A stretch of DNA of 64,000 nt from an uncultured Candidatus Saccharibacteria bacterium (GTDB lineage Bacteria > Patescibacteriota > Minisyncoccia > UBA6257 > 1-14-0-10-44-23): the NCBI GenBank assembly GCA_964641225.1, contig CAZXKC010000005.1:32134-96133 (forward strand). The letters run 5' to 3'. Positions 1 to 64,000 of the stretch are shown one piece after another. Within the stretch, counting starts at the first letter, position 1, and each line of letters begins with the position of its first letter. Both the position numbers and the translations under genes were made by a program. The notes below the pieces were generated by a model. That model saw only the letters and a list, made by a program, of their open reading frames with translations. It did no database searches and had not been told where the DNA came from.

Positions 1-250
1 GAGCAGTAAGAAGCGCAGCAATTTCAGTATTCGCATATACTTTGCATGCGTCACGTGTTACAAAAGCCCCAATATTTTTTGCGTTAAAGTGGTCTTGGTG
101 CGAGTGTGTGATAAAGACCGCATCAATTTTTCCAACAGTATCAATGTTTAAAAATCCCTCGCCGAAGCTCCACGATCCCGGATCAATCAAGATTCGCTTT
201 CCGTTATCCTCAATGAGCAGGCAGGAGTGCAATAGTTTTTGAATTTTCAT
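1..250 (-). CDS. MBL-fold metallo-hydrolase, N-terminal part (gene continues beyond window start)
   Basis: Reverse-strand translation from ATG at 248-250 gives MKIQKLLHSCLLIEDNGKRILIDPGSW...DAVFITHSHQDHF. This is the HxHxDH metallo-beta-lactamase motif. The ORF runs off the window edge. Confidence 0.6.
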   Translation of the reverse strand, partial: MKIQKLLHSCLLIEDNGKRILIDPGSWSFGEGFLNIDTVGKIDAVFITHSHQDHFNAKNIGAFVTRDACKVYANTEIAALLTA

Positions 251-251
251 A

Positions 252-1007
252 CTACGTCAAAATTCGTGGGCCGTCAGCAGTAATCGCAATGGTTTTTTCG
301 AAATGCGCGCCCATGCTGCCATCTTTTGTCCCATAGCTTTCGTCATCGAGCTGGATCATTTCTCCTGTGCCGATTCCGACCATGGGCTCGATAGCAATAA
401 CCATGCCGGCGACAAGCTTTGGGCCCGTCCCCGCCTTGCCTTCGTTCATAACAGACGGCTCTTCGTGTAAATTCTTGCCAACGCCGTGACCGGTTAAGCC
501 TTTGACGACATAGAAACCATTTTTCTTAATAAAGGTGCCAATTGCGTTGCCGATATCGCCTACTGTGTTGCCTACTTTGGCTGCAGCTATACCGAGCTCA
601 AGCGCCTCTTCGGTCACGCTGATCAGTTTATGGATTTCCGGCGTTCCTTTGCCAACTACGACGGTAAAAGCCGAATCAGAGTACCAGCCGTTGATTTTCA
701 CGCCGCCGTCGATTGAGACAACATCTCCGTTTTTAATTTTGTACTTGCTCGGTACGCCGTGGACAACAACATCGTTAACCGATGTGCAGAGTGTGGCCGG
801 ATACGGCTTTGTTGCGCCTTTTGGTTGATACCCTAAAAATGCCGGCTCACCGCCTGCATCAATAATTAATTTTTTTGCCCGTGCATCAAGCTCGAGGAGT
901 GTCATGCCCGGCTTTATTTCTTTTTTCAGTGTGTCTAACACCGAACGCAAAATAGCGCCGGCTCGGGCGATTGTTTCGATTTCTGCTTGAGATTTAATTA
1001 ACGCCAT
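252..1007 (-). CDS. map: Methionine aminopeptidase type I
   Basis: 251-aa ORF with the canonical MetAP-I fold sequence, including GHGVG and the metal-ligand D/H/E residues. The reported end includes the TAG stop. Confidence 0.9.
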   Translation of the reverse strand: MALIKSQAEIETIARAGAILRSVLDTLKKEIKPGMTLLELDARAKKLIIDAGGEPAFLGYQPKGATKPYPATLCTSVNDVVVHGVPSKYKIKNGDVVSIDGGVKINGWYSDSAFTVVVGKGTPEIHKLISVTEEALELGIAAAKVGNTVGDIGNAIGTFIKKNGFYVVKGLTGHGVGKNLHEEPSVMNEGKAGTGPKLVAGMVIAIEPMVGIGTGEMIQLDDESYGTKDGSMGAHFEKTIAITADGPRILT

Positions 1008-1089
1008 TTTTTTTATTTGTCATCCCGAAGCCGAGGGATCTTTTTTCTTAAGGATGAGATGCTTCGGCTTCAGCATGACAGCGGGATCG

Positions 1090-1764
1090 TTATTTCAAAT
1101 GCTTCAAGATTTCAGCAAAAATGACCGGCGGCTTTTGATCGGCATTTATAGTGACAATATTCATTCCTTGTTTTCGCAACTCATCAAGAATTGGGAGCGT
1201 ACGTGTTGTGTATTGTTCGTAACGGGTTTTATACGTTTCAGGATTGTCGTCTTTGCGGACCTTGAGTTCACCCATGCAGATTGGACAATCGGTGACGGGT
1301 GCGTCGCTTAGAATCATCGTTGCGCAGGTATTGCAGGTGCGACGAATTGTGTTGCGACCTGCGGCAATCTCTGGCTTGATATCGAGATAGAACGCGTGGA
1401 CGTTTTCCGGCCCGTATAATTTTTTCAGTGTCGCAACGAGTCCGACGGTAGTTTTATTGCCAAAGGCTTCGTACATCGTGCGCGGTGAGCCTGAATAAAC
1501 GATGCTCATGCCCGCCTTGGCAATTTTCTTCACCTCTTTTTTAAACATCGAAAGAACCCAAGTTGGGCTGTTGAGGATTCCTTTTTCGTTCATCTCGCGC
1601 TCCTTTTTGATACGCGCATTTTCTTGATTTGCCGGATCATACAGAACTTGGCGGATTTGTTTGCCGCTGTCCCAGTGATAAAAGCCTTTGGTCCAGGCAA
1701 GTAAATTTGCCTGCGTGCCCTTGCCGCTACCCGGTGTGCCAAAAATAAAAACTGCTTGTTTCAT
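1090..1764 (-). CDS. adk: Adenylate kinase (long form with Zn-finger LID)
   Basis: N-terminal P-loop GTPGSGKGTQ and a LID region with CNTC...CPIC cysteines; 224 aa. Confidence 0.9.
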   Translation of the reverse strand: MKQAVFIFGTPGSGKGTQANLLAWTKGFYHWDSGKQIRQVLYDPANQENARIKKEREMNEKGILNSPTWVLSMFKKEVKKIAKAGMSIVYSGSPRTMYEAFGNKTTVGLVATLKKLYGPENVHAFYLDIKPEIAAGRNTIRRTCNTCATMILSDAPVTDCPICMGELKVRKDDNPETYKTRYEQYTTRTLPILDELRKQGMNIVTINADQKPPVIFAEILKHLK

Positions 1765-2064
1765 TGTGAATACGCTTAACTAATAATACAAATGGGCTCA
1801 GCAGATGCGCATACGAATAAGAAAAGGATAACAGGTTTCGAGAGGGTTGTAAAAAAGATATTGGGCCGCTCTAGCTATTGCCAGGCGGCCCTTTTTGCTT
1901 TTAAAAATCTTATTTTATCGATTTATAAGTACATTATACACCCGTTCGTGATTCTTGTCAATCCCCTGAAAACAACGTATTTAAGGGCTTTTTGAGGCGC
2001 AAAAGTAGCCCCGCCAGAGGCGGGCAAGCGGGCCTGGCGCAGTAGCGGCGCCCGGAAAGGTTCC

Positions 2065-2106
2065 TTCTAATACGTCTATCGTCCTCTAATACCTCTATTC
2101 CCTCTA
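2065..2106. repeat. Copy 1 of a ~42-nt repeated 3'-UTR element (TTCTAATACgTCTATcgtcCTCTAATACcTCTATTCCCTCTA)
   Basis: Seen directly in the sequence. It has an internal direct repeat TCTAATACNTCTAT and lies at/after the ndh stop codon. The second copy is at 12204-12244. Confidence 0.6.
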
Positions 2107-3390
2107 TCCCAATCTGTCGTTTCTCAAGAAAATCCAAAGTCCATGCAGCCAGTATCTCAAGGCGCGTACCGGTTTAAAGATCGAAAGCAGATAATTAAGC
2201 TCAACGATACCTTTCGTTATCCAGGCAAGAATTCCGGAGAAAATAATTGGTCCAAAACGTGCGATCGCGTATTTGCCACCGACGGGCAAGATATAGGGAT
2301 ACTCTCTCGGGTGGTAGCGCTTCATCTTAACGGTATGAATCAAATCTTGTTCTGCGAGGAGTTCTTGCAAGATGTTGTACGCAACAACTTTGCCTTGCTG
2401 GATGGCCGCGCGGGCAACGCCCGGCGTTGGCCGGCCGGTTTTTTTGTCCATAAATGCGACGGCGTCCCCTATTCCAAAAATTTTTGCGCCTAATTTTAAA
2501 TCCTCTGCCTCTGGCAGACTGACCATCTCTTCGGTTACCATCACGCGATTACCGGTCGGGTCTTTTTTCATGCCAAGCGTGCTCATCAAGTGATTTGGTG
2601 CAACGCCGCCTGTCCAGACTAAGATATCGTACTGAGCGCGTTTTCCGCTTTTTAAAATCACTTCTTTTTCCTCTGCTGATTGAATCAGCTCTCCTGTCAT
2701 TACTCCGACGCCAATGCGCGTGAGGCGGTTTTGCGCGCGCGAAATAATTCCCTTGCTAAACGCAGGAAGGATTGTCTGGCCGCCATCAATTATCGTAACT
2801 GAATCGGTACACTGGCCACGCGCAATGCGCGGGAGTTCTTTGAGTAAATTTTTAATTTCGCAGGCAAGCTCAACTCCGGTCGGGCCGCCTCCACCGATAA
2901 TCACTTTTACTGACGGGCGCTCCTCTTTTTCTACGCGCTGGATAATTTCTTCACGAATGTGCAGTGCATCGACAAATGTTTTAAGCGGCAGCGAGTGCTG
3001 TGCCAGCCCGGGAATATTAAAATAATTAACCTGACTACCAAGTGCGAGTACGAGCCAATCAAACGAAAGTGCTGTGCCGCTTTCAAAACGCAGCTCAGCC
3101 TTCATCGGATCGATCTGCGTAACCGTTGATTGAATAAATTCTATAGGCAGTCCGTCTATGATTTCAGTAATTGGCAGCGCGACAATTCGTTTAAGCTGCG
3201 AATTTGAGGCAATCATGTCTGTCGTCGTGGCAATTTCGTACAGCGTTGGCGTAAATGTGTGATAACTATTTTTATCAATTAAAATAACCTTGTATTGCTC
3301 CGTGAGGTTATTTTTTTTAATCCCCCGGGCGATGCTGCGTGCGGTTTGCAGGCCGCCAAAACCGGCGCCGAGGATGATGATTGATTTCAT
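2104..3390 (-). CDS. ndh: Type II NADH dehydrogenase / FAD-dependent pyridine nucleotide-disulfide oxidoreductase
   Basis: N-terminal GAGFGG dinucleotide-binding motif and a second GGGPTG Rossmann motif; 428 aa, typical NDH-2 architecture. Confidence 0.8.
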   Translation of the reverse strand: MKSIIILGAGFGGLQTARSIARGIKKNNLTEQYKVILIDKNSYHTFTPTLYEIATTTDMIASNSQLKRIVALPITEIIDGLPIEFIQSTVTQIDPMKAELRFESGTALSFDWLVLALGSQVNYFNIPGLAQHSLPLKTFVDALHIREEIIQRVEKEERPSVKVIIGGGGPTGVELACEIKNLLKELPRIARGQCTDSVTIIDGGQTILPAFSKGIISRAQNRLTRIGVGVMTGELIQSAEEKEVILKSGKRAQYDILVWTGGVAPNHLMSTLGMKKDPTGNRVMVTEEMVSLPEAEDLKLGAKIFGIGDAVAFMDKKTGRPTPGVARAAIQQGKVVAYNILQELLAEQDLIHTVKMKRYHPREYPYILPVGGKYAIARFGPIIFSGILAWITKGIVELNYLLSIFKPVRALRYWLHGLWIFLRNDRLG

Positions 3391-3520
3391 GCCCTTTAAT
3401 GTACTATGAGCGCGAATAGCGCACTATATTAAAAAATTGACGGTGTAGTCTGTATTACGATAACGATAGCTCAAGTGTAGCAGACTTTAGAAAAAAGCGC
3501 CGTCTGAATTTCGGCCAGAA

Positions 3521-3966
3521 ATTAGAAAGGGGTCCAGGCAGTGACGCGAGGACCCCTCGGGGGTGCCGCACGCGACTCATCAAGGTTGTGCGATGAGCGG
3601 CGGCGGGGAGAGAAGATTCTGGGTGTGAGGCGCTGTGTTGCGGGCGCAGCGCCTCACGGAGCTAAGTTGCGCGGACCGTCCGCGAACGGAGCTTGTGTGC
3701 AAGGAGGAGCCGCTTGCCTACCCTATGAGAGGAGATCTCGGGAGGTCGGGTGTGCTGCGCACTCCTCCTGCAGGAAACAGAAAGATTCAGGATGTGGGGG
3801 TCTCAGACCGGTCGGACCGCTTTGGGGCACGGCATTGTTGAATTTAGCCCTCGGAGGCCTAGACCAGCCGAGGGTCGGAATTCCAGTGCACTCAGTTTCC
3901 CGCGTGCTGTGCCATCTGCCGTTATACGGAACGATTAGGTCCTTTGTGCGAGACCCCCACGATTTC
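3521..3966. ncRNA. High-GC (~62%) non-coding island with extensive secondary structure; candidate structured RNA of unassigned class
   Basis: No credible ORF; those present are only R/P/G-rich artefacts. Hairpins include GTGAGGCGCTG...CAGCGCCTCAC (11 bp), GGGGTCC...GGACCCC and CCCTCGG...CCGAGGG. The two ends can pair (GGGGGTGCCGCAC / GTGCGAGACCCCC). There are short RNase-P-like strings (GGGGAGAGAAGAUUCUGGG, AACAGAAAG) but no complete P4. Confidence 0.3.
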
Positions 3967-4022
3967 TAAAGATCAGAATATAATTATACGCCTTTTTTAT
4001 AAGGCGTCAAGAAGCGCGATTT

Positions 4023-5159
4023 TTATCGAATTTCCGCGGCAAACTGTTTTTTTGTCTCTTCGATCACTTTATTTTGTAACGGCTCAATTTCTTCAACTTT
4101 GAGGGTTCGATCAGTGCTCCGATAGACGATTCGGTAGGCATAGCTGATTTTGTCCGCTCCGAACTTTTTCTCGTTTTCGTATTTATCAAGCAGTGTCACC
4201 TCTTCGGCCAAATCGCCGACAATGTCGCGGATTAGGTCAAAGTAGTTGTTTGGTACGAATGTCTTTGGTACGACAAACGAGATATCGCGCGTGATCGGCG
4301 GATACTTACTGACTGTTTTAAATTTGTTACCAAGTTTCAGTTGTTTTTTTACGCGTTCGTCAGCCGACCAGAAGAGACGGATGTCGGGCAAATCCATGCT
4401 GATGATTCCAAGTCGCTCGAGACCAAATCCAAAAGCCCAACCATTGTATCCTTCAATACCAAAATTTTTAAGTACTGATTTTTTCGGCATTCCTCCACCC
4501 AAAATTTCTATCCAACGATCCCCGACTTTAACCTCAACTTGCAGTGATGGATCTGTGTATGGAAATGTATCGTCCAAAAAGCGATATTCAACATCTTTGC
4601 CAAATAAATTTTCTACGATTTGCGAAAGGACTTTTTTTAGCTCATCAAGCGGCATAATGCCTTTGCTGTCCGGCTGTAAATACCAGGCACCAAATTGATG
4701 GAAGACATTCATGTGTCGACTGTCGATTTCATCCTTTCGGTATACCTTGCCATAGCAGACAGTGCCAACTGACTCGCCACGCGCAATCCGCTCTTGTATC
4801 TCCGGCTGATTCAAATAGTAATACCACATGACCGTATCATGTGTGCGCAAAATATTTTTTTCATCCACGTAGTAAGTATCAGACTTACTTCGTGCAGGAT
4901 GGTTTGGTGCGAAATCGAACAAGTCAAATGTGATAGAGGTCGGTACAATTTCTGGAATGACAATGTTGTCAAGATTTTTTAAAACATCTGTGGCTCGCGC
5001 CCGAGCAACGATTTCGTAGAGGGGGCTCTCCGGCGTCCGCGACAAATCCGGCATCGCCAAAAAGCGCTTCATGCGCAGGGCTTCGGGGTCGCTGCGACCT
5101 TCCAATACTTTTAACGCCTGTTTCTCTTCCGGTGCGTTTATGATGATTTCTTTGGGCAT
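4023..5159 (-). CDS. pheS: Phenylalanine--tRNA ligase, monomeric mitochondrial-like form (PheS catalytic core fused to C-terminal FDX-ACB anticodon-binding domain)
   Basis: Class II motif 2 (YRKDEIDSRHMNVFHQ) and motif 3 (AFGFGLERL) are present. There is no N-terminal coiled coil. An extra ~100 aa C-terminal has the FDX-ACB signature (DISFVVP...YAYRIVYRSTDRTL). Confidence 0.8.
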   Translation of the reverse strand: MPKEIIINAPEEKQALKVLEGRSDPEALRMKRFLAMPDLSRTPESPLYEIVARARATDVLKNLDNIVIPEIVPTSITFDLFDFAPNHPARSKSDTYYVDEKNILRTHDTVMWYYYLNQPEIQERIARGESVGTVCYGKVYRKDEIDSRHMNVFHQFGAWYLQPDSKGIMPLDELKKVLSQIVENLFGKDVEYRFLDDTFPYTDPSLQVEVKVGDRWIEILGGGMPKKSVLKNFGIEGYNGWAFGFGLERLGIISMDLPDIRLFWSADERVKKQLKLGNKFKTVSKYPPITRDISFVVPKTFVPNNYFDLIRDIVGDLAEEVTLLDKYENEKKFGADKISYAYRIVYRSTDRTLKVEEIEPLQNKVIEETKKQFAAEIR

Positions 5160-5169
5160 AAACTATATC

Positions 5170-5610
5170 TTAGTACCAATCAACTAGTTCAGTAAAGCGG
5201 ACATAAAAACCAAACGGATCAACTACTCTAAAATCTTTTTTATTCCAACGTTTAAGCGTAAGCGGTTGAGCGATTTGCTCGGGCAATAATTTTTCTTTTA
5301 TTGAATTCCAAAATTCTTCAACATCAGAAACGGGGATAGTTATTTCTACCTCATATCCTCTACGAGTACCGACTGGGAAATCTTTAAAGAATGAGTGTTG
5401 CGAAACTTTTTCTTTATCTCCGTAAAAGTTCAGATGCGTTTCGCCCAGGGCGTCAGCTCTTTTTAGAATCATATAACCAAGGTCGCTATTCCCGCCACTC
5501 TGTGGGTCATAGCGTAATTGCGTAAAACCAAATAATCCATAGAAATCACGGGCTTTTTGAAAGTCCGGAACATGAAGTTCCAGAACTAAATTATTGATAA
5601 CTTTATCCAT
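5170..5610 (-). CDS. VOC/glyoxalase-bleomycin resistance family protein
   Basis: 146-aa protein with paired beta-alpha-beta-beta-beta modules typical of the vicinal oxygen chelate fold. The assignment is from similarity only. Confidence 0.6.
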   Translation of the reverse strand: MDKVINNLVLELHVPDFQKARDFYGLFGFTQLRYDPQSGGNSDLGYMILKRADALGETHLNFYGDKEKVSQHSFFKDFPVGTRRGYEVEITIPVSDVEEFWNSIKEKLLPEQIAQPLTLKRWNKKDFRVVDPFGFYVRFTELVDWY

Positions 5611-5683
5611 GGTACCAGTAGTAAGAATCGAACTTACGTCTCGGCCTTATGAAAGCCTCGCTCTACCATTGAGCTATACTGGC
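5610..5683 (-). tRNA. tRNA-Met (anticodon CAT; could instead be the lysidine Ile2 species)
   Basis: Reverse complement folds as a cloverleaf: acceptor GCCAGTA/TACTGGT, D-arm GCTC-AATGGTA-GAGC, anticodon loop TTCATAA, T-arm GTAAG-TTCGATT-CTTAC, 3' CCA encoded. Confidence 0.85.
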
Positions 5684-5805
5684 ATCGCTCGGTTCTTTGT
5701 TTTCTGACAGGACTCACCCTTCGGGATTGCCATAAAACAAAGATCCTCTCTCCTACAATTACAAAAGATATACTACCGATTTTTGAGACTTATTGCAATG
5801 TTTGC

Positions 5806-6300
5806 TTGTGCGGGTGTAGACTGACTATGAACCGGCTGAAGTGGTGGCCGGAAGGAGGTGATCATGGCCTGGTTCGGAGGAGAGGGTTCTGGGGGTGGCT
5901 CCGCCACCTACAGACCTCGGAGGATGTTCGATGCCGGGTTCTCTGGTGCTCGCGGGATCAAGCCAGATCCTCTTCCTGCTGGGACCGGCAAGTCGCTGGT
6001 CGGAAGGGCGCACGTGTCCTACGCCTGCTCTGAAAGGCCCTGGGAGGGGCCGGCCGAGTGGGCTCGTCCCACGACGGTCGGCGACCCGCCCGACTGGCAC
6101 AGTCCGTAGGCAGGTCACTGCAGCGAGGGATGCCGGGCGCGCAACGCGCGCCCGGCACTTCGATTTATCCCCTTTGACGATTCTAGTATTTTGCTTTATA
6201 ATTACAACTTACCGGTCAACTGACAGCGGAGTAGGGAAACGGTATCCCGCCACGCTCATAACGTGGAGATAGGACGTTCGACTCGTCTCTCCGCAACCCT
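5806..6300. ncRNA. High-GC non-coding island with tRNA-like 3' end; candidate structured RNA (intron-containing tRNA or other) of unresolved identity
   Basis: No credible ORF. There is a perfect 11-bp hairpin GCCGGGCGCGC-aac-GCGCGCCCGGC. The 3' end has a T-arm-like GGACG-TTCGACT-CGTCT followed by CTCCGCA-A-CCC, which can pair with 5' TGCGGG at 5809-5814. Confidence 0.25.
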
Positions 6301-6436
6301 GTAGTACAAACTCGACCGCACGCGCTTCGCGCCGGCGTTGTTGTTAGTCAAGCGTTTTCCGAATTACTATCTTTTTACTTAGCTAGCAATTTTCTAGCAT
6401 TGAAAGTCGAGTTTGACTCCGTGGGCGTAGCACTAC

Positions 6437-8977
6437 TTAGCCCCCTTTTTTCCCGAGTAATTTAGCGTATTTTTGGAACTGGTCGCCTTTTTCATTAAAG
6501 TCTTTCCAGAGGCTGTAGCTCGGCGAAGCCGTTGAAAGGAGGCAGATGCTCCCCTGCGGCGTATGTTTATACGCGAACGCAATTGCATCTTTCATTTTTT
6601 CTGTCCGGAAAATGTTTAAGTCGGTTGCTTCTACAAATAATCGATTGCCGGTATCCGGGAACAGTACAATATTTTTGATGCCAGCGACTCTAATTTTTGC
6701 CTCTAGTGTTTTAAAGTCATAGCCGCGATCTTCGCCGCCAAGGAAAATAGTTCCTACGTTTTTCAAAGAACGTAGCGCCATAATTGTTGATTCTGGAGTG
6801 GTCGAAATTGCGTCGTCGTAAAACGTGATGCCTTTAAATGTTCCGACTTTTTCAAGTCTGTGCGGGAGCGGTTTAAAGTTTAGTATTGCTTCTCGAATGA
6901 TTTCATCGGGCACAGAAAGCATTTTGGCGACGGTGACTGCAGCGCGAACATTATTGTAATTATGGACGCCGATTAGTGGCAGCTCGTCTTGGCTGACGGG
7001 AAGCTCGGTCGTAAATGGCACTGTTTTTGACCGCGCCTCTTTCGCCCACTCTACGAGGCGGTGATCTTCAGGGTTAAATACAAATGAGTCGTCGCGACGC
7101 TGGAATTTAATAATGTTCTTTTTAGCCAGATAATACGGCTCCTCTCCTTGATGATACGGCAGATGTTCCGGGAATAAATTTGAAATTACGGCGATGTTTG
7201 GTGAATAGCGGCTGTCGTCAAGCTGGTGGCTCGAAAGTTCTAATACAAAAATTTCCCGTGGATCAACCGAGCGCTTGAGTGCGCCAAGCATTGGTACGCC
7301 GATATTGCCAAGCAGGCTTACTTTTTTGCCGGCTTTTTTGAGAATTGCGTAAATGAGTGAGGAGGTTGTGCTTTTGCCTTTTGTGCCCGTGACACCAATG
7401 GTCAAATTGGAGATTTGTGAGAAAAAAAGATTGGTCGCCGTTGTGTACGGAATACTAACAAAGCGTTTTGGAATACCCGGCGTTTTGATGGCGATATCAA
7501 AGTCGGCCTGCATCTGCAGATAGTTTTTACTACGATTCTGGTCGGCAATTCCAAGTTTGAGTTTTGGGAATTTTTTCCGCATAAATTCCTGCGTCACTTT
7601 TCCTTCTTTGCCGTAGCCAAGAATAAGTGCGGTTTTCATACCCGAAAATCTAAACGGAGCAGGTATCAGAGGTGAATCTTGTGTTTTCATCACTCGAGCA
7701 ATCGTCTCTGGAGTTACGGCTAGCTGGTGTTCAAGCGTTTTAAAGACAATAGTTTTTCCATAAATTTTTCTACTCAAATGCAGTGCAGTCTGTACCTCTT
7801 CAAAGGTTCCCACGCAGTCGAATGGTTTGAGGTTACCCTGCCCTATTAAATCTTTAAAGAGCGGCACGAGTGTTTCATCTTCAAACAAATTTTTTCCAAA
7901 AATTGAGATGAGTTTTTTCTTTGGCAGCCATGGCGCTAGAATCGCAAAGACAAACGCACATTTTGCGCAGACGCCGCACCATTTAGTAGTAGACGGTAGT
8001 GAGTAGTCAGTAGACAGCGGGTTGATTTTTGCGACTGCATTGCAACTACTAAAGGCTGAGAAGTATTTTGGATAGGTGCTGAATAATTTTGCGATCCGCA
8101 ACTCGTAAAATGGTCTCAGAATCGAGAAGTAGGTTATGTTTGGCGTCACAAAATTGCGGATGTATTCCTGAAACAGCGTTTCAAATTCTTGCGACTTACT
8201 CCACTGATGATTAATAATTTCCCCTTTGTATTCTAAATTACCAAAGTTGCTGCTAAATTCGTTGGCAACAATTGTGTAGCGATAATCGTAGAGCGCCGCA
8301 GCAAATACGCCGATCCATGCTAACACTGCAGAAATTGGTATGTGTCCGTTAAAGCTATCGGGGTGTTTTTCGAAAATTTGTGGATCGAGCTCCCGGGAAA
8401 TGATCAGGCTTGGCAATTTGGTCGCCTTCATTACGCTCTGGGCTTGCAGGTTTGGTTTTTGTGTCTCGATTAAGATCGCCGTCGCATCTATTTTTTGCTC
8501 TTTAAGGAGCTCGACGGCAACCAGCGAGTCTTTGCCGCCACCGATGCCGATCAGCGAGCGATTACTGCGTTTAAAATCAACGGATTCCGGGCGATGTTCT
8601 GCCGAGCCTGGGAATAATGCTAGTACGCCCGGCTCAAGGTTGTTGCGATATAAAAATTCGCCCAGACCTTTTCTGTACACGGTGTTCCAAAATATGGCCT
8701 GCTCGGGCGAAATTGGTTGATTAAGTTTGATCTCCGGCGGACAGTAGAGTTTGTAATAGCTGATGCCGATAATCAGGTGTAGTCCCTGTAAAATATTTTC
8801 AAGCAATTGCGGCGGAATATCGGCAGAGATTTTTTGGTTGTATGGAAGCGTCAGTTTTTCGGTGAATATCAGCGGCTGGCGATTTGCAAAATGGATCGTG
8901 TAGTTAAATGAGGCCAGGCGCTTTTCCGGTTCAAATGAATAAAACGTGAATTCAAAAATTGTTGGTTTAAGCGTCAT
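6437..8977 (-). CDS. murD: Bifunctional protein: N-terminal QueC-like PP-loop ATP pyrophosphatase domain with CGxCxxC zinc ribbon, fused to C-terminal MurD-type UDP-N-acetylmuramoyl-L-alanine--glutamate ligase
   Basis: N-terminal half has an SGGxDS-like PP-loop (GIGGGKDS) and WCGVCAKC. C-terminal half has the MurD Rossmann N-domain, Mur ligase P-loop GVTGTKGKSTT and a DDAISTTPES-type C-domain; 846 aa. Confidence 0.8.
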   Translation of the reverse strand: MTLKPTIFEFTFYSFEPEKRLASFNYTIHFANRQPLIFTEKLTLPYNQKISADIPPQLLENILQGLHLIIGISYYKLYCPPEIKLNQPISPEQAIFWNTVYRKGLGEFLYRNNLEPGVLALFPGSAEHRPESVDFKRSNRSLIGIGGGKDSLVAVELLKEQKIDATAILIETQKPNLQAQSVMKATKLPSLIISRELDPQIFEKHPDSFNGHIPISAVLAWIGVFAAALYDYRYTIVANEFSSNFGNLEYKGEIINHQWSKSQEFETLFQEYIRNFVTPNITYFSILRPFYELRIAKLFSTYPKYFSAFSSCNAVAKINPLSTDYSLPSTTKWCGVCAKCAFVFAILAPWLPKKKLISIFGKNLFEDETLVPLFKDLIGQGNLKPFDCVGTFEEVQTALHLSRKIYGKTIVFKTLEHQLAVTPETIARVMKTQDSPLIPAPFRFSGMKTALILGYGKEGKVTQEFMRKKFPKLKLGIADQNRSKNYLQMQADFDIAIKTPGIPKRFVSIPYTTATNLFFSQISNLTIGVTGTKGKSTTSSLIYAILKKAGKKVSLLGNIGVPMLGALKRSVDPREIFVLELSSHQLDDSRYSPNIAVISNLFPEHLPYHQGEEPYYLAKKNIIKFQRRDDSFVFNPEDHRLVEWAKEARSKTVPFTTELPVSQDELPLIGVHNYNNVRAAVTVAKMLSVPDEIIREAILNFKPLPHRLEKVGTFKGITFYDDAISTTPESTIMALRSLKNVGTIFLGGEDRGYDFKTLEAKIRVAGIKNIVLFPDTGNRLFVEATDLNIFRTEKMKDAIAFAYKHTPQGSICLLSTASPSYSLWKDFNEKGDQFQKYAKLLGKKGG

Positions 8978-9064
8978 AGACTATAGACATGATAGCTGAA
9001 AAAGAGTCTATTTTACAATTCCAACCAAAATCGCTATACTAACCAGACCAAATTTAATGGTATT

Positions 9065-9138
9065 GCGGGCGTAGCTCAGTTGGTTAGAGCGTCCCCCTGT
9101 CACGGGGAAGGTCACCGGTTCGAGTCCGGCCGTCCGCG
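9065..9138 (+). tRNA. tRNA-Asp (anticodon GTC)
   Basis: GCGGGCG-TA-GCTC-AGTTGGTTA-GAGC-G-TCCCC-CTGTCAC-GGGGA-AGGTC-ACCGG-TTCGAGT-CCGGC-CGTCCGC-G; canonical cloverleaf. Confidence 0.9.
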
Positions 9139-9154
9139 CAGAGAAATCAAATTT

Positions 9155-9562
9155 ATGAAAATTTATGCCTGCCGATTGTTACCAGGTAAAGATTTCAGAG
9201 ATGAATTATTCCGTATTATTTCTGAACAAAAAATTCAAGCCGGTTTTATAATCACCTGCGTTGGTAGTTTTTCGACGGCGACTTTACGAATGGCTGGTGC
9301 AACTCCAGGCAAGCAAGATATCAGAACAAAAGAAGGTGAATTCGAAGTTGTTTCTGCCGTTGGCACCTTTTCGCAAGATGGTATGCATGTTCATATGGGC
9401 CTTGCTTCTAGGGATGGTGAATTTTTCGGTGGACATTTAAAAAATGGATGCATTATTAATACCACTATGGAGTTGGTTATTGGCGATAGTCCCGATTGGC
9501 ATTTTTCGCTAGAAAAAGATCCTGAAACTGGCTTCGAGGAATTCGCACCTAAAAAACGCTAA
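9155..9562 (+). CDS. PPC/DUF296-family predicted DNA-binding protein
   Basis: The track ORF 9080-9562 overlaps tRNA-Asp. An internal ATG at 9155 (MKIYACRLLPGKDFRDEL...) gives a 135-aa protein with the DUF296 pattern (GEFEVVSAVGT...HVHMGLA...G...GGHL). Confidence 0.55.
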   Translation: MKIYACRLLPGKDFRDELFRIISEQKIQAGFIITCVGSFSTATLRMAGATPGKQDIRTKEGEFEVVSAVGTFSQDGMHVHMGLASRDGEFFGGHLKNGCIINTTMELVIGDSPDWHFSLEKDPETGFEEFAPKKR

Positions 9563-9598
9563 GATTTCCAATATAATTCTTTCTTAATTCACACGTCT

Positions 9599-9868
9599 AT
9601 GGATGCAGTGGCAAAGTCAGAGATTTTTTTCTTTATCACCTCGATTGCAGTTATTTTATTTACTATCGTCGGTGTTATAGTCGCCTTCTATGTAATTAAA
9701 ATAGCGCGCAACGTCAGCGAAATTACTGATCGTGCCAATGAGCAGACGAAGAAGATTTCGCAGGATGTTGATGCGCTCCGGGAAAATGTTAAAGAGGAAG
9801 GTTGGAAGGTTATAAAGCAATTTAAGTTGTTTAAGAATTTGTTTGGTGGCAAGAAAACTAAACGCTAA
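9599..9868 (+). CDS. Small membrane protein, DUF948-like (N-terminal TM helix + coiled coil)
   Basis: 89 aa; hydrophobic segment FFFITSIAVILFTIVGVIVAFYVI followed by a charged helical region. Confidence 0.45.
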   Translation: MDAVAKSEIFFFITSIAVILFTIVGVIVAFYVIKIARNVSEITDRANEQTKKISQDVDALRENVKEEGWKVIKQFKLFKNLFGGKKTKR

Positions 9869-9874
9869 ATTATT

Positions 9875-10243
9875 ATGGCAATGAAAAAAGGAAAAGCAGT
9901 GATGATCGGTGTTGGCGTTGCGGCTGCAGTCGCTGCAGCTGCATATTTTTTGACCGGTGAGCGCGGTGAAGAAAATCGGGCGAAAATTAAGGGCTGGATG
10001 AATGCTGCTAAAAAAGAGGTATTAGGCAAGATTAAAGACGTTAAAGAGCTGACTCAGGAGGGGTATGATGCAATCGTTGACGAGGTGCTTGCCCGCTATG
10101 AGGGTGCTAAAGATGCTATGCCTGAGGAATTGGAGAGTCTTAAGGAGGAGTTAAAAAGTCATTGGAGCAATATTTCCAAGCACCTTTCCGAAGGCGTACC
10201 AAGCGCTAAGAATGCGTCAAAAAAGCGTTCGTCACGAACTTAG
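9875..10243 (+). CDS. YtxH-like family protein
   Basis: 122 aa; N-terminal hydrophobic GVGVAAAVAAAAYFL then an amphipathic K/E-rich helix, typical of YtxH. Confidence 0.5.
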   Translation: MAMKKGKAVMIGVGVAAAVAAAAYFLTGERGEENRAKIKGWMNAAKKEVLGKIKDVKELTQEGYDAIVDEVLARYEGAKDAMPEELESLKEELKSHWSNISKHLSEGVPSAKNASKKRSSRT

Positions 10244-10261
10244 TTTGTATGTATAAAATTC

Positions 10262-10293
10262 AAATCCCCGCCTTTGCGGGGATTTGCTTCTGT
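10262..10293 (+). terminator. Intrinsic terminator hairpin AAATCCCCGC-cttt-GCGGGGATTT followed by a T-rich tail
   Basis: Perfect 10-bp stem directly after the 10243 stop. Confidence 0.5.
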
Positions 10294-10340
10294 TGAAAAC
10301 TCTTGTTGCAGATATCTTACTTAGTGCGTAAAATTACAGT

Positions 10341-10667
10341 ATGAATATGAATCAAAAAAATGAGTGGGATGGTCCAGAGCGTCGTATTGATCAAGAAAAA
10401 CGAGACGATTTTGACTCGCTTATAAGTATGGCCTCTAAGAAGGTTTATTCAATTGAAGAAACCGGTGAGGAGTGGCAATCTGGCGCTACTATGACAACGA
10501 AGTTTGATTTTGAGAATCCGGATTCTCGAGACGAACAAAGAATCGTCGCTGGTAATACTCTTAAGGAATTTGCGCGGAAACACGGACCTGAAAATGTTCG
10601 CTTTGTTAAGGAGGAGGACGGAAAAGTGAGCGTGTATTTTCGAAAAGTTTTTGCTGAAAAACTTTAA
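10341..10667 (+). CDS. Hypothetical protein
   Basis: 108-aa ORF; no recognisable motif. Confidence 0.4.
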   Translation: MNMNQKNEWDGPERRIDQEKRDDFDSLISMASKKVYSIEETGEEWQSGATMTTKFDFENPDSRDEQRIVAGNTLKEFARKHGPENVRFVKEEDGKVSVYFRKVFAEKL

Positions 10668-11890
10668 TTTATAACGTTTAGAGCTTTCCCTACCTTTGCA
10701 AATGCAGCGACCGTGGTGTCGATGTGGGTTTTTGTGTGCGCAGCTGAGAGTTGGACGCGGATACGGGCCTTGCCGAGTGGAACGACCGGGTAGCTAAAGC
10801 TACGGACGTATACTCCTTCATCAAAAAGCTTGCGAGCAAATTCAGCTGAAAGTTTTTCGTCCATGAGCATGACCGGATTAATCGGATGTTTTCCGTCTCC
10901 ACCCATTTTAAAGCCGAGGGCAGTCATTTTTTCCCGAAAACATGTCGTGTTCTCGGCGAGCGTTGCACGGGCTGGTGCGAGTGTCGAGTCGAAGTTTCGG
11001 AGCGTCCACAAAGCCGTGCCGGCAATGACCGGCGCGAGTGCATTTGAGAAGAGTGAGGTGCGGGAGCGTTGACGAAGCCAGTCAATAATTTCTTTGCGGC
11101 CACTCGTAAAGCCTCCAGAAGCACCGCCCAAGGCTTTGCCAAAAGTTGAGGTGATGATGTCTACTCTGCCCATTACATTTTGCGATTCCACACTTCCCCT
11201 GCCCGCTGCGCCAAGAACGCCCGAAGCGTGAGATTCATCTACCATCACGAGTGCCCCATACTTTTGCGCCAGGTCGCAGATCTCTTTTAATTTTGCGGTG
11301 TCGCCGTCCATACTAAACACTCCGTCGGTGGCGATTAGTATGCGACGCGGTCGAGTCGTACCGTCTGATAGTTTCACTTCGGCGCCTTTTGAGGCGGTCT
11401 GCAGCATGGTTTCAAGTTCGGCCATATCTGCATGTTTGAAACGGAATCGTTCTGCTTTACAGAGGCGTACGCCGTCGATAATGCTGGCGTGATTGAGTTC
11501 ATCAGAGAGAATTGCATCCCCTTCGGAAAGAATAGTTTCAAAAAGTCCGGTGTTAGCATCAAAGCAAGAGGTGTACAAAATTGTGTCGTCGGTCTGTAAA
11601 AATTTTGAGACCTCTTTTTCTAATTCTTTATGAACCGTTGTCGTGCCGATAATAAACGGAACTGAAGCGGTTCCGTAGCCGTATGTGTCGAGCGCCTCAT
11701 GCGCAGCTTTACGGATAGCTTCACTTCCGGCCAGGCCGAGGTAGTTGTTGGCGCAAAAGTTAAGAAGCTTTTTGCCGTTTACAATAATCTCCGGGCCCTG
11801 ATAGCCCTCCATTGTGCCTATGTCTTTGTAGGTGCCCGCATCTTTGAGGCTTTGAATATCTTTTTTAAATTGATCTTGTAAGGGATACAT
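10664..11890 (-). CDS. kbl: 2-amino-3-ketobutyrate CoA ligase (glycine C-acetyltransferase), PLP-dependent alpha-oxoamine synthase
   Basis: Near-colinear with E. coli Kbl (NFCANNYLGL, ILYSSCFDAN, ISDALNHASIIDG, ATDGVFSMDG, GTLGKALGGASGG; PLP lysine in TFGKALGG). Start moved to the internal ATG at 11888-11890 (MYPLQDQ...), which matches the Kbl N-terminus. Confidence 0.85.
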   Translation of the reverse strand: MYPLQDQFKKDIQSLKDAGTYKDIGTMEGYQGPEIIVNGKKLLNFCANNYLGLAGSEAIRKAAHEALDTYGYGTASVPFIIGTTTVHKELEKEVSKFLQTDDTILYTSCFDANTGLFETILSEGDAILSDELNHASIIDGVRLCKAERFRFKHADMAELETMLQTASKGAEVKLSDGTTRPRRILIATDGVFSMDGDTAKLKEICDLAQKYGALVMVDESHASGVLGAAGRGSVESQNVMGRVDIITSTFGKALGGASGGFTSGRKEIIDWLRQRSRTSLFSNALAPVIAGTALWTLRNFDSTLAPARATLAENTTCFREKMTALGFKMGGDGKHPINPVMLMDEKLSAEFARKLFDEGVYVRSFSYPVVPLGKARIRVQLSAAHTKTHIDTTVAAFAKVGKALNVIN

Positions 11891-11982
11891 AGATAAAAAT
11901 CGTAACATAGAAGCGTACCTAAAACGAGTGAGAGCCAGGATTCCCGAAGGAATTCTGGCTCTCTTGTGCGGCCTCTTGTTGC

Positions 11983-12174
11983 CTACCATGTTGGTGGCTT
12001 AGGAGGGTCACATGGAATCATTGCGAGCCAGTAGATGAGGGCTATGAAGGGTACGCCGAGACACAGCGCCAGCGCAACCTCCCACAACTCCAATCCCCAC
12101 AACTTTTTCATGGTTTCCTCCGATTGAGATAGTATTCTTAGAATAGCACTCTTTATTATATTTGTCAATAGCAA
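11983..12174 (-). CDS. Small hydrophobic hypothetical peptide (possibly 42 aa from internal start at 12111)
   Basis: ORF between kbl and tdh; the C-terminal 40 aa are strongly hydrophobic (LALCLGVPFIALIYWLAMIP). GC is higher than in the neighbouring genes. Confidence 0.3.
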   Translation of the reverse strand: MLLTNIIKSAILRILSQSEETMKKLWGLELWEVALALCLGVPFIALIYWLAMIPCDPPKPPTW

Positions 12175-12203
12175 AAAAGCTCCTTAAATAAGGGTTTTTA
12201 GAC

Positions 12204-12244
12204 TTCTAATACCTCTATTGGCCTCTAATACTTCTATTCCCTCT
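12204..12244. repeat. Copy 2 of the ~42-nt repeated 3'-UTR element (TTCTAATACcTCTATtggcCTCTAATACtTCTATTCCCTCT)
   Basis: Near-identical to 2065-2106. It overlaps the stop codon of tdh. Confidence 0.6.
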
Positions 12245-13166
12245 TCTTCAGGTTCTTCAGCATCACCTTCGTCATCTTGGCGAGGTCAAATTCGTGTTTC
12301 CAGCCCCAGTCTTTGCGGGCTTGTGCGTCATTAATAGATTTTGGCCAGGAGTCGGCGATTTTTTGGCGGTGGTCGGGTTTATAGGTTACATCTACCGGAA
12401 CTATTTTATTTATTTCCTTTGCGAGTTCGTCGGCACGGAAGCTGATGGCGGCCATGTTGTAGCTCGTGCGGATTTTAATTTTGCTGGGCGGGGCATCCAT
12501 TAATTTGATCGTCCCGCGGATCGCGTCGTCCATATACATCATTGGGAGCACGGTGTCTTTTTTAACAAAACATTCGTATGAGCCTGTTTTGAGGGCTTCA
12601 TGGAAAATTGCGACTGCAAAATCAGTTGTCCCCCCACCCGGCTGTGCCTTCCAGCTAATCAGTCCTGGGTAGCGTACTGAGCGGACATCAACTCCGTATT
12701 TTAAGAAATAGTATTGGCAGAGTAGTTCACCGGCGACTTTAGTTACGCCATAAATTGTGGTCGGCTCAAGAACAGTTTGCTGGGGAGTTTTATTTCGGGG
12801 CGTGGTTGGTCCAAACGCAGCAATTGAGCTTGGCCAAAAGACGCGCATTTTGTATTTTACGGCTAGATCTAGAACAATCTTAAGGCCGTTCATGTTTACC
12901 TCCCACGCTAAATTTGGGTTTGCCTCCCCTGTTGCAGAAAGCAGTGAGACTAAATGAAAGACGGTATCAATGTTATATTTTTTGACGATGTGTTCAAGTG
13001 CGACGGCGTCAGTCATTTCTACAACTTCAACTGTTCCCTTCCAGCCTTTTGGCGGCTCGCGACGATCAAGTGACACGACGTGTAAAACTCCTTTCTTCTT
13101 CTGCAAAGCCGGTACGAGCTCTGAGCCAATTTGTCCGAATGCTCCGGTAACGAGAATATTTTTCAT
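12234..13166 (-). CDS. tdh: L-threonine 3-dehydrogenase, extended-SDR (GalE-like) type
   Basis: TGAFGQIGSEL NAD-binding motif and YGVTK catalytic Tyr-x3-Lys. Start taken at the internal ATG at 13164-13166 (MKNILVTGA...). Confidence 0.75.
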   Translation of the reverse strand: MKNILVTGAFGQIGSELVPALQKKKGVLHVVSLDRREPPKGWKGTVEVVEMTDAVALEHIVKKYNIDTVFHLVSLLSATGEANPNLAWEVNMNGLKIVLDLAVKYKMRVFWPSSIAAFGPTTPRNKTPQQTVLEPTTIYGVTKVAGELLCQYYFLKYGVDVRSVRYPGLISWKAQPGGGTTDFAVAIFHEALKTGSYECFVKKDTVLPMMYMDDAIRGTIKLMDAPPSKIKIRTSYNMAAISFRADELAKEINKIVPVDVTYKPDHRQKIADSWPKSINDAQARKDWGWKHEFDLAKMTKVMLKNLKKRE

Positions 13167-13249
13167 ATCAATAAGTTTATTAAAAATATCATTAACTGAG
13201 TTTATCCACAACAGCTTAATTTATATGGTACACTAATTGGGCAGTAATA

Positions 13250-13440
13250 ATTTATTTCACATTTTTTGGGGAAGCAGGTGGAACTCCTGCACAGTACCGC
13301 TACGGTTATAGTCCGAGCGCCAGAATGTGATTAGTCTCACTGTCTTAATCCTCGAGTAAGGATGCCAGGCGGATTCGGTGCTCTCCCCAGAACCCGAAAC
13401 CGACCACCCCTCTATCTCGAGATGGGTGTTTTTATTTTTT
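13250..13440 (+). promoter_or_regulatory. Structured 5' leader (~190 nt) ending in an intrinsic terminator immediately upstream of the 13451 ORF; candidate riboswitch/attenuator of unassigned class
   Basis: An extended -10-like TGgTACACT lies upstream. The leader has GGGGAAGCAGG...ACGGUUAUAGUCCGAGCGCC...CCCGAAACCGAC motifs and ends in hairpin CACCCCTCTATCTCGAGATGGGTG (13405-13428) plus TTTTTATTTTTT. Confidence 0.35.
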
Positions 13441-13450
13441 ACTTTTAATC

Positions 13451-15718
13451 ATGCCGGAGTTACGACAACCACGATTTGAAGATGAGGGAGCTGCAACAAC
13501 TACTTCAGAGCGGCCTTTTAGTGGTGAAACACTCGAAGAAGAATTGGAGCGCTTAGAGCAGGAGAAAGCGCAAAGAGAATTAGAGGATCGTTTAGAGCAA
13601 GAACGACTTGAAGCAGAAGAACGTGCTGCTGAGGTTGCCGAAGAAGAGGAACGGATTCAGGCGGAAGATATCTCTCTTATCGAAGCGCTTGGTTCGGATA
13701 AGGTTGAAGTTCGATTTGTTGATCCGGCTGATAAGGCAACGTATCCGCAAGCCAGCTCAGATGGACCAAGCCACCAGGATAAGTCTGGGGTTCCCGTAGC
13801 AAGTCTGCCGCAACGTTTTATAGATGGTAAAAGTCAGAATCCAGACGGTACGTTTGTGGTTGATGAGCTCATGCGCTTAGGTAATGCATCGCCTGAGGGT
13901 CTTGCTCGCGCGCAAAAGCATGACAATGATCTCAATACTCTGCAGTATCATATTTCGGAACCCTTCAAGTCATTTAATGGTGATGGAAAAATGTGGAGGA
14001 CGATCACTCGCGTTAATGCTAACGGAGAAGAGGTTGCTCGAAATTATGAGATTGCGCTTCCTAAAAAGGAAGCAGAGGAAGATGATAATGGAGACCTGCT
14101 TCCGGGTGGTACCAGTGAAGGATTAGGAAATGCGCTCGATTCAGAGGACGATGAGGTGGTCGAAGATGGTTTGCTGGATCCTAATTCGGACGGGCTCGAA
14201 TCCTTGTGGGCCGCCCAAATTTCAGAGCTCGAAAAAAGTAAGGCCTTGAAAGATGCAGAGACTCAGCGAGTCACTGCGCTGAATGTTTCGCCTACTTTAA
14301 GTGCTACAGAGCCTAATGTTTCTGTCATAGCTGCGCAGATGCCGGTTTCTGAAATTTTTGCCACTGAGCCAGGCGTTTCGGCGCAGCCTGAGGCTATAAA
14401 GACACCATCGTTATTTACTGAATCCTTCGCCAGCGCACCATCTGCAGTCAATACGACCGAAAATTTTGCTCTAGAAACAGATTCATTCACTCTTGAGGTC
14501 GCAAACCTGTCTACGCCGGAAGATTCTGTTATTTCATCTCTGGAGCATTTTGCCAATACAGAACCAGTTGTTAGTCATGAGGCTGCGCCTGGGGCTATTA
14601 AGGTATCATCTCACGAGCTACCAGTAGCTCGTGGAGCAGTTGATCTTGCAGTTGAGGTATCTGCGACAACGAGTGAAATAATTTCAGAGCCGGTAGCTCT
14701 TGTTCCAGAAATTTTAAGTGAAGAGAGTGTCGCGGAAAATTCAATAGCAACAGATGCAGCTTCAGAGATTAGCAATGAGTTTACGATTAATTTTTCGTCA
14801 GGTGATTTATTTAAGCCTGAAATCGTCCTGGCTGAAACGATGACGAACGGCGCGCAGACGCATACAGAGACATTTGCGCAGCCCGTCTTTGAAACACCGA
14901 CGGTTGAATTTGATGTAGCTCCTGAGGAGGCTATTACAGAATCTGCACCTGTTACAGAGCTTCACGAGGACGCAATGCCCTCCATTGAATCAGCCGCAGA
15001 GGTTGCTTCTATTCTATTTCCTAAAGAAAAATCAGTGCCTGTTGAAGTCGTAGCTGTCGCGCCGGAAATTGCCCCCACTCAAGTTGTAGCTATCCCGGCC
15101 GCACCGAGAGAGGCAATTACGCTGACGTTTAAAAAAGATATCGCGCAACCGACTGTTGCGCGCATAGAAGCAACGAAACCTAAGTCCGTTGAGGTTTTGA
15201 AAGATGAAGTGCCAGCGGCTAAGGCAAAAGAAGTGGTGCCCCCCCCAGCAGAGAAGGCAGAACCAATTCGGCTTGTTCGGAATGAAGCAGCCCCTATTCC
15301 AGTTGCCCGTAAGGCTGAACAGAAACATGTTGATCAATCGCCGAATGTACCTTCGGTAGAGAAATCAGCAGGTAGAATTTTGAAATTTGAAGATGCTGTT
15401 GCTAATAAAGAGCGCCGCTCCCCTTCGCTAACACCTGAAATATTAAAAACACCCGTTCAGAAAATTTCGAATCCGCTTGTACGATCAAAAGTCCCAGAGG
15501 CTGTGCAGCGTCGACAGGAGCGTGAGGAGCTCCCGACTTTTGCTTCTTCAGTTGTTCGGGCTCGAGAGGTTGCGCGAGTTACCCAAGAGGTGCACAATTT
15601 CAAGCCGCGTAGTACGGCTGCTCTGTCTGACATAATCTCACAAGAAACTCGAGAGCGGCGTATTCTAGACATAGAAGACCTACCGGAGGTTGGAATCCGG
15701 ATGCTTCGTCGAGCCTAA
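13451..15718 (+). CDS. Large acidic low-complexity protein (755 aa), function unknown
   Basis: Long uninterrupted ORF in an AT-rich genome, E/A/S/T/V/P-rich with an N-terminal E/R coiled-coil-like region. No signal peptide or TM segment. Confidence 0.55.
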   Translation: MPELRQPRFEDEGAATTTSERPFSGETLEEELERLEQEKAQRELEDRLEQERLEAEERAAEVAEEEERIQAEDISLIEALGSDKVEVRFVDPADKATYPQASSDGPSHQDKSGVPVASLPQRFIDGKSQNPDGTFVVDELMRLGNASPEGLARAQKHDNDLNTLQYHISEPFKSFNGDGKMWRTITRVNANGEEVARNYEIALPKKEAEEDDNGDLLPGGTSEGLGNALDSEDDEVVEDGLLDPNSDGLESLWAAQISELEKSKALKDAETQRVTALNVSPTLSATEPNVSVIAAQMPVSEIFATEPGVSAQPEAIKTPSLFTESFASAPSAVNTTENFALETDSFTLEVANLSTPEDSVISSLEHFANTEPVVSHEAAPGAIKVSSHELPVARGAVDLAVEVSATTSEIISEPVALVPEILSEESVAENSIATDAASEISNEFTINFSSGDLFKPEIVLAETMTNGAQTHTETFAQPVFETPTVEFDVAPEEAITESAPVTELHEDAMPSIESAAEVASILFPKEKSVPVEVVAVAPEIAPTQVVAIPAAPREAITLTFKKDIAQPTVARIEATKPKSVEVLKDEVPAAKAKEVVPPPAEKAEPIRLVRNEAAPIPVARKAEQKHVDQSPNVPSVEKSAGRILKFEDAVANKERRSPSLTPEILKTPVQKISNPLVRSKVPEAVQRRQEREELPTFASSVVRAREVARVTQEVHNFKPRSTAALSDIISQETRERRILDIEDLPEVGIRMLRRA

Positions 15719-15748
15719 TACTGATGTTAAAATACCCTTTTTCACGAC

Positions 15749-17419
15749 ATGGCAACCGATTTCAAAAGAATTGAATATCATAACCTTCGAGCCGAGGCCG
15801 GAAAACTCCCAGCCGTCATTGGCCACACAGAGGAAGTTGAAAGGCTTACGCGCGTTATCAGTCGTCGAATCAATAACAACGCGCTTATTGTCGGTGCCAG
15901 CGGAAGCGGCAAGACAACACTTCTTCGCGGCTGGATTAAACAACTTTGTGCCAACGAGGCATTTGGGCAATTGCAGTTTGTACAATTTGACGCCAGCCAT
16001 CTCCATGATTTAAGTGAGGTTGATGACACGCGGCGTTACCAAGAGGCGTTTGCTACGCTACCGCCTTCTGTTGTCTGCATTGATGGATTTGGTTCTGCTG
16101 CGCAGAATAACGCGGCGCTGATGCAGCGCATTATTCGGCTCTACACAGCATTTTTTAAGAATTCTCAGGTCCGTCTTGTACTCACGCTTTCTCCGAGTGA
16201 GTTTTCCTGGATAGAGCGCGAGTATCCGCAATTTTTGCAATCATTTGAGGTAATTACACTCAAGCAGCAGACGACTATTGAATATATTGCGATGCTGCAG
16301 CACATGCTGCCCCGACTTAATGAAAGTCATAATATTGAAGTGCCTGCCGGTGCACTGCAGGAGCTCGTTGAACTTGTTGAACGGTTTCCAAAATTAGGGA
16401 CACTGCCTCGATCGGCAATTACCCTGCTTGATGAATGTATCGCTGCAGCTGCCGCGTCGGGTTCTAAAACGCTTACTGATGAGCTAGTACAGAACGTAGT
16501 TGCCAGCAAAACTAATATTCCGGTTGCGAAACTGAAACGCAATGAACTCAGCACTGTTCGTAATTTAGAGACAGAACTCAATGAGCGTGTTGTCGGCCAA
16601 GAGGGTGCAATTAAGAAAATTGCTGCCGCACTTCAACGGGCTGCTCTTGGTATGCGTAATCCCAACAAGCCACGGGGTTCCTTCTTAATGCTGGGGCCTT
16701 CGGGAGTTGGTAAAACCGAGACGGCAAAGATGGTTGCAGAAAAAATGTTTGGCAGCGCCGAAAGCTTTATTCGCTTTGATATGAGTGAATTTGCGCAAGA
16801 GCATACTGTGCAGCGTCTGATTGGCGCTCCGGCTGGCTATGTTGGTCATGACGAAGGTGGCGCGCTTACCAATGCACTTCGTGCCCAGCCGCATAGCTTG
16901 ATTTTGCTTGATGAAATTGAAAAGGCGCACCCGAAGGTGTTTGATATTTTCTTGCAGGTACTCGACGATGGCCGTTTGACTTCAGGGCAAAACGAGACGG
17001 TTGATGCGCGTCACGCAATCATTATGATGACCTCAAACATTGCCGTGCCCGGAATTATTTCTGGTATTGAGGCAGGTAGAGATGTTCATAGTGAGCAATT
17101 TATTCAAGAAGAGGTGTTGCCGTCGCTGGCTGATGTATTTCGTCTTGAATTTATCAATCGTTTTGATCACATTCTTGTCTTTAATCCCCTTACGCTGCCG
17201 ACACTCTTAGCGATCGCTCAACTGGAAATCAAAAAGATTGAAAAGCGTTTGGCTAAGCACAATGTAGAATTTCAAATTGATCCGGCGGTGCTTGAGGAGC
17301 GCATAAAGCAACTTGCCGATCCCCGTTTCGGCGCCCGGCCGGTTAAACGATTCATCGAGGAGACGTGTGAGTCATTGCTCGTAAAATCACTTCTCAAAGA
17401 ACATGATATTGCACAGTAA
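15749..17419 (+). CDS. Compact Clp/Hsp100-family AAA+ ATPase (degenerate D1 + canonical ClpA/B D2 domain)
   Basis: D1-like GASGSGKTTLL. D2 matches are LMLGPSGVGKTETAK, the sensor region ...LILLDEIEKAHPKVFDIFLQVLDDGRLT..., and a C-terminal small domain FINRFD...ARPVKRFIEE. No N-domain or M-domain. Confidence 0.8.
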   Translation: MATDFKRIEYHNLRAEAGKLPAVIGHTEEVERLTRVISRRINNNALIVGASGSGKTTLLRGWIKQLCANEAFGQLQFVQFDASHLHDLSEVDDTRRYQEAFATLPPSVVCIDGFGSAAQNNAALMQRIIRLYTAFFKNSQVRLVLTLSPSEFSWIEREYPQFLQSFEVITLKQQTTIEYIAMLQHMLPRLNESHNIEVPAGALQELVELVERFPKLGTLPRSAITLLDECIAAAAASGSKTLTDELVQNVVASKTNIPVAKLKRNELSTVRNLETELNERVVGQEGAIKKIAAALQRAALGMRNPNKPRGSFLMLGPSGVGKTETAKMVAEKMFGSAESFIRFDMSEFAQEHTVQRLIGAPAGYVGHDEGGALTNALRAQPHSLILLDEIEKAHPKVFDIFLQVLDDGRLTSGQNETVDARHAIIMMTSNIAVPGIISGIEAGRDVHSEQFIQEEVLPSLADVFRLEFINRFDHILVFNPLTLPTLLAIAQLEIKKIEKRLAKHNVEFQIDPAVLEERIKQLADPRFGARPVKRFIEETCESLLVKSLLKEHDIAQ

Positions 17420-17735
17420 CGAAAAAGAAAAAATAAATTCGCCGGAGAAGGCAAAGGCTCGAGCTGCGGCAGACGAACGCAGTGAGTCTGGTTTAACGCT
17501 TGCTCAGGTTGAGCGAACGGTCAAAGAACGCGCGGCCATGTTACAAAGTGTTGAGCGCTTTTTACGCGTAAGTACTCGCACAGAATTACGCGAGAAATTA
17601 GAACGTGAACAGAAATTATTGCTTGCACTGGTTGAACGTGAAAAAGAAATGCGTGCACATGCGAAAAAGATGATTCATATTTTGAATAAGGCCTATTTTA
17701 TTCAAAAACCACTTGATATAAGCATCTTCGAATAA
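17403..17735 (+). CDS. Hypothetical coiled-coil protein
   Basis: 110-aa K/E/R-rich ORF overlapping the end of the Clp-like gene by 17 nt. The true start may be further downstream. Confidence 0.35.
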   Translation: MILHSNEKEKINSPEKAKARAAADERSESGLTLAQVERTVKERAAMLQSVERFLRVSTRTELREKLEREQKLLLALVEREKEMRAHAKKMIHILNKAYFIQKPLDISIFE

Positions 17736-17739
17736 CCCT

Positions 17740-19020
17740 ATGTCGTATGTAACTATTGGTATAAATGAATATCGCAGTAAAAAGGTGCCGATTCAGTCGC
17801 GCGAAACTGACCGGCTGCGCCACATGTACATGATCGGTAAAACCGGCGTGGGCAAATCAACCGTGTTTCAAAGTATGTGTTTGCAGGACATCAAGAGTGG
17901 TCAAGGAACCTGCTTTATCGATCCACACGGTGAATCGATTGATTGGTTACTTAAACGTATTCCCGCGGAGCGACTCGAGGACGTCATTTTGTTTGACCCC
18001 AGCGATACTGAGTTCCCTTTTGGGCTTAATTTGCTTGAGGGTCACACCGAGCAGGAGAAAGATTTCCTTGTTTCGGAGTGTATTCAGATTTTTTATAAAT
18101 TATTTGATCCGGAGAAAACCGGTATTATCGGCCCACAATTTGAGCACTGGCTGCGTAATGCCGCTTTGACAGTAATGGCCGGCCCTGAGGGTGGCAGCAT
18201 TATTGAGATTCCAAAATTATTTGTTGATAAGGAATTTGAGATGAGCAAACGCAAGCATTTGACCGATCCTCTCGTGATTGATTTTTGGACAAAGCAGATG
18301 ACCAAGACCTCTGATTTTCACAAGAGTGAAATGCTCAACTATTTTATGAGTAAGTTTGGCCATTTTATGAACAACGCGCTGATGCGCAACATTATTGGTC
18401 AGCATCAGAGCAGTTTTAGTTTTGATGAGGTTATGAGTGGCAAAAAAATATTGCTCGTAAATCTTTCAAAAGGAAAAATTGGCGAGATGAACGCGCATAT
18501 GCTTGGTCTGATTCTTATCTCGAAGCTTCAGGCGGCAATCCTCAAGCGTGCTAATCAACCAAGCGCAGATAGATCTCCGTTCTATTTGTACGTAGATGAG
18601 TTTCAAAATTTTGTCACCGATACCTTTGTCAGTATTTTGAGTGAATCCCGAAAATACGGACTTGGGGCGCATATTACGAATCAATACTTGGCGCAGTTGC
18701 CGGAAAAAATTAAAGACGCGGTGCTCGGCAACGTGGGTACGCTGCTTTCGTTTGAAGTCGGAGCTGAAGATGCCGAATTGTTATCAAAAGAATTCGAGCC
18801 GCTTGAGCCGGCTGATTTTATGGGGCTGCCGCGCTACAACTTTTATATTAAGCTCATGGTCAACGGTAAAACGAGTCCAGCATTTTCTGGTGTGAGCATT
18901 GCTCCGGAGGCTGCTTATGATTCCGGTCTTATGGAACAAAATGTATTCACCCTCAATCGCCTTGCCTTCGGCTCGCCGCGATTACTTGTTGAGCAGCAGA
19001 TAAAGAATCAATTGCAGTAA
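17740..19020 (+). CDS. P-loop NTPase of the DUF87 / TraD-TraG (type IV secretion coupling protein-like) family, soluble form
   Basis: Walker A MIGKTGVGKST, Walker B LYVDEFQNF, and conserved T4CP-like segments (FIDPHGE, FGLNLLEG). No TM helices. Confidence 0.55.
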   Translation: MSYVTIGINEYRSKKVPIQSRETDRLRHMYMIGKTGVGKSTVFQSMCLQDIKSGQGTCFIDPHGESIDWLLKRIPAERLEDVILFDPSDTEFPFGLNLLEGHTEQEKDFLVSECIQIFYKLFDPEKTGIIGPQFEHWLRNAALTVMAGPEGGSIIEIPKLFVDKEFEMSKRKHLTDPLVIDFWTKQMTKTSDFHKSEMLNYFMSKFGHFMNNALMRNIIGQHQSSFSFDEVMSGKKILLVNLSKGKIGEMNAHMLGLILISKLQAAILKRANQPSADRSPFYLYVDEFQNFVTDTFVSILSESRKYGLGAHITNQYLAQLPEKIKDAVLGNVGTLLSFEVGAEDAELLSKEFEPLEPADFMGLPRYNFYIKLMVNGKTSPAFSGVSIAPEAAYDSGLMEQNVFTLNRLAFGSPRLLVEQQIKNQLQ

Positions 19021-19028
19021 GCGACCTC

Positions 19029-20519
19029 CTAAAGAGAAGGATGCTTCTTATGCCAATCAGTTGCCTGCTGATATGCATAACCGACATTGAAAATCTTTTG
19101 TTCACCCCACTGTGGGCCGATGATTTGAAGGCCTACCGGCATTTGTCCTGAAGTACCTTCATCTGCTTTTGCAAAACCACACGGAATTGAAAGTGCTGGA
19201 AGGCCGGCGAGTGAACCGGGAATGTTCAGGCTGTCGGCGATATAACCAAAGAGCGGGTTGGCTGCGGCTGTGCCGATGGTTTGGGCTACGGTTGGTACTG
19301 ACGGACAGGCAAAGACATCTACTTGCTTAAAGACTTCGGCAAATTCGTTAATGATCAGACCGCGGACTTTTTGCGCTTTTTTGTAGTAGGCGTCGTAGTA
19401 GCCTGCTGAAAGTACATACGTTCCCGTCAAAATACGGCGCTTTGCTTCGCGGCCAAAACCTTCGGCTCGGCTTTTTTGATAAACCTCCAGTAAATCGTTT
19501 GCCTCTTTTGAAACGTGGCCATAGCGAATGCCGTCGTAGCGCGCCAAGTTTGAGCTGACCTCGCTCGGACAGATAATTGCGTAGACGAGCGAGCCGTATT
19601 TTGTGTTTGGGAGGTTAACGTCAACAAGTGTTGCGCCTCGTTTTTCCAATTCTTTAATTGCCTCCATCACGCGCTCTTTAACCTCGACGTTTATTCCATC
19701 TATAAAATATTCTTTTGGAATGCCAACTTTAACGCCTTTTAGATCAGCGCTAAGATTTTTTGCGTACTCCCCAACTGGGGCTTTTCCGGTCGTTGAATCC
19801 ATCGGATCCTGACCGGAAAGCGCCTCGGCCGTCAGCGCCAAGTCGTAGACCGAATACGCCACTGTACCGATACTATCGAGCGAGGAGGCCATTGAGATGA
19901 CGCCATAGCGTGAGACGCGACCATAAGTCGGCTTCCAGCCGGAAATACCACAGAGACTTGCCGGTTGGCGAATAGAGCCGCCGGTTTCGGTTGCTAGGGC
20001 CCACGGCGCGATTCCCCCGCCGACTGCAGCGGTTGAGCCTCCTGACGATCCACCAGGAATGCGTGTTGTATCCCATGGGTTTCGCGATGGGCCGTAGGCA
20101 GAGGTTTCGGTTGAGGAGCCGTGCGCAAATTCATCGAGGTTAGTTTTGCCGAGCAACACAGCACCCTGCTCTTTCAATTTTTTAATCGTGGTCGCATCGT
20201 ATGCCGGCAGATATTGGTCGAGAATTTTTGAAGATGCCGTTGTGCGCACACCCTGAGTACAAAACAGATCTTTAGCTGCGTACGGAATTCCGCATAAAAA
20301 TGGAACGGGCCCACTTTTTGCCATCATCGCGTCTGCAGCCGCAGCTTCCTTGAGTGCGACCTCTTCGGTGACGGTGACGAAGCTGTTGAGCTTGCTATCA
20401 AGTCTTTTAATTCGATCCAAAAAATACTTCGTCAGTTCTACAGACGAGACTTGTTTTGTGTCGAGCAACTTACGCAACTCGGAAAGTTCTAAAAATTCGT
20501 AATTCATAAAGCGGCTCAA
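19029..20519 (-). CDS. gatA: Glutamyl-tRNA(Gln) amidotransferase subunit A
   Basis: Amidase signature GGSSGGSTAAVGGG...TETGGSIRQPAS; 496 aa. Confidence 0.9.
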   Translation of the reverse strand: MSRFMNYEFLELSELRKLLDTKQVSSVELTKYFLDRIKRLDSKLNSFVTVTEEVALKEAAAADAMMAKSGPVPFLCGIPYAAKDLFCTQGVRTTASSKILDQYLPAYDATTIKKLKEQGAVLLGKTNLDEFAHGSSTETSAYGPSRNPWDTTRIPGGSSGGSTAAVGGGIAPWALATETGGSIRQPASLCGISGWKPTYGRVSRYGVISMASSLDSIGTVAYSVYDLALTAEALSGQDPMDSTTGKAPVGEYAKNLSADLKGVKVGIPKEYFIDGINVEVKERVMEAIKELEKRGATLVDVNLPNTKYGSLVYAIICPSEVSSNLARYDGIRYGHVSKEANDLLEVYQKSRAEGFGREAKRRILTGTYVLSAGYYDAYYKKAQKVRGLIINEFAEVFKQVDVFACPSVPTVAQTIGTAAANPLFGYIADSLNIPGSLAGLPALSIPCGFAKADEGTSGQMPVGLQIIGPQWGEQKIFNVGYAYQQATDWHKKHPSL

Positions 20520-20815
20520 TCCTTAAAAATCGCTTTTACTTTAAGATAGCCCTTTTCGCTCTCGGGCATAGCATCAATAATCCGATTACGGATATCTTCA
20601 TCGACTACGGCTACTTTGTCGTCACGGATAATATTTTTAAGTCCTGTGACCTGTGAAATATCGGGAAGTCCAGCTGTATCAACCTCCTTGAGTGCATCAA
20701 CGTATTCTAAGATGCGACTGAGGTCTTTTTGTAGGCTCGTTATCTCCTCTGGCTTAAGTTCAATACGTGCCAACTGGGCAAGGTGTTTTACTTCGTTTTC
20801 AGTGATTTCGGACAT
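20516..20815 (-). CDS. gatC: Glutamyl-tRNA(Gln) amidotransferase subunit C
   Basis: 99 aa; overlaps gatA by 4 nt; typical GatC start (VKHLAQLARIEL). Confidence 0.8.
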   Translation of the reverse strand: MSEITENEVKHLAQLARIELKPEEITSLQKDLSRILEYVDALKEVDTAGLPDISQVTGLKNIIRDDKVAVVDEDIRNRIIDAMPESEKGYLKVKAIFKD

Positions 20816-20831
20816 AGAGATAGTATACGGA

Positions 20832-22925
<2,094 letters not shown>

Positions 22926-23027
22926 CTATATATTCTAGCGTTTTCTGAGCGGATAAGCCATTGACTAGAGGGGCGTGAAAATGATACATAAGTACGTGGA
23001 CAAGAGACAAAACCAAGGAGGGTTCTA

Positions 23028-23384
23028 ATGTCCAAGTTTGTCACGCAGTCGGATCAGGAGGTCACGGTTACGGCACGGGTCGGCGAAACGGCGACTCTGC
23101 ATCTGAAGGGCGCCAGAATGACGGCCGCAATCTTGATGATGGCCTCGAACTTTCTTCGAGCCGGGTGCCCCGTGCAGTTGATCGGTCACGGATTTTGGGC
23201 TCCGAACGAAGATCGCGGAGACGAGCGTAGGGGTATTGAGGAGCAGTTCGGCGCGCTGGCTTGCGGCACCGAGGAGTTCTCGGTCACCGCGCGCGGACCT
23301 CAGGCAGGCACCAAGGGGCACCATTACGGCAGCTTCGTCGTGACGCGTCGTGGTGGTAGTTCCCACGAGCGGGAGATGGATTAA
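23028..23384 (+). CDS. High-GC (~64%) small hypothetical protein (118 aa) with strong SD; foreign cassette
   Basis: AAGGAGG lies 6 nt upstream of the ATG. GC is far above the neighbouring genes. A possible TTGACT -35 is at 22961. A terminator follows directly. Confidence 0.5.
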   Translation: MSKFVTQSDQEVTVTARVGETATLHLKGARMTAAILMMASNFLRAGCPVQLIGHGFWAPNEDRGDERRGIEEQFGALACGTEEFSVTARGPQAGTKGHHYGSFVVTRRGGSSHEREMD

Positions 23385-23390
23385 GTACGA

Positions 23391-23434
23391 CCGCGCCTTT
23401 CGGAGTCATTCCGAAGGGCGCGGCTTCTTTTTTT
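23391..23434 (+). terminator. Intrinsic terminator CCGCGCCTTTCGGA-gtcat-TCCGAAGGGCGCGG + CTTCTTTTTTT
   Basis: 13/14-bp stem followed by a T-run immediately after the 23384 stop. Confidence 0.7.
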
Positions 23435-24302
23435 ATACAAGGGAGAAGTACCACCGCGCGAGCACTTCACCATAAAATACGGCTACAAAAAATCCAATTA
23501 CAAGAAATGGACCAAAAGGTACGGCGGCTTTCATAGTGGCGCGCCGACGAGCGATCAAGAGCAGTCCTACCACTGAACCAATTACGAAGGCGGCTGCAAA
23601 GGCAATAATTGAGTCTGGCCAACCAAGAATAAGTGCCAGCGGAATAGCAAGCTTTACATCTCCCATCCCCATCCCCCGTTCTTTTGTTAAGAAGACTATG
23701 CCGCCAAAAATAAGTAGTGCGACTCCTGCTGCAATCAGTGCGCTTATCATTGGAGAATCGGGCGCGCCAAGTGTTGCACCGTAACTACCAAGAAAGCTTT
23801 GATATGGTATAAGTCCAAGAGATTTGATGGTGATCAGAACGATGCCGATTAGGCCGAGTAATATATTAGATTGATCGGGAATCAGTTGAAGTCGTAGATC
23901 GATCGCTGACAGTGTGATGCAGGTGTAGGTAGCTACGAGCCAGAGGCCGATGGTGAGATAAATCCAGATGAGTGAGTGGTCCTGTGACAGTAGCGAAATT
24001 CCTGCCAGATGACGAAATAAAAAGAATGGGAGTATCGCAGTCAGGAGGCCTGTAATTAATTCAATGAGCGGATACTGCCAACGAAGTGGTTTTTTGCAGC
24101 CGCGACAGGCACCGCACTGAATCACAAAGCTAATAATGGGAATTAACTCATACCAGTGCAGCACTTTTTTGCAGTGCATGCAGTGCGATCGCCCTTGTAC
24201 GCGTTTCGTGAAAAAAATAGACTGACCATCTTCGTATCGAAGCGACAGGACATTGATAAAGCTGCCGATTGCAACACCGAAGATAAAAAGAATAGCCCAC
24301 AT
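23433..24302 (-). CDS. pilD: Prepilin peptidase (type IV leader peptidase/N-methyltransferase, A24 family)
   Basis: N-terminal CxxC...CxxC zinc motif (CMHCKK...CGACRGC) and the multi-TM A24 peptidase core with conserved Asp residues. Confidence 0.85.
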   Translation of the reverse strand: MWAILFIFGVAIGSFINVLSLRYEDGQSIFFTKRVQGRSHCMHCKKVLHWYELIPIISFVIQCGACRGCKKPLRWQYPLIELITGLLTAILPFFLFRHLAGISLLSQDHSLIWIYLTIGLWLVATYTCITLSAIDLRLQLIPDQSNILLGLIGIVLITIKSLGLIPYQSFLGSYGATLGAPDSPMISALIAAGVALLIFGGIVFLTKERGMGMGDVKLAIPLALILGWPDSIIAFAAAFVIGSVVGLLLIARRRATMKAAVPFGPFLVIGFFVAVFYGEVLARWYFSLV

Positions 24303-24324
24303 AGCACTTATAATAACGAGTACG

Positions 24325-25395
24325 TCACTTAATCAGCATTCGTAATTCGCTTGGGTTAAGCGAATACAACTCGGCGTTTTCCGGTGTAATCAATTTACGT
24401 TTAACTAAATTTGCCAAGCCACGATTGAGTGTCATCATGCCTTCTTCTGCATTAGTTTCGATGACGACATCGATTTGGTAACCCTTTCGTTCACGGATAA
24501 GATTTCTGATCGCCGAATTAACGATCATGATTTCTGCAACTGGTACGCGCCCACCACCGATTTTTGGAACAAGGCGTTGACTGACGATAGCGACAAGTGT
24601 CGCAGAAAGTTGGCTGATTGCTTGCGTCTGCTGGCCCGACGGGAAGGTATCGATAATACGATCAATAGTTTGGCTGGCTGAATTGGTGTGTAACGTTGAA
24701 AGAACAAGGTGTCCGGTTTCGGCGGCGGTCATTGCGGTACTGATTGACTCTGAGTCGCGCATTTCACCAAGCATGATTACGTCTGGGTCTTGGCGCAGAA
24801 TTGAGCGGAGACCATTTTGAAATGAGGCGGTGTCTGAGCCTACTTCACGTTGAGAAATTACACAGCGGTCTTGAGTAAACTGATACTCAATTGGGTCTTC
24901 GATGGTGATTATATGTTCTGTTCTGGTTTTATTAATCTCATCCATGATTGCTGCAAGCGTAGTTGATTTGCCTTGCCCTGCCGGGCCGACGAGCAACACA
25001 AAGCCTTGCGACAATTTTGCTATATCATGCAAGATGGGCGGAAGATTTAATTCTTCGATTGAGCGAATTTTTGCTGGAATTAAACGAAATGCACCGGCCA
25101 TAAAACCGCGCTGGTAGAATACGTTTGCACGAAAACGAGTGCTATCTCCTTCGTATGTAAATGAGAAGTCCAGCTCTTTATTTGTTTTTAAGCGATAGAG
25201 TTGGTCTGGAGAAAGCAGCGAGGTAATTAATCCTTCGGCAACTTCAGGAGTTACAATAGGCTCTGCTTCAAGCGGTACGAGTGAACCGTCAAGACGAATA
25301 TTTGGTTTTTTCCCTACCGCAATGTGCAAGTCTGACGCATTTTGTTTTGCTGTTGTAGACAGCAATGAGTTCATGTGTTGCTTAAAGTTTTCCAT
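24325..25395 (-). CDS. pilT: Type IV pilus retraction ATPase PilT
   Basis: Walker A LLVGPAGQGKSTT, Asp box, Walker B and His box; PilT length (356 aa). Confidence 0.85.
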   Translation of the reverse strand: MENFKQHMNSLLSTTAKQNASDLHIAVGKKPNIRLDGSLVPLEAEPIVTPEVAEGLITSLLSPDQLYRLKTNKELDFSFTYEGDSTRFRANVFYQRGFMAGAFRLIPAKIRSIEELNLPPILHDIAKLSQGFVLLVGPAGQGKSTTLAAIMDEINKTRTEHIITIEDPIEYQFTQDRCVISQREVGSDTASFQNGLRSILRQDPDVIMLGEMRDSESISTAMTAAETGHLVLSTLHTNSASQTIDRIIDTFPSGQQTQAISQLSATLVAIVSQRLVPKIGGGRVPVAEIMIVNSAIRNLIRERKGYQIDVVIETNAEEGMMTLNRGLANLVKRKLITPENAELYSLNPSELRMLIK

Positions 25396-25527
25396 ACCGG
25401 GCAGTAGAAATGCGAGTTTTTAATTACAGTTTTTAATATATTTTTGGTACACCTTCAAGCAAACCACCACCATAGACTGTTTTTTGAGAAATTACGTTGC
25501 TCGCATTTTCACTGCCCGGCAGGTTCT

Positions 25528-26619
25528 TTACATTAAGTCCTTTATAGCTAAACCAAGTGCGACCGTGAGTGTAGCATTAAGTTCCGGTAAAATAGTGGTT
25601 AGTTCGGGAGGATATGCAACGGTTGTCCCGAGTGCGGTTGCATGTGTTGTTGGCAATTTGAGCTGATCTATCACGTACTGCTCTATGCCTTTGAGTTGCG
25701 ACCCTGCTCCACAGAGCACTACATTAGTAACCTGCTCTCCTGTCGCCGTAGTAAAGGAATTCATTGCCCGTCCTGCTTCAGAAAGTATAGCACCGATAAC
25801 CGGCGCAACGATCGTGGATAACTCATGTCCGCCGGCCGTTGTTGCAATGGTGCTTTGGCGTTTTAATGCCTCTGCCCTGCCAACGCTGATCGCCAAGGCC
25901 TGGGCTACTGTTTGAGTTGCCGAGTCGCTACTAAAGTCGGTCTGGGTAAGCGTATATACGACCCCGTTTTTTGCCACCGTACAGGTGCTGGAGCGACCGC
26001 CGATATCGATAATCAGCGTTGGTTCTTTGGTTGCGAGGGTTACGGCTCGCGCAATACTAATACTTTCAAGCTCAATATCTTTGATGGTGAAGCCGGCTTT
26101 TTTTGCAACATTCGTGTATTCATTAACACGATCTGTTGGGATCGCCATAAACAGAATTTTCTGATGCTTGACTCCGTCTGGATGCATAACCTCACCAACG
26201 TGCACCCATCTGATTGTTGTTTCGGTCATAGGCAACGGCAGGTATGCGCTTGCAGCAGCCATTGCTGCTGCCTCGAGTGCTCGATCTGAGGTGCTGCTGG
26301 TAGGAACATCAATAAGTGCTGTTTGGGCTATAAAAGCAGGTAGTGCGAGGTTTGCCGCAAGAGTTTTAAACTGTGCTTTATTTCGGATTTCTACTAAATA
26401 TGCATATAGATCGTCGCTTAATGGATGTAAGCTGCTCGATTGAAGTGCATTATTTAAGGTGTTTGAGCGATCTGCCAGCTCAAGCATGGCATAATTTGTC
26501 AGAGTGCGAGCGCCTTGCACGTTCGTCACCTCGGCAACTTTAATGCTGACGGTGCCGATATCGATACCTAGGCTTACTGACGAGTTTTTTGATTTCTTAA
26601 ATCTTCCAAAAAGTGACAT
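25528..26619 (-). CDS. pilM: Type IV pilus assembly protein PilM (actin-like ATPase)
   Basis: N-terminal MSLFGRFKKSK...LGIDIGTVSIKVAEV actin-fold phosphate-1 motif. Start moved to the internal ATG at 26617-26619; the track's 72-aa N-extension looks spurious. Confidence 0.8.
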   Translation of the reverse strand: MSLFGRFKKSKNSSVSLGIDIGTVSIKVAEVTNVQGARTLTNYAMLELADRSNTLNNALQSSSLHPLSDDLYAYLVEIRNKAQFKTLAANLALPAFIAQTALIDVPTSSTSDRALEAAAMAAASAYLPLPMTETTIRWVHVGEVMHPDGVKHQKILFMAIPTDRVNEYTNVAKKAGFTIKDIELESISIARAVTLATKEPTLIIDIGGRSSTCTVAKNGVVYTLTQTDFSSDSATQTVAQALAISVGRAEALKRQSTIATTAGGHELSTIVAPVIGAILSEAGRAMNSFTTATGEQVTNVVLCGAGSQLKGIEQYVIDQLKLPTTHATALGTTVAYPPELTTILPELNATLTVALGLAIKDLM

Positions 26620-26641
26620 GATACGATAATACCATATTTGT

Positions 26642-27361
26642 ATGTTGTCTTCGCTGCGAGAACATATACTTAATACTCTGTTTCCTCCTATTTGCATTGC
26701 CTGCAAGAAAGATCTTGCAAAAGATACTGCGGAATCTATTCTGTGTGTTTCATGTATGCATTCAGCCACTATGCAGCCGCAGTTAAACTGTTCTGTGTGT
26801 CGTCGTCGATTGCCGTTTGGCGAGGCTGGCATATTGCCGCGCTCTTTGCGATGTCATCCGAGCGCCTCTCATCTAATTTTTTCAGCATGCTCATATGAAC
26901 ATCCCGTCATACGGGCATTAATTTGGCATTTGAAATTTAAACGACAGACAGAAGCAGCTCAGATTTTAGGAAAATTTCTTGATGCTGCGCTCAGAGAATC
27001 GGGTATAGATCTGACTGACACCCGCGCCGTGCCGCTTCCCCTATCTGCGGCTAGATTACGAGATCGTGGTTTTAACCAAGCGGAATTAATTGCGCGCCAA
27101 TTGCATGCGCCCATCGATCATCTGCTTGTACGCATGAAGCATACACATCCGCAGTCAGAAATTGCACGTTGGGATCAGCGACGTATAAATATTGCAGGTG
27201 TTTTTGCGTTAGTAACGCATGCAGTTATTGATGACCGCGAGATTGTATTAATTGATGACGTCTGGACCTCTGGAGCAACTATGAGTGAGGCTGTGGCTGT
27301 ACTAAAAGAAGGCGGAGCACGTGATGTGCTGGCGATTGTGGTTGCCCGGGCTGGGCAGTGA
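26642..27361 (+). CDS. comF: Competence protein ComF (ComFC, phosphoribosyltransferase-like)
   Basis: N-terminal Cys-rich zinc finger (CIACKK...CVSC...CSVCRRR) and C-terminal PRTase motif VLIDDVWTSGAT. Confidence 0.8.
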   Translation: MLSSLREHILNTLFPPICIACKKDLAKDTAESILCVSCMHSATMQPQLNCSVCRRRLPFGEAGILPRSLRCHPSASHLIFSACSYEHPVIRALIWHLKFKRQTEAAQILGKFLDAALRESGIDLTDTRAVPLPLSAARLRDRGFNQAELIARQLHAPIDHLLVRMKHTHPQSEIARWDQRRINIAGVFALVTHAVIDDREIVLIDDVWTSGATMSEAVAVLKEGGARDVLAIVVARAGQ

Positions 27362-27365
27362 AATC

Positions 27366-30020
27366 CTAGGCCGCCTCTTTTCTAAAGATCAATTTTGTCA
27401 GCTCTACGAGACAGATACTAACTAGGCCAAAGCCTACTACGCCTGCAAGCCAGATTGGCGGAAGGCTGACTGTATTAAAGTATTTTTGAAGGAATGGGAG
27501 GTATACGCCGGCAAGCGTAAGAGTAAAGCCGAATGCAACACTTATCGTTAAGTATAGATTAGAGAATGGGTTGTAGGTAAAAATACTCGCCTTTAGATTT
27601 CTAATTGATCCAAGTACAAAGAGCGTGCAGGTGCCAAGACATGCGTAGATAAAGGTGCTTGTCAGCAGCGGATCAAATCCCATTTTTAGTAATCCGTAGT
27701 AGATACAGAAAAGCAGGAAACTGTTGAGTACTCCGTTGATGCCAATAAGGTACCGCATCTCATTAGTAAACACTCCACGGGCGGATCGGTGATTTTTTCC
27801 ATCAATATTTTTTTCAAATGCCAGCGTAATGCCTGGACCGCTTTCCGTGAGGAAATTAATCCAAAGAATTTGTAGTGCATTGATTGGATTGGCGACACCC
27901 ATCAGGAGCGATCCGCCAATCAGAACGATTTCGTCTAAGATTGTTGATGTAAGATAGACAATTGCTTTTCGCAAATTACTCAAGATGCGCCTACCCTCGG
28001 TTACAGCGGCGACAATTGTTTCGAAGTTATCATCCAAAAGAACTAAATCAGCAACATCTTGGCTGACGTCAGTGCCGCTGCCCATTGCTACGCCAATATT
28101 TGCCTCGCGCAGCGCCGGTGCATCATTGATGCCGTCTCCGGTCATGGCTACGATCTCTCCTTGTTTTTGAAGGAGTTTGACGATGCGTAATTTTGCAGCC
28201 GGACTTACGCGCGCAACGATGCGTAATGTCTTCATCCGTTCAGTAAGGTCTTCGTCGCTGAGTGAATCAAATTCTGATCCGCGCATGCATTCGTTCGGGT
28301 TGGTAAGTATTCCGAGTTCTCGGGCTATAGCTGAAGCGGTTTCCTCGTGATCGCCGGTAACAATTATGACGCGGATGCCCAGTTTTTGAACTTCAGTAAT
28401 CGCCTTTGCGGCTCCGGGCCGCAACGGGTCTTTAAATGAAAGCATTCCCAAAAAACGCAGGCCGGCTAAATGGTCATTGTTTTTAAAATGGAATGAGTCC
28501 GGGTTAGTTATTTCTTTAACTGCAACGCCAATAACGCGCTCACCGCGAGTCGCCATTTCAGAAAGTGCGCTGGTGATTTTTAAGCGTTCAATTTCGTTCA
28601 AGTCAGATAATGTCAGTAAAATATCCGGCGCACCCAAGACAGTTAATACATACGGTTCTTTTGCTTTAAAGCGTGCGTTATACCAATTCGACGGCATTTT
28701 ATATACACTTGCCGAAAATTTATTAAGAGAACTAAACGGAAGAAGATGCAGCGCCTCTTTGCCCGCTTTAACTGTCGGGAAGTGCACGCCCTTACTTGCG
28801 GCCGCCTTGACTAGGGCAACCTCAAGCGGTTTACCGACAAGTTTCCAATTTGAATGATCCTCGCTTGGATTTTCTATAAGTGCATCAACGTTGAGGAGCG
28901 CGGCATGCAGTAAAAATGCCTCCTGGCTAATCGATTCTTTAATAGCCGGCTCTGCTTCAAAAATAGTGATAGCGGCAAGACTCATTTTTGCTTGTGTGAG
29001 CGTGCCGGTTTTGTCGGTCAAAATTACCGAGGTGCTTCCTAGTGTCTCTGCTGCGGTTAAGCGACGGACAATCCCTTTTCGTTTAGAAAGTCGCTGAACG
29101 CCGATTGCCAGAATGACCGTCGTGATAATGGGCAGTCCTTCTGGTACGGCGGCAACTAAGATTGCTACCGCGATTAAAAATGAATCCAGAAGCGGCAGCC
29201 CTCGACTTGCGGCAATAAAGAATAATCCGCCGCTCATCAGTAAAATTCCCGCGCCTGCTTTAAGCGTAAACGTTCGTAATGCCTTCTGTAGAGGAGTTTG
29301 TTCTGTTGCGGCATTTGCCACGGCTTTGGCAATACTGCCGAATTCAGTCGTGTCATCAGTGAGTGTGACAACTGCGTTGCCGACCCCGTCAGTTACCATG
29401 GTTCCTGCAAATGCCATACAGCGCCTGTCGCCCAGCTCCGCATCTTCCGTGACCTGCTGACTATTTTTTTCAACAGGCATTGACTCTCCTGTTAATACTG
29501 CCTGGTCAATTCGCAGGTCATTTGAATGAATGATGCGGACATCCGCCGGAATGCGTTCCCCTTGCGATAATTTAATAATATCGCCCGGTACCAACTCTGT
29601 AGTGTCGATTTCGTGATCTGCTCCATCGCGTAATACACGGATACGACTAGTTATATACGAAGTTAAGTGTTCTAGAGCACGTTCTGCTTTATTTTCTTGA
29701 TAAAAACCTAATCCAGCATTAACAAAAGCAGCCAAAAGAATAAATAATGCATCGTTGTAGTCACCCAGCCCTATGGTAATCACTCCGGCTATAAGTAGGA
29801 CTACGATTAAAGGGCTGGTGAATTGTGATGCGAGAATAGAGATGCGCGTTCGCGGTTTTGATGCGATGAGCGTATTAGGGCCAAGTTGCTCCAGGCGCTT
29901 GCTGGCTTCAGCAGTAGAAAGACCGCGCTCTGTTGTTTTTAATTCGGCGAGTGTTTGCGCAATCGAAAAAGACCAGAATGGTTTTTTTGCATCTACCTTT
30001 GCTGCAGGAAGCGGCGACAT
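27366..30020 (-). CDS. P-type cation-transporting ATPase (Ca2+/Mg2+ type, P2/P3)
   Basis: DKTGTLT phosphorylation site, TGES actuator motif, GDGINDAPAL hinge, about 10 TM segments; 884 aa. Confidence 0.9.
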   Translation of the reverse strand: MSPLPAAKVDAKKPFWSFSIAQTLAELKTTERGLSTAEASKRLEQLGPNTLIASKPRTRISILASQFTSPLIVVLLIAGVITIGLGDYNDALFILLAAFVNAGLGFYQENKAERALEHLTSYITSRIRVLRDGADHEIDTTELVPGDIIKLSQGERIPADVRIIHSNDLRIDQAVLTGESMPVEKNSQQVTEDAELGDRRCMAFAGTMVTDGVGNAVVTLTDDTTEFGSIAKAVANAATEQTPLQKALRTFTLKAGAGILLMSGGLFFIAASRGLPLLDSFLIAVAILVAAVPEGLPIITTVILAIGVQRLSKRKGIVRRLTAAETLGSTSVILTDKTGTLTQAKMSLAAITIFEAEPAIKESISQEAFLLHAALLNVDALIENPSEDHSNWKLVGKPLEVALVKAAASKGVHFPTVKAGKEALHLLPFSSLNKFSASVYKMPSNWYNARFKAKEPYVLTVLGAPDILLTLSDLNEIERLKITSALSEMATRGERVIGVAVKEITNPDSFHFKNNDHLAGLRFLGMLSFKDPLRPGAAKAITEVQKLGIRVIIVTGDHEETASAIARELGILTNPNECMRGSEFDSLSDEDLTERMKTLRIVARVSPAAKLRIVKLLQKQGEIVAMTGDGINDAPALREANIGVAMGSGTDVSQDVADLVLLDDNFETIVAAVTEGRRILSNLRKAIVYLTSTILDEIVLIGGSLLMGVANPINALQILWINFLTESGPGITLAFEKNIDGKNHRSARGVFTNEMRYLIGINGVLNSFLLFCIYYGLLKMGFDPLLTSTFIYACLGTCTLFVLGSIRNLKASIFTYNPFSNLYLTISVAFGFTLTLAGVYLPFLQKYFNTVSLPPIWLAGVVGFGLVSICLVELTKLIFRKEAA

Positions 30021-30204
30021 ATGTGAGCTTACAGTCCGCGCTTCTTAAGCTCTTCGGCGACAATTTTCCGTACCATGTCCTCCATTGCTGATTGAGCGGC
30101 CTTTGCCTGTTCCATCATTTCTTTAATTTCAGCTGGTGACTTACCGGCCATCATCTGCTGTGCAGCTTTTACTTGATCAAAAAATCCCATATGTTTTTAT
30201 TACA

Positions 30205-30729
30205 TTAATTATTAGATGGAAACAGTGTCGGTGTTAGGTACTTTACCACAAGCTCATTAAATTTTTCAATTAACGTATCGGAAATTCGTAGTTCGTTCAT
30301 GCTTTGAAGTGGCGCGGTGATTATGTTACCTTGCTTTGAAATAAAGGGGGCGTGAGAAATTCGAAAATAGGGCTTTTCTGAACAATTTACGAAAACTATA
30401 AGTGTCTCCTGCCAGAGCTCGCCCAATTTGCGCAGTTTTTTAATATCATTTTCGTGACCGTCCGGGTGCCAGCGGAATTTTACGTCAATAAGGTAGGGTT
30501 TTCCTTTGCTGCCAACAACTAAAAAATCCGGAATTGCACGTAGCTTTATACCTATCTCTGGATGACGCTCCAGCATATCCTCAATGGCAAGCGTTTGAGG
30601 TAGGACGCTTTGGTGTCCAATTGGATAGACATCGTTGCCGGATTCCAGCAGTAGATCGGCAACAAGTGACTGGGCCATGCGAGCCTTGAGGTTAGTTTCG
30701 CGCCTATCTTGTTCTTTTGTGCGCTTCAT
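30205..30729 (-). CDS. PD-(D/E)xK nuclease-superfamily protein (restriction endonuclease-like fold), function unknown
   Basis: Motifs in order: AIEDM (E), IPDFLVV (PD), YLIDVKFR (D-x-K); 174 aa. Confidence 0.5.
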   Translation of the reverse strand: MKRTKEQDRRETNLKARMAQSLVADLLLESGNDVYPIGHQSVLPQTLAIEDMLERHPEIGIKLRAIPDFLVVGSKGKPYLIDVKFRWHPDGHENDIKKLRKLGELWQETLIVFVNCSEKPYFRISHAPFISKQGNIITAPLQSMNELRISDTLIEKFNELVVKYLTPTLFPSNN

Positions 30730-30762
30730 ATGGGCAGTTTAACATAAACGCAAAGGGGCCTG

Positions 30763-31278
30763 TTAGGGCCCCGCGTTGCTGTTTGGCGTCTCTACGCCGA
30801 AGATTCGATTCGATATGATGATCAGAAAACTGAGTACCAGTGAGAGTATGGGCGAGGCTACGAGCACCGGCCATGCAATCGCAATTGCTTGTTCTGCGCT
30901 GATCTTCGAAATCACCTCCAGGGAAATTATCAGTGGCACAAACTGAGTCATGACATAGCAGATGTAGTCTGCTGACAAAATCAAAACCATTTTCAGTCGT
31001 CCATCTCGCGTCCTGCAGAGTTGGGCGTATAGACAGAGCGTCTCCCGAATTCTTGACGACCCGTTCTTCTGAAGCTCTACGCCGAATAGCCGAGTGACTG
31101 GCTGACGAAACATGCGGTCATAGATGATGAGCAAGATCCATCCCAAGGCGAGCGAACACAGACTGGTTGCCAGTGCGGTATTGGCGATGATGCCACCGCG
31201 CCAGACATTCCAGACAATCCCTGCCAGTAGCGAAATGATGCAGACCAGCAAGGAGGACAGTATTTGTCTAGCAAGCAC
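30763..31278 (-). CDS. Hypothetical membrane protein (4-5 TM)
   Basis: 171-aa hydrophobic ORF. Confidence 0.45.
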   Translation of the reverse strand: MLARQILSSLLVCIISLLAGIVWNVWRGGIIANTALATSLCSLALGWILLIIYDRMFRQPVTRLFGVELQKNGSSRIRETLCLYAQLCRTRDGRLKMVLILSADYICYVMTQFVPLIISLEVISKISAEQAIAIAWPVLVASPILSLVLSFLIIISNRIFGVETPNSNAGP

Positions 31279-31449
31279 GTTCTACCCTGCTTTCTGTGTA
31301 GGGTCCTTAAAAAAACGAAAGGCACCACAAGGCGCCTAAATCAATACTAGCAAAAAAAGTTAACAAAATCAATTGGAGTTCAAAAATGAGTTAGGACCCT
31401 CTTACGCGGGGTCCCTTTACGGCTCCTTGTGGGAGCGGTGCTGCGACGA

Positions 31450-31791
31450 CTACTCGCTCGCCGGCGCCTCGAGAGGCGGTATCGGACCGTCGTAGTCGGT
31501 CACCGTGAACTCGACGTAGGCGCTGGTCTTCGGATCGCTCGTGACGCAGAGCATGTGCCCCTTCGTGGTGATGGTCAGCACGTAGTCGAATGATGTGCCG
31601 TTCCCCTGGGCCTTGACGGACTGGATCCGGGAAGTCCGACCCGGTCCGGTGTTGTCGGGAATGGATTCCACCGTCAATTCGGCATCTCCTCCAGCCAGGA
31701 GGATCTTGCCCTGCACACGGACCGCTCGCGTATTTGCCGCGAAGATCGGGTGCTTCTGGGCACCGGGAGGTATCAGGAAACAGTGCTGCAT
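31450..31791 (-). CDS. High-GC (~62%) small hypothetical protein (113 aa); foreign cassette
   Basis: ATG at 31789-31791 (MQHCFLIPPG...) is preceded by AAGGAG. The track's 31848 GTG start reads through the SD. A TTGCAA-17/18-TATAAT promoter lies at 31902-31931 (minus strand). A terminator hairpin GGGACCCCGCG...GGGTCC + T-run lies downstream (31385-31420). Confidence 0.5.
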   Translation of the reverse strand: MQHCFLIPPGAQKHPIFAANTRAVRVQGKILLAGGDAELTVESIPDNTGPGRTSRIQSVKAQGNGTSFDYVLTITTKGHMLCVTSDPKTSAYVEFTVTDYDGPIPPLEAPASE

Positions 31792-31972
31792 CGCACACAA
31801 CTCCTTCTGTTCCACGATTTCTAGCCTCCTAGAATATATGTGAAGCACGAATGTGCTTACTTTTTACATACACAAAATAAGCCAGATTTAAGTGGATACA
31901 TATTATAAACATATTTTAAAATTATTTGCAATAAATCGAGTTCTTAAGCTCCTGATACGAGAATTCTTTCTA

Positions 31973-32045
31973 GGTGGACCTGGGGAGAATCGGACTCCCC
32001 CCTCCTCCTTGCAAAGGAGGCGTTCTACCACTGAACTACAGGCCC
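31973..32045 (-). tRNA. tRNA-Cys (anticodon GCA)
   Basis: Reverse complement: GGGCCTG-TA-GTTC-AGTGGTA-GAAC-G-CCTCC-TTTGCAAG... with T-arm GGGAG-TCCGATT-CTCCC, acceptor CAGGTCC, discriminator A, CC. Confidence 0.85.
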
Positions 32046-32082
32046 GGGATAAAGAAAACAATAAACTAAAAACGATAAACAA

Positions 32083-32997
32083 TCAAGATTGAATTGTTTT
32101 AAAATATTCTAGGGTTGCTTCTAAGGTGCGGTCGGCTCCGAGACGAATACAGGTGTGTTTTTCGCATAACTTTTTAAGCGTTTCGTGATCATGGTCAAAT
32201 AAAAATTGCCAACGTGTCGGATCAACGAGTGTCAGTGCTGCAAATGGGCCGTATTCAGGAAGTTCATTTTTCAGATTATTTACTGCGCATAGCGCATGAT
32301 ATGCCTGCTCACGCGGTAATTCGTAGTGCGTGCATTTATCGCCGGAAGTTAATATAAAAAGGTTACCAATCGCCTGTGGTGTAAGAGTTGAACACTGCGC
32401 TTGCGGGAACGGGAATAACCGTTCTCCGTCAGTTAATACTATATCCCGCGAAAGAATTTCCGCACCCAATTCTTTCTGTAATGCGCGTATAAGCATATTT
32501 GTATCTTCTGTTGATATTCCGGCGACTACATGGGCCTGCGGGCCACCGAGTTTGAATGCAGTTGCCGATAGCGCCGTTACGTTCCAGCGGAGTGCTAACT
32601 GCATACAAATGAGATTTCGGATGAATGTATTTACTTTTTCAAATGCCGCTGTATTGTTCGGTCGGTGAAATAAACGGACAGTGCTACTAATGCCAATTTC
32701 GCAATACCAGGGAGCGCTAAGCGTAATTCGCGTTTCAAATTCTCCTTCTAAGATATAGACGGTGTTGTTTTGTCCGTCCCATCCAATTCCCCTTCCAAGA
32801 GTTTGCGGTGTATAGGCTTGATTTTTGTTTTTTGAAAATTGTTCTGAGGTTGTCACTGAAACAGTAATATCACTGGCCTCTGCGGTTAGCCTTTCGAAAC
32901 CAATAAAATAGTTTTGAGCTGCCTGCTGATACGCGGCATCGTGACTTGTAATAGATAGGCTAATTCCGTGAACTAAATATTTCTGTATTTTCGACAT
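32083..32997 (-). CDS. Hypothetical protein (304 aa)
   Basis: ORF only; no confident motif. Confidence 0.45.
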   Translation of the reverse strand: MSKIQKYLVHGISLSITSHDAAYQQAAQNYFIGFERLTAEASDITVSVTTSEQFSKNKNQAYTPQTLGRGIGWDGQNNTVYILEGEFETRITLSAPWYCEIGISSTVRLFHRPNNTAAFEKVNTFIRNLICMQLALRWNVTALSATAFKLGGPQAHVVAGISTEDTNMLIRALQKELGAEILSRDIVLTDGERLFPFPQAQCSTLTPQAIGNLFILTSGDKCTHYELPREQAYHALCAVNNLKNELPEYGPFAALTLVDPTRWQFLFDHDHETLKKLCEKHTCIRLGADRTLEATLEYFKTIQS

Positions 32998-33058
32998 TCT
33001 TTTAAATTCAAAGTCGTTTGATAGAACTGGTAAAATCGGCTAGTCTTTAGCATATCAG

Positions 33059-34513
33059 ATGGCAAGCAAATTAAAATCGTTTTTCCTCGAAAATACCTCC
33101 TTACGTCAAACTGTATTTAAAAATACGTTTTGGCTTTCGGCAGCACAGGTCATCAGCCGTATCATTCGAGCGGCCATCATTATATATGCCGCCAGGCTGC
33201 TCGGGGCATCAGACTATGGTGTGTTCTCGTATGCTTTGAGTTTAGTTGGATTTTTCACCATCTTTGCCGACCTTGGCCTAACGTGGCTTCTTACGCGTGA
33301 AGCATCAAAGCCAGAACAATTGCCTACAAGCTATCTACTCGCAGCGCTCTTTCTTAAGTTACTACTTGTACTTATAAGTATGGCGCTGCTCGTTTTTGTT
33401 GCTCCGTTATTTATTACTATACCGGGTACCGCATTATTATTGCCGATCGCCGCGTTTGTAATGGCGTTTGATAGCTTAAGGATTTTTTTCTTTTCGCTTA
33501 CTCGTGCCCGACAGATAATGCAAACAGAAGCCTTTATTACCATACTCACCAATACTGCAATCGCTATTTTCGCTTTGATTGGTCTCGCAAGTGCTCCATC
33601 GAGTAAGGCTTTGATGTTTGCATATGCGCTCGGGACCGCAATTGGGTTTTTGATCGCTGCAATTTTTATCGGCAAAGAATTTATACGCGCACCCGGCGTT
33701 TCAAGGAGTTTATTTGTTACTTTACTGCGAAATGCATGGCCGTTCGCACTTATGGGTATTCTTGCCGGTGTAATGGTTAATATGGATACACTGATGCTCG
33801 GGTGGTTTATGGGCAGCCGTGAGGTGGGGCTTTATGGTGCAGCGCAACGACCCATTCTATTACTTTACGCAGTCCCAACTTTTTTCTCTACAAGCTTATT
33901 CCCTCTGTTTGCAAAGTATGCATACAACAATGCAGAGAAATTCAGGCGCATACTAGAAACAAGTTTAACCTTTTGTATTGCTGCTGTTTTACCGATCGTT
34001 GTTGGCGGAGTTATAGTTGCGCGCGAGCTAACTCTTCTGATCTATGGCCCTCAATTTTCTGAGGCGGCCGTTGCTTTTCGCATCCTACTTTTAACACTGC
34101 CAGCAATTTTTACTATTTTTATAGTTAGCGATGCGATTGTTTCCTATAACGGTCAGAAGAAATTTTTTATTTACAATTCACTGGGAGCCTTAAGCGACAT
34201 TATTCTTAACCTCATTCTTATTCCTAAGTTTGGCATCATGGGTGCTGCACTTTCTACGGTAGCTACTCAAATCATCACCGGGATTATTCTTTGGCGGCTA
34301 CTCAAGCGCCATATACCCTTCTCTGTGCTGCCGCGGCTGAATAAGATATTTGTAGCAACATTTATAATGGGAATTGCTGTATACGCACTATCGCTTACCG
34401 GCATTTCTGTTGTTTTTATAGTGATTGCAAGTTGCATTCTCTATGCAGGACTCCTATTTATCTTAAAAGAACCCCTTATAGGGGAGGTTAAGGCGGTGTT
34501 TAAGCGAGGTTAA
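33059..34513 (+). CDS. wzx: Oligosaccharide flippase (Wzx, MOP superfamily)
   Basis: 484 aa, about 12-14 TM helices, conserved polysaccharide-biosynthesis-protein N-terminal pattern (NTxWLxxAQVISRxxRAAIIIYAARLLG). Confidence 0.8.
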   Translation: MASKLKSFFLENTSLRQTVFKNTFWLSAAQVISRIIRAAIIIYAARLLGASDYGVFSYALSLVGFFTIFADLGLTWLLTREASKPEQLPTSYLLAALFLKLLLVLISMALLVFVAPLFITIPGTALLLPIAAFVMAFDSLRIFFFSLTRARQIMQTEAFITILTNTAIAIFALIGLASAPSSKALMFAYALGTAIGFLIAAIFIGKEFIRAPGVSRSLFVTLLRNAWPFALMGILAGVMVNMDTLMLGWFMGSREVGLYGAAQRPILLLYAVPTFFSTSLFPLFAKYAYNNAEKFRRILETSLTFCIAAVLPIVVGGVIVARELTLLIYGPQFSEAAVAFRILLLTLPAIFTIFIVSDAIVSYNGQKKFFIYNSLGALSDIILNLILIPKFGIMGAALSTVATQIITGIILWRLLKRHIPFSVLPRLNKIFVATFIMGIAVYALSLTGISVVFIVIASCILYAGLLFILKEPLIGEVKAVFKRG

Positions 34514-34517
34514 TGCC

Positions 34518-35615
34518 ATGAAGATTGTTTTTATTTTTAATTCTCTGACCGCTGAGTTTGGCGCCGATCTTTTAACCGCATTTCCAAAAACAGATGAGGT
34601 TATTTTTATTTCTCTACTTGAGAATGGGCCGTCAATAGCTACATTAACAGAACATAGGATTAAGGTTTTTAACCTTAACGGATTTCATGGGTATTCTAAA
34701 AGTTCTCGATTGCGTGGGTTGAGATTGCTATTGCGACTACCGAAACTTGTACGACAGGTACGGGATATTTTAAAAATAATTTCACCTGAAGTAGTGCATA
34801 CAAATTTTTGGCTTTCGGATATCGTAGGTATTCTTGCAGCACGTAATCTTGTTGTAAAAATTTTTTCTACTCAACATGATGAAGTGAGCGTGCCTCTTTT
34901 TATACGTGTTCTCAAAATGCGCCTGTTGCGTCGTGTAACCAAAGTTGTTGCAATTTCAAATTCCGTTGCTAACTTTACTCAACATTATTTTTCTGTTCCT
35001 GCATCTAAAGTTGTCGTCATTAAAAATGGAATAAAAATTGACTCATTTGCTTCTGCTATCCGCCCGGAAAATGAGTGGCAGCCGATCCTTGGAATCGTTG
35101 CTCGCCTCGAATTAATTAAAGGGCATGAATATTTATTTCGTGCGCTCGCCTTGCTTAAAAAGCAAGGTGTCGTTTTGCCACGCTTAGAAATTGTCGGTCA
35201 GGGTTCGCAAGGAAAATTTCTTAGAACTCTTGCAGTGGAGCTAGACATTATTTCTTCGATTGTTTTTTGCGGTTATAATGCGAATATTATCGCCGAATTA
35301 CGCAAGATAGATATCCTTATACAGCCTTCCGTATCTGAAGGTTTAGGTATTAGTATTATCGAAGGCCTTGCGAGTCAAAAGCTTATTATCGGTAGTGATG
35401 TAGGTGGCATTCCGGAACTCATTAAAAATCATCAAACGGGTTTGCTTATCGAGCCCGCAAACTTTGAGAGTTTAGCGAATGCCCTTGTATGGGCAATTAC
35501 TCATCGCGCCGATGCTTTGAAGCTGGCCTCTAACGGACACCGGTGGCTACTTGAGAATAAAAATATGTTTGATATCCATTCGACGGCTATGGCATACCGT
35601 AAACTTTATGAATAA
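34518..35615 (+). CDS. Glycosyltransferase family 4
   Basis: C-terminal GT4 nucleotide-sugar binding motif EGLGISIIEGLASQKLIIGSDVGGIPELI. Confidence 0.85.
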   Translation: MKIVFIFNSLTAEFGADLLTAFPKTDEVIFISLLENGPSIATLTEHRIKVFNLNGFHGYSKSSRLRGLRLLLRLPKLVRQVRDILKIISPEVVHTNFWLSDIVGILAARNLVVKIFSTQHDEVSVPLFIRVLKMRLLRRVTKVVAISNSVANFTQHYFSVPASKVVVIKNGIKIDSFASAIRPENEWQPILGIVARLELIKGHEYLFRALALLKKQGVVLPRLEIVGQGSQGKFLRTLAVELDIISSIVFCGYNANIIAELRKIDILIQPSVSEGLGISIIEGLASQKLIIGSDVGGIPELIKNHQTGLLIEPANFESLANALVWAITHRADALKLASNGHRWLLENKNMFDIHSTAMAYRKLYE

Positions 35616-36876
35616 AAAAGTACTTTTTGTTTCTTCATATGCGCCTCCTGCGATCGGAGGGCCTAATAATCTTTACTGTCTTTTGCGCGACACTACGCCA
35701 AATGAACTTGATTACACTATTCTGACAAGCTTCTACAACATCGACGCATTGTCTGCGAAAGTTGGCAACTGGTTGCCAGGAGATTATGCATTTTACGATA
35801 AGCCGTCTGCAACAAAACAGCAGGCGCAAAACCCTTTAGCTACAAAAGACGGACAGTTAGGACGTAGTGCTATTAGGAAACTAAAACACCTCATGAAGCG
35901 GACGGCATTTATTGCTACGCTTGCGGGCATTCCGGTCATTTTTTCGCAAATTCTGGCTATCTATCGTGCCGGTAAAAAAGTGTCCAATGCAAGAGGTAGC
36001 GAAATTATTATGGCATTTTCTGATTACGGACCGGCCGTCCTCGGTAGCTATTTCTTACATAAGAAAACCAAGATACCGCTTTATCTTTTTATGTTTGATA
36101 TCTATTACGGCAATCATTTTCCTTTTCCTGGCGGATTGCTTTCGCGTATTTTCGAACCCAAGCTTTTCCGGACAGCAGAAAAGATCGTGGTTACTAATGA
36201 GGGAACTAAAGAATTTTACGTAAAGAGATACGGCGCACAGATTGCTGATAAGATTTTTGTAATTCATAACGCGGCATTCGGCGGAGCATACCGAGAACTC
36301 CAAGCACCATACAATCCGAAGCCTCCTTATACTATTCTTTTTACGGGACGTATTGGTTGGCCTCAGATTGGCGCACTAAAAAATTTCGTTAAAGCAATTG
36401 AGCTAATGGATGACTCGAATATTAGACTTAAATTTTACTGTCCGAACCCGAAAGAATATGTGCAACGCATGGGTCTTGCAAGTCCGAAAATCGAGTGGTC
36501 AGTGGCCGCGCCGAAAGATATACCGGCGATCCAGAGTAAGGCAGATATCCTTTTCCTTCCTCTTTCTTGGGGTACCAAGGGCCAAATGATTATTGATACT
36601 GCTACTCCGGGGAAGTTGACTGACTATCTTGCTGCTGGTAGGCCGATTCTGATCCACGCTCCTGCGAGCTCCACGCTTGTTGCGTATGCTAAAAAACGGC
36701 AGTTTGCTCGCGTTGTTGACGATGAAAACATTGAGCACCTCCAAGTCGCCATCAGGGACATTTTAAGTGATGTCCCGCAGAGTCAAAAATTTATCAATAA
36801 TGCCCTAAAGACGTTCGATGAAAATCATGAAGCTGGTACTAATGCTCGGAAATTCCTTACGCTTTTTAAGCGTTAG
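35608..36876 (+). CDS. Glycosyltransferase-like protein (GT4/GT-B fold, divergent)
   Basis: Start taken at the ATG at 35608 (MNKKVLFVSSYAPP), overlapping the upstream stop (ATGAATAA). GT-B-like C-terminal domain. Confidence 0.55.
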   Translation: MNKKVLFVSSYAPPAIGGPNNLYCLLRDTTPNELDYTILTSFYNIDALSAKVGNWLPGDYAFYDKPSATKQQAQNPLATKDGQLGRSAIRKLKHLMKRTAFIATLAGIPVIFSQILAIYRAGKKVSNARGSEIIMAFSDYGPAVLGSYFLHKKTKIPLYLFMFDIYYGNHFPFPGGLLSRIFEPKLFRTAEKIVVTNEGTKEFYVKRYGAQIADKIFVIHNAAFGGAYRELQAPYNPKPPYTILFTGRIGWPQIGALKNFVKAIELMDDSNIRLKFYCPNPKEYVQRMGLASPKIEWSVAAPKDIPAIQSKADILFLPLSWGTKGQMIIDTATPGKLTDYLAAGRPILIHAPASSTLVAYAKKRQFARVVDDENIEHLQVAIRDILSDVPQSQKFINNALKTFDENHEAGTNARKFLTLFKR

Positions 36877-38107
36877 GCTGCGCTAAAGAATCAAGAATAC
36901 GTGCAAATTTTTTTCCGTATGTTTTAGCGCTGAATTGTTCTATTTCCCCCTGGTTTGGGGATACGTGCAAACCAGAGTCAACGTATTGTGCATAATACTG
37001 TTCAATTGCCTTTTTGATACCTGAAATATCGTCGGGAGAGACAACAATACCCGTGTTTGTTAAACGAATTGCATCGGCGGAGGCTCCCTTAGCAGGAGTA
37101 ATACCCAGAATCGGTTTTTTTGTTAGAAAATATTCTACAAGTTTGCCAGGAAGAAAAATACTTTCTTCTTTCTCCGGCGCGTCAATAAGCAATAAAATGT
37201 CTGCGGTGAAAATTTCTCGCAGCGCCTCTTGTCGAGGTAAGCCATCAATTAACGTAATACTAGATTCTAATCGATATGTAGAAATCAATTCTTTGAATTT
37301 TCCGATTGGACCAACGAATCTTACCGCGACTTTTGTCTCAAGATCTTTTCTTTCATCAAGAAGTAAGCGTAGGGCCTTCAAAAATGGCTCAGGAGAACGT
37401 AGTCCATACAAGCTTCCCGTATAGGTTATAGTCATCTTGTTCTTATTCTCAGCGTTTCGCAGAGGAGCGCTTTCTCTTTGCAGTTGAGCAAATTCTTCCG
37501 GATCATATGAGTTCGGCATAGTAACGAACTTATTCTGAAAGTTATACTTTTTCATGGCCAGTGATTTTGTCTGGTCGGTGGTGAGGATAATTTTATCTGC
37601 CTTTTCTAGTATCTTTTGCTCGACGCGCTCATTTATTTTTTTAATAAATGGATTTTTGAATGTGATATATGGATTCTGTGTCCACAGATCCCCGAATAAC
37701 AACACGGAAGGTAATTGCGCGTATTTATTAATACGCAGTAGTGCGAGATGTGAGCTTATAGGATTCGAGCGTGATACAATTACATCAAATTTTTCATATT
37801 TCAAGGCTTTTCTTGCGGCCCGAGACGCAAAAGTCACCCAGCCTATCTCTGGGTCTGGTATTAATTTGAGACGACTTAAGCCTCGAAATAAAAGATTAGT
37901 AATAGTCCGGGTTCTATGTACTTGAGTGTTTTTTGGAATTCGTTCGGAGGTCTCCGTATCACTATTAAATCCGCGAATTTTTTCCGCGCAAATCACAGTC
38001 ACCTCCCAGCCAAAATCTGACAAATATTTAACTGAATTCAGCGCCATTGTACTTTCAATTGACCGGATGGGCGGAAAAAAGTAAGAAATAAAGAGCAGTT
38101 TCTTCAT
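36866..38107 (-). CDS. Glycosyltransferase family 4 (WbuB-like)
   Basis: N-terminal LLFISYFFPP and GT-B architecture; 413 aa. Confidence 0.75.
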   Translation of the reverse strand: MKKLLFISYFFPPIRSIESTMALNSVKYLSDFGWEVTVICAEKIRGFNSDTETSERIPKNTQVHRTRTITNLLFRGLSRLKLIPDPEIGWVTFASRAARKALKYEKFDVIVSRSNPISSHLALLRINKYAQLPSVLLFGDLWTQNPYITFKNPFIKKINERVEQKILEKADKIILTTDQTKSLAMKKYNFQNKFVTMPNSYDPEEFAQLQRESAPLRNAENKNKMTITYTGSLYGLRSPEPFLKALRLLLDERKDLETKVAVRFVGPIGKFKELISTYRLESSITLIDGLPRQEALREIFTADILLLIDAPEKEESIFLPGKLVEYFLTKKPILGITPAKGASADAIRLTNTGIVVSPDDISGIKKAIEQYYAQYVDSGLHVSPNQGEIEQFSAKTYGKKFARILDSLAQPNA

Positions 38108-38115
38108 GATGGTAT

Positions 38116-39189
38116 CTACAGCTCTTTTGTGAGAATATCGATGATGCGTGCAGCGGTCTTCCCGTCTCCAAAAGGATTATGCCAGTTTTTCTTTATTTGA
38201 AGCATTTTCTTCGTAGAACTTACAATTTTTTTGGCAGTTGCGCCGGCTAATATATTTGAGCCTACTGCTAATGTTTCGGGGCGCTCTGTATTATCACGCA
38301 ACGTAACGCAGGGCACGCGCAAGATGCATGCTTCTTCTTGTATTCCGCCGGAATCCGTAAGAACTAATTCGGCGTGAGATTCAAGCCAAAGAAACTCAAG
38401 ATAACCAACCGGGTCAATAAATTCTACGCCCTTGGGCAAGGGCAAAGAAAATGTTCGTATTCTATCTTTAGTCCGAGGGTGCAACGGGCAAAGTATCCTC
38501 ATATTGTATTCTTTACTAACTGCTTCTAACCCCGCAAGAATGCCGCTGAGCCGTTTTTTATTATCAACATTTTCGGCTCTATGAAATGTTGCTAAAAAAT
38601 AAGTTTTTTTAAAAGTTCCTTTGTGTTTTGAAAGTGGTAGATTTTGGTGCACCGCATCTACAATCGTGTTACCGACAACAAATATTGAATCGAGCGGCAT
38701 CCCCTCCTTTTTTAAGATATTTTTTGCTCCTTGTGTTGGCGTAAATAGAAAATCAGAGCAGTGGTCTGTCAAGATTCTATTTCTTTCTTCGGGCATTTCA
38801 TTAAAATAAGACCGTAGTCCTGCCTCTACGTGTCCTATTTTAATATTCAGTCGCGATGCCGCTAGAGCGCCCGCTAGCACAGTATTAGTATCGCCTTCAA
38901 CCAACACCACGGTCGGTTTTTCTTTTTTTAAAATTTTCTCGAGACCAATAAGCATTGCGGCGCTTCCCTCTGCTGGAGTTCCTCCATTCGCATGGAGATT
39001 ATATTTGGGACGCGGCAGCTTGAGTTCAGAAAAGAAAATTTTATCCAAATTTGCTGAATAATGCTGATTTGTATGAACAATAAAAAAACGTAATTGTCTT
39101 CGCTGGCATTCTCTGATGACCGGCGACATTTTAATAATTTCCGGTCTCGTTCCGACGACGATGCAAATTTTTATGTTAGCGTGCTTCAT
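38116..39189 (-). CDS. wecB: UDP-N-acetylglucosamine 2-epimerase (non-hydrolysing)
   Basis: IVVGTRPEIIKMSPV, VLVEGDTNTVLAGALAA, DSGGIQEEA; 357 aa. Confidence 0.85.
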   Translation of the reverse strand: MKHANIKICIVVGTRPEIIKMSPVIRECQRRQLRFFIVHTNQHYSANLDKIFFSELKLPRPKYNLHANGGTPAEGSAAMLIGLEKILKKEKPTVVLVEGDTNTVLAGALAASRLNIKIGHVEAGLRSYFNEMPEERNRILTDHCSDFLFTPTQGAKNILKKEGMPLDSIFVVGNTIVDAVHQNLPLSKHKGTFKKTYFLATFHRAENVDNKKRLSGILAGLEAVSKEYNMRILCPLHPRTKDRIRTFSLPLPKGVEFIDPVGYLEFLWLESHAELVLTDSGGIQEEACILRVPCVTLRDNTERPETLAVGSNILAGATAKKIVSSTKKMLQIKKNWHNPFGDGKTAARIIDILTKEL

Positions 39190-39197
39190 ACGAAAGG

Positions 39198-40370
39198 TTA
39201 CCCACGAAAGAATAGGTCTTTTTTGCTTTTATTGCCAATATCCTCTTGTATGAGTAGATCAATAAAGAACTTTGCCGCCCAATTAGGGTAAGAGAAAGGA
39301 AGATACGATCCCCAGATAGGAAAACTACCGGCGATTGCTCCTCGGATATTCTCGCTCTTAGCGCTACTGTTTTGATGATTTTTTAAGAAATCAACAACGC
39401 TCTTACTGTTGCGGTTATAGTTTCCTTCTGGATATAGCTGGCTAAGTTCGCGCCACACAAGCGCTGTTTGCGCCAGGCCCGTAAGACACATGGATGTTCC
39501 TGCTGCTGCCCAATCAGCGGCATAGACATCAAAAAGCATTTTTTTATCATGCAGCTCTGATAATTTATCAGCGGTTTTTTTCGCCGCTAATATATATTTT
39601 TCTTCTTTAAAGATGCGCCCACCCTCCAGTAAACCTTGGACTGTATATGCTATGGTGTGTAGGCCTGATTTTTTATCAGCAAAAAATCCACTATTCTCAA
39701 ACCAGCCGTTTTCTTTCTGTTGTCCTAACACCCATTCTAAATTTTTAACAGCGTAATTTTTGTATGTTATATCGCTAGTCAGCAAATATGTTTCTGCTAA
39801 TGCCCATGCGACTCGCGAATAATATGTGTGCGGAAGATTGCCAAATGCATGAATAATCCAAGAACCATCGGATTCTTGAATTGAGCATAACCAATCACTT
39901 GCTTTTTTGAGAGCTCGGAGATATTCCGCTTGTTCAGTAAATTTATATAGGCCTATAAGCCCGAATATAATCTGCCCAGTATCGAAAACATACGGCGTTT
40001 TTGTTTTAAGACCCGGGAAAGAACCATCGGTTGCCTGCAAAGCTAAAAGCCACTGCCCAGATTTTGTGCAGGCTTCGATAATTTCATCCTTTCGATATTC
40101 AGTGTATCGCGAGACATTAAGCAGCGTCGAGATAAGATAGCCGGTTGTTTCGGGGTACGGGGCATCCCAACCTCTTTTTAATGAATACGAAGCAGAAAAA
40201 CCCTTTTTACCCGTAGCCGCAAACGATCTCAAGAGCCAATCAATACTTGCGCTTAATATCTGTTCACCATTTTGAGTAGCTGCTTTATTTTTATTGCCTA
40301 ACACCCACAGCCATTCATAGATGCTCTGAGGGGTAAACATGTGTCGCAGTAAAGATAATCCACGTTCCAT
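39198..40370 (-). CDS. Alpha/alpha-toroid repeat protein with QW-like motifs (squalene cyclase/prenyltransferase-like fold), function unknown
   Basis: Repeated Q-x2-D/N-G-S-W/F motifs (QATDGSFP, QESDGSWI, QKENGWFE); 390 aa. Confidence 0.45.
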   Translation of the reverse strand: MERGLSLLRHMFTPQSIYEWLWVLGNKNKAATQNGEQILSASIDWLLRSFAATGKKGFSASYSLKRGWDAPYPETTGYLISTLLNVSRYTEYRKDEIIEACTKSGQWLLALQATDGSFPGLKTKTPYVFDTGQIIFGLIGLYKFTEQAEYLRALKKASDWLCSIQESDGSWIIHAFGNLPHTYYSRVAWALAETYLLTSDITYKNYAVKNLEWVLGQQKENGWFENSGFFADKKSGLHTIAYTVQGLLEGGRIFKEEKYILAAKKTADKLSELHDKKMLFDVYAADWAAAGTSMCLTGLAQTALVWRELSQLYPEGNYNRNSKSVVDFLKNHQNSSAKSENIRGAIAGSFPIWGSYLPFSYPNWAAKFFIDLLIQEDIGNKSKKDLFFRG

Positions 40371-40371
40371 A

Positions 40372-41115
40372 TCATTTAGTAGCAGACCAAACCACGTAAA
40401 AATCTAAAAATGGAAATACCGTATGCAGCACCAAAGAAACAAAGCTGTGTAAGCCGAGTAAGAATTTTTTAAGAAAAGAACGTTTTTTGATATCTGGTTG
40501 AAAACGCAAAAAAGTGATTTTGGAAGTTGAAAAGTGCCTTTTTAAAGCTGCATTTAACTGCCACGGGATAAAATATTTTTCTTTGAAGGGAAAATCTCTT
40601 GGATACATCCATCTATTTGTTAGCTCATTAAATTTTTTCCACAGATACGTGGGAATAAAATACACGTGATGCAATGAAAGGATATTTTTATCTATTAACA
40701 CGAAAGTTCCTCGTTTTTTTAAGACTCTAGCCATTTCCCTTAGAGCTGATTCTGCGTCGGGAATATGCTCCAGCACTTCAATGCAAAGTACATAATCGAA
40801 GTAATCATCGGTAAATGGTAAAGAGGCTGCATCCGCTTGTATAAACTGGATGTCTTTATTAATCACTTTAGCTTCGCGTACCAATTCACTGGCTGGCTCA
40901 ACTCCGACGACTTCAAATCCCTTATCTTCTAATTTACGCGTAAATGATCCTCTTCCGCATCCTACATCTAATATTTTTTTGTTTTTATTAGGTTCTCCAA
41001 GAAATTCTAAAACTTTTTTTAATTCAAAATTAGAATCATCTATGGATGAGGTTACGGCCCGAAGACCCTCGGGCGCATTAAATCGTTCAATTATTTTATT
41101 TTTTAACTCCTCCAT
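40372..41115 (-). CDS. Class I SAM-dependent methyltransferase
   Basis: Motif I ILDVGCGRGSF, followed by motif II/III spacing. Confidence 0.8.
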   Translation of the reverse strand: MEELKNKIIERFNAPEGLRAVTSSIDDSNFELKKVLEFLGEPNKNKKILDVGCGRGSFTRKLEDKGFEVVGVEPASELVREAKVINKDIQFIQADAASLPFTDDYFDYVLCIEVLEHIPDAESALREMARVLKKRGTFVLIDKNILSLHHVYFIPTYLWKKFNELTNRWMYPRDFPFKEKYFIPWQLNAALKRHFSTSKITFLRFQPDIKKRSFLKKFLLGLHSFVSLVLHTVFPFLDFYVVWSATK

Positions 41116-41121
41116 ACCAGA

Positions 41122-41892
41122 CTATGGTATTTGCAAAAACTGATTTACCCGATCTTTAGGATTAAAAAAGTTAGGATCTAAACTGTTCATATCAGTCCAC
41201 TTCCAATTTTTTTTCGGCACGCGCCAGTCCTCACCAAATAGTGCCACAAGATATTCTTCTGCCGGCGTAGGAACGGGAAACTGCATTCCATAAAACGTTA
41301 ATGGCGTAAGATGTTCTACTAGCCGTTTTGGGATCATCAGCGCGTATTCAGCCTGCCCAAGGCCATAGCAAATTCCGAAAAACATCCGCCGAAGGGTTGG
41401 CATCATAAATCGTGGAATGCTGTGATATAGGGCTTTTTCGAAAGGATGGATGCCGTGGTGATAACTGCCATACAGCATTCTGTCGGCAATGCGATAAAAA
41501 TGCTTTGCCATGAATTCAAGTTTTGGTTTACTTCGTAGACAAAAAGGTGACCAGATTTTATCGCCCGCTGTACGGTAAAACATTATAGAAACAGCTAAAT
41601 TCTCTTTTTCCATCCCGAGATATGCCGCGAAGTCGGTCACATCGATTCTCCACCCTTCTTGCGCAAGCTCACGAAGTACCCTGAAGACTTTTGGGGCCTC
41701 TTCTAGCGTAGTTGAAAAATCAACGTCGTTATCCCACGCTATAACTTTACCTTCACGCACAGCCCCCAGAAGTGTGCCGGTCTCTAGCCAATAACGGACG
41801 CCGTGTCTCTCTAGCGCCTCCTTTACCATTTTCATATATGGGACCCAGCTTTCATCGCCGGCCCCCTTCCCGATGATATTGTTTTGACTCAT
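41122..41892 (-). CDS. licD: LicD-family (fukutin-like) phosphotransferase
   Basis: YWLETGTLLGAVREGKVIAWDNDVDF matches the LicD nucleotidyltransferase-fold signature (LxxGTLLGAVR...D.D.D). Confidence 0.8.
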   Translation of the reverse strand: MSQNNIIGKGAGDESWVPYMKMVKEALERHGVRYWLETGTLLGAVREGKVIAWDNDVDFSTTLEEAPKVFRVLRELAQEGWRIDVTDFAAYLGMEKENLAVSIMFYRTAGDKIWSPFCLRSKPKLEFMAKHFYRIADRMLYGSYHHGIHPFEKALYHSIPRFMMPTLRRMFFGICYGLGQAEYALMIPKRLVEHLTPLTFYGMQFPVPTPAEEYLVALFGEDWRVPKKNWKWTDMNSLDPNFFNPKDRVNQFLQIP

Positions 41893-41900
41893 GAATCTGT

Positions 41901-42551
41901 TTAAGTAAACTTGCTGTCAATAATGCGGCCTGCGATTTCAGCAATATACTCTGGATTTTTTGCAATGGCTGTTTCTTCCGCCAGACAGATGTAGTCTCCA
42001 CCTAATTGTTTTGTTGCGATAACATCGTGCACCTCTGAAAGTGCCGGCTCATTATTGCTTCCATGAAGCATGCTAATCAGAAACTCTGAGGCGACAATAA
42101 CTTTTTTCCCATTACGATGAGCTGCTTCTATGATTTTTTTTACGGCATGTGGAACATTTACGATCCCGATTGCGGTGGCTAAGTCGCGACGATCAATTAA
42201 AAGTATGTCGGCCGCTTTAGCAATCTCCTCGATGTTGTTGTAACCCTCAAGCGTTTCAATCTTGGCGCAGGTGGGATAATCGTAAATTAAGTCTTTGGCA
42301 GAAGCTACATAGCTAATTGCGATATAGCTTATGCCTATTTCTTTCGCAAAATCAACAAGTTCTTTATCAGAGTAGTTGTTGGTTCTCATTTTTCTGCGAC
42401 CATGCGGGATATCAAGCAGCGTCAAGATATGCCTGTAGGGCTGCAAATTCCCCTTTATTTGATACATCGTACCAAAAGCTCCATTCGCTCGTGCGATGGC
42501 AATATTTTTTAAAAAAGGTGTCAGGGGGCTTATTGTTGCTGCAATTTCCAT
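41901..42551 (-). CDS. Truncated pyruvate-kinase-like barrel domain protein (PEP-utilising), 216 aa
   Basis: ILLIDRRDLATAIGIVNVPHAVKKIIEAAHRNGKKVIVASEFLISM parallels the PK motif MVARGDLG.E....V...QK.MI..C...GKPVI.ATQMLESM. It lacks the PK N- and C-terminal domains. Confidence 0.45.
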   Translation of the reverse strand: MEIAATISPLTPFLKNIAIARANGAFGTMYQIKGNLQPYRHILTLLDIPHGRRKMRTNNYSDKELVDFAKEIGISYIAISYVASAKDLIYDYPTCAKIETLEGYNNIEEIAKAADILLIDRRDLATAIGIVNVPHAVKKIIEAAHRNGKKVIVASEFLISMLHGSNNEPALSEVHDVIATKQLGGDYICLAEETAIAKNPEYIAEIAGRIIDSKFT

Positions 42552-43000
42552 ATATGTTCGATTATTTTACTGGTTGATGTGACATCGTGATAATCCAAAA
42601 CTTTTGCTATTCCTCCCCAGGCCTTAACAACTTCTGCCCCTGGTGGATTCTTTCCTTTTTCCCAGCCTGCGCCCGGTCCCTTAACTAGTTTATGCGGTTT
42701 TATTTTTAATAAATTTTTGTTCGGCTGAAATTCGTCTTGAAATATTACTTCATCAACAAATCCAATATTGCCAACGACAGCGGCCCTATGGGCCTGAGGG
42801 ATAATAGGCTTGCGCTTAAATTTTGTCGCAACTTCATCTGTATAAATGCCAACAATCAACTTATCACCGAGTTTCTTTGCCTCCTTTAAAAGTTGCAAGT
42901 GGCCAACGTGAAATAAGTCAAATACTCCATACGTGTAGACAACCACTGGCCCTATTTTTTTAGCTTTCTTAACGGCCGAAATGCGCTTGGTTTTTTTCAT
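42530..43000 (-). CDS. Cytidylyltransferase, TagD/glycerol-3-phosphate cytidylyltransferase-like (HxGH nucleotidyltransferase)
   Basis: TYGVFDLFHVGHLQLL is the HIGH motif of class I-like nucleotidyltransferases; 156 aa. Confidence 0.8.
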   Translation of the reverse strand: MKKTKRISAVKKAKKIGPVVVYTYGVFDLFHVGHLQLLKEAKKLGDKLIVGIYTDEVATKFKRKPIIPQAHRAAVVGNIGFVDEVIFQDEFQPNKNLLKIKPHKLVKGPGAGWEKGKNPPGAEVVKAWGGIAKVLDYHDVTSTSKIIEHIWKLQQQ

Positions 43001-43074
43001 AAAGTAAGAGAAAACCTGAATCCAGGTAAGGTCTTTACTATAACTAAAAAAATACTCAAATGCAAATCAGAAAA

Positions 43075-44292
43075 CTAAGCAAGTTCGCCGTAGGCTTGTC
43101 GCACAGCCTTACTGTCTCTAAGCGTTTCGTAATTACGAGAAGTTTTAAAGTAATCGCTCTTTATTTTTTCCATGAGATCATCGAAAACACGCTGACTTGG
43201 ACTGCCTCCTTCAGGATTGAGTATCGTTCTGTCCCATGTCGTTGACATATCCCAAGCCTCTTTCATCTTGTTATAAAGCGTTCCCTCGCCCTCCTGCCCT
43301 TCAAGCACGGTTGCTTTAGCCCAGATAGTCTCAGGGCGCTCGGTGCTTCGGCGAGCTATCACCGTTGGCGTACCAACAATAAGTCCCTCCTCCTGTACCG
43401 TTCCACTGTCTGAAACAATAAGTCGCGCTTCTTTCTCGAGTCGTAGGAAGTCAAAAAAACCAAGCGGCTTTGTTTTAGTAAATGTATCGCTATTAAGTAT
43501 GCTCATGAGCCCAAATTTCTCGATATTTGCTACCGTACGCGGCATCATAGGAAAAACTATCGTCATTTTCTTTTCTTGAGCAAATTTTACAATATCAGTT
43601 AACTTATTTTTCAATATTTCCGCATTCGAAATATTCTCTTCGCGATGAAGACCCATGAGGATGAATTTTTTACTTTCTAGTTTAAGATCCTTAAGGACAC
43701 CTGAGGCATCTACGCGAGGCATCCACTGCTCTACCGCATCCATGATAATATTTCCGATGCAAAGTACTCGGAAATCCGCTATGCCTTCGGCGACTAGTAG
43801 CTCCTTATATCGTGGTAGATAGCTATAGAGTGCGTCAGAAAGATGATCAATCACAATTCGACATTTTTCCTCCGGCATTCGCCAATCGAAACTGCGTCCT
43901 CCTGCCTCAAGATGGATAACTGGGATACCGTACCGCGCAACAATTACCGATGAAAGGACGGTATTTGTGTCTCCGAGATACATTACAGCATCAGGTTTTA
44001 CTTTTTCCAGCATATCGTATACGCGTTCATCGAGAAGGGCTGTCTGCAAAGCATAATTGCTTGCTCCTCGTTCTTTTAACGTTAGTCCTATACCCAAGTC
44101 AATATCTGGTTTGCGAATATTAAGGTCTTTTATAAAATTTCCAAATAGTTCCGGATCATAATGCTGTCCGGAATGAACAAGAATATGTTCGATAGTATCC
44201 TTACCTTTTTCATCTAACAGCTCAATAAGCTTAAACATTCGTATATAGTCTGGGCGAATTCCTAATAAGGTCACTAACTTGAATTTTTTCAT
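43075..44292 (-). CDS. UDP-N-acetylglucosamine 2-epimerase family protein (second copy, NeuC/WecB-like)
   Basis: LGIRPDYIRM, YLGDTNTVLSSVIVA, DSGTVQEEG; 405 aa. Confidence 0.75.
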   Translation of the reverse strand: MKKFKLVTLLGIRPDYIRMFKLIELLDEKGKDTIEHILVHSGQHYDPELFGNFIKDLNIRKPDIDLGIGLTLKERGASNYALQTALLDERVYDMLEKVKPDAVMYLGDTNTVLSSVIVARYGIPVIHLEAGGRSFDWRMPEEKCRIVIDHLSDALYSYLPRYKELLVAEGIADFRVLCIGNIIMDAVEQWMPRVDASGVLKDLKLESKKFILMGLHREENISNAEILKNKLTDIVKFAQEKKMTIVFPMMPRTVANIEKFGLMSILNSDTFTKTKPLGFFDFLRLEKEARLIVSDSGTVQEEGLIVGTPTVIARRSTERPETIWAKATVLEGQEGEGTLYNKMKEAWDMSTTWDRTILNPEGGSPSQRVFDDLMEKIKSDYFKTSRNYETLRDSKAVRQAYGELA

Positions 44293-44339
44293 TACTTAAG
44301 CATCGCAAGAATGGTCTTTGCGCGCAAGGCAGCAATCTA

Positions 44340-44368
44340 TTGACAAAAGAGTGTTTCGGAGGTATAAT
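44340..44368 (+). promoter_or_regulatory. Consensus sigma70 promoter TTGACA-17nt-TATAAT driving the high-GC DUF218-like gene; 10-bp palindrome TTGCGCGCAA immediately upstream
   Basis: Exact -35 (44340-44345) and -10 (44363-44368) hexamers with a 17-nt spacer. AGGAGGG RBS sits 7 nt before the ATG at 44448. Confidence 0.55.
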
Positions 44369-44447
44369 ACTATCCTCTACGGAAGCTGCGATACTGATCG
44401 CATGCATGACCCGTGGAAAGAGAAAATAGGTAGCAGGAGGGTGCGGA

Positions 44448-45137
44448 ATGCCGATTGGACCGGACATCAACAAAGACCCCGACCCGCGTGACGCAGGGGC
44501 CGAGGTCATGGCGTACTGCATGTGGCCGGACAAGATCCGGAGCATGCGCCTACAGCCCGACGTCATCGTCGTCTACACGGGCGACGGGCGTCGGCTCGCC
44601 ACCGCCGCCATCCGCCGCGCTCGGGAGTACCCGAACATCCCCGTCTTCATCGTCGGGCCCGACAGCCTGATGGCGAGCGAGCTGGACGGCCAGATGAACG
44701 CCGAACACCTCAAGGCCGAGATGGTGGGGCATGGAATCGCGGCCGGCCGGATCATCACCGATTCGAGCCCGCAGAGCATCTACACCCACGGCCAGGCCAA
44801 CCAGGCGGCCGTGCGCTTCCGGGAGGAAACCTGGGCCACCATGCTGCTGATCACCAGTCAGCACCATGCGTACCGGGCGTTCATGATCACCCTGGGCGTC
44901 TTCAGCCGGGAAGGCCTGGCCGACCGGGTCGTCATCGTGCCAGACTCCGTCTACGAATTCGGTTTCGGCGAGCACCCGGCGGAATGGAGCGAGGAGTGGC
45001 GACGCCACACTCCCTGGGTCTGTCTCGTTCGGGACGGGATTCCAAAGGTCAGAAGCGGGCAGGAGAAGCACCCGCAGAACTTCGCGCAGAGCGACGTCGC
45101 ACAGCAGTACGTCAGACGCATCACCGCCAAGCTGTAA
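44448..45137 (+). CDS. High-GC (~65%) DUF218/YdcF-like family protein; foreign cassette
   Basis: 229 aa. The conserved DUF218 core is (V)IVVYTGDG...IPVFIVGPDS. It is followed by terminator AAGAGGAGCGG...CCGCTCCTCTT + TTTTTT (45148-45212). Confidence 0.55.
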   Translation: MPIGPDINKDPDPRDAGAEVMAYCMWPDKIRSMRLQPDVIVVYTGDGRRLATAAIRRAREYPNIPVFIVGPDSLMASELDGQMNAEHLKAEMVGHGIAAGRIITDSSPQSIYTHGQANQAAVRFREETWATMLLITSQHHAYRAFMITLGVFSREGLADRVVIVPDSVYEFGFGEHPAEWSEEWRRHTPWVCLVRDGIPKVRSGQEKHPQNFAQSDVAQQYVRRITAKL

Positions 45138-45224
45138 CAGGGGTATGCGTCGGATGGCAGCACAAGAGGAGCGGAAAGTTACGTGAAGTTTACACGTACG
45201 CCGCTCCTCTTGCCTTTTTAATAA

Positions 45225-45253
45225 TTGACTTTTGTTTTTAATAATGCTATAAT
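45225..45253 (+). promoter_or_regulatory. Second consensus-type promoter TTGACT-17nt-TATAAT upstream of the HIT-like ORF
   Basis: -35 at 45225-45230, -10 at 45248-45253. Confidence 0.5.
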
Positions 45254-45441
45254 AGCACTCCGTCAAGTAGATCAGGATTTCCTATTTCACTAACAAGGGA
45301 GATTGTCTCATCGGCACGAAATGGACGTATCGTACGCCTGCCACTCAGGCGGCCTACGACGCAGCACGAGCCTCCGGCACACCGGGAACCGATCCGTTCG
45401 GTGACTGGGCGGAGAGATCCCTCCGATCATTCACCTACTGG

Positions 45442-45681
45442 GTGATCGTCCCGAACAAGTACCCGATGGACGAGATCGCCGCGACGAACCACCTCTTGAT
45501 CCCGAAGCGACCATTCTCGACCGAGGACGAGATGACGCCGGAGGAGCAGCAGGAACTGCGTGAGATCAAGCAGGTGCTGGCCCACGAGCGCGAGTACGAC
45601 TTCATCCTCGAGAACTTTCCCGTCCGACGATCGGTGATGCTGCGGTGGCACCTGCACCTAGTGACCGCCAAGGACACCTGA
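45442..45681 (+). CDS. High-GC HIT-like (histidine-triad-like) domain protein; 5' boundary uncertain (reading frame is open back to 45271 without an ATG/GTG)
   Basis: NHLLIPKRPFSTEDEMTPEEQQEL resembles the HIT xHxLVIPKxH...L..EE region. C-terminal RWHLHLV resembles a degenerate HxHxHxx triad. The track start is GTG at 45442. Confidence 0.4.
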   Translation: MIVPNKYPMDEIAATNHLLIPKRPFSTEDEMTPEEQQELREIKQVLAHEREYDFILENFPVRRSVMLRWHLHLVTAKDT

Positions 45682-45732
45682 TCGCTTCCAGCGAGTTCGC
45701 GCCCCGACCGCAAGGTCGGGGCGCCTTCTCTT

Positions 45733-46611
45733 TTAAAGCGCCTCAATCATTTCTAAGAACGAGGGTACCTCGAGTTTGGTATTAAGATCTTTGACAGTAG
45801 AGAGAACACGGTTTAGTTTTGGTTCGTCATCTTTTTTAATTTCACACGTAATATTGAATTTCTTGGCAAAAACCTGAAGCATTTCGTACTTTGAAACAGT
45901 TGTTGAAAATACATGATAGAGTCCAGACTTTGGATATTTTCCTGGCTCAGACATTATTTTATCGCATACATTGCCAAATTCTTTGGTTGTAATACCGTTC
46001 CAAAAATGATTTGTGTATCCAGTGATTGTTTTGCCGTCCTGCTGCAAAAACCAATCTAATAATCCGGTATGACCCGCTAGTTCGCGCCCAATAATCGAAG
46101 TCCGAATAGTCAGGCACTCGGTCGGCTCGCCTAGACTCTTGGAGAGACCGTAAATATCAACAGGGGTCTTAGGAGAATTTTCGTTGTAAGGGAAACCCGT
46201 CTTGCCGTCAAAGGCGCAATCAGTTGTAATATGGATCAATTTGGAGCCCAGCTCGCGGGCAAGCACATGAGGCAAAGCACCGTTAATAAAAAACGTTAAG
46301 GCTGGGTCTTTAAGCGAAAAAGGAATGGTTACCCCGAGGGCGTTAATAGCGTAATCAAATTCGCCTACAGTTTTAAAAAAGTTTTTTAAATATTCACTTG
46401 GAGATCCTTTCTTTTCAAGAAATTCTTTGTAGAGTATCTCCGCATCAAACGTCGCTACCTTCGCGTTCTGCGCAGTGCCGTATGTATCAGTTAAGAGTTT
46501 TACTTTGCCTTGATCGCGTATAGCCAAAATGAGCTCATATCGGTCTTTAAGCACGCCATATACTGCGCTGCCAAGCATTCCCGTGGCACCAAATAATAGA
46601 ACTTTCTTCAT
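45733..46611 (-). CDS. NAD(P)-dependent sugar-nucleotide reductase, RmlD (dTDP-4-dehydrorhamnose reductase)-like
   Basis: MKKVLLFGATGMLGS Rossmann start, YGLSK catalytic motif, about 290 aa. Start taken at the internal ATG (46611). Confidence 0.65.
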   Translation of the reverse strand: MKKVLLFGATGMLGSAVYGVLKDRYELILAIRDQGKVKLLTDTYGTAQNAKVATFDAEILYKEFLEKKGSPSEYLKNFFKTVGEFDYAINALGVTIPFSLKDPALTFFINGALPHVLARELGSKLIHITTDCAFDGKTGFPYNENSPKTPVDIYGLSKSLGEPTECLTIRTSIIGRELAGHTGLLDWFLQQDGKTITGYTNHFWNGITTKEFGNVCDKIMSEPGKYPKSGLYHVFSTTVSKYEMLQVFAKKFNITCEIKKDDEPKLNRVLSTVKDLNTKLEVPSFLEMIEAL

Positions 46612-46613
46612 AT

Positions 46614-47039
46614 TTATTCTTCTAGTTTCCAATGGTTCATACCCCAGTAGTCATGAGGAAATCGGAAGTCATCATTTTTCGAATCGACAATCGTTGCTGT
46701 TGAAAAAAACAAAATTTTTGTTTGCGGGGTAATCGATCGGGTCCCGTTCGCATAGCCGCCGGGAATATGGAGAATCGAGGGCTCGTCGCTATCTAAAATA
46801 AAACGCTGCACTTTGTTTTTTGGGTTCGGTTTTTTTGCGTTGTCAACTGCTACGACACAGACTATCGCTTTACCGTGTGGCACGTACACAAATTTTTCCT
46901 CTTTCATGTGTCCATGAAATGCGCGAATTTCGTTTGAGTCTATATTTTCTATGATATAGAAACGTTTGACGCCCGAGAAATCAAATTCGTTAATGAATCC
47001 GACGCTACCTCGATGATCTTTTGCAAGGCCCCCCTTCAT
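46614..47039 (-). CDS. Cupin sugar 3,4-ketoisomerase, FdtA/QdtA (WxcM C-terminal domain)-like
   Basis: DHRGSVGFINEFDFSGVKRFYIIEN...HGH matches the FdtA family. Start trimmed to the ATG at 47039 to remove overlap with the upstream gene. Confidence 0.6.
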   Translation of the reverse strand: MKGGLAKDHRGSVGFINEFDFSGVKRFYIIENIDSNEIRAFHGHMKEEKFVYVPHGKAIVCVVAVDNAKKPNPKNKVQRFILDSDEPSILHIPGGYANGTRSITPQTKILFFSTATIVDSKNDDFRFPHDYWGMNHWKLEE

Positions 47040-47070
47040 GTGTCGGGGCAGTCTCTTTACCGAGGGCTTT

Positions 47071-48021
47071 TTAGCGGAGCGTTCCATTTTTTTCAAGGCC
47101 CTTAAGGAATTTATCATTGAAAAATATAGCCTCATCACTATAGCGAAGTCGGCCCGAGGTCACTACATCTTTAATCTGGTTAGCGCCATCGGTTATACTG
47201 TATGTTTTTTCAAACTTTAGCAGTCCGGCTTTTTGCGCTTTTGCGTTAGAAACCCGATAGTTGCGTTGGTCTTCGAATTGCATATCTACATACGTTATCT
47301 TTGCTCCAGTAAGGTCGGCTACTTCTTTTCCTAAGTCGCGCATCTGATAATTCTTGTACGATATGTTAAATACTCCTCGTTCTTTGCTTTCGAGAGCATT
47401 TATCAAAGCTTCAGCAACATTTCTGACGTGCACAAGTGGTCTCCATTGCTCACCGCCAAAAACAGACAAGCTGCCTTTTTGGATAGCATTAGCGGTCATA
47501 TAGTTAACAACTAAATCCATGCGAATACGCGAATAGGTGTCACTGACGCCATACACCGTGCCAAGACGAATACTCAGGGCATTTTTACCGTCTAAAGCCT
47601 TTTCGCCGGCCACCTTAGTTATTGCATAGAGAGAAAGCGGATTGGGCGCAGCATCTTCAGTTAATTCGCCGTTGTTTTTACCGTAGACAGAGCAGGTCGA
47701 GGTAAATACGATACGGCCGTCAAAGTTTTTTGCGAGCCACTCGATTGGTTTCTGATTTATGGCTACCGTAAGCTCCGGATTAACCTGACAGGCTCCGTCG
47801 CCGACCAGAGCAGCAAGCCAGATAACGTGTGTATAGTTAGGTAAAATTTTCTTCAGCTTTTCGGTATCTCGAATATCTCCATTGATAAAATCTACCGGTT
47901 TAAGGTATTGGTGTTCATAAACCAAATTATCATAGACCGTGAAAGGAACATTCCGCTTAGTCAAAATATCTGTTACTGCTCCGCCGATATAGCCTGCTCC
48001 GCCAACAATAAGGACTTTCAT
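47071..48021 (-). CDS. NAD-dependent epimerase/dehydratase (extended SDR)
   Basis: MKVLIVGGAGYIGG Rossmann motif, YAITK catalytic YxxxK. Start taken at the internal ATG at 48021. Confidence 0.8.
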   Translation of the reverse strand: MKVLIVGGAGYIGGAVTDILTKRNVPFTVYDNLVYEHQYLKPVDFINGDIRDTEKLKKILPNYTHVIWLAALVGDGACQVNPELTVAINQKPIEWLAKNFDGRIVFTSTCSVYGKNNGELTEDAAPNPLSLYAITKVAGEKALDGKNALSIRLGTVYGVSDTYSRIRMDLVVNYMTANAIQKGSLSVFGGEQWRPLVHVRNVAEALINALESKERGVFNISYKNYQMRDLGKEVADLTGAKITYVDMQFEDQRNYRVSNAKAQKAGLLKFEKTYSITDGANQIKDVVTSGRLRYSDEAIFFNDKFLKGLEKNGTLR

Positions 48022-48052
48022 GTATCTTATAATACTGGGTTTTGGCACGAAA

Positions 48053-49324
48053 TCAAACCGAATCATTTAATAGACTCCAACCCTTCGATAACACAAAGCG
48101 CAGCCAATACCCTGCTCCGAGAGAGGTTACAATTGCGATTAGTACGAGAACAGCAAAGAATGTTTCATTAATAATCCCAAGGTCAAATGCAACAGTAGCA
48201 AGCACAATACCTGGTCCCCCGCGAGCATTCATCGCGACACCCAGGTTGAAACTTGAACGCCAATCCTGCCCTGCTAATTTCGCCGCGATCACTGTCCCTA
48301 AAGTCTTCATGAGTACGGCCAGGGCCAAGAAACCTAAGAAAAACATCAGGTCAAAATGATGAATTAGGTCAAGTTTTAGGCCAACTACTGCAAAATATAT
48401 AGGAATGAAAAATCCAAGACCAATCTCTTTTATGTGTACTTTTACGCTAGTAATTTTTTCATTTGATGTCATCCCCACCACTATGCCTGCTAAAAACGCG
48501 CCAAAAATAATGTTAATGCTTAAAATGCTCGCAATTGCGGCAAACAGAAAGCACATAAAAAGAACATAGCCTGTTGCCGAAGATTTTATCAGTAAATTGA
48601 AACGTGATTTATTGACCCAATCAAAAAGTTTCGGTAACACCAATAAGGCAATCGCAAAAAACGCCAATGTGAGCAGTACCTTTGAAGCAATGGTTGAAAC
48701 AGAAATAGCTTGGCCGCCCGCCAAAGCAGTTGCAATGGCAAGAGCGACCCACAGCAGAACATCTTCGATGGTTGCCGTTGCCAAAACAATTTTCGCAAAG
48801 CGGGTATGTATTATGCCAAGATCTATGAATATCTTAGAAATTACCGGGATTGAAGTTACTGCAATCGCAATTGCGATTACAATAGTGAATGAAAGAACTG
48901 TTCCTTTTGCTCCCATGTATGAGGAAAAATCATACAACTTAGGAATAAACCATCCTACGACAAAAGGAATGATAGTTGCGCCGAGTAAAATTGCGCCAAT
49001 AAGTTTTTTGTCGGCTTTATTGATTGATCGTTGGATCTCAAATCCGGATATGAACATCAACAAAATCAATCCAATCCAATAAATAGTCGCAATCAGTTGC
49101 CCTTCTGAGGAAAACGCCTGGAATATCCATGTATACGCTGCCGGAAATAAGAATCCGAGCACGGTTGGCCCTAGTACAAGCCCGCCAATAATTTCTCCGA
49201 TAACTTTAGGAATACCAAATAGCCGCTGAAAAAGATACCCGAAACCATGAGCAGAGGCAAGAAGCAGGACTAGCGCAAAAAATACCCGTGTGAGTTCGAA
49301 TTCGCTCAAAGTAATACCAGGCAT
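48053..49324 (-). CDS. Cation:proton antiporter (CPA family Na+/H+ or K+/H+ exchanger)
   Basis: 423 aa, about 12 TM, N-terminal GEIIGGLVLGP motif typical of KefB/NhaP-type exchangers. Confidence 0.8.
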   Translation of the reverse strand: MPGITLSEFELTRVFFALVLLLASAHGFGYLFQRLFGIPKVIGEIIGGLVLGPTVLGFLFPAAYTWIFQAFSSEGQLIATIYWIGLILLMFISGFEIQRSINKADKKLIGAILLGATIIPFVVGWFIPKLYDFSSYMGAKGTVLSFTIVIAIAIAVTSIPVISKIFIDLGIIHTRFAKIVLATATIEDVLLWVALAIATALAGGQAISVSTIASKVLLTLAFFAIALLVLPKLFDWVNKSRFNLLIKSSATGYVLFMCFLFAAIASILSINIIFGAFLAGIVVGMTSNEKITSVKVHIKEIGLGFFIPIYFAVVGLKLDLIHHFDLMFFLGFLALAVLMKTLGTVIAAKLAGQDWRSSFNLGVAMNARGGPGIVLATVAFDLGIINETFFAVLVLIAIVTSLGAGYWLRFVLSKGWSLLNDSV

Positions 49325-49333
49325 AGTTTTTAC

Positions 49334-49744
49334 CTAGCGCCAGGCGGCCAGAATGAATCCAGAAATGACAAGGGCTACTAAATAGTACCCGCTGTTGAGC
49401 CAGAAAAGCTTCATTGATTTGCGTTCATAGAGAACCATATTGATCATGGTGCAGGCGATGAAACCAAGCCAGATCGTTGCTCCCAAAAGCGCACCGCACC
49501 AGACCGTAAATTCAGGCGCAGCGGACGCGGCCGAGATAAACATTGCAAATACAATATTCATCACTAAGGCGCTCAGGCCGCCCCACATCATCGCCTTCAT
49601 ACCCTCTTTCTTGCTGCCACCATCCATACTTTGGCCAGAGAGCGCCATCCAAGTTTTCCCAAATAATGGTCCGTACCATGCCCATCCAAGGAAGTGCATT
49701 ACTAATGCTGCTACTATAACTGCCCACCAATTAAGGATCATCAT
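49334..49744 (-). CDS. DUF1761-like membrane protein
   Basis: 136 aa, 4 TM; assigned from the overall pattern only. Confidence 0.4.
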   Translation of the reverse strand: MMILNWWAVIVAALVMHFLGWAWYGPLFGKTWMALSGQSMDGGSKKEGMKAMMWGGLSALVMNIVFAMFISAASAAPEFTVWCGALLGATIWLGFIACTMINMVLYERKSMKLFWLNSGYYLVALVISGFILAAWR

Positions 49745-49923
49745 GAATTTTAAAAATAAATTTAATTACTTTTGATTATACACTTTTTATTTAGTCTTTC
49801 CAGTTCCACCATTTTAACTTTTGCGGATTTTTATTGCGCAGCTGTTCAATGTGAATAATCCCAAGCCGATTAAGATCGCCGGCGATAATTTTACCAACTC
49901 CCGGAATAATCTCTAATTCACTT

Positions 49924-50556
49924 TTACTCCTCATCGCTATAGTCAACTAGCTTGTCGATAGGACTTGGGATTAAATAGAGCAGCGGCACGATCAAATAGA
50001 TCACCTTGGCTATCCACGGACTAATAAAGGAAAAAATAATTGCAATGATATAGATGCTTGGTGCAAGTAAGATTGCTTTGCGGCCCAGTGAAATAAGTGC
50101 CGGACTCAGAGTCGGACTAACAAGCCGGTGATGCGCTGATGCGTAATACCACAAGAGCGCAAAGATAAGACCTGTTAACGCCAAAACAGCGCCGTAGACG
50201 GCTAATGCAGTAGGCTCGTCGCGGTATTCACCGATAAGCGCTGCAACGAATGGAATTGTGGAAATAAACATCAGAAGCAGCGTGTTGAGGAACAATAAGA
50301 TTCTGTCGGAGCGTTTTATGTAGTGAAACATAATATGATGCCCTATCCAGAAAATGCCGATGACGGCAAAGCTCACAACGTATGCATGGATTTTGGGCCA
50401 AAGCATCCACAGGGCCTGCCAAAGATCTCCACCGTGTTCAATTGCCGGAACTTTTACCTCAAGAATAAGCAAGGTGATCGCAACCGCAAAAACTCCGTCA
50501 CTAAAGGCTTCAATGCGATTAGTTGAAAGACCGCGTTGTTTACGCACTGCTTCCAT
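49924..50556 (-). CDS. TMEM175/DUF1211 family potassium channel-like membrane protein
   Basis: Signature RIEAFSDGVFAVAITLLILE at the N-terminus (RxxxFSDGVFAxAxTLL). Confidence 0.7.
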   Translation of the reverse strand: MEAVRKQRGLSTNRIEAFSDGVFAVAITLLILEVKVPAIEHGGDLWQALWMLWPKIHAYVVSFAVIGIFWIGHHIMFHYIKRSDRILLFLNTLLLMFISTIPFVAALIGEYRDEPTALAVYGAVLALTGLIFALLWYYASAHHRLVSPTLSPALISLGRKAILLAPSIYIIAIIFSFISPWIAKVIYLIVPLLYLIPSPIDKLVDYSDEE

Positions 50557-50557
50557 A

Positions 50558-51145
50558 TTATTTTCCAGCGTTTTCAGTCGTTACGTCTACAAGATTTCCA
50601 GCAACAATCTTTCCGTAAAATGATTTACCAATCGTTGGTTTTGCAGAAAAAGGTTCCTCCGCCTTCCGATCGGCATAATTAGCTATCAGTAAACCATCTC
50701 GAATCTCAACTGTTTGAGGCGCGATTCGGTCGCCAATGAAAATTGCGTTTGTACCCATATAACCGCTGCCGACATTTATAGCCGCAGCAACATAATAAAA
50801 AGTGCCGGTGCCACCTGGATTTACCTGGAGCATAACAGCAGCGTCCATATCACCATCCTTATCTAAATCCCCGACTGTTGGCGTGCCGAAAAGTTTAGCG
50901 GTAATTTCTGGTGCTTGGCCCGCTGAATCTATTTCACCCTGCTGCGTCGCTACTCCGTTTGTCAGCGTAAACGCAGTGCCATCAATTATGTAGCGCGCGT
51001 TTTCCGGGCTTGCTGGTGCAACTATTTTTCCTGTGTCATCGGGCTTTGGCGGAGCCACAGTTTGCGTTGTTTTTCCGGGAGCCAAGATAATTACTAAAAC
51101 GACTACGGCTGCGAGAATCGCGATACCCCACAATAATTTTTTCAT
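50558..51145 (-). CDS. Secreted/lipoprotein-like hypothetical protein with FG-GAP-like DxDxDG segment
   Basis: N-terminal signal/TM MKKLLWGIAILAAVVVLVIILA; DLDKDGDMD calcium-binding-like motif. Confidence 0.45.
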   Translation of the reverse strand: MKKLLWGIAILAAVVVLVIILAPGKTTQTVAPPKPDDTGKIVAPASPENARYIIDGTAFTLTNGVATQQGEIDSAGQAPEITAKLFGTPTVGDLDKDGDMDAAVMLQVNPGGTGTFYYVAAAINVGSGYMGTNAIFIGDRIAPQTVEIRDGLLIANYADRKAEEPFSAKPTIGKSFYGKIVAGNLVDVTTENAGK

Positions 51146-51170
51146 TTTTTTAATTTATTAATTTATGTTG

Positions 51171-51255
51171 CGGTGAGGGCGAGATTCGAACTCGCGGATC
51201 CTTTCGGATCACACGCTTTCCAAGCGTGCGCACTAGACCACTATGCGACCCCACC
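51171..51255 (-). tRNA. tRNA-Ser (anticodon GGA), long variable arm
   Basis: Reverse complement: GGTGGGG...anticodon stem-loop CACGC-TTGGAAA-GCGTG, variable arm TGATCCGAAAGGATC, T-arm GCGAG-TTCGAAT-CTCGC, acceptor CCTCACC + G. Confidence 0.85.
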
Positions 51256-51338
51256 AACGTACGCATAGCTTATCGCAAACTTCGCTTCATGGCAAAATGT
51301 AACGTAAGTTCGAACCTATACGTTATTCTTATACTACT

Positions 51339-51968
51339 ATGAATACTAAAAATATTTTAATCAGCATTGCTGTTATTCTTACGCTTTTTGGAATCTACCA
51401 GTTTTCCAACAGGCAAAAGTCCGTAATTCCTACGATAAGCACAGAAGAGCCGACAAATTTCTCGAAACTTGGTTTTTTGTCTTTTCCTACTGCTAAGGAC
51501 AGGGGTCAGGATACTATTTATTTTTCTTACGTAAGCTCTTTGGGGGCTCCGACTACGACTATGGAGCTTTCACTTGATAGTCAAAGCGTCTGCGCAGGCC
51601 GGACAGGCGCATTACCGTGCATGGCGATGAGCATCCAATTTAGTCTTGCTTTTAGCGGCAAGAAAGCAATTGTTGAAGGAATTGATAAAGGAGCACGGCT
51701 GACCGTACGCAACTTGCGTGTACTTGATGAGCTTTCTACAGATTTTGTGCCCGAAATTGGTCGCGTGTATATCCCTTGGATGCAAGCCCGCAATATGATG
51801 GCGCAGTGCCAAATTTCAAAAGTAATGCAAGCTCACACCTTGGACATCAAAATGATAACAAAGGATAATCAAACGCTCTATGCACTGGAGCCTGTCCTTG
51901 ATGAGGTGTTCAAAACACTCCAAGAATACGAACCAACCTGCGGTCCGGTTATATTGGGGACTGAATAA
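51339..51968 (+). CDS. Secreted hypothetical protein (signal peptide)
   Basis: MNTKNILISIAVILTLFGIYQFS N-terminal hydrophobic segment; 209 aa. Confidence 0.45.
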   Translation: MNTKNILISIAVILTLFGIYQFSNRQKSVIPTISTEEPTNFSKLGFLSFPTAKDRGQDTIYFSYVSSLGAPTTTMELSLDSQSVCAGRTGALPCMAMSIQFSLAFSGKKAIVEGIDKGARLTVRNLRVLDELSTDFVPEIGRVYIPWMQARNMMAQCQISKVMQAHTLDIKMITKDNQTLYALEPVLDEVFKTLQEYEPTCGPVILGTE

Positions 51969-51969
51969 G

Positions 51970-52674
51970 CTAAGGATGAATCAACGTTCCACTGGCCTGC
52001 GCACCACTAATCATTGCATGCAGATTTGGCAGGTCTGTACCGCTGGCAATCAAAACACTTAGCTTCAATTCACGGGCCTCTTTAGCGGCAATTGGATCAA
52101 ATGGTGCATTCATCCCGGGCTTCCACTGACTTGGAATAATTTTTACATATGCTTCCCAGGAAAGATCAGCGAATTTTGTAGCATCGGGGTTTGTTCGCGG
52201 GTCTGCAGAATAGACAAAATCCGCTGTTCCGAGATTAATAATTGCCGCGGCTCCATAGTGGGCGGCTAACAACACCGCATCGTGATCCGAAGAGCGCCCA
52301 GGGATATAACCCGAACCCACAACTACGGGCATAGTAACTTTTGGCGGCGCGGTTGGATTTTCAATGATCTCCGGATGTGCAATATCAGAGATTGAGGCGC
52401 GGAGTAATTGGGCATTAATTCGAGTACTGGCAATTCCTACCCAATCAAGATCATCACTCGTCGGCTTACCAATCGCCGAGGCGGCGTCTTGATATATTCT
52501 GCAAATCTTTCCGCCACCGGTAACAATCACAAAACGATACCCCTGCGAAACATATGTACGAATTTCAGCAGTGAATGTTTTCAAGTATTCAATATCTAAA
52601 CCATTAACGGTGGAAAAATTAGATCCGCCAAGAGAGATAATAATTGGTTTACTTTTATCAAAGGTATAGTTCAT
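51970..52674 (-). CDS. pyrH: UMP kinase, archaeal-type amino-acid-kinase family
   Basis: IISLGGS, VIVTGGGKICRIY, AAHYGAAAIINLGTADFVYSADP and PFDPIAAKEA motifs align with archaeal-type UMPK. Confidence 0.65.
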   Translation of the reverse strand: MNYTFDKSKPIIISLGGSNFSTVNGLDIEYLKTFTAEIRTYVSQGYRFVIVTGGGKICRIYQDAASAIGKPTSDDLDWVGIASTRINAQLLRASISDIAHPEIIENPTAPPKVTMPVVVGSGYIPGRSSDHDAVLLAAHYGAAAIINLGTADFVYSADPRTNPDATKFADLSWEAYVKIIPSQWKPGMNAPFDPIAAKEARELKLSVLIASGTDLPNLHAMISGAQASGTLIHP

Positions 52675-52675
52675 A

Positions 52676-52993
52676 TTAATAGGTTTTTGGCCAAAATATA
52701 AAGAATGCTGCCATCGTAATGGCTAAAATTATAAAGAAAGTTGCTAAAATCATAACTTCTCGTTTTGATTTTGCGGGGCGACTCTTAAACTCACCGGACA
52801 GCTCTATAGGCTGAGCAAATCGGCCAATAAAAACAAATGCTATGACAATTGAAACGAGCGGATAATAAGGACGACGACCTGATGTGAGTATCCCGGCGGT
52901 ATCAAAAAAATAAGCAGCTAAAAGCACTATAAAAGCTATAGCTAACAGCCAACGAGCGATCTTTATGAGTTGAGGCAACTTTAGCCCAGTCAT
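52676..52993 (-). CDS. Small hypothetical membrane protein (3 TM)
   Basis: 105-aa hydrophobic ORF. Confidence 0.4.
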   Translation of the reverse strand: MTGLKLPQLIKIARWLLAIAFIVLLAAYFFDTAGILTSGRRPYYPLVSIVIAFVFIGRFAQPIELSGEFKSRPAKSKREVMILATFFIILAITMAAFFIFWPKTY

Positions 52994-53041
52994 AGTGACA
53001 GTATAACAAAACCGTAGCTTTACGCTACGGTTTTGTTATAC

Positions 53042-54676
53042 CTACATCATTCCTCCCATGCCGCCCATACTTGGTCCTGCAGGAACTTCAGCTTTTGGAA
53101 TTTCGGTTACCGCGGCACCAATCATCAAGTAGTTACTGGCTACTGAAAGCGCACTCGTAAATGCAGTTTTAGTAACTTTAAGCGGATCGATAATGCCGGC
53201 ACTCTTTAGGTCGCCAATCTCGTTAGTGATTGCATTAAATCCAGACCAGGACTGTTCATTTCTGCGCGTACGAAGCTTAGCCATAATACCCGTCGCAGAC
53301 TCACCGCTATTTGTTGTGATAGCCACGATAGGAGCCTCTAGGGCGCGCATAAGGATCGTATGAGCCGCCTTTGCCACATCACTGCCATTTGCCTGTTTAA
53401 GGTGCAATGTAACGTTAAACAAGGCAATACCGCCACCTGGGACAATTCCCTCCTCCATGGCTGCTCGAGTGGCCGCTACGGCGTCCTCAACACGTTGCTT
53501 GAGCTCTTTTTGCGCACTTTCGGTTGGGGCACCGACTTTAATAACGGCAACACCGCCCGAGAGCTTTCCGAGGCGCTCCTGCAACTTTTCTTTATCATAA
53601 CTTGATTCGGTCTTTTTAACCTGCGCTTTGAGTTCAGCAACCCGTGCGTCAATCACTTTTCGATCACCTTTTCCTCCCACAACCGTTGCGTTGTCTTTGG
53701 TTGCAACAACACGGTGAGCACGACCAAGCTGCTCAAGTGTTACGTTTTCGAGTTTCTTACCAAGTTCATCAGTAATAAATTCTGCGCCGGTGACGATTGC
53801 AATATCATTTAGTGTTGCCTTCTTGCTGTCACCAAAACCCGGTGCTTTGATAGCCAAAACATTAAATGTACCGCGCAACTTGTTGACGATAAGCGTTGTG
53901 AGCGCCTCGCCATCAACGTCATCGGCGATAATAACCATATCCTTCTTGCCGCTTTCAATTATTTTCTCCAGCGTCGGCAAAATTTCTTTAATTGAAGAGA
54001 TTTTCTTGTCGGTTACCAAAATATAGGGATCCTCAAGCGCGGCCTCCATACGCTGTGCATCGGTGATCATATATTGACTGATAAAACCCTTATCAAATTG
54101 CATACCCTCAACTAAATCGTAGGAGTTTGCGATCGTGTTTGCGTCTTCGATCGTGACAACACCCTCTTTGCCGACTTTACTCATTACTTCGGCAATTAAT
54201 TTGCCAATTTCTCGATCTTTAGCAGAAAGCGTGGCCACCTCTTCAACTTTTTTATTGTCGTTGATAAGTTCTCGCTGACTTTCCAGGTTTTTGATAACTT
54301 TTTCAGCGCCTGCTTTAAGTTCCTCAGCAAGTTGAATGACATTGAATCCTTTTTCGTGGATGGCCTTTTCGCCCTCCTCGATCATCGCGTGTGCCAAAAC
54401 AACAGAGGTGGTTGTACCATCACCAACGTTATCATTGGTTTTATCTGCCGCCTGCTTAATAAAATCAGCACCAAGATTTTCAAATTTATCCTCAAGTTCG
54501 ATTTCTTTTGCGACAGTGACGCCATCAAACGTAACCATCGGCGCACCATAACCTTTTTCAATAACTACCGCGCGGCCGCGTGGCCCAAGCGTCATTTTGA
54601 CCGCTTCAGCGAGTTTATCAATACCTTTCTTAATAGAAGCGCGCGCCTCTTCGTTAAATCGAATGTTCTTTGCCAT
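53042..54676 (-). CDS. groL: Chaperonin GroEL
   Basis: 544 aa, canonical GroEL sequence throughout (AVKAPGFGDRRKA-like region, C-terminal GGM repeats MGGMGGMM). Confidence 0.95.
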
Positions 54677-54677
54677 A

Positions 54678-54965
54678 TTAGTTCAGTATTGCTAGTACAT
54701 CGTCTTCATCTCCGACCAGATATTTTTTACCTTCAATTTCAATTTCATCGGGGCCGTATTTTTTGAACAACACAGAATCACCTACCTTAGCGGTCATAGC
54801 TACAAGCTTACCGTCAACTATTTTGCCGGGACCTGTGGCAATAACTTTGCCGATCATCGGCTTTTCATTGGCGCTAGAATCAGGCAGCACAATGCCGCTT
54901 TTTGTGGTTTTTTCTGCGCTGATCGGTTCAATGAATAACCGGTTAGAAAGAGGTTTAAAATTCAT
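54678..54965 (-). CDS. groS: Co-chaperonin GroES
   Basis: 95 aa; MNFKPLSNRLFIEP...mobile-loop region; immediately upstream of groEL. Confidence 0.9.
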   Translation of the reverse strand: MNFKPLSNRLFIEPISAEKTTKSGIVLPDSSANEKPMIGKVIATGPGKIVDGKLVAMTAKVGDSVLFKKYGPDEIEIEGKKYLVGDEDDVLAILN

Positions 54966-55043
54966 ACATTTTTAAATAAAAATTAAACTACTTTAATAAA
55001 GTAGTAGGATTATAATCGATTTTTCAGGGATGTCAATTTGAAA

Positions 55044-55523
55044 TTATGTATGCCCGAACAGCTTTAGCAACTTGAGCAGGTCATACCTGCTGACAATGCC
55101 GACTAGTTTCTTATTTTCATCAACAACGGGTACGGGGTTAATCCGGTGGTGCTGATTAAATATGGCGAGGGCCGCTTCAAAGTTTTCATCATACCTAAGC
55201 GTAAGCGGCTCTTTCTCCATAACATCAGAAACTTTAAGAGCGGCTGTTTTTCTTACTTGGTCGCTTAGAAATTGTAATTCGCTTGGTTCTATATTCGGAT
55301 TTTTAGAAACCTTCTCGAGTGTTGGTACGTGCAATAGCGACTCCGAGGCAATCAAGTTATATTGAGTGACCAAACCGACAAGCTCGCCTTTTTCGTTAAG
55401 TACCGGTAATCCGTTAAAGTGTTTTTCGCTGAGAATTTTAAAAACGTCTAAAATACTCGCCTCAGGCGTAGTCGATATTACATCCCCTGTCATAATGTCG
55501 CGGACTAGGGTTACGGGATCCAT
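55044..55523 (-). CDS. CBS-pair domain protein
   Basis: Two tandem CBS motifs (VRDIMTGDVISTTPE..., VSDVMEKEPLTLR...). Confidence 0.75.
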   Translation of the reverse strand: MDPVTLVRDIMTGDVISTTPEASILDVFKILSEKHFNGLPVLNEKGELVGLVTQYNLIASESLLHVPTLEKVSKNPNIEPSELQFLSDQVRKTAALKVSDVMEKEPLTLRYDENFEAALAIFNQHHRINPVPVVDENKKLVGIVSRYDLLKLLKLFGHT

Positions 55524-55574
55524 TATAGGAACTATAACACCCTCTTGCCGGCAAACAGATGGGGATAACTATAC

Positions 55575-56534
55575 CTACCCCGGATCACGCAAAGATCCTA
55601 TGAGGTGATTGTGGTGCAAATATTCGTAAATACTCAGAAGAGCCTTTACCGCGTCGCCTGCCGAGATATTGTTCTGCTTGTAGAGCACGTCAGAAACGTC
55701 GCCCGCGGCCCAAATGCCCTGCTGCGAGCTTATCTGAGTTTTATGATCGACAATAATTTCTCCGATTGGATTAAGGCTCACGAGCCCTTTAACAAAATCA
55801 GAGTTTGGGAGCGATCCAATTTCAACAAAAAACCCTTGGATTGCTAATTCTTTGGTTTCTCCCGAAACTTTGTCTTGATAGCGAACTCCCGTAACAGTTT
55901 TCTCTCCAAGTATCTCTTGGCTGACTGCGTTATACAAAATAGTAACCTTCGGATGACTTTTTATCTTTTCTTGAGTGACCGCATCACCCTTCATCTCAGT
56001 GCTGCGAACAAGTAGATAAATCTTGTTCGCATACGGAATTGAATCAACAACAGCTTCAAGGGCTGCGTTGCCAGCACCAACGATGGCTACGTCTTTACCC
56101 TTAAACAGCGGCGCATCGCACGTCGAACAAAACACAACGCCCTTGCCATCTAAACGATCCTCGCCCGGGATTCCGAGTCGGCGGCGCCTGCTTCCGCTGG
56201 TTGCCAAAATTGTTTTGGCCTCAAACGTTTTGCCGGTGTTGGTCGTAACTAAAAAATGACCTTTTGGTGGGCCACCGTCTATTTTTGTTACCGAAACTAC
56301 TCTTTGCCCATCGATAATCTCAATGCCATGAGCACGAACGTGCTCTTCTAGGTCCTGAGCAAGCTTAAGCCCTGAGATGGCTTTTGTGCCTACCCAGTTG
56401 TAAATTTCATTTGAAACAATTGACTGGCCGCCAAATGTTTCAGTAACAAGGGCGGTTTTAATTTGCTTACGGCCGGCATATACACCGGCAGCAACCGCTG
56501 CGGGTCCGCCTCCTATAATGAGGAGCTCATACAT
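55575..56534 (-). CDS. trxB: Thioredoxin-disulfide reductase
   Basis: FAD motif LIIGGGPAAVAAGVYA, redox-active CSTCD (CxxC), NADPH motif VAIVGAGNAALE. Confidence 0.85.
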   Translation of the reverse strand: MYELLIIGGGPAAVAAGVYAGRKQIKTALVTETFGGQSIVSNEIYNWVGTKAISGLKLAQDLEEHVRAHGIEIIDGQRVVSVTKIDGGPPKGHFLVTTNTGKTFEAKTILATSGSRRRRLGIPGEDRLDGKGVVFCSTCDAPLFKGKDVAIVGAGNAALEAVVDSIPYANKIYLLVRSTEMKGDAVTQEKIKSHPKVTILYNAVSQEILGEKTVTGVRYQDKVSGETKELAIQGFFVEIGSLPNSDFVKGLVSLNPIGEIIVDHKTQISSQQGIWAAGDVSDVLYKQNNISAGDAVKALLSIYEYLHHNHLIGSLRDPG

Positions 56535-56542
56535 ATACGGAG

Positions 56543-56773
56543 CTAAACGAGCGCCTCGTCGACCTCCTTTTTATTAAAACCGACTAAAATAGTCCCCCCG
56601 ATATCAAGAACGGGCACTCCGAGCTGGCCACTCTTTGCAACCATTTCGTCGCGGGCAGCGTCATCTTCGGCAACATTTACCTCGGTGTACGCAATATTTT
56701 TACTCGTGAAATATTCTTTTGCCATTTTGCAATACACGCAGGTCGGAGTTGAATAAATTTTGATTGTTTTCAT
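56543..56773 (-). CDS. Glutaredoxin/NrdH-like small redoxin
   Basis: 76 aa, CVYC active site near the N-terminus, GVPVL...G motif. Confidence 0.75.
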   Translation of the reverse strand: MKTIKIYSTPTCVYCKMAKEYFTSKNIAYTEVNVAEDDAARDEMVAKSGQLGVPVLDIGGTILVGFNKKEVDEALV

Positions 56774-56916
56774 ACTACAAATTGATTATTTTTTGATACT
56801 CGAAAAGTATACCCCCACACCAAAAAATTTACTATAGCAATCTAAAATGCTGGAAATATAATGCTTTGGTGTGGGGGTATAGCACGCGTGTCAAGTGCCA
56901 AATCTATCTAGGTAAA

Positions 56917-57609
56917 CTACTGCGCAATTTTTGCAAGCTCCTCGTCAATCACCTGTTTAAAGGTCTCGTATGGATACGCTCCAGCAATAAATACTCCGTT
57001 AATAAAGCTTCCCGGAGTTCCTTCAATACCGGCCGCAGCACCATCCTGCTGATCTTTAGCGATCTCGGCGGCAGTGGCCGGGTCGTTCGTACAGTCTGCG
57101 AACTTTTTAAGATCAAGATTAAAGGTTTCTGCGAGCTGAGTAAAGTCGAGCTTCGCTAACTCTGACTGTTTTGCAAAGAGTGCGTCGTGATATTGCCAAT
57201 ATTTACCCTGTACTCCTGCACACTGCGCAGCTTTTGCAGCAGGAAGAGCACTTGGGTGTATATTTGTCAGCGGAAAATCACGGAAGGCCATCTTTATCTT
57301 TCCGGTATCAACATATTCTGTGCGCAACTTTGATTCAACCTCAGTAAATTGCTGTTCACAAAATGGACACTGATAATCTCCAAAAATAATTACGGTTACT
57401 GGCGCGGTAACATCACCAAGCACGGCATCATCATCAACGGTCGGTGCGATCGCGACCTGAGCAGCACCCGTGGCAGCTGCATTAAAAAACGGTTTACCGC
57501 TTGGTTTGTACATGACCGCGCCTGCAACCAAAACTCCGGCAACAATAATACTAACCGGAATCATAAAAACATTTGACTTTGAACTTTTCCCTGCTGTTTC
57601 GTGATCCAT
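56917..57609 (-). CDS. DsbA-family thiol:disulfide oxidoreductase (membrane-anchored)
   Basis: N-terminal TM helix; thioredoxin-fold CPFC active site (YQCPFCEQ). Confidence 0.75.
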   Translation of the reverse strand: MDHETAGKSSKSNVFMIPVSIIVAGVLVAGAVMYKPSGKPFFNAAATGAAQVAIAPTVDDDAVLGDVTAPVTVIIFGDYQCPFCEQQFTEVESKLRTEYVDTGKIKMAFRDFPLTNIHPSALPAAKAAQCAGVQGKYWQYHDALFAKQSELAKLDFTQLAETFNLDLKKFADCTNDPATAAEIAKDQQDGAAAGIEGTPGSFINGVFIAGAYPYETFKQVIDEELAKIAQ

Positions 57610-57693
57610 AATGTAATTTGAATTAAATGCCTATAACGACTATACTACTATAGATATGCGTTCTAGCAAATTAGACTAGAACGCTATTTTAAT

Positions 57694-59136
57694 ATGAAGT
57701 CTTCAATAAAAGAACATCAGAGCAGTGCTGCTGCTTTTTTGTTACATGGCGGGGCACGATCCCTCCTGCTAGTTATCGGCGATAGTATTTCCTACTATGC
57801 TGCTCTTATTTTAACGCTTGTCGTGCGCTATGGCGCTGAAAGTTTTCATGGCGATGTTTTTTTCGTTCATCGCTATGCATTCACGATCGGGTTAGTCATC
57901 TGGCTGACTGTGTTTTACATCGGCGGATTATATGACCGACAGATTGTCGTACGAAGCCTCCTTGATCGTCGATTTTTTTCCCTTGTTGCGATTGGAGGGA
58001 TTGTTTTGATCGTGATGTTTTATTTCTCAACCTCTCTGGGAATTACGCCGAAGATTACCTTATTTATTTTTATTGGCATGTATGCCGTGATTGGGTATGC
58101 ATGGCGCATGACCTGCAACTCCGTAATTCGCTCAGCAGCCGGCCGCGGATCTATTCGACTGATGATTATTGGATCTTCAGTTGCAGCCGATGAAGTCGTA
58201 ACTGCTATAGAAACTAACACCTCATTTGGATACACCCTTGCACATTGGCTTAAAGATGGCTTACAGGCATACGCAGATCCAAGCAGTTTTTTAGAAAAAG
58301 TAAGGCAACACCAGATCGATGTAATCGTAATCCCGCAAAACTTAGAACATGACCCGGGCGCAGTTCGTATTCTTTACTCTGCGCTGATGAGCGGAACATC
58401 AATCGTAACGTTACCTGATTTTTATGAACGAATTTTTGAAAAAGTATCACTTTCAATTCTAGACGAGACGTGGCTCATTCGAAATTTGGCCGATAGACGA
58501 CCGCGTTACCGAGTCATACGACGCATCGCAGAGCCCATAGTAGGAGCCTTGGTCTTGGCTATAGCAAGTCCGCTACTCGTCTTTGCTGCAGCACTCATCT
58601 GGCTTACCTCGCGAGGGTCTATATTGTACCGTCAAACACGAGTTGGTTATGATGGAAAAAAATTCACGCTCTACAAGTTTAGAAGCATGTACGCTCATAA
58701 GGAAAAAAATCCTGATGCGGACCAAAGCTCTCCGACCTGGTCTTCGGGCTCACATGATCCGCGCATAACACCAATTGGAAGATTTTTACGAGCAACCCAT
58801 ATTGATGAGTTGCCTCAGTTTATCAACATTGTTCGCGGAGAGATGTCATTTGTCGGACCGCGTCCGGAACGACCTGAATTTACCGTTGACCTAGAAAATC
58901 AAATTCCCTATTACACATTGCGATATTTAGTCCGGCCAGGAATTGCGGGGTGGGCTCAGCTGAATTATCCCTACGGTGCAAGCACTAGCGACGCATATCA
59001 AAAACTCCAGTATGATATTTACTACATCAAGCGCAGATCAGTGTGGCTCGATGCAACTATCATTCTTAAAACTATTAAGCGGATTTTTGTGCCCGCAGAA
59101 CATCCGCACAGCACCGAGGCTCGCCGCTATGGGTAA
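57694..59136 (+). CDS. Undecaprenyl-phosphate sugar phosphotransferase (WbaP/WcaJ-type initiating glycosyltransferase)
   Basis: N-terminal TM block plus C-terminal bacterial sugar transferase domain (LYRQTRVGYDGKKFTLYKFRSM...DELPQFINIVRGEMSFVGPRPERPEF). Confidence 0.85.
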   Translation: MKSSIKEHQSSAAAFLLHGGARSLLLVIGDSISYYAALILTLVVRYGAESFHGDVFFVHRYAFTIGLVIWLTVFYIGGLYDRQIVVRSLLDRRFFSLVAIGGIVLIVMFYFSTSLGITPKITLFIFIGMYAVIGYAWRMTCNSVIRSAAGRGSIRLMIIGSSVAADEVVTAIETNTSFGYTLAHWLKDGLQAYADPSSFLEKVRQHQIDVIVIPQNLEHDPGAVRILYSALMSGTSIVTLPDFYERIFEKVSLSILDETWLIRNLADRRPRYRVIRRIAEPIVGALVLAIASPLLVFAAALIWLTSRGSILYRQTRVGYDGKKFTLYKFRSMYAHKEKNPDADQSSPTWSSGSHDPRITPIGRFLRATHIDELPQFINIVRGEMSFVGPRPERPEFTVDLENQIPYYTLRYLVRPGIAGWAQLNYPYGASTSDAYQKLQYDIYYIKRRSVWLDATIILKTIKRIFVPAEHPHSTEARRYG

Positions 59137-60040
59137 AAAAATAATCGTAACAGGTGGAGCTGGATTTATAGGCTCGCATATCGTCGATGCATATATTGCC
59201 GCTGGTCATTCGGTGGCAATTATTGATAATCTTTCCACGGGATCAAAAGCTAACCTTAACCCAAAGGCGCGATTTTATGAGGCAGACATTCTTGACGCTC
59301 AAGAACTCAACCGGATATTCGCCCTAGAGAAGCCAGAAGTTGTAAATCATCAGGCAGCCATTACATCAGTCCTGCATTCGGATGTTGCCAAGGTCAATGA
59401 AGAAGGAACAGCGGCAGTCTTAGTAGCCGCAGCTCCATATATAAAAAAGTTTATTTTTGCCTCCAGTGGAGGAGCCCTTAATGCGAATCCAAAAAAAATA
59501 CCGACCACTGAAGATGAGACGCCAACACCGATTTCGGAATATGGCCGTTCGAAATTAGCCGGCGAAAACTTCGTAAAAGAAGCGGCGAAAAAATACAATT
59601 TTTTGTACACTATTTTACGGCCCTCAAATGTCTATGGTCCTCGCCAAAACTCTCACGGCGAAGGCGGAATTGTAGCCATCTTCACGCATCTCGCGTTAGA
59701 GAATAAACAACCGACTATATATCAGAAAGACGCCACACGTGATTATGTCTATGTCAGCGATGTTGCGCGAGCAAACCTACTTGTACTCGATGATACTCGT
59801 AACGAAACATACAATCTAGCAACAGCAATCGAAACGCCAAATCAAGCTGTATTCGAAAAAGTTGCCGCTGTGTTTAACTGGAATCAAAGACCTATCTATA
59901 AAAACGCGCGCCCTGGAGAGGTCTTTCGCAGTTGCCTGTCCCCCGTCAAGGCCGCAGATATGCTTACATGGCAACCCGCAGTTCCCTTCTTGAAGGGAAT
60001 AACGCTCATCAAGTCGCACCTACATGATACGCATGCTTAA
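59129..60040 (+). CDS. NAD-dependent epimerase/dehydratase (UDP-sugar 4-epimerase-like)
   Basis: Start at ATG 59129 (MGKKIIVTGGAGFIGSH), overlapping the upstream stop (ATGGGTAA). YGRSK catalytic motif. Confidence 0.8.
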   Translation: MGKKIIVTGGAGFIGSHIVDAYIAAGHSVAIIDNLSTGSKANLNPKARFYEADILDAQELNRIFALEKPEVVNHQAAITSVLHSDVAKVNEEGTAAVLVAAAPYIKKFIFASSGGALNANPKKIPTTEDETPTPISEYGRSKLAGENFVKEAAKKYNFLYTILRPSNVYGPRQNSHGEGGIVAIFTHLALENKQPTIYQKDATRDYVYVSDVARANLLVLDDTRNETYNLATAIETPNQAVFEKVAAVFNWNQRPIYKNARPGEVFRSCLSPVKAADMLTWQPAVPFLKGITLIKSHLHDTHA

Positions 60041-61499
60041 AAACCTCCTGTTTGGCAATAGAACAACTGGTCAGACGCTACTTAAAAATACCTCGTGGCT
60101 TTTTATTGGTGAAATTTTCGGTAGACTGATTCGCTTTTGGATTGTTGTCTACGCTGCTCGTGTTTTAGGCGCGGCTGAATACGGTATTTTTTCATACGCT
60201 CTAACTATTGCCGCTTTTGCGACTATTTTTGCCGATATCGGCATTTCAGCATTATTAACGCGAGAAACCAGTAAGCACCCTGAGCTGCGTCAGCGCTATT
60301 TCAACTCAATGCTTGCGGCAAAATTCTTACTTATAGTACTGGTCGCCATAGGCATATACACAATTACACCTCTCATTACCAACCTATCTGGCGCACTTAC
60401 CCTTATCCCGCTGGTGATCGCAATGTTTACGTTTGATAGTTTGCGAGAATTTGGTTTTGGTATGCACCGAAGCCTGGAAAAAATGGAGCTTGAGGCAATT
60501 ACGAAAATTGTCATGAATGCACTGATAACCGGCCTTGGCTTTGCGGCGCTATATTATGAAAAAAGCGCCGGTTCGCTTTCCCTTGGGTATGCCGTCGGAG
60601 CTGCAGTAGGCTGCATTATCACCGCATGGCTCCTTCGAAAATTCATTCGAGGCCTTGCACAGGGCGTAGACATACGCCTGATCTGGCCCATGCTTAAGTT
60701 AGCCTGGCCGCTGGGCCTGTTGCAGCTTCTTGGCGCGATCATGATTAATACCGATATGGTCTTGCTCGGCTGGTGGCGGTCTCCGGTTGAGTTAGGATAC
60801 TACGGAGCGGCTCAAAAAATTATTTTATTGTTATACGTTGCACCTGCACTGTTAGCCTCGGCAGTGTTCCCTGTGTTTTCGCGTCTTGCCCATGTCGCGA
60901 ATGATCGCTTCCGATCACTATTTGAAAAAAGTATTGCCGCCGCGGAATTACTGGCTATGCCTATGGCGGTCGGTGGAATTGTGCTTGCACCTCAAATCAT
61001 AGATTTGCTATTTGGCGCTGAATATAGACCGGGCAGCACAACACTTGGCTTACTCATGTTCACCTTGATTATTGTTTTTCCGAGCACAATCTTTTCAAAT
61101 GCCTTATTTGCATACAATAAACAAAGCCGATTTATGTGGTACGTCGGCCTTGGAGTGATTTCTAATGTTATTCTTGACATACTTTTAATTCCTTCATATG
61201 GCATCGAAGGATCGGCAATTGCAACGATTATCTCTCAAATTTTGGCAAATATTTTTATATGGCGCGAAATGAAAAAAACAAATACCTTTACCCTTGCCCC
61301 GCACCTTCTACGCATTATTCCCGCAAGCATCGGCATGGGGATCAGCGCGTACCTATTGGCGCTCACTGAAATCCCAACATTAATGGTGATCGCTTGTGCC
61401 GCTATTGTTTACGTTGGAATCCTTGTGATACTCAAAGAACCTTTTTTAAGAGATCTGCGCACTATCCTGAGACCCGATCCTGCCACGCCGAACGCATAA
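60024..61499 (+). CDS. wzx: Oligosaccharide flippase (Wzx, MOP superfamily), second copy
   Basis: 491 aa, multi-TM, same N-terminal family pattern as the 33059 gene (NTSWLFIGEIFGRLIRFWIVVYAARVLG). Confidence 0.8.
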   Translation: MIRMLKNLLFGNRTTGQTLLKNTSWLFIGEIFGRLIRFWIVVYAARVLGAAEYGIFSYALTIAAFATIFADIGISALLTRETSKHPELRQRYFNSMLAAKFLLIVLVAIGIYTITPLITNLSGALTLIPLVIAMFTFDSLREFGFGMHRSLEKMELEAITKIVMNALITGLGFAALYYEKSAGSLSLGYAVGAAVGCIITAWLLRKFIRGLAQGVDIRLIWPMLKLAWPLGLLQLLGAIMINTDMVLLGWWRSPVELGYYGAAQKIILLLYVAPALLASAVFPVFSRLAHVANDRFRSLFEKSIAAAELLAMPMAVGGIVLAPQIIDLLFGAEYRPGSTTLGLLMFTLIIVFPSTIFSNALFAYNKQSRFMWYVGLGVISNVILDILLIPSYGIEGSAIATIISQILANIFIWREMKKTNTFTLAPHLLRIIPASIGMGISAYLLALTEIPTLMVIACAAIVYVGILVILKEPFLRDLRTILRPDPATPNA

Positions 61500-62805
61500 C
61501 CGCCATATACCGGGCCGCCATAGTCGCCTGCGTACATTCGCTTAACGCATATACACGTGGTTGATATGTTGGCAAATGTGTCAGAAAATCTGAAAGCGCT
61601 GAATTAAAATCAGTCGCATCTTGAAATGTTAATCCGCATCCTTTAGGTATCTCCTGCGCACCTGCCTGAGGCTTCCAGCAAAGCGTTGGCGCATTCGCCA
61701 TCCAGGCTTTTTTCAGAGCCAGGCTGCTAGTATCCTGACCGGCCATATACACAACAGCTCGCGCAGTACGAAGTAATTGCTCATATTTTTTAGAGTCAAA
61801 ACTTCCGTCTTTTGAGACAACGATTGAAACCTGATGCTGCCATAACGAAGTCATGACGTCGTGAAACAGCGCCTCGGGCACATTGCGTGCATAGACAACA
61901 ATATCCCCTTTTGTTTTGTCCGCACTACTCACTCCGACATCAGCCGCTCCGATAGGTACAACCTCTGCCCGATTAAAATATTGATCTTCTTTCGATAAAG
62001 CTTCTTTAACCCACTGCGTAGCGACAACAAATCGATTCACTGCGCCGTTCTCAAGTAAGATGCGATCACTTGACGCAGGATAGCCAATTTCAGGACCGGC
62101 AATAATAGTTCCGACAAAACCTTTTTGTTTTTGCAAAAGTGCATATTTTAAAGCATCGGCGCTGCCAATAACGCAGACCGTAGACGACATCTCTGACTCC
62201 GCTGGATCACGCTCAACTCGAATACCACTTTGCGAGAGACCATCAACCAAAAGCTCTGCGATTTCTGTAGCGTGCCTTGAAACCTCTTCTTTTCCGGAAG
62301 ATCGCGGAGTTTTAGTAAGAATAGTAATTGTTTCGCTCGTTGGCTCAATAAGCGCCCATGGTTTTCGGATAAAGCGTCGTATATATCCAAAAAAAATAGT
62401 ATCGAGCAGCGAAACTTTTTTCTTTCCCAGGCTTTTTACGATAATGCACGGGACACCGAGTCGTTTAGCAAATAAACCGTCGTAATAATACGAGTCTCCT
62501 ATCACGACAACTGGCTTTTCCGTGCGTCCTAAAAATTCGCGCAGCGAGGCATCGACATGCGGCTTTTGCTTATTGCGCTGAACAAATTCAAGACCTGATG
62601 TTGTCGCAATCGACTGAGCAATAACGCTATTACTGCATATATATATCTGATTACCCTGCGCTGCCAATTTTTGTATTGCTGCCCGGGAGGCAGGGTCGAT
62701 CTCGACAGCACCCTGCGGTGCAATAGTTCCCTCAAGATCAAGTAGAATAAGGCTATCTTTTAATGCTGACAGATTAAGGTCGCGAAAATATATATCGTGC
62801 TCCAT
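61462..62805 (-). CDS. Two-domain protein: N-terminal HAD-like hydrolase (DxDGT-type LLDLEGTI) fused to a glycosyltransferase-like C-terminal domain
   Basis: HAD motif I LILLDLEGTI and motif III region VVVIGDSYYYD. The C-terminal half has a GT-B-like pattern; 447 aa. Confidence 0.5.
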   Translation of the reverse strand: MEHDIYFRDLNLSALKDSLILLDLEGTIAPQGAVEIDPASRAAIQKLAAQGNQIYICSNSVIAQSIATTSGLEFVQRNKQKPHVDASLREFLGRTEKPVVVIGDSYYYDGLFAKRLGVPCIIVKSLGKKKVSLLDTIFFGYIRRFIRKPWALIEPTSETITILTKTPRSSGKEEVSRHATEIAELLVDGLSQSGIRVERDPAESEMSSTVCVIGSADALKYALLQKQKGFVGTIIAGPEIGYPASSDRILLENGAVNRFVVATQWVKEALSKEDQYFNRAEVVPIGAADVGVSSADKTKGDIVVYARNVPEALFHDVMTSLWQHQVSIVVSKDGSFDSKKYEQLLRTARAVVYMAGQDTSSLALKKAWMANAPTLCWKPQAGAQEIPKGCGLTFQDATDFNSALSDFLTHLPTYQPRVYALSECTQATMAARYMAVMRSAWQDRVSG

Positions 62806-62810
62806 AGCTA

Positions 62811-64000
62811 TTAAAGCCCGGTAATACCAACTGACTCAAATATCTCTTTAAGCTGAGGCCAATTCGTAGATTGTTTTACCTCCGGAGCCATCTCTAATAA
62901 CTTTAAGAATATATCTCGTGCTTCGTCGCGCTTACCCATATAATAACTAACCAATCCATATTTAAGAAGATATTCTTTATTGGTCGGTTCGAGCTCAGAT
63001 GCGCGTTTAAAGAAAGCATAAGCTTTTTCATATTGCTCGGCATCGCCAAAGATACCGCCAAGCATTGCATACTCAAAGGCGGGTCCAGGCGCACGGCCTA
63101 ATTCAATCGCCCTACTAAATTCAGCTAACGCCTCGCCTCCTGTACTAAATCGCACAAGCATCAGCGCATAATTCCAATGTGATTCTGGTGAAAGCGGATC
63201 GAGCGCTATCGCCGCACGCATGTCTTCAAAGGCGCCGTTTTTGTCTCCTTGTAACACCTTAGCCTTTGCCCGAACAAACAACGTCTGCTGGCGATTCGGC
63301 GAAATCATCTCTGCCTTTGCAATATCTTCATCGATTCCAACTAAATACTTGGGATTAATACGATAAAATACGGTTCGCGCGTCGGCAATAGAAATTCGTA
63401 GGAAGTAATTTTGAGGTTCATTTTGTGCACTCGCCTCCGCGTCCGCTAGTGCACGCTCCAAAAATTGGACTGCATTAGGAAGCGTCACCTGCTGAACCTG
63501 CGAGGCAATTGATGTGAGCAAATCCTGAGATAATAATATCTTGAATGGATAATAAAGATCGTTTGCTCGCTCATAGGCTGCGATGGCCTCGGGCGCCCTA
63601 TCCTGAACCATATTGTTAAGCATTTGATAGTGCGCAAGATTACCTCGCAACACAGAAATATGTGCGGTGGCCAATACAAGACAGACCGGCACAGATAATC
63701 CGGCCGCCACCAAAGCCATTCTATTTGATTTAGCAGATAGATGACTCTGCTCAATCTTAGATGAAAAACATACCACCGCAGCTAAGCCAATAAATAAATT
63801 TAGATATGTACCGAATGTATCGAACAAGAATAAGCTCTGGACAATGTATGCGATAAAGGCAGCGCGGGCAAAGACACGATATTGATGTTCAGCAGTCACG
63901 CCTTCAATGCGCCGCCAGACAACATATAAAAGCCATAGATATGCAGCAAAACCGAGAACGCCTGTGGTTGCTAAGATTTCTAGCGGTACGTTGTGTGGCT
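62811..64000 (-). CDS. O-antigen ligase/polymerase-like membrane protein with C-terminal TPR repeats (5' end beyond window)
   Basis: The reading frame stays open upstream of the track start (GTG 63899) to the window edge, through hydrophobic TM segments (LGFAAYLWLLYVVW...). The C-terminal region carries 4-5 TPR repeats. Confidence 0.6.
   Translation of the reverse strand, partial: PHNVPLEILATTGVLGFAAYLWLLYVVWRRIEGVTAEHQYRVFARAAFIAYIVQSLFLFDTFGTYLNLFIGLAAVVCFSSKIEQSHLSAKSNRMALVAAGLSVPVCLVLATAHISVLRGNLAHYQMLNNMVQDRAPEAIAAYERANDLYYPFKILLSQDLLTSIASQVQQVTLPNAVQFLERALADAEASAQNEPQNYFLRISIADARTVFYRINPKYLVGIDEDIAKAEMISPNRQQTLFVRAKAKVLQGDKNGAFEDMRAAIALDPLSPESHWNYALMLVRFSTGGEALAEFSRAIELGRAPGPAFEYAMLGGIFGDAEQYEKAYAFFKRASELEPTNKEYLLKYGLVSYYMGKRDEARDIFLKLLEMAPEVKQSTNWPQLKEIFESVGITGL

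What the first reader, a model, noticed from the sequence alone, without database searches (positions are those of the whole stretch)
41122..43000. LicD transferase + TagD-like cytidylyltransferase + truncated pyruvate-kinase barrel: candidate CDP-activated phospho-substituent pathway
LicD/fukutin-type enzymes transfer a phospho-alcohol (phosphocholine, ribitol-P, glycerol-P) from a CDP-activated donor. The adjacent HxGH cytidylyltransferase would make that donor. The third gene is a 216-aa protein retaining only the PK catalytic barrel motif, with no N- or C-domains. This is unusual and suggests a PEP- or ATP-dependent kinase/phosphomutase step feeding the cytidylyltransferase. Together with the SAM methyltransferase and QW-toroid protein upstream, this may decorate the surface glycan with a non-standard phosphodiester substituent.
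Basis: inference. Interest (0 to 1): 0.55.

Follow-up and report, generated by a model that had tools for sequence, protein, structure and literature searches.

The report
Lid-less pyruvate-kinase barrel partnering a cytidylyltransferase
A tiny bacterium's surface-sugar operon pairs a stripped-down pyruvate-kinase barrel with a nucleotide-activating enzyme and a LicD transferase, and this undescribed pairing recurs in over a thousand related bacteria and two phage contigs, probably to attach a phosphate-linked group to a surface glycan.

Summary
The three ORFs are real and intact on the minus strand. They are an HxGH nucleotidyltransferase (42530-43000), a 216-aa pyruvate-kinase (PK) A-domain barrel lacking the B (lid) and C domains (41901-42551), and a LicD transferase (41122-41892). 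They sit in a tightly packed eight-gene glycan operon.

Its close family is rare, with 13 proteins found. In every context recovered the barrel is adjacent to or fused with a nucleotidyltransferase, or sits next to one. A shorter sister family of at least 1,768 proteins across candidate-phyla-radiation bacteria shows the same pairing. The accompanying transferase is LicD, TagF-like or CDP-alcohol phosphotransferase, which all use CDP-alcohol donors. The cassette also occurs on two phage contigs.

The pathway-level reading is well supported. The barrel's chemistry is inferred. I favour a PEP-dependent kinase that makes the phospho-substrate. CTP regeneration and direct cytidylylation of a C3-acid phosphate remain live rivals. 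The substituent is unknown.

The parts
42530..43000 (-). HxGH-type nucleotidyltransferase (CT), 156 aa. It has the FHVGH motif and a C-terminal TSTS motif.
   Evidence: PF01467 scores 64.3 bits. TIGR02199 rfaE_dom_II scores 108 bits and TIGR01518 TagD 60 bits, both below cut-off. PDB matches are ECT 3elb (4e-21), HldC 5x9q, TagD 1coz and the Fom1 CyTase domain 5x3d. Homologues at about 60% identity in other CPR lineages also sit beside a mini barrel.
41901..42551 (-). Lid-less pyruvate-kinase A-domain barrel, 216 aa, with no B or C domain. Its start overlaps the CT gene by 22 nt.
41122..41892 (-). LicD-family phospho-substituent transferase, 256 aa.
   Evidence: PF04991 scores 52.8 bits. It matches the FKRP catalytic domain 6kaj at 6.7e-9. 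The GxxLGAxR and DxDxD motifs and the C-terminal E..Y..G..W..P motif are invariant across window, L002, L003, L004 and L022.
40372..41115 (-). Class I SAM-dependent methyltransferase, 247 aa.
   Evidence: Methyltransf_11 scores 93.6 bits. It is adjacent to LicD in L002 and L003. It matches the N-terminal part of the 735-aa MT::toroid fusion of L018 at E 3e-9.
39198..40370 (-). (alpha/alpha)6-toroid-like protein, 390 aa. It is the split partner of the methyltransferase.
   Evidence: It gives weak matches to squalene-cyclase, pectate-lyase and GH127 families. It is 30% identical over 371 aa (E 5e-44) to the C-terminal half of the L018 MT::toroid fusion. Fused 704-735 aa forms occur in L012, L018 and L020.
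43075..44292 (-). WecB-like UDP-GlcNAc 2-epimerase paralogue, 405 aa. It is the first gene of the operon.
   Evidence: PF02350 scores 237.8 bits. TIGR00236 scores 210.0 against a cut-off of 210.15. It lies immediately upstream of CT in L003 and upstream of it, with two unannotated ORFs between, in L002. An Epimerase_2 gene is also near the cassette in L012, L018 and L020.
38116..39189 (-). Canonical non-hydrolysing UDP-GlcNAc 2-epimerase (WecB), 357 aa.
   Evidence: TIGR00236 scores 396.6 bits against a cut-off of 210.15.
36866..38107 (-). GT4 glycosyltransferase, 413 aa. It is the last gene of the operon.
   Evidence: Glyco_transf_4 scores 46.5 bits. A similar GT4 lies beside the cassette in L002, L003 and L018.

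Best explanation
The operon decorates a Wzx-exported surface glycan with a phosphodiester-linked substituent through a nucleotide-activated donor, most probably CDP-X.

Shown by genomic evidence:
- The HxGH nucleotidyltransferase and the lid-less PK barrel are an obligate pair.
- A CDP-alcohol-type phosphotransferase (LicD here) accompanies the pair.
- A methyltransferase plus toroid module travels with the cassette.

Inferred mechanism:
1. The barrel keeps PK's PEP, Mg2+ and phosphoryl-transfer machinery but has lost the nucleotide-covering lid. It acts as the pathway's kinase, moving the phosphoryl group of PEP onto a small, probably anionic, hydroxyl compound to give X-phosphate plus pyruvate.
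2. The nucleotidyltransferase condenses X-phosphate with CTP to give CDP-X plus PPi.
3. LicD transfers phospho-X onto a sugar hydroxyl and releases CMP.
4. The methyltransferase, guided by the glycan-binding toroid, methylates the product.

This is the familiar kinase-plus-nucleotidyltransferase logic, with a PK-derived barrel in place of the usual kinase. Known examples, recalled from my own knowledge, are LicA/LicC, HldE, PAPS synthase and CysN-CysC. X is unknown.
For: Catalytic residues:
- The residues equivalent to PK R73, N75, D113, K270, E272, D296, T328 (Ser here) and E364 are invariant or near-invariant in all 13 family members.
- The K54-x-R56-T57 motif matches the K/E117-x-R119-T120 hinge motif of PK. 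A Lys at position 117 marks K+-independent PKs (abstract of PMC4374775).

Fold:
- The model is a complete barrel with pLDDT 90.7.
- The B and C domains are absent.

Pairing with a nucleotidyltransferase:
- The barrel is adjacent to the CT in window, L002, L003 and L004, and fused to it in P0005.
- In the short sister family it is adjacent in L007, L010, L012, L018, L020 and L022, and fused in P0366.

Fusions in related barrels:
- Barrels carrying the same loop motif are fused to a GT-A nucleotidyltransferase, to ATP sulfurylase and to a CysN-like GTPase.
- In well-known proteins these are the positions a kinase occupies.

Nature of the donor:
- The partner transferases belong to three unrelated families that all use CDP-alcohol donors: LicD, Glyphos_transf and CDP-OH_P_transf.

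No alternative source of X-phosphate:
- No other kinase, dehydrogenase or PEP mutase that could supply X-phosphate lies in the cassettes or among the window's ORFs of 150 aa or more.

Indispensability:
- Small CPR genomes and two phage contigs keep the barrel together with CT and LicD, which argues it is essential rather than accessory.

Selection:
- dN/dS is 0.076.
Against: - No PK-fold enzyme is known to phosphorylate an alcohol from PEP, as far as I know.
- The basic loop that replaces the lid would also suit a nucleotide diphosphate as acceptor.
- The short sister family lacks the last strand and helix, including the E364 region, so the two families may not share one mechanism.
- AF2 of the natural fusion gives no confident inter-domain geometry (pTM 0.62, disordered linker), so nothing structural ties the two active sites together.
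- The nucleotidyltransferase is more HldE-like than TagD-like and lacks the Arg of the RTxGISTT motif. It could use ATP rather than CTP.
- Methyltransferases at the different loci are only 19-25% identical outside the close group. Their co-occurrence may partly reflect how common they are in glycan loci.
- In L021 the short barrel sits with a sulfotransferase, an APS kinase and a CysQ-like protein, and has no HxGH transferase.
Confidence: 0.4

Rival explanations
1. The barrel is a dedicated miniature pyruvate kinase that keeps PK's native chemistry (NDP + PEP -> NTP + pyruvate). It regenerates CTP, or ATP or GTP in the related fusions, for the attached nucleotidyltransferase. X-phosphate would then be an ordinary metabolite such as glycerol-3-phosphate, which makes this a teichoic-acid-like TagD/TagF or LicD pathway with an energy-coupling helper.
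For: - All PK catalytic residues are retained.
- Related barrels are fused to ATP sulfurylase, a CysN-like GTPase and a GT-A nucleotidyltransferase. One ATP-sulfurylase fusion (P0116) still has the full barrel with its B domain.
- PKs are documented to make all NTPs (bioRxiv 10.1101/2024.06.25.600556; PMC11980595, listed).
- The basic loop could hold nucleotide phosphates.
- In L021 the barrel lies beside a sulfotransferase and an APS kinase.
Against: - The B domain contributes nucleotide contacts in PK (Asp153, Lys184 and Gly185 in SpPYK), and it is missing here.
- CDP is the poorest NDP substrate of the PK tested.
- I expect LicD, TagF and CDP-alcohol transferases to release CMP rather than CDP, so the coupling would be indirect.
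- CTP is available in any cell. A mere helper is unlikely to be kept next to the CT in over a thousand reduced genomes and in two phage contigs.
Confidence: 0.2
2. A C3-acid phosphate from lower glycolysis (PEP, 2-phosphoglycerate or phospholactate) is itself the substrate that becomes cytidylylated. The barrel is the subunit that binds, presents or interconverts it, and LicD then installs a phospho-enolpyruvyl or phospho-glyceryl group. The methyltransferase might esterify or otherwise modify that group.
For: - The PEP and oxalate-type ligand residues are conserved in both barrel families.
- There is chemical precedent. CDP-glycerate is made by CpgD (PMC12275187). PEP is guanylylated to EPPG in F420 biosynthesis (my own knowledge).
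- No kinase substrate has to be invoked.
- Gene overlap of 22-44 nt and gene fusion fit a two-subunit enzyme.
Against: - Retention of K270, the T328 equivalent and E364, which serve phosphoryl transfer and enolate protonation in PK, would be unnecessary for simple binding.
- CpgD and CofC need no barrel partner.
- AF2 gives no confident CT-barrel interface.
- This reading does not explain the fusions to ATP sulfurylase and the CysN-like GTPase.
Confidence: 0.12
3. The barrel phosphorylates the nucleotide-activated product itself. The target would be the 3'-OH of CDP-X or APS, giving a PAPS-like donor. This would parallel APS kinase and Cj1415 of the Campylobacter O-methyl-phosphoramidate pathway.
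For: - The barrel occupies the position of APS kinase in the fusions with ATP sulfurylase and the CysN-like GTPase.
- Sulfotransferases lie nearby in L001 and L021.
- A methyltransferase accompanies the cassette, as in the MeOPN pathway (my own knowledge of that pathway).
Against: - As far as I know, LicD, TagF-like and CDP-alcohol phosphotransferases use ordinary CDP-alcohols.
- L021 already encodes a canonical APS kinase.
- There is no precedent for PEP-dependent 3'-phosphorylation.
Confidence: 0.07
4. The barrel is a PEP-mutase-like enzyme that makes a C-P bond, so the cassette is a phosphonate-tailoring pathway in disguise.
For: - About 60% of true PEP mutases are fused to PF12804 or PF01467, the same two nucleotidyltransferase families found fused to these barrels. 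LicD-like transferases also occur in those clusters (PMC6697681).
- The CT matches the Fom1 CyTase domain 5x3d at 8e-12.
Against: - No family member has the EDKxxxxxNS motif.
- No PF13714 match appears at E <= 0.01.
- Neither the cassettes nor the window encode a phosphonopyruvate decarboxylase or any other enzyme to pull the unfavourable equilibrium.
Confidence: 0.04
5. The PK-like ORF is a decaying fragment of a housekeeping pyruvate kinase, and the gene adjacency is accidental.
For: The protein is short compared with a canonical PK and scores far below the NCBIfam PK equivalog cut-off (83.8 against 306.4).
Against: - The ORFs are intact in 13 homologues at 48-62% identity, with a shared start.
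- dN/dS is 0.076.
- The model is a confident complete barrel.
- Flanking DNA is fully occupied by the CT and LicD genes, so there is no room for B or C domain remnants.
- Adjacency and fusion recur across lineages.
Confidence: 0.01

Closest known systems
Pyruvate kinase (EC 2.7.1.40), A domain
   Different: The B (lid) domain and the C (effector and tetramer) domain are absent. ARGDLG is replaced by DRRDLA and LSGETA by LAEETA. Scores fall far below all PK equivalog cut-offs. The gene lies in a glycan operon beside a nucleotidyltransferase, not in a glycolytic context.
CDP-alcohol decoration pathways: lic1 (LicA/LicC/LicD phosphocholine), TagD/TagF teichoic acid, ISPD/FKTN/FKRP ribitol-phosphate
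   Same: A nucleotidyltransferase plus a LicD-type or TagF-type phosphotransferase sit in a glycan locus. The LicD catalytic motifs are intact, and FKRP is the best PDB match.
   Different: No LicA-like kinase or TarJ-like reductase is present. A PK-derived barrel is the constant third partner instead. The transferase is neither a LicC-type enzyme nor a TagD equivalog. The substituent is unknown.
HldE (RfaE): kinase fused to an HxGH nucleotidyltransferase
   Same: The nucleotidyltransferase is most similar over its full length to HldE domain II (108 bits, residues 10-150; PDB 5x9q). In P0005 and P0366 it is fused to a second catalytic domain.
   Different: The fused partner is a PK barrel rather than a ribokinase-fold kinase. 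The score is below the HldE cut-off. The neighbouring transferases point to a phospho-alcohol donor, not to ADP-heptose.
PEP mutase-nucleotidyltransferase fusions of phosphonate tailoring (Fom1, PntC systems; PMC6697681)
   Same: A PEP-binding barrel of the same superfamily is fused or adjacent to PF01467 or PF12804 nucleotidyltransferases, with LicD-like transferases nearby.
   Different: The barrel is PK-type and lacks the mutase motif. No phosphonopyruvate decarboxylase is present.
CpgD / CDP-glycerate (Caulobacter; PMC12275187), and PEP guanylylation by CofC/FbiD in F420 biosynthesis
   Same: Both are precedents for nucleotide activation of a C3-acid phosphate from lower glycolysis followed by transfer of the phospho-acid.
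   Different: Those nucleotidyltransferases have the GT-A/MobA-like fold and work without a barrel partner (the F420 part is my own knowledge).

Membership tests
Pyruvate kinase (TIGR01064 / PF00224) | A-domain (beta/alpha)8 barrel | tested here: met
Pyruvate kinase (TIGR01064 / PF00224) | Catalytic residues R73, K270, E272, D296, T328 and E364 (rabbit numbering, recalled from my own knowledge) | tested here: met
   R21, K97, E99, D123, S155 (Thr to Ser) and E193 are invariant in the family (R21 in the 12 members that cover it). G295 is replaced by Arg and S362 by Ala.
Pyruvate kinase (TIGR01064 / PF00224) | B (lid) domain inserted after strand 3 | tested here: not met
   About 100 residues are missing compared with PykF, and a 12-residue basic loop stands in their place.
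Pyruvate kinase (TIGR01064 / PF00224) | C domain, and a whole-protein score above the equivalog cut-off | tested here: not met
   The protein ends at the last barrel helix. TIGR01064 scores 83.8 bits against a cut-off of 306.4.
Pyruvate kinase (TIGR01064 / PF00224) | ADP + PEP -> ATP + pyruvate activity | not testable with these tools
   This needs an enzyme assay.
LicD family (PF04991) | Pfam score above gathering, and the nucleotidyltransferase-fold motifs GxxLGAxR and DxD | tested here: met
   The score is 52.8 bits against 22.6. G39, L42, G43, A44, R46, D54, D56 and D58 are invariant in five homologues. FKRP 6kaj matches at 6.7e-9.
LicD family (PF04991) | Transfer of a phospho-alcohol from a CDP-linked donor | not testable with these tools
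   This is inferred only from family membership and from the adjacent nucleotidyltransferase.
TagD, glycerol-3-phosphate cytidylyltransferase (TIGR01518) | HxGH motif | tested here: met
   FHVGH lies at residues 30-34.
TagD, glycerol-3-phosphate cytidylyltransferase (TIGR01518) | Equivalog score, and the RTxGISTT motif (motif recalled from my own knowledge) | tested here: not met
   The score is 59.9 bits against a cut-off of 165.4, and only residues 21-96 align. The motif region reads HDVTSTS and has no Arg.
HldE domain II, heptose-1-phosphate adenylyltransferase (TIGR02199) | Equivalog-domain score | tested here: not met
   The score is 108.3 bits against a cut-off of 181.5, although the alignment covers residues 10-150.
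PEP mutase (PF13714 with the EDKxxxxxNS motif) | Pfam match and mutase motif | tested here: not met
HpcH/HpaI aldolase / citrate lyase beta (PF03328) | Pfam match, and best structural neighbour | tested here: not met

The most novel reading that the evidence does not exclude
Lid-less PK barrels would be a previously unrecognised class of PEP-dependent small-molecule kinases. In this reading they have replaced conventional kinases in nucleotide-activated donor pathways (CDP-X, and possibly PAPS-type donors) across candidate-phyla-radiation bacteria and their phages. The cassette in this window would install a new, probably methylated, phosphodiester substituent on the cell surface.
Probability: 0.3. 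Interest if true: 0.8.

Novelty: new variant of a known kind. Interest (0 to 1): 0.62.

Why it matters
Candidate-phyla-radiation bacteria are tiny and mostly uncultured, and they depend on attaching to host cells. Their surface chemistry is almost unknown.

A cassette found in well over a thousand of their genomes, and carried by two phage contigs, is a strong candidate for a widespread surface modification.

It would also show a new use of the pyruvate-kinase fold. A lid-less barrel working with a nucleotidyltransferase could tie surface decoration directly to PEP, the main high-energy metabolite of a fermentative cell.

The hypothesis is directly testable with two small soluble proteins.

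Tried and rejected
- **IMG/VR scan with the close family (A1):** it found nothing. The phage instances came from a JGI contig (L004) and from scanning with the short family (L022).
- **tblastn of the barrel against deposited phages:** it gave only 32-34% partial matches over residues 61-210, most on unannotated records. I judged these uninformative.
- **AF2 of the natural CT::barrel fusion P0005:** this was meant to test whether the transferase caps the barrel in place of the lid. Both domains were confident, but pTM was 0.62 and the linker was disordered. There is therefore no evidence for or against a composite active site.
- **Orthology of the methyltransferases across loci:** identity is only 19-25% outside the close group. 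I do not treat the methyltransferase as a proven core component, although the MT::toroid fusion does link those two genes.
- no hit below E = 2. The search did not detect even the barrel ORF, so it was too insensitive to exclude PK remnants; no second PK appears in the Pfam scans of the window's ORFs.
- **Literature searches:** none returned a description of this pairing. Terms covered a PK-like barrel with a cytidylyltransferase, LicD or ATP sulfurylase, truncated PK, and the cell envelope of CPR bacteria.
- **Pseudogene, PEP mutase and HpcH aldolase readings:** all three were rejected on the evidence given under the rivals and the membership tests.
Full report
**1. What is there**

Eight ORFs are packed head to tail on the minus strand between 44292 and 36866. 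In order they are:
- a WecB-like epimerase (43075-44292);
- an HxGH nucleotidyltransferase, here called CT (42530-43000);
- a 216-aa PK-like protein (41901-42551);
- LicD (41122-41892);
- a class I methyltransferase (40372-41115);
- an (alpha/alpha)6-toroid-like protein (39198-40370);
- a canonical WecB (38116-39189);
- a GT4 glycosyltransferase (36866-38107).

CT and the PK-like gene overlap by 22 nt, and the next three gaps are 8, 6 and 1 nt. All three genes in the finding pass their Pfam gathering scores. The surroundings are a glycan locus, with a Wzx-type flippase, further glycosyltransferases, and RmlD-, RmlC- and dehydratase-like genes. The rest of the window looks like a small-genome bacterium, with type IV pilus genes, LigA, a GatA-type amidase, GroEL and tRNAs. 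An identical PK-like protein is on record in NCBI on a 97-kb contig. The closest named relative comes from a Patescibacteria metagenome-assembled genome.

**2. The PK-like protein is a complete, lid-less PK barrel and not a fragment**

AlphaFold2 on a 13-sequence alignment gives pLDDT 90.7 and eight strand-helix units.

Structural comparison gives this ranking:

| Search | Match | Score |
|---|---|---|
| Foldseek vs PDB | top 50 hits, all pyruvate kinases | TM-score on the query 0.80-0.87 |

Compared with E. coli PykF, the roughly 100-residue B domain and the whole C domain are absent.

The family keeps the following residues invariant. Rabbit-muscle numbering is from my own knowledge.

| Family residue | PK equivalent |
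|---|---|
| R21, N23 | R73, N75 |
| D47 | D113 |
| K97, E99 | K270, E272 |
| D123 | D296 |
| S155 | T328 |
| E193 | E364 |

The loop that replaces the lid reads D-I-P-x-G-R-x-K-x-R-T. Its K54-x-R56-T57 resembles the K/E117-x-R119-T120 hinge motif of PK. That equivalence is my inference, because MAFFT placed the loop differently. A Lys at position 117 characterises K+-independent PKs (abstract of PMC4374775).

Several motifs differ from PK: DRRDLA replaces ARGDLG, ASEFL replaces ATQML and LAEETA replaces LSGETA. No member has the PEP-mutase motif EDKxxxxxNS.

Orthologues in L002 and L003 give dN/dS of 0.076, and more than half of the conserved codons differ synonymously from the window gene. 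The flanks are fully occupied by the CT and LicD genes. The pseudogene reading is therefore excluded.

**3. The other two genes**

The CT has the HxGH motif (FHVGH). Over its full length it is closest to HldE domain II (108 bits; PDB 5x9q). Its N-terminal half resembles ECT, TagD and CCT, and the Fom1 CyTase domain also matches (5x3d, 8e-12). It reaches no equivalog cut-off. Cytidine specificity is therefore inferred from its partner enzymes and is not shown.

LicD carries the GxxLGAxR and DxDxD motifs and a conserved C-terminal block. All are invariant in five homologues. Its best solved relative is the FKRP catalytic domain.

**4. Evidence from elsewhere**

*The close family is rare.* Only 13 close homologues of the barrel turned up among 5.8 billion proteins. 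Their contexts all point the same way:
- L002 and L003 repeat the window's gene order: Epimerase_2, CT, barrel, LicD, MT, toroid, GT4. L002 has two unannotated ORFs between Epimerase_2 and CT, and L003 has two extra methyltransferase genes before GT4.
- P0005, from a Patescibacteria genome, is a CT::barrel fusion. A methyltransferase, a sulfotransferase and a capsule-synthesis gene lie upstream.
- L004 is a phage contig with terminase, portal and Mu-F-like genes. It carries MT, a short LicD, CT, the barrel and a double GT2.

Profile comparison shows this ORF is a shorter, divergent PK-like barrel (97.6% probability, E 3e-12). It has RINVAW, LDYPQGRSK, PKIET and DKEDL motifs. This sister family has at least 1,768 members spread across CPR lineages and includes a second CT::barrel fusion, P0366.

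*The neighbours are consistent.* Around the sister family they are:
- a TagF-like Glyphos_transf gene plus CT in L010, L012, L018 and L020;
- a 704-735 aa methyltransferase::toroid fusion in L012, L018 and L020.

The window's toroid protein is 30% identical over 371 residues to the C-terminal half of the L018 fusion (E 5e-44). The window's methyltransferase matches its N-terminal part.

A second viral contig, L022, has GT4, CT, barrel, a deacetylase, LicD and GT2 between a weak portal match and an SU10-type adaptor match.

*A wider profile search finds more fusions.* Searching 1.84 billion representatives found lid-less barrels carrying the same loop motif fused to three further partners:
- a GT-A-type nucleotidyltransferase (P0103);
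- ATP sulfurylase (P0104);
- a CysN-like GTPase (P0113, P0119).

P0103 sits between an ATP sulfurylase on one side and a methyltransferase plus a CDP-alcohol phosphotransferase on the other.

One short barrel, in L021, lies beside a sulfotransferase, an APS kinase, a CysQ-like gene and a true PEP-mutase cluster. It has no HxGH transferase.

**5. Interpretation**

Firm conclusions:
- CT and the barrel are an obligate pair. The support is adjacency in ten of the twelve independent contexts examined, two independent fusions and overlapping reading frames.
- The pair works with a phosphotransferase drawn from one of three unrelated families that all use CDP-alcohol donors. This supports a CDP-X donor and transfer of phospho-X to a glycan.
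- The methyltransferase and toroid are one functional module associated with the cassette.

The barrel's reaction is inferred. Retention of PK's phosphoryl-transfer and enolate-protonation residues argues that PEP acts as a phosphoryl donor, not that it is merely bound or rearranged. Loss of the lid argues that the acceptor is no longer handled as in PK.

Four observations make the kinase reading my preferred one:
- No kinase, reductase or mutase that could supply X-phosphate lies in any cassette or among the window's ORFs of 150 aa or more.
- Reduced genomes and phage contigs keep the barrel with CT and LicD.
- The CT resembles HldE domain II, whose natural partner is a kinase.
- The other fusion partners, ATP sulfurylase and CysN, are classically fused to a kinase (my own knowledge).

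I therefore prefer the model in which the barrel is the pathway's kinase, transferring phosphate from PEP to X-OH, with confidence about 0.4. I put the pathway-level claim at roughly 0.75.

The main rival is PEP-driven CTP regeneration, at 0.2. It fits the retained PK chemistry and the fusions. It fits less well with three points: the loss of the lid, my expectation that the transferases release CMP rather than CDP, and the cassette's retention in minimal genomes.

Direct cytidylylation of PEP or 2-phosphoglycerate has chemical precedent in CDP-glycerate (CpgD, PMC12275187) and stands at 0.12. Phosphorylation of the 3'-OH of the activated donor (0.07) and a mutase role (0.04) are less likely.

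AF2 of the natural fusion gave no confident interface (pTM 0.62). A composite active site is therefore neither supported nor excluded.

**6. Novelty**

Searches of the held literature found no description of a PK-derived barrel partnering a cytidylyltransferase, a LicD or a TagF-like enzyme. Source databases name these proteins 'pyruvate kinase', 'citrate lyase beta subunit' or 'hypothetical'.

The system belongs to a known kind, CDP-alcohol-type phospho-substituent decoration, but with an undescribed constant component. The window's full-barrel version is a rare branch of it. I rate it a new variant of a known kind, with interest 0.62.

Noticed in passing
window 44350-45720: A 1.35-kb island of 55-67% GC lies in a region that is otherwise about 41% GC. 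It sits between the WecB-like gene and the RmlD-like gene. It encodes a DUF218 ORF (44448-45137, + strand) and a 79-aa ORF with an HxHxH-like motif (45442-45681, + strand, no Pfam match). In the syntenic loci L002 and L003 the RmlD-like gene abuts the epimerase gene directly. The island is therefore an insertion, either a horizontal acquisition or an assembly chimera.
   Followed up: partly
L004:6464-10260 and L022:4435-8841: Two viral contigs carry the CT, mini-barrel and LicD cassette together with glycosyltransferases. In L022 it lies between a weak SU10-portal match and an SU10-adaptor match, inside the structural module. This hints at glycan modification of the host surface or of the virion by phages of CPR bacteria.
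   Followed up: partly
P0104, P0116, P0113, P0119, P0103; L015:1489-5881: Lid-less PK barrels with the same loop motif are fused to ATP sulfurylase, to a CysN-like GTPase and to a GT-A nucleotidyltransferase. P0116, by contrast, keeps the full PK barrel including the B domain. In L015 an ATP sulfurylase, the barrel::NT fusion, a methyltransferase and a CDP-alcohol phosphotransferase lie in a row. The link to sulfate activation is unexplained.
   Followed up: partly
L021:1-10594: In a Peregrinibacteria contig a short mini barrel is followed directly by a sulfotransferase. It lies next to an APS kinase, a CysQ-like phosphatase and a true PEP-mutase::NTP_transf_3 plus decarboxylase phosphonate cluster. 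This locus has no HxGH transferase.
   Followed up: no
L006:4965-5642: A Nanoarchaeota genome encodes a 225-aa barrel-only PK with canonical PK motifs (ARGDLG; 199 bits to PF00224). It sits in a housekeeping neighbourhood with a CCA-adding enzyme and a Ham1 gene. B- and C-domain-less PKs therefore also exist outside glycan loci.
   Followed up: partly
window 57694-61499: A second glycan-synthesis locus lies here. It encodes an initiating sugar transferase (Bac_transf), an epimerase/dehydratase and a second Wzx-type flippase.
   Followed up: no
window 38116-39189 and 43075-44292: Two UDP-GlcNAc 2-epimerase paralogues lie in one operon. One is canonical (397 bits). The other is divergent and scores 210.0 against the 210.15 cut-off. 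The divergent copy lies upstream of the CT gene in L002 and L003, and its substrate may differ.
   Followed up: no

Follow-up and report, generated by a model that had tools for sequence, protein, structure and literature searches.

Two antisense expression units in a nucleotide-sugar operon

Positions 44294–45732 of the window (the whole stretch of 64,000 nt that was analyzed) contain two self-contained transcription units, each composed of a sigma70 promoter, a strong Shine-Dalgarno (SD) sequence, a high-GC coding sequence (CDS), and a hairpin of approximately −30 kcal/mol. Both units are on the plus strand, antisense to a minus-strand operon, and lie between the genes for an RmlD-like reductase and a WecB-like 2-epimerase. 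The operon gene order is SDR dehydratase, cupin epimerase-like, RmlD-like reductase, the cassette, and WecB-like 2-epimerase. The WecB-like product (43075–44292) matches Pfam Epimerase_2 with an E value of 2e-70 and scores 210 bits against NCBIfam wecB, for which the cutoff is 210.15; relatives with 62–79% identity are found in CPR MAGs. The Pfam and NCBIfam assignments of both neighbors bear out the glycan context described in the initial annotation, which was made from the letters alone. The window also encodes groES/groEL and tRNAs. The features of the locus are as follows.

43075–44292, minus strand: WecB-like UDP-GlcNAc 2-epimerase family gene; downstream operon flank, with its start codon abutting the left edge of the cassette
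44340–44368, plus strand: promoter P1, TTGACA-17-TATAAT; 12/12 consensus match
44435–44440, plus strand: Shine-Dalgarno AGGAGG, 7 nt upstream of the ATG at 44448
44448–45137, plus strand: ORF1, 229 aa, predicted cytosolic YdcF-like DUF218 protein; GC 0.657, GC3 0.87
45156–45219, plus strand: terminator T1; perfect 12-bp arms (45163–45174 and 45201–45212), an inner hairpin, then CCTTTTT
45225–45253, plus strand: promoter P2, TTGACT-17-TATAAT; 11/12, with a TG-extended −10
45295–45301, plus strand: Shine-Dalgarno AAGGGAG, 8 nt upstream of the ATC at 45310
45310–45681, plus strand: ORF2, about 123 codons, orphan, HIT-like below threshold; motifs NKYP...HLLIPKR...WHLHLV
45699–45733, plus strand: terminator T2; 11-bp GC stem followed by CTTCTCTTTT
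45733–46632, minus strand: RmlD-like NAD-dependent sugar reductase gene; upstream operon flank; Pfam RmlD_sub_bind / Epimerase, NCBIfam rmlD-like

The GC content is 0.65 at 44401–44800 and 0.625 at 44801–45200 versus 0.453 for the whole window, and the GC3 values of ORF1 (0.87) and ORF2 (0.81) exceed those of the 49 native ORFs (mean 0.42, maximum 0.62). The jump in composition noted initially is therefore confirmed, as are the promoters, SD sites, and hairpin terminators of both units. The promoters and the spacer of the cassette are low-GC and native-like; the GC boundaries are sharp at the CDS edges. Terminator T1 folds with −30.0 kcal/mol (z −4.9) and T2 with −30.6 kcal/mol (z −5.5); the T-run of T2 overlaps the stop codon of the adjoining reductase gene. 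A comparison of the 80-nt leader and the spacer with Rfam gave no credible match to a riboswitch or known RNA.

Residues 38–148 of ORF1 match Pfam DUF218 (PF02698) with 34 bits and an E value of 3.2e-8, above the gathering cutoff of 27.6. The predicted fold, from a confident model, is the YdcF-type alpha/beta fold (adenine-nucleotide-alpha-hydrolase-like), and the fold matches ranked after YdcF are nucleotide-binding USP/HUP and CARF-like domains. ORF1 shares its fold with Escherichia coli YdcF (PDB 3ca8); however, the two are only 14% identical, and ORF1 has its own subfamily motifs (FTGDG, GPDNL, YTHGQA, HxxRA, and PRIxxYQ) and a C-terminal helical extension. In subfamily alignments, T44 and H140 vary little or not at all, and D105 is invariant in alignment A3. 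YdcF is a cytosolic, SAM-binding DUF218 protein. The DUF218 paralogs SanA and ElyC are genetically linked to how envelope glycan (ECA) is balanced against peptidoglycan precursors, on which they act, and a conserved putative Thr/His/Glu catalytic triad has been reported in SanA (PMC12176290). ORF1 belongs to the same domain family as ElyC and SanA, and their glycan linkage fits its operon context. In contrast to these inner-membrane-anchored, periplasm-facing proteins of Enterobacterales, ORF1 lacks a hydrophobic N-terminus and in this resembles YdcF. Its closest homolog among 1.84 billion representative proteins, standing for about 15 billion, is 34% identical. A search of 5.8 billion clusters returned only the self-match and no close homolog, and a profile of the ORF1 family found no match among PDB sequences. 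ORF1 is a member of a rare family, and the members of its branch with known origin are CPR proteins.

ORF2 is less clearly defined. It has no ATG, GTG, or TTG before 45442, where the first in-frame GTG lies; the SD-proximal codon is ATC, and the coding signature is weaker across the first 42 codons. ORF2 may thus be a gene in decay, or its translation may begin at a non-canonical codon. Its scores are below the Pfam gathering scores for two HIT-clan families (HIT, 13.7 bits, cutoff 21.5; DcpS_C, 14.2 bits, cutoff 24; E values of 0.06–0.1), although in a consistent register. We take NKYP...HLLIPKR and WHLHLV to resemble the beta-strand and histidine-triad regions of HIT proteins. Unlike the HIT superfamily (HINT, Fhit, GalT, DcpS), ORF2 has only two of the three triad histidines, with Arg replacing the first in the C-terminal motif R-W-H-L-H-L-V, and it lacks a canonical start. 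No match to PDB sequences was found at E values up to 10, and no homologs were found outside its own genome or sample. With no homologs for an MSA, the single-sequence AF2 model (pLDDT 39) is unusable. ORF2 is possibly a HIT-type nucleotide hydrolase or transferase. Of the two product assignments made initially, DUF218 therefore stands, whereas HIT stays below threshold.

Other cassettes in the window and the same site in relatives

Three more cassettes of the same architecture are present in the window, at 5864–6109, 23028–23384, and 31450–31791; the latter two had been pointed out before. Cassettes A–C are orphans confined to this genome or sample. Cassettes A and C have tRNA genes as neighbors, unlike D and E. 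Comparison of the five cassettes in the window revealed no common modules and no common imperfect palindrome. No NCBIfam family is matched by any cassette protein, and PHROGs gave no meaningful match. A 5-mer SD is found at 5/5 cassette ORFs versus 0/50 native ORFs in the window (Fisher p = 3e-7), and among native ORFs of relatives the count is 4/114. The window contains six sigma70 sites with at least 11/12 matches versus 1.4 expected in Markov-1 random sequence. Because the four outside the two units precede native or RNA genes (an upstream ORF at 1961, groES at 55036, a structured RNA at 4010, and tRNA-Met at 6174), consensus promoters are not exclusive to the cassettes. The initial observation on poor SD sequences at the surrounding genes is borne out.

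The site between the reductase and epimerase genes is occupied, with the same orientation and architecture, in at least four CPR lineages separated by deep divergence (L007, L009, L015, and L018). It is empty in 10 related MAGs (L008, L010–L014, L016, L017, L019, and L020), in which the reductase–epimerase spacer is 0–25 nt. A homolog is present in 5 of about 15 relatives, a patchy distribution. Among occupied lineages, the flanking epimerase is 66–78% identical and the DUF218 gene 28–47%; L086 and L018 are one population (99.97%), and comparison of flank with cassette divergence in that pair is thus uninformative. The DUF218 gene has a GC3 of 0.70–0.87 in host genomes of 0.36–0.50 GC and does not track host GC. 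The homolog in L087 adjoins a different WecB-like paralog, so function and not position may underlie the association.

In an NJ tree built without bootstrapping, ORF1 clusters with the site-occupying CPR copies, apart from copies in uniformly high-GC contigs; this grouping includes P0003, P0006, P0013, and P0026, members of unplaced genomic context. P0004 bears the name Ca. Colwellbacteria and P0009 the name Ca. Ryanbacteria. The initial annotation had stated that best matches in the same CPR lineage with similar GC would mark a native high-GC gene rather than a transfer, and this is essentially what is found. Some other family members are compositionally native in contigs of 0.53–0.65 GC, near integrases. 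Sequences in the broad alignment A1 differed too much to serve in DNA-pattern searches for loci; the tighter A2 gave only two metagenome loci.

The companion genes at the site vary by lineage (ORF2, L009_141, and L015_200/297/130). A conserved DUF218 + HIT operon was rejected, as the 128-aa ORF that follows the L006 homolog and the CPR companions are unrelated to ORF2. The YdcF/HIT functional pair envisaged at first is thus not conserved, and its HIT part scores below threshold. ORF2 would be a later, lineage-specific arrival at this site, a small and variable point of insertion.

Origin of the cassette

The junctions and flanks of the cassette have no target-site duplications, for which a comparison of the junctions had been proposed, no terminal inverted repeats, and no attC-like site. 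No integrase or recombinase is among the ORFs listed around it. An integron gene cassette was rejected, since both units come with promoters of their own, the cassettes share no palindrome module, and no integrase is among the ORFs listed nearby; a transposon was rejected for want of transposase, target-site duplication, or terminal-repeat signatures. Phage origin was also rejected, as IMG/VR scans with A2, ORF1, ORF2, B, and C gave no relatives.

Low-GC regulatory parts abutting high-GC CDSs raised the suspicion of an in-silico or engineered insert, and the textbook layout of the expression units, with sharp GC edges at the CDSs, could also be read as an assembly chimera or contamination. The cassette is known from one run only, and the Logan contig stops 23 nt beyond the right junction, which hints that the assembly graph branches there. 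However, in the Logan re-assembly of SRR14271332 (L001), made with an independent assembler, both junctions recur unchanged, with 100% identity over 1,903 bp. A second cassette, B, is present with native flank in NCBI and Logan, and its protein is recorded in NCBI on a contig of 97,327 bp, the length also recorded for the native proteins. Homologous cassettes occupy the same site in MAGs of unrelated studies and samples, and ORF1 is part of a natural family of proteins and has a confidently predicted fold. The cassette is not an assembly artifact, an in-silico or engineered insert (the latter allowed for by the initial annotation) was rejected on these data, and we give artificial origins of any kind almost no weight. 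If a high-GC donor had passed on the cassette recently, the origin favored at first, there would have been too little time for drift to host GC. Such a recent transfer would account for the GC3 gap to native genes and for SD sequences in an otherwise SD-less genome; patchiness among relatives and the family members near integrases in high-GC contigs also speak for it. Against it, the best ORF1 homolog is just 34% identical, ORF1 clusters with same-site CPR copies and not with the high-GC-contig group, the intergenic parts are native-like, unlike an imported donor fragment, and the same architecture recurs where flanks are 66–78% identical. ORF2 and cassettes A–C, which are orphans, may be of recent origin, but as an overall explanation we regard recent acquisition as unlikely.

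The site could alternatively be a recombination hotspot that repeatedly captures or exchanges promoter-CDS-terminator modules, in which case the high GC would be that of a circulating cassette pool. Naturally competent CPR cells could do so, for example, by homologous recombination between conserved flanking sequences or shared regulatory modules. Support for such exchange comes from L009, in which two neighboring cassettes with unrelated CDSs have 36-nt promoter and 81-nt terminator modules in common at 94% identity; the lineage-specific companions, the patchy presence, and a GC3 independent of host GC point the same way. Yet the cassette in the window has no recombinase, attC-like site, target-site duplication, or terminal repeats, the five cassettes there lack common modules, viral contigs and metagenomes yielded no source pool, and the DUF218 copies have diverged as much as an old vertical gene would, which leaves the hotspot rather unlikely. 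A conflict or defense module, in which a DUF218 nucleotide-binding protein and a HIT-like hydrolase unrelated to glycan are parked in a permissive site, is improbable. The USP/HUP and CARF-like fold matches, the fast evolution, and an XRE-type HTH gene in the L015 insertion are consistent with it, as are the neighbors of distant members of the family: in L005, a DAC-domain (diadenylate-cyclase-like) gene follows after a 4-nt gap, and in L003 the surroundings include integrase, S24 peptidase, guanylate-cyclase, and DUF4238 genes. However, these defense-like contexts belong to the high-GC-contig group, whereas the CPR copies, L087 included, are consistently found with WecB-like sugar genes. The DUF218-HIT pairing is not conserved, and a known defense system was rejected, PADLOC giving no match for any cassette protein.

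The reading that we consider probable is that unit 1 has long served a CPR glycan operon as a fast-evolving accessory gene and is neither a recent import nor an artifact, to which unit 2 was added later. The anatomy of the locus, the reality of its sequence, its conservation at the site, the fold of ORF1, and the absence of close homologs are directly supported; from these we infer the age of the insertion, the logic of its insulation, and its biochemical role. Unit 1 would have been tied to this intergenic site, orientation, and packaging since before the sampled lineages split, and elsewhere would have been lost or never gained. Long residence should let GC3 drift toward the host value; such drift is not seen, which counts against an old resident. 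We judge the undrifted GC3 to be explicable only by selection or by ongoing cassette replacement, and the patchy presence in relatives would equally be expected if a hotspot had gained the gene repeatedly.

Possible function and comparison with known systems

With its own sigma70 promoter and strong SD, unit 1 would not depend on the SD-less host operon for its expression. The terminators, strong and acting in one direction, would keep antisense transcription from running into the reductase gene and would still let the operon RNA polymerase pass the cassette on the opposite strand. The probable role of the ORF1 protein is to bind or process an intermediate linked to a nucleotide, such as an NDP-sugar or a glycan precursor on lipid-PP, and its action on that intermediate would tune or alter the surface glycan.

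The cassette resembles a moron, a single ORF with its own sigma70 promoter and factor-independent terminator that lies between genes adjacent in relatives and has deviant composition. Morons were reportedly described in the lambdoid phages HK97 and HK022 by Hendrix, Juhala, and colleagues. Each unit of the cassette likewise has a promoter and terminator around a single ORF of deviant composition, and its neighbors are adjacent in the 10 related MAGs with empty sites. In contrast to morons, it resides in the glycan operon of a cellular CPR chromosome rather than in a phage or prophage, with no viral relatives found; it is antisense to the operon, uses SD sequences in an SD-less genome, and is kept at one site across deeply diverged lineages without drift to host GC. 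A search of the literature on CPR with morons or GC-rich cassettes found nothing relevant. Serotype-converting O-antigen genes are usually carried on prophages, have GC below that of the host, and encode known enzyme families (Gtr, Oac). Like them, the cassette is an independently expressed, patchy, fast-evolving accessory linked to surface glycan; unlike them, it lacks a phage and has GC above that of the host.

CPR/Patescibacteria constitute a large, mostly uncultured share of bacterial diversity, and their surface glycans probably mediate host-cell attachment and phage interactions. Variation in these glycans may be driven by a fast-evolving gene such as this one, with predicted independent expression and a position antisense in a nucleotide-sugar operon that is itself conserved. 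The retention of GC3 values of 0.7–0.9 and strong SD sequences across deeply diverged, low-GC, SD-less lineages contradicts the equation of atypical composition with recent transfer, and it points to selection on mRNA composition or translation-initiation mode, or to unrecognized cassette exchange. It is conceivable, though we advance this only tentatively, that Patescibacteria with SD-less genomes of 36–50% GC harbor a new class of long-lived, promoter-to-terminator, SD-using cassettes with GC3 of 0.7–0.9, in which high GC is actively maintained and is not a remnant of transfer. This would imply either a separate expression regime, with SD-dependent translation of structured GC-rich mRNAs or with mRNAs resistant to AU-directed RNases, or a dedicated "plug-in" mechanism by which promoter/terminator frames are reused for one foreign CDS after another, a possibility hinted at by the duplicated modules of L009. 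Composition-based HGT detectors would misdate the ORF1 gene.

Anatomy and authenticity of the cassette

The high-GC segment at 44294-45732 contains two ORFs on the plus strand. Its GC content is 62-65% in 44401-45200, as compared to a window average of 45.3%, and the GC3 values of its ORFs lie well above those of the native long ORFs (n = 49; mean 0.42, maximum 0.62). The cassette and the operon around it comprise the following features.

43075-44292, minus strand: WecB-family UDP-GlcNAc 2-epimerase, past the cassette
44340-44368, plus strand: sigma70 promoter of ORF1, TTGACA-17-TATAAT, 12/12
44448-45137, plus strand: ORF1 (DUF218, YdcF-like), 229 aa, GC3 0.87; SD AGGAGG, ATG 7 nt downstream
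45225-45253, plus strand: sigma70 promoter of ORF2, TTGACT-17-TATAAT, 11/12
45310-45681, plus strand: open frame of ORF2, GC3 0.81; SD AAGGGAG, 8 nt upstream of 45310
45733-46632, minus strand: RmlD-like reductase
46614-47138, minus strand: cupin-type dTDP-sugar 3,5-epimerase-like protein
47071-48066, minus strand: SDR dehydratase/epimerase

A hairpin of about -30 kcal/mol followed by a T-run lies 3' of each ORF (z -4.9 and -5.5 versus shuffles). The cassette therefore consists of two autonomous promoter-SD-CDS-terminator units, antisense inside the operon, and exactly spans the interval from the reductase stop codon to the epimerase start codon. These GC, GC3, motif, and fold data bear out the composition jump, promoters, SD sites, and terminators described in the initial annotation, and the annotated flanking genes support the glycan/sugar-nucleotide setting that it proposed. 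Beyond the WecB-family epimerase, the minus strand encodes a cytidylyl/adenylyl-transferase, a PK-barrel protein, LicD, a methyltransferase, and a second WecB. The flanking genes appear to specify synthesis of a nucleotide sugar of the 6-deoxy-hexosamine type. The epimerase has its closest relatives, at 62-79% identity, exclusively in Patescibacteria/CPR MAGs, labeled Nomurabacteria, Saccharibacteria, Colwellbacteria, and Parcubacteria.

The joining of low-GC regulatory parts to high-GC coding sequences first suggested a synthetic origin, and an assembly or engineered insert had also been considered in the initial annotation. Three results oppose this explanation. A 1,903-bp Logan contig (L001; run SRR14271332) encodes the identical ORF1 protein and matches window positions 43853-45755 at 100% identity, covering both junctions and native flank. 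Cassette B, one of three further such units in the window, is found with native flank on a second Logan contig (L002), and its protein is on an NCBI record for a 97,327-bp contig, the same size as for GroEL and other native window proteins. Lastly, homologous cassettes occupy the same place in unrelated MAGs. These data make an assembly chimera or engineered insert very unlikely, and the cassette is a real, reproducible feature. The right end of L001 (window position 45755) falls 23 nt beyond the right cassette junction, less than one k-mer, and could reflect an assembly-graph branch, i.e., coexisting variants with and without the cassette.

The insertion site in CPR relatives and the age of the cassette

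The window proteins were compared by tblastn with the 14 closest CPR loci. The site is empty in 10 of the 14 (L008, L010-L014, L016, L017, L019, and L020), with a reductase-epimerase spacing of 0-25 nt. L007, L009, L015, and L018 each have a distant ORF1 homolog (27-32% identity) beside the epimerase gene, likewise antisense; L086 derives from the same population as L018. The homolog is located between the reductase and epimerase genes in L007, L015, and L018, and the L009 contig stops short of where the reductase gene would be expected. All four inserts are GC islands (0.55-0.65) in host genomes of 0.36-0.50. They carry a TTGACA-type promoter, an SD of the GGAGG, AGGAG, GGGAG, or GAGG type, and coding sequences with a GC3 of 0.70-0.81, and they end in a strong hairpin and T-run flush with the stop codon of the neighboring gene. 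Another ORF1 homolog, in L087, adjoins a different WecB-like gene.

The companion genes at this site are all orphans with no relation to one another, namely ORF2, a 141-aa gene of L009, and three genes of L015 (200, 297, and 130 aa). Because the companions are unrelated across lineages, only the DUF218 gene is constant at this small variable insertion site, and DUF218 and HIT do not form a conserved pair, which argues against the functional YdcF/HIT pairing suggested earlier. In L015 the site is expanded to 3.1 kb (4898-8001) and contains the DUF218 gene, a 200-aa high-GC orphan, a 297-aa XRE-type HTH protein, and a 130-aa ORF. Two adjacent high-GC cassettes in L009 have unrelated coding sequences and common regulatory modules at 94% identity, namely a 36-nt promoter module (921-956 and 1513-1548) and an 81-nt terminator module (68-148 and 983-1063). 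Regulatory frames can thus be duplicated around different coding sequences, which suggests that such frames may be copied or reused as cassettes are added. The five window cassettes have no common modules and no terminal repeats, nor did a search of their junctions, as initially advised, reveal target-site duplications.

Recent acquisition from a high-GC donor was the explanation first put forward. ORF1-family members outside CPR are in uniformly high-GC contigs (0.53-0.65) in which gene GC equals contig GC, so a compositionally native high-GC reservoir does exist; their neighbors include integrases, S24 peptidase, DUF4238, guanylate-cyclase, and DAC-domain genes. In an NJ tree of the family, computed without bootstrap, sequences from high-GC contigs form a separate group. 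All CPR-site copies cluster, with ORF1 branching deepest, in a group that includes P0004 (a homolog from Ca. Colwellbacteria according to NCBI) and four sequences of unknown context. In pairwise comparison across the five CPR genomes, the epimerases are 66-78% identical, the reductases 49-66%, and the DUF218 genes 28-47%. The clustering of the CPR-site copies, the divergence of their lineages, and the lack of a donor argue against recent transfer; in essence, the best matches come from the same CPR lineage and have similar GC, which the initial annotation had named as the sign of a native high-GC gene. Read most simply, the data indicate a single old acquisition or a CPR origin, followed by retention at the site, multiple losses, and faster evolution than the flanks. 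The composition is foreign, yet the DUF218 gene is neither recent nor an artifact, and the initial interpretation is supported in part. The cassette can be classed neither as a recent genomic island, having no donor and no mobility marks, nor as an integron cassette.

The GC3 of the DUF218 gene holds at 0.70-0.87 among CPR copies irrespective of host GC, although at such divergence its synonymous sites must be saturated. The sustained high GC3 reflects either selection on composition and SD use or replacement from an unsampled cassette pool. Composition and SD use might be coupled if structured GC-rich mRNAs require an SD where the genome otherwise initiates on AU-rich leaders.

On two high-GC contigs, a distant ORF1-family gene precedes a DAC-domain (diadenylate-cyclase-like, DACNH) gene by 4 nt (L005, 3847-5943) or lies amid integrase, S24 peptidase, guanylate-cyclase, and DUF4238 genes (L003, 6001-11000). 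This other branch of the family may have a nucleotide-signaling or defense context.

Cassette proteins and proposed function

ORF1 matches only itself among 5.8 billion clusters. When 1.84 billion representatives are searched exhaustively with HMMER, 38 proteins are recovered (best, 34% identity). Many have a length of about 190-270 aa, and alignments of the best span nearly the full length; the motifs FTGDG, GPDNL, YTHGQA, HxxRA, and PRIxxYQ are common to them. For ORF2, the sole match in the protein search is its own truncated gene call, and the PDB contains no sequence match. The initial description of a HIT-like second product is plausible but unproven: its matches to the HIT and DcpS_C models are sub-threshold (E 0.06-0.1), and it contains the pattern NKYP...HLLIPKR...WHLHLV, which we take to be HIT-like, with two of three histidines present. 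ORF2 lacks an ATG, GTG, or TTG before 45442, ATC stands beside the SD, and codons 1-42 have a weaker coding signature (GC3 0.57-0.71 versus 0.79-1.0 in the remainder). ORF2 could encode a HIT-type nucleotide hydrolase/transferase with an AUC start, or could be a gene in decay.

As read from the sequence, the cassette terminators have no T-run on the opposite strand, and should thus halt cassette transcription while letting the operon's polymerase pass on the other strand. ORF1 would be a cytosolic YdcF-like enzyme, expressed independently and acting on a nucleotide-linked glycan precursor. Such a role agrees with the genetics of SanA and ElyC, which link both to the balance between envelope glycan and peptidoglycan precursors, and with the SAM and nucleotide-type fold of YdcF (PMC12176290). 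The rapid evolution and patchy presence of the gene are consistent with selection on surface variation, such as phages or hosts might impose. A phage moron has the same anatomy; however, the cassette resides in a cellular operon and has no viral relatives, so it is moron-like in its working and not to be classed as a moron. Our literature search found no paper on such cassettes in CPR.

Promoters, SD sites, and other elements in the window

The same packaging, first noted for cassettes B and C, was confirmed for both and also found in cassette A. These cassettes and an ORF-less unit are as follows.

3495-3962, minus strand: ORF-less unit, about 460 nt, 60% GC, ending in a hairpin and T-run
4010-3983, minus strand: promoter of this unit, TTGACG-16-TATAAT
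5790-6160, plus strand: cassette A, ORF 5864-6109; promoter TTGCAA-18-TAGACT, SD GGAAGGAGG
22926-23432, plus strand: cassette B, ORF 23028-23384; SD AAGGAGG, 14-bp hairpin terminator
31385-31931, minus strand: cassette C, ORF 31450-31791; promoter TTGCAA-18-TATAAT, SD GAAGGAG

A 5-mer SD precedes all five cassette ORFs versus 0 of 50 native ORFs (p = 3e-7, window), and within the window SD sites are exclusive to cassettes. Among native ORFs of related CPR loci (L007-L020), 4/114 have one. Six promoter sites of at least 11/12 occur in the window versus 1.4 expected; the four outside the cassette precede an ORF (at 1961), groES (55036), the ORF-less unit (4010), and a tRNA-Met gene (6174). Since four of the six serve native or RNA genes, consensus promoters are a property of the genome and not only of the cassettes. 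The earlier statement that the surrounding genes have weak SD sites is borne out. The native, perfect sigma70 consensus promoters upstream of the ORF and groES span 1961-1933 and 55036-55009.

The cassette A ORF encodes an 81-aa Gly/Pro/Arg-rich orphan whose GC2 of 0.68 makes it doubtful as a folded protein; the exact protein is absent from a 15-billion-protein collection. Its terminator is a 12-bp GC hairpin (-31.5 kcal/mol). Two tRNA-Met (CAT) genes facing apart flank the cassette (6174-6295, plus strand; 5610-5683, minus strand), the plus-strand gene having its own 11/12 consensus promoter (6174-6202). Cassette B is antisense to both adjacent genes, and its 118-aa orphan has no match in Pfam, PHROG, NCBIfam, or PADLOC. 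Cassette C adjoins tRNA-Ala (31973-32045); its 113-aa orphan product is beta-rich in appearance, with no exact protein on record and no family or viral matches.

The predicted fold of the ORF-less unit is much more stable than those of shuffled sequences (-203.5 kcal/mol, z -7.6). It matches no Rfam family (best score 18.6 bits, chance level), and ARAGORN detects no tmRNA in the window. The unit is a candidate for an unrecognized structured RNA and might represent a divergent housekeeping RNA of CPR. An AdoCbl-II (B12) riboswitch at 13257-13330 (plus strand; 56 bits, above the Rfam gathering score) lies about 120 nt 5' of a 755-aa ORF (13451-15718).
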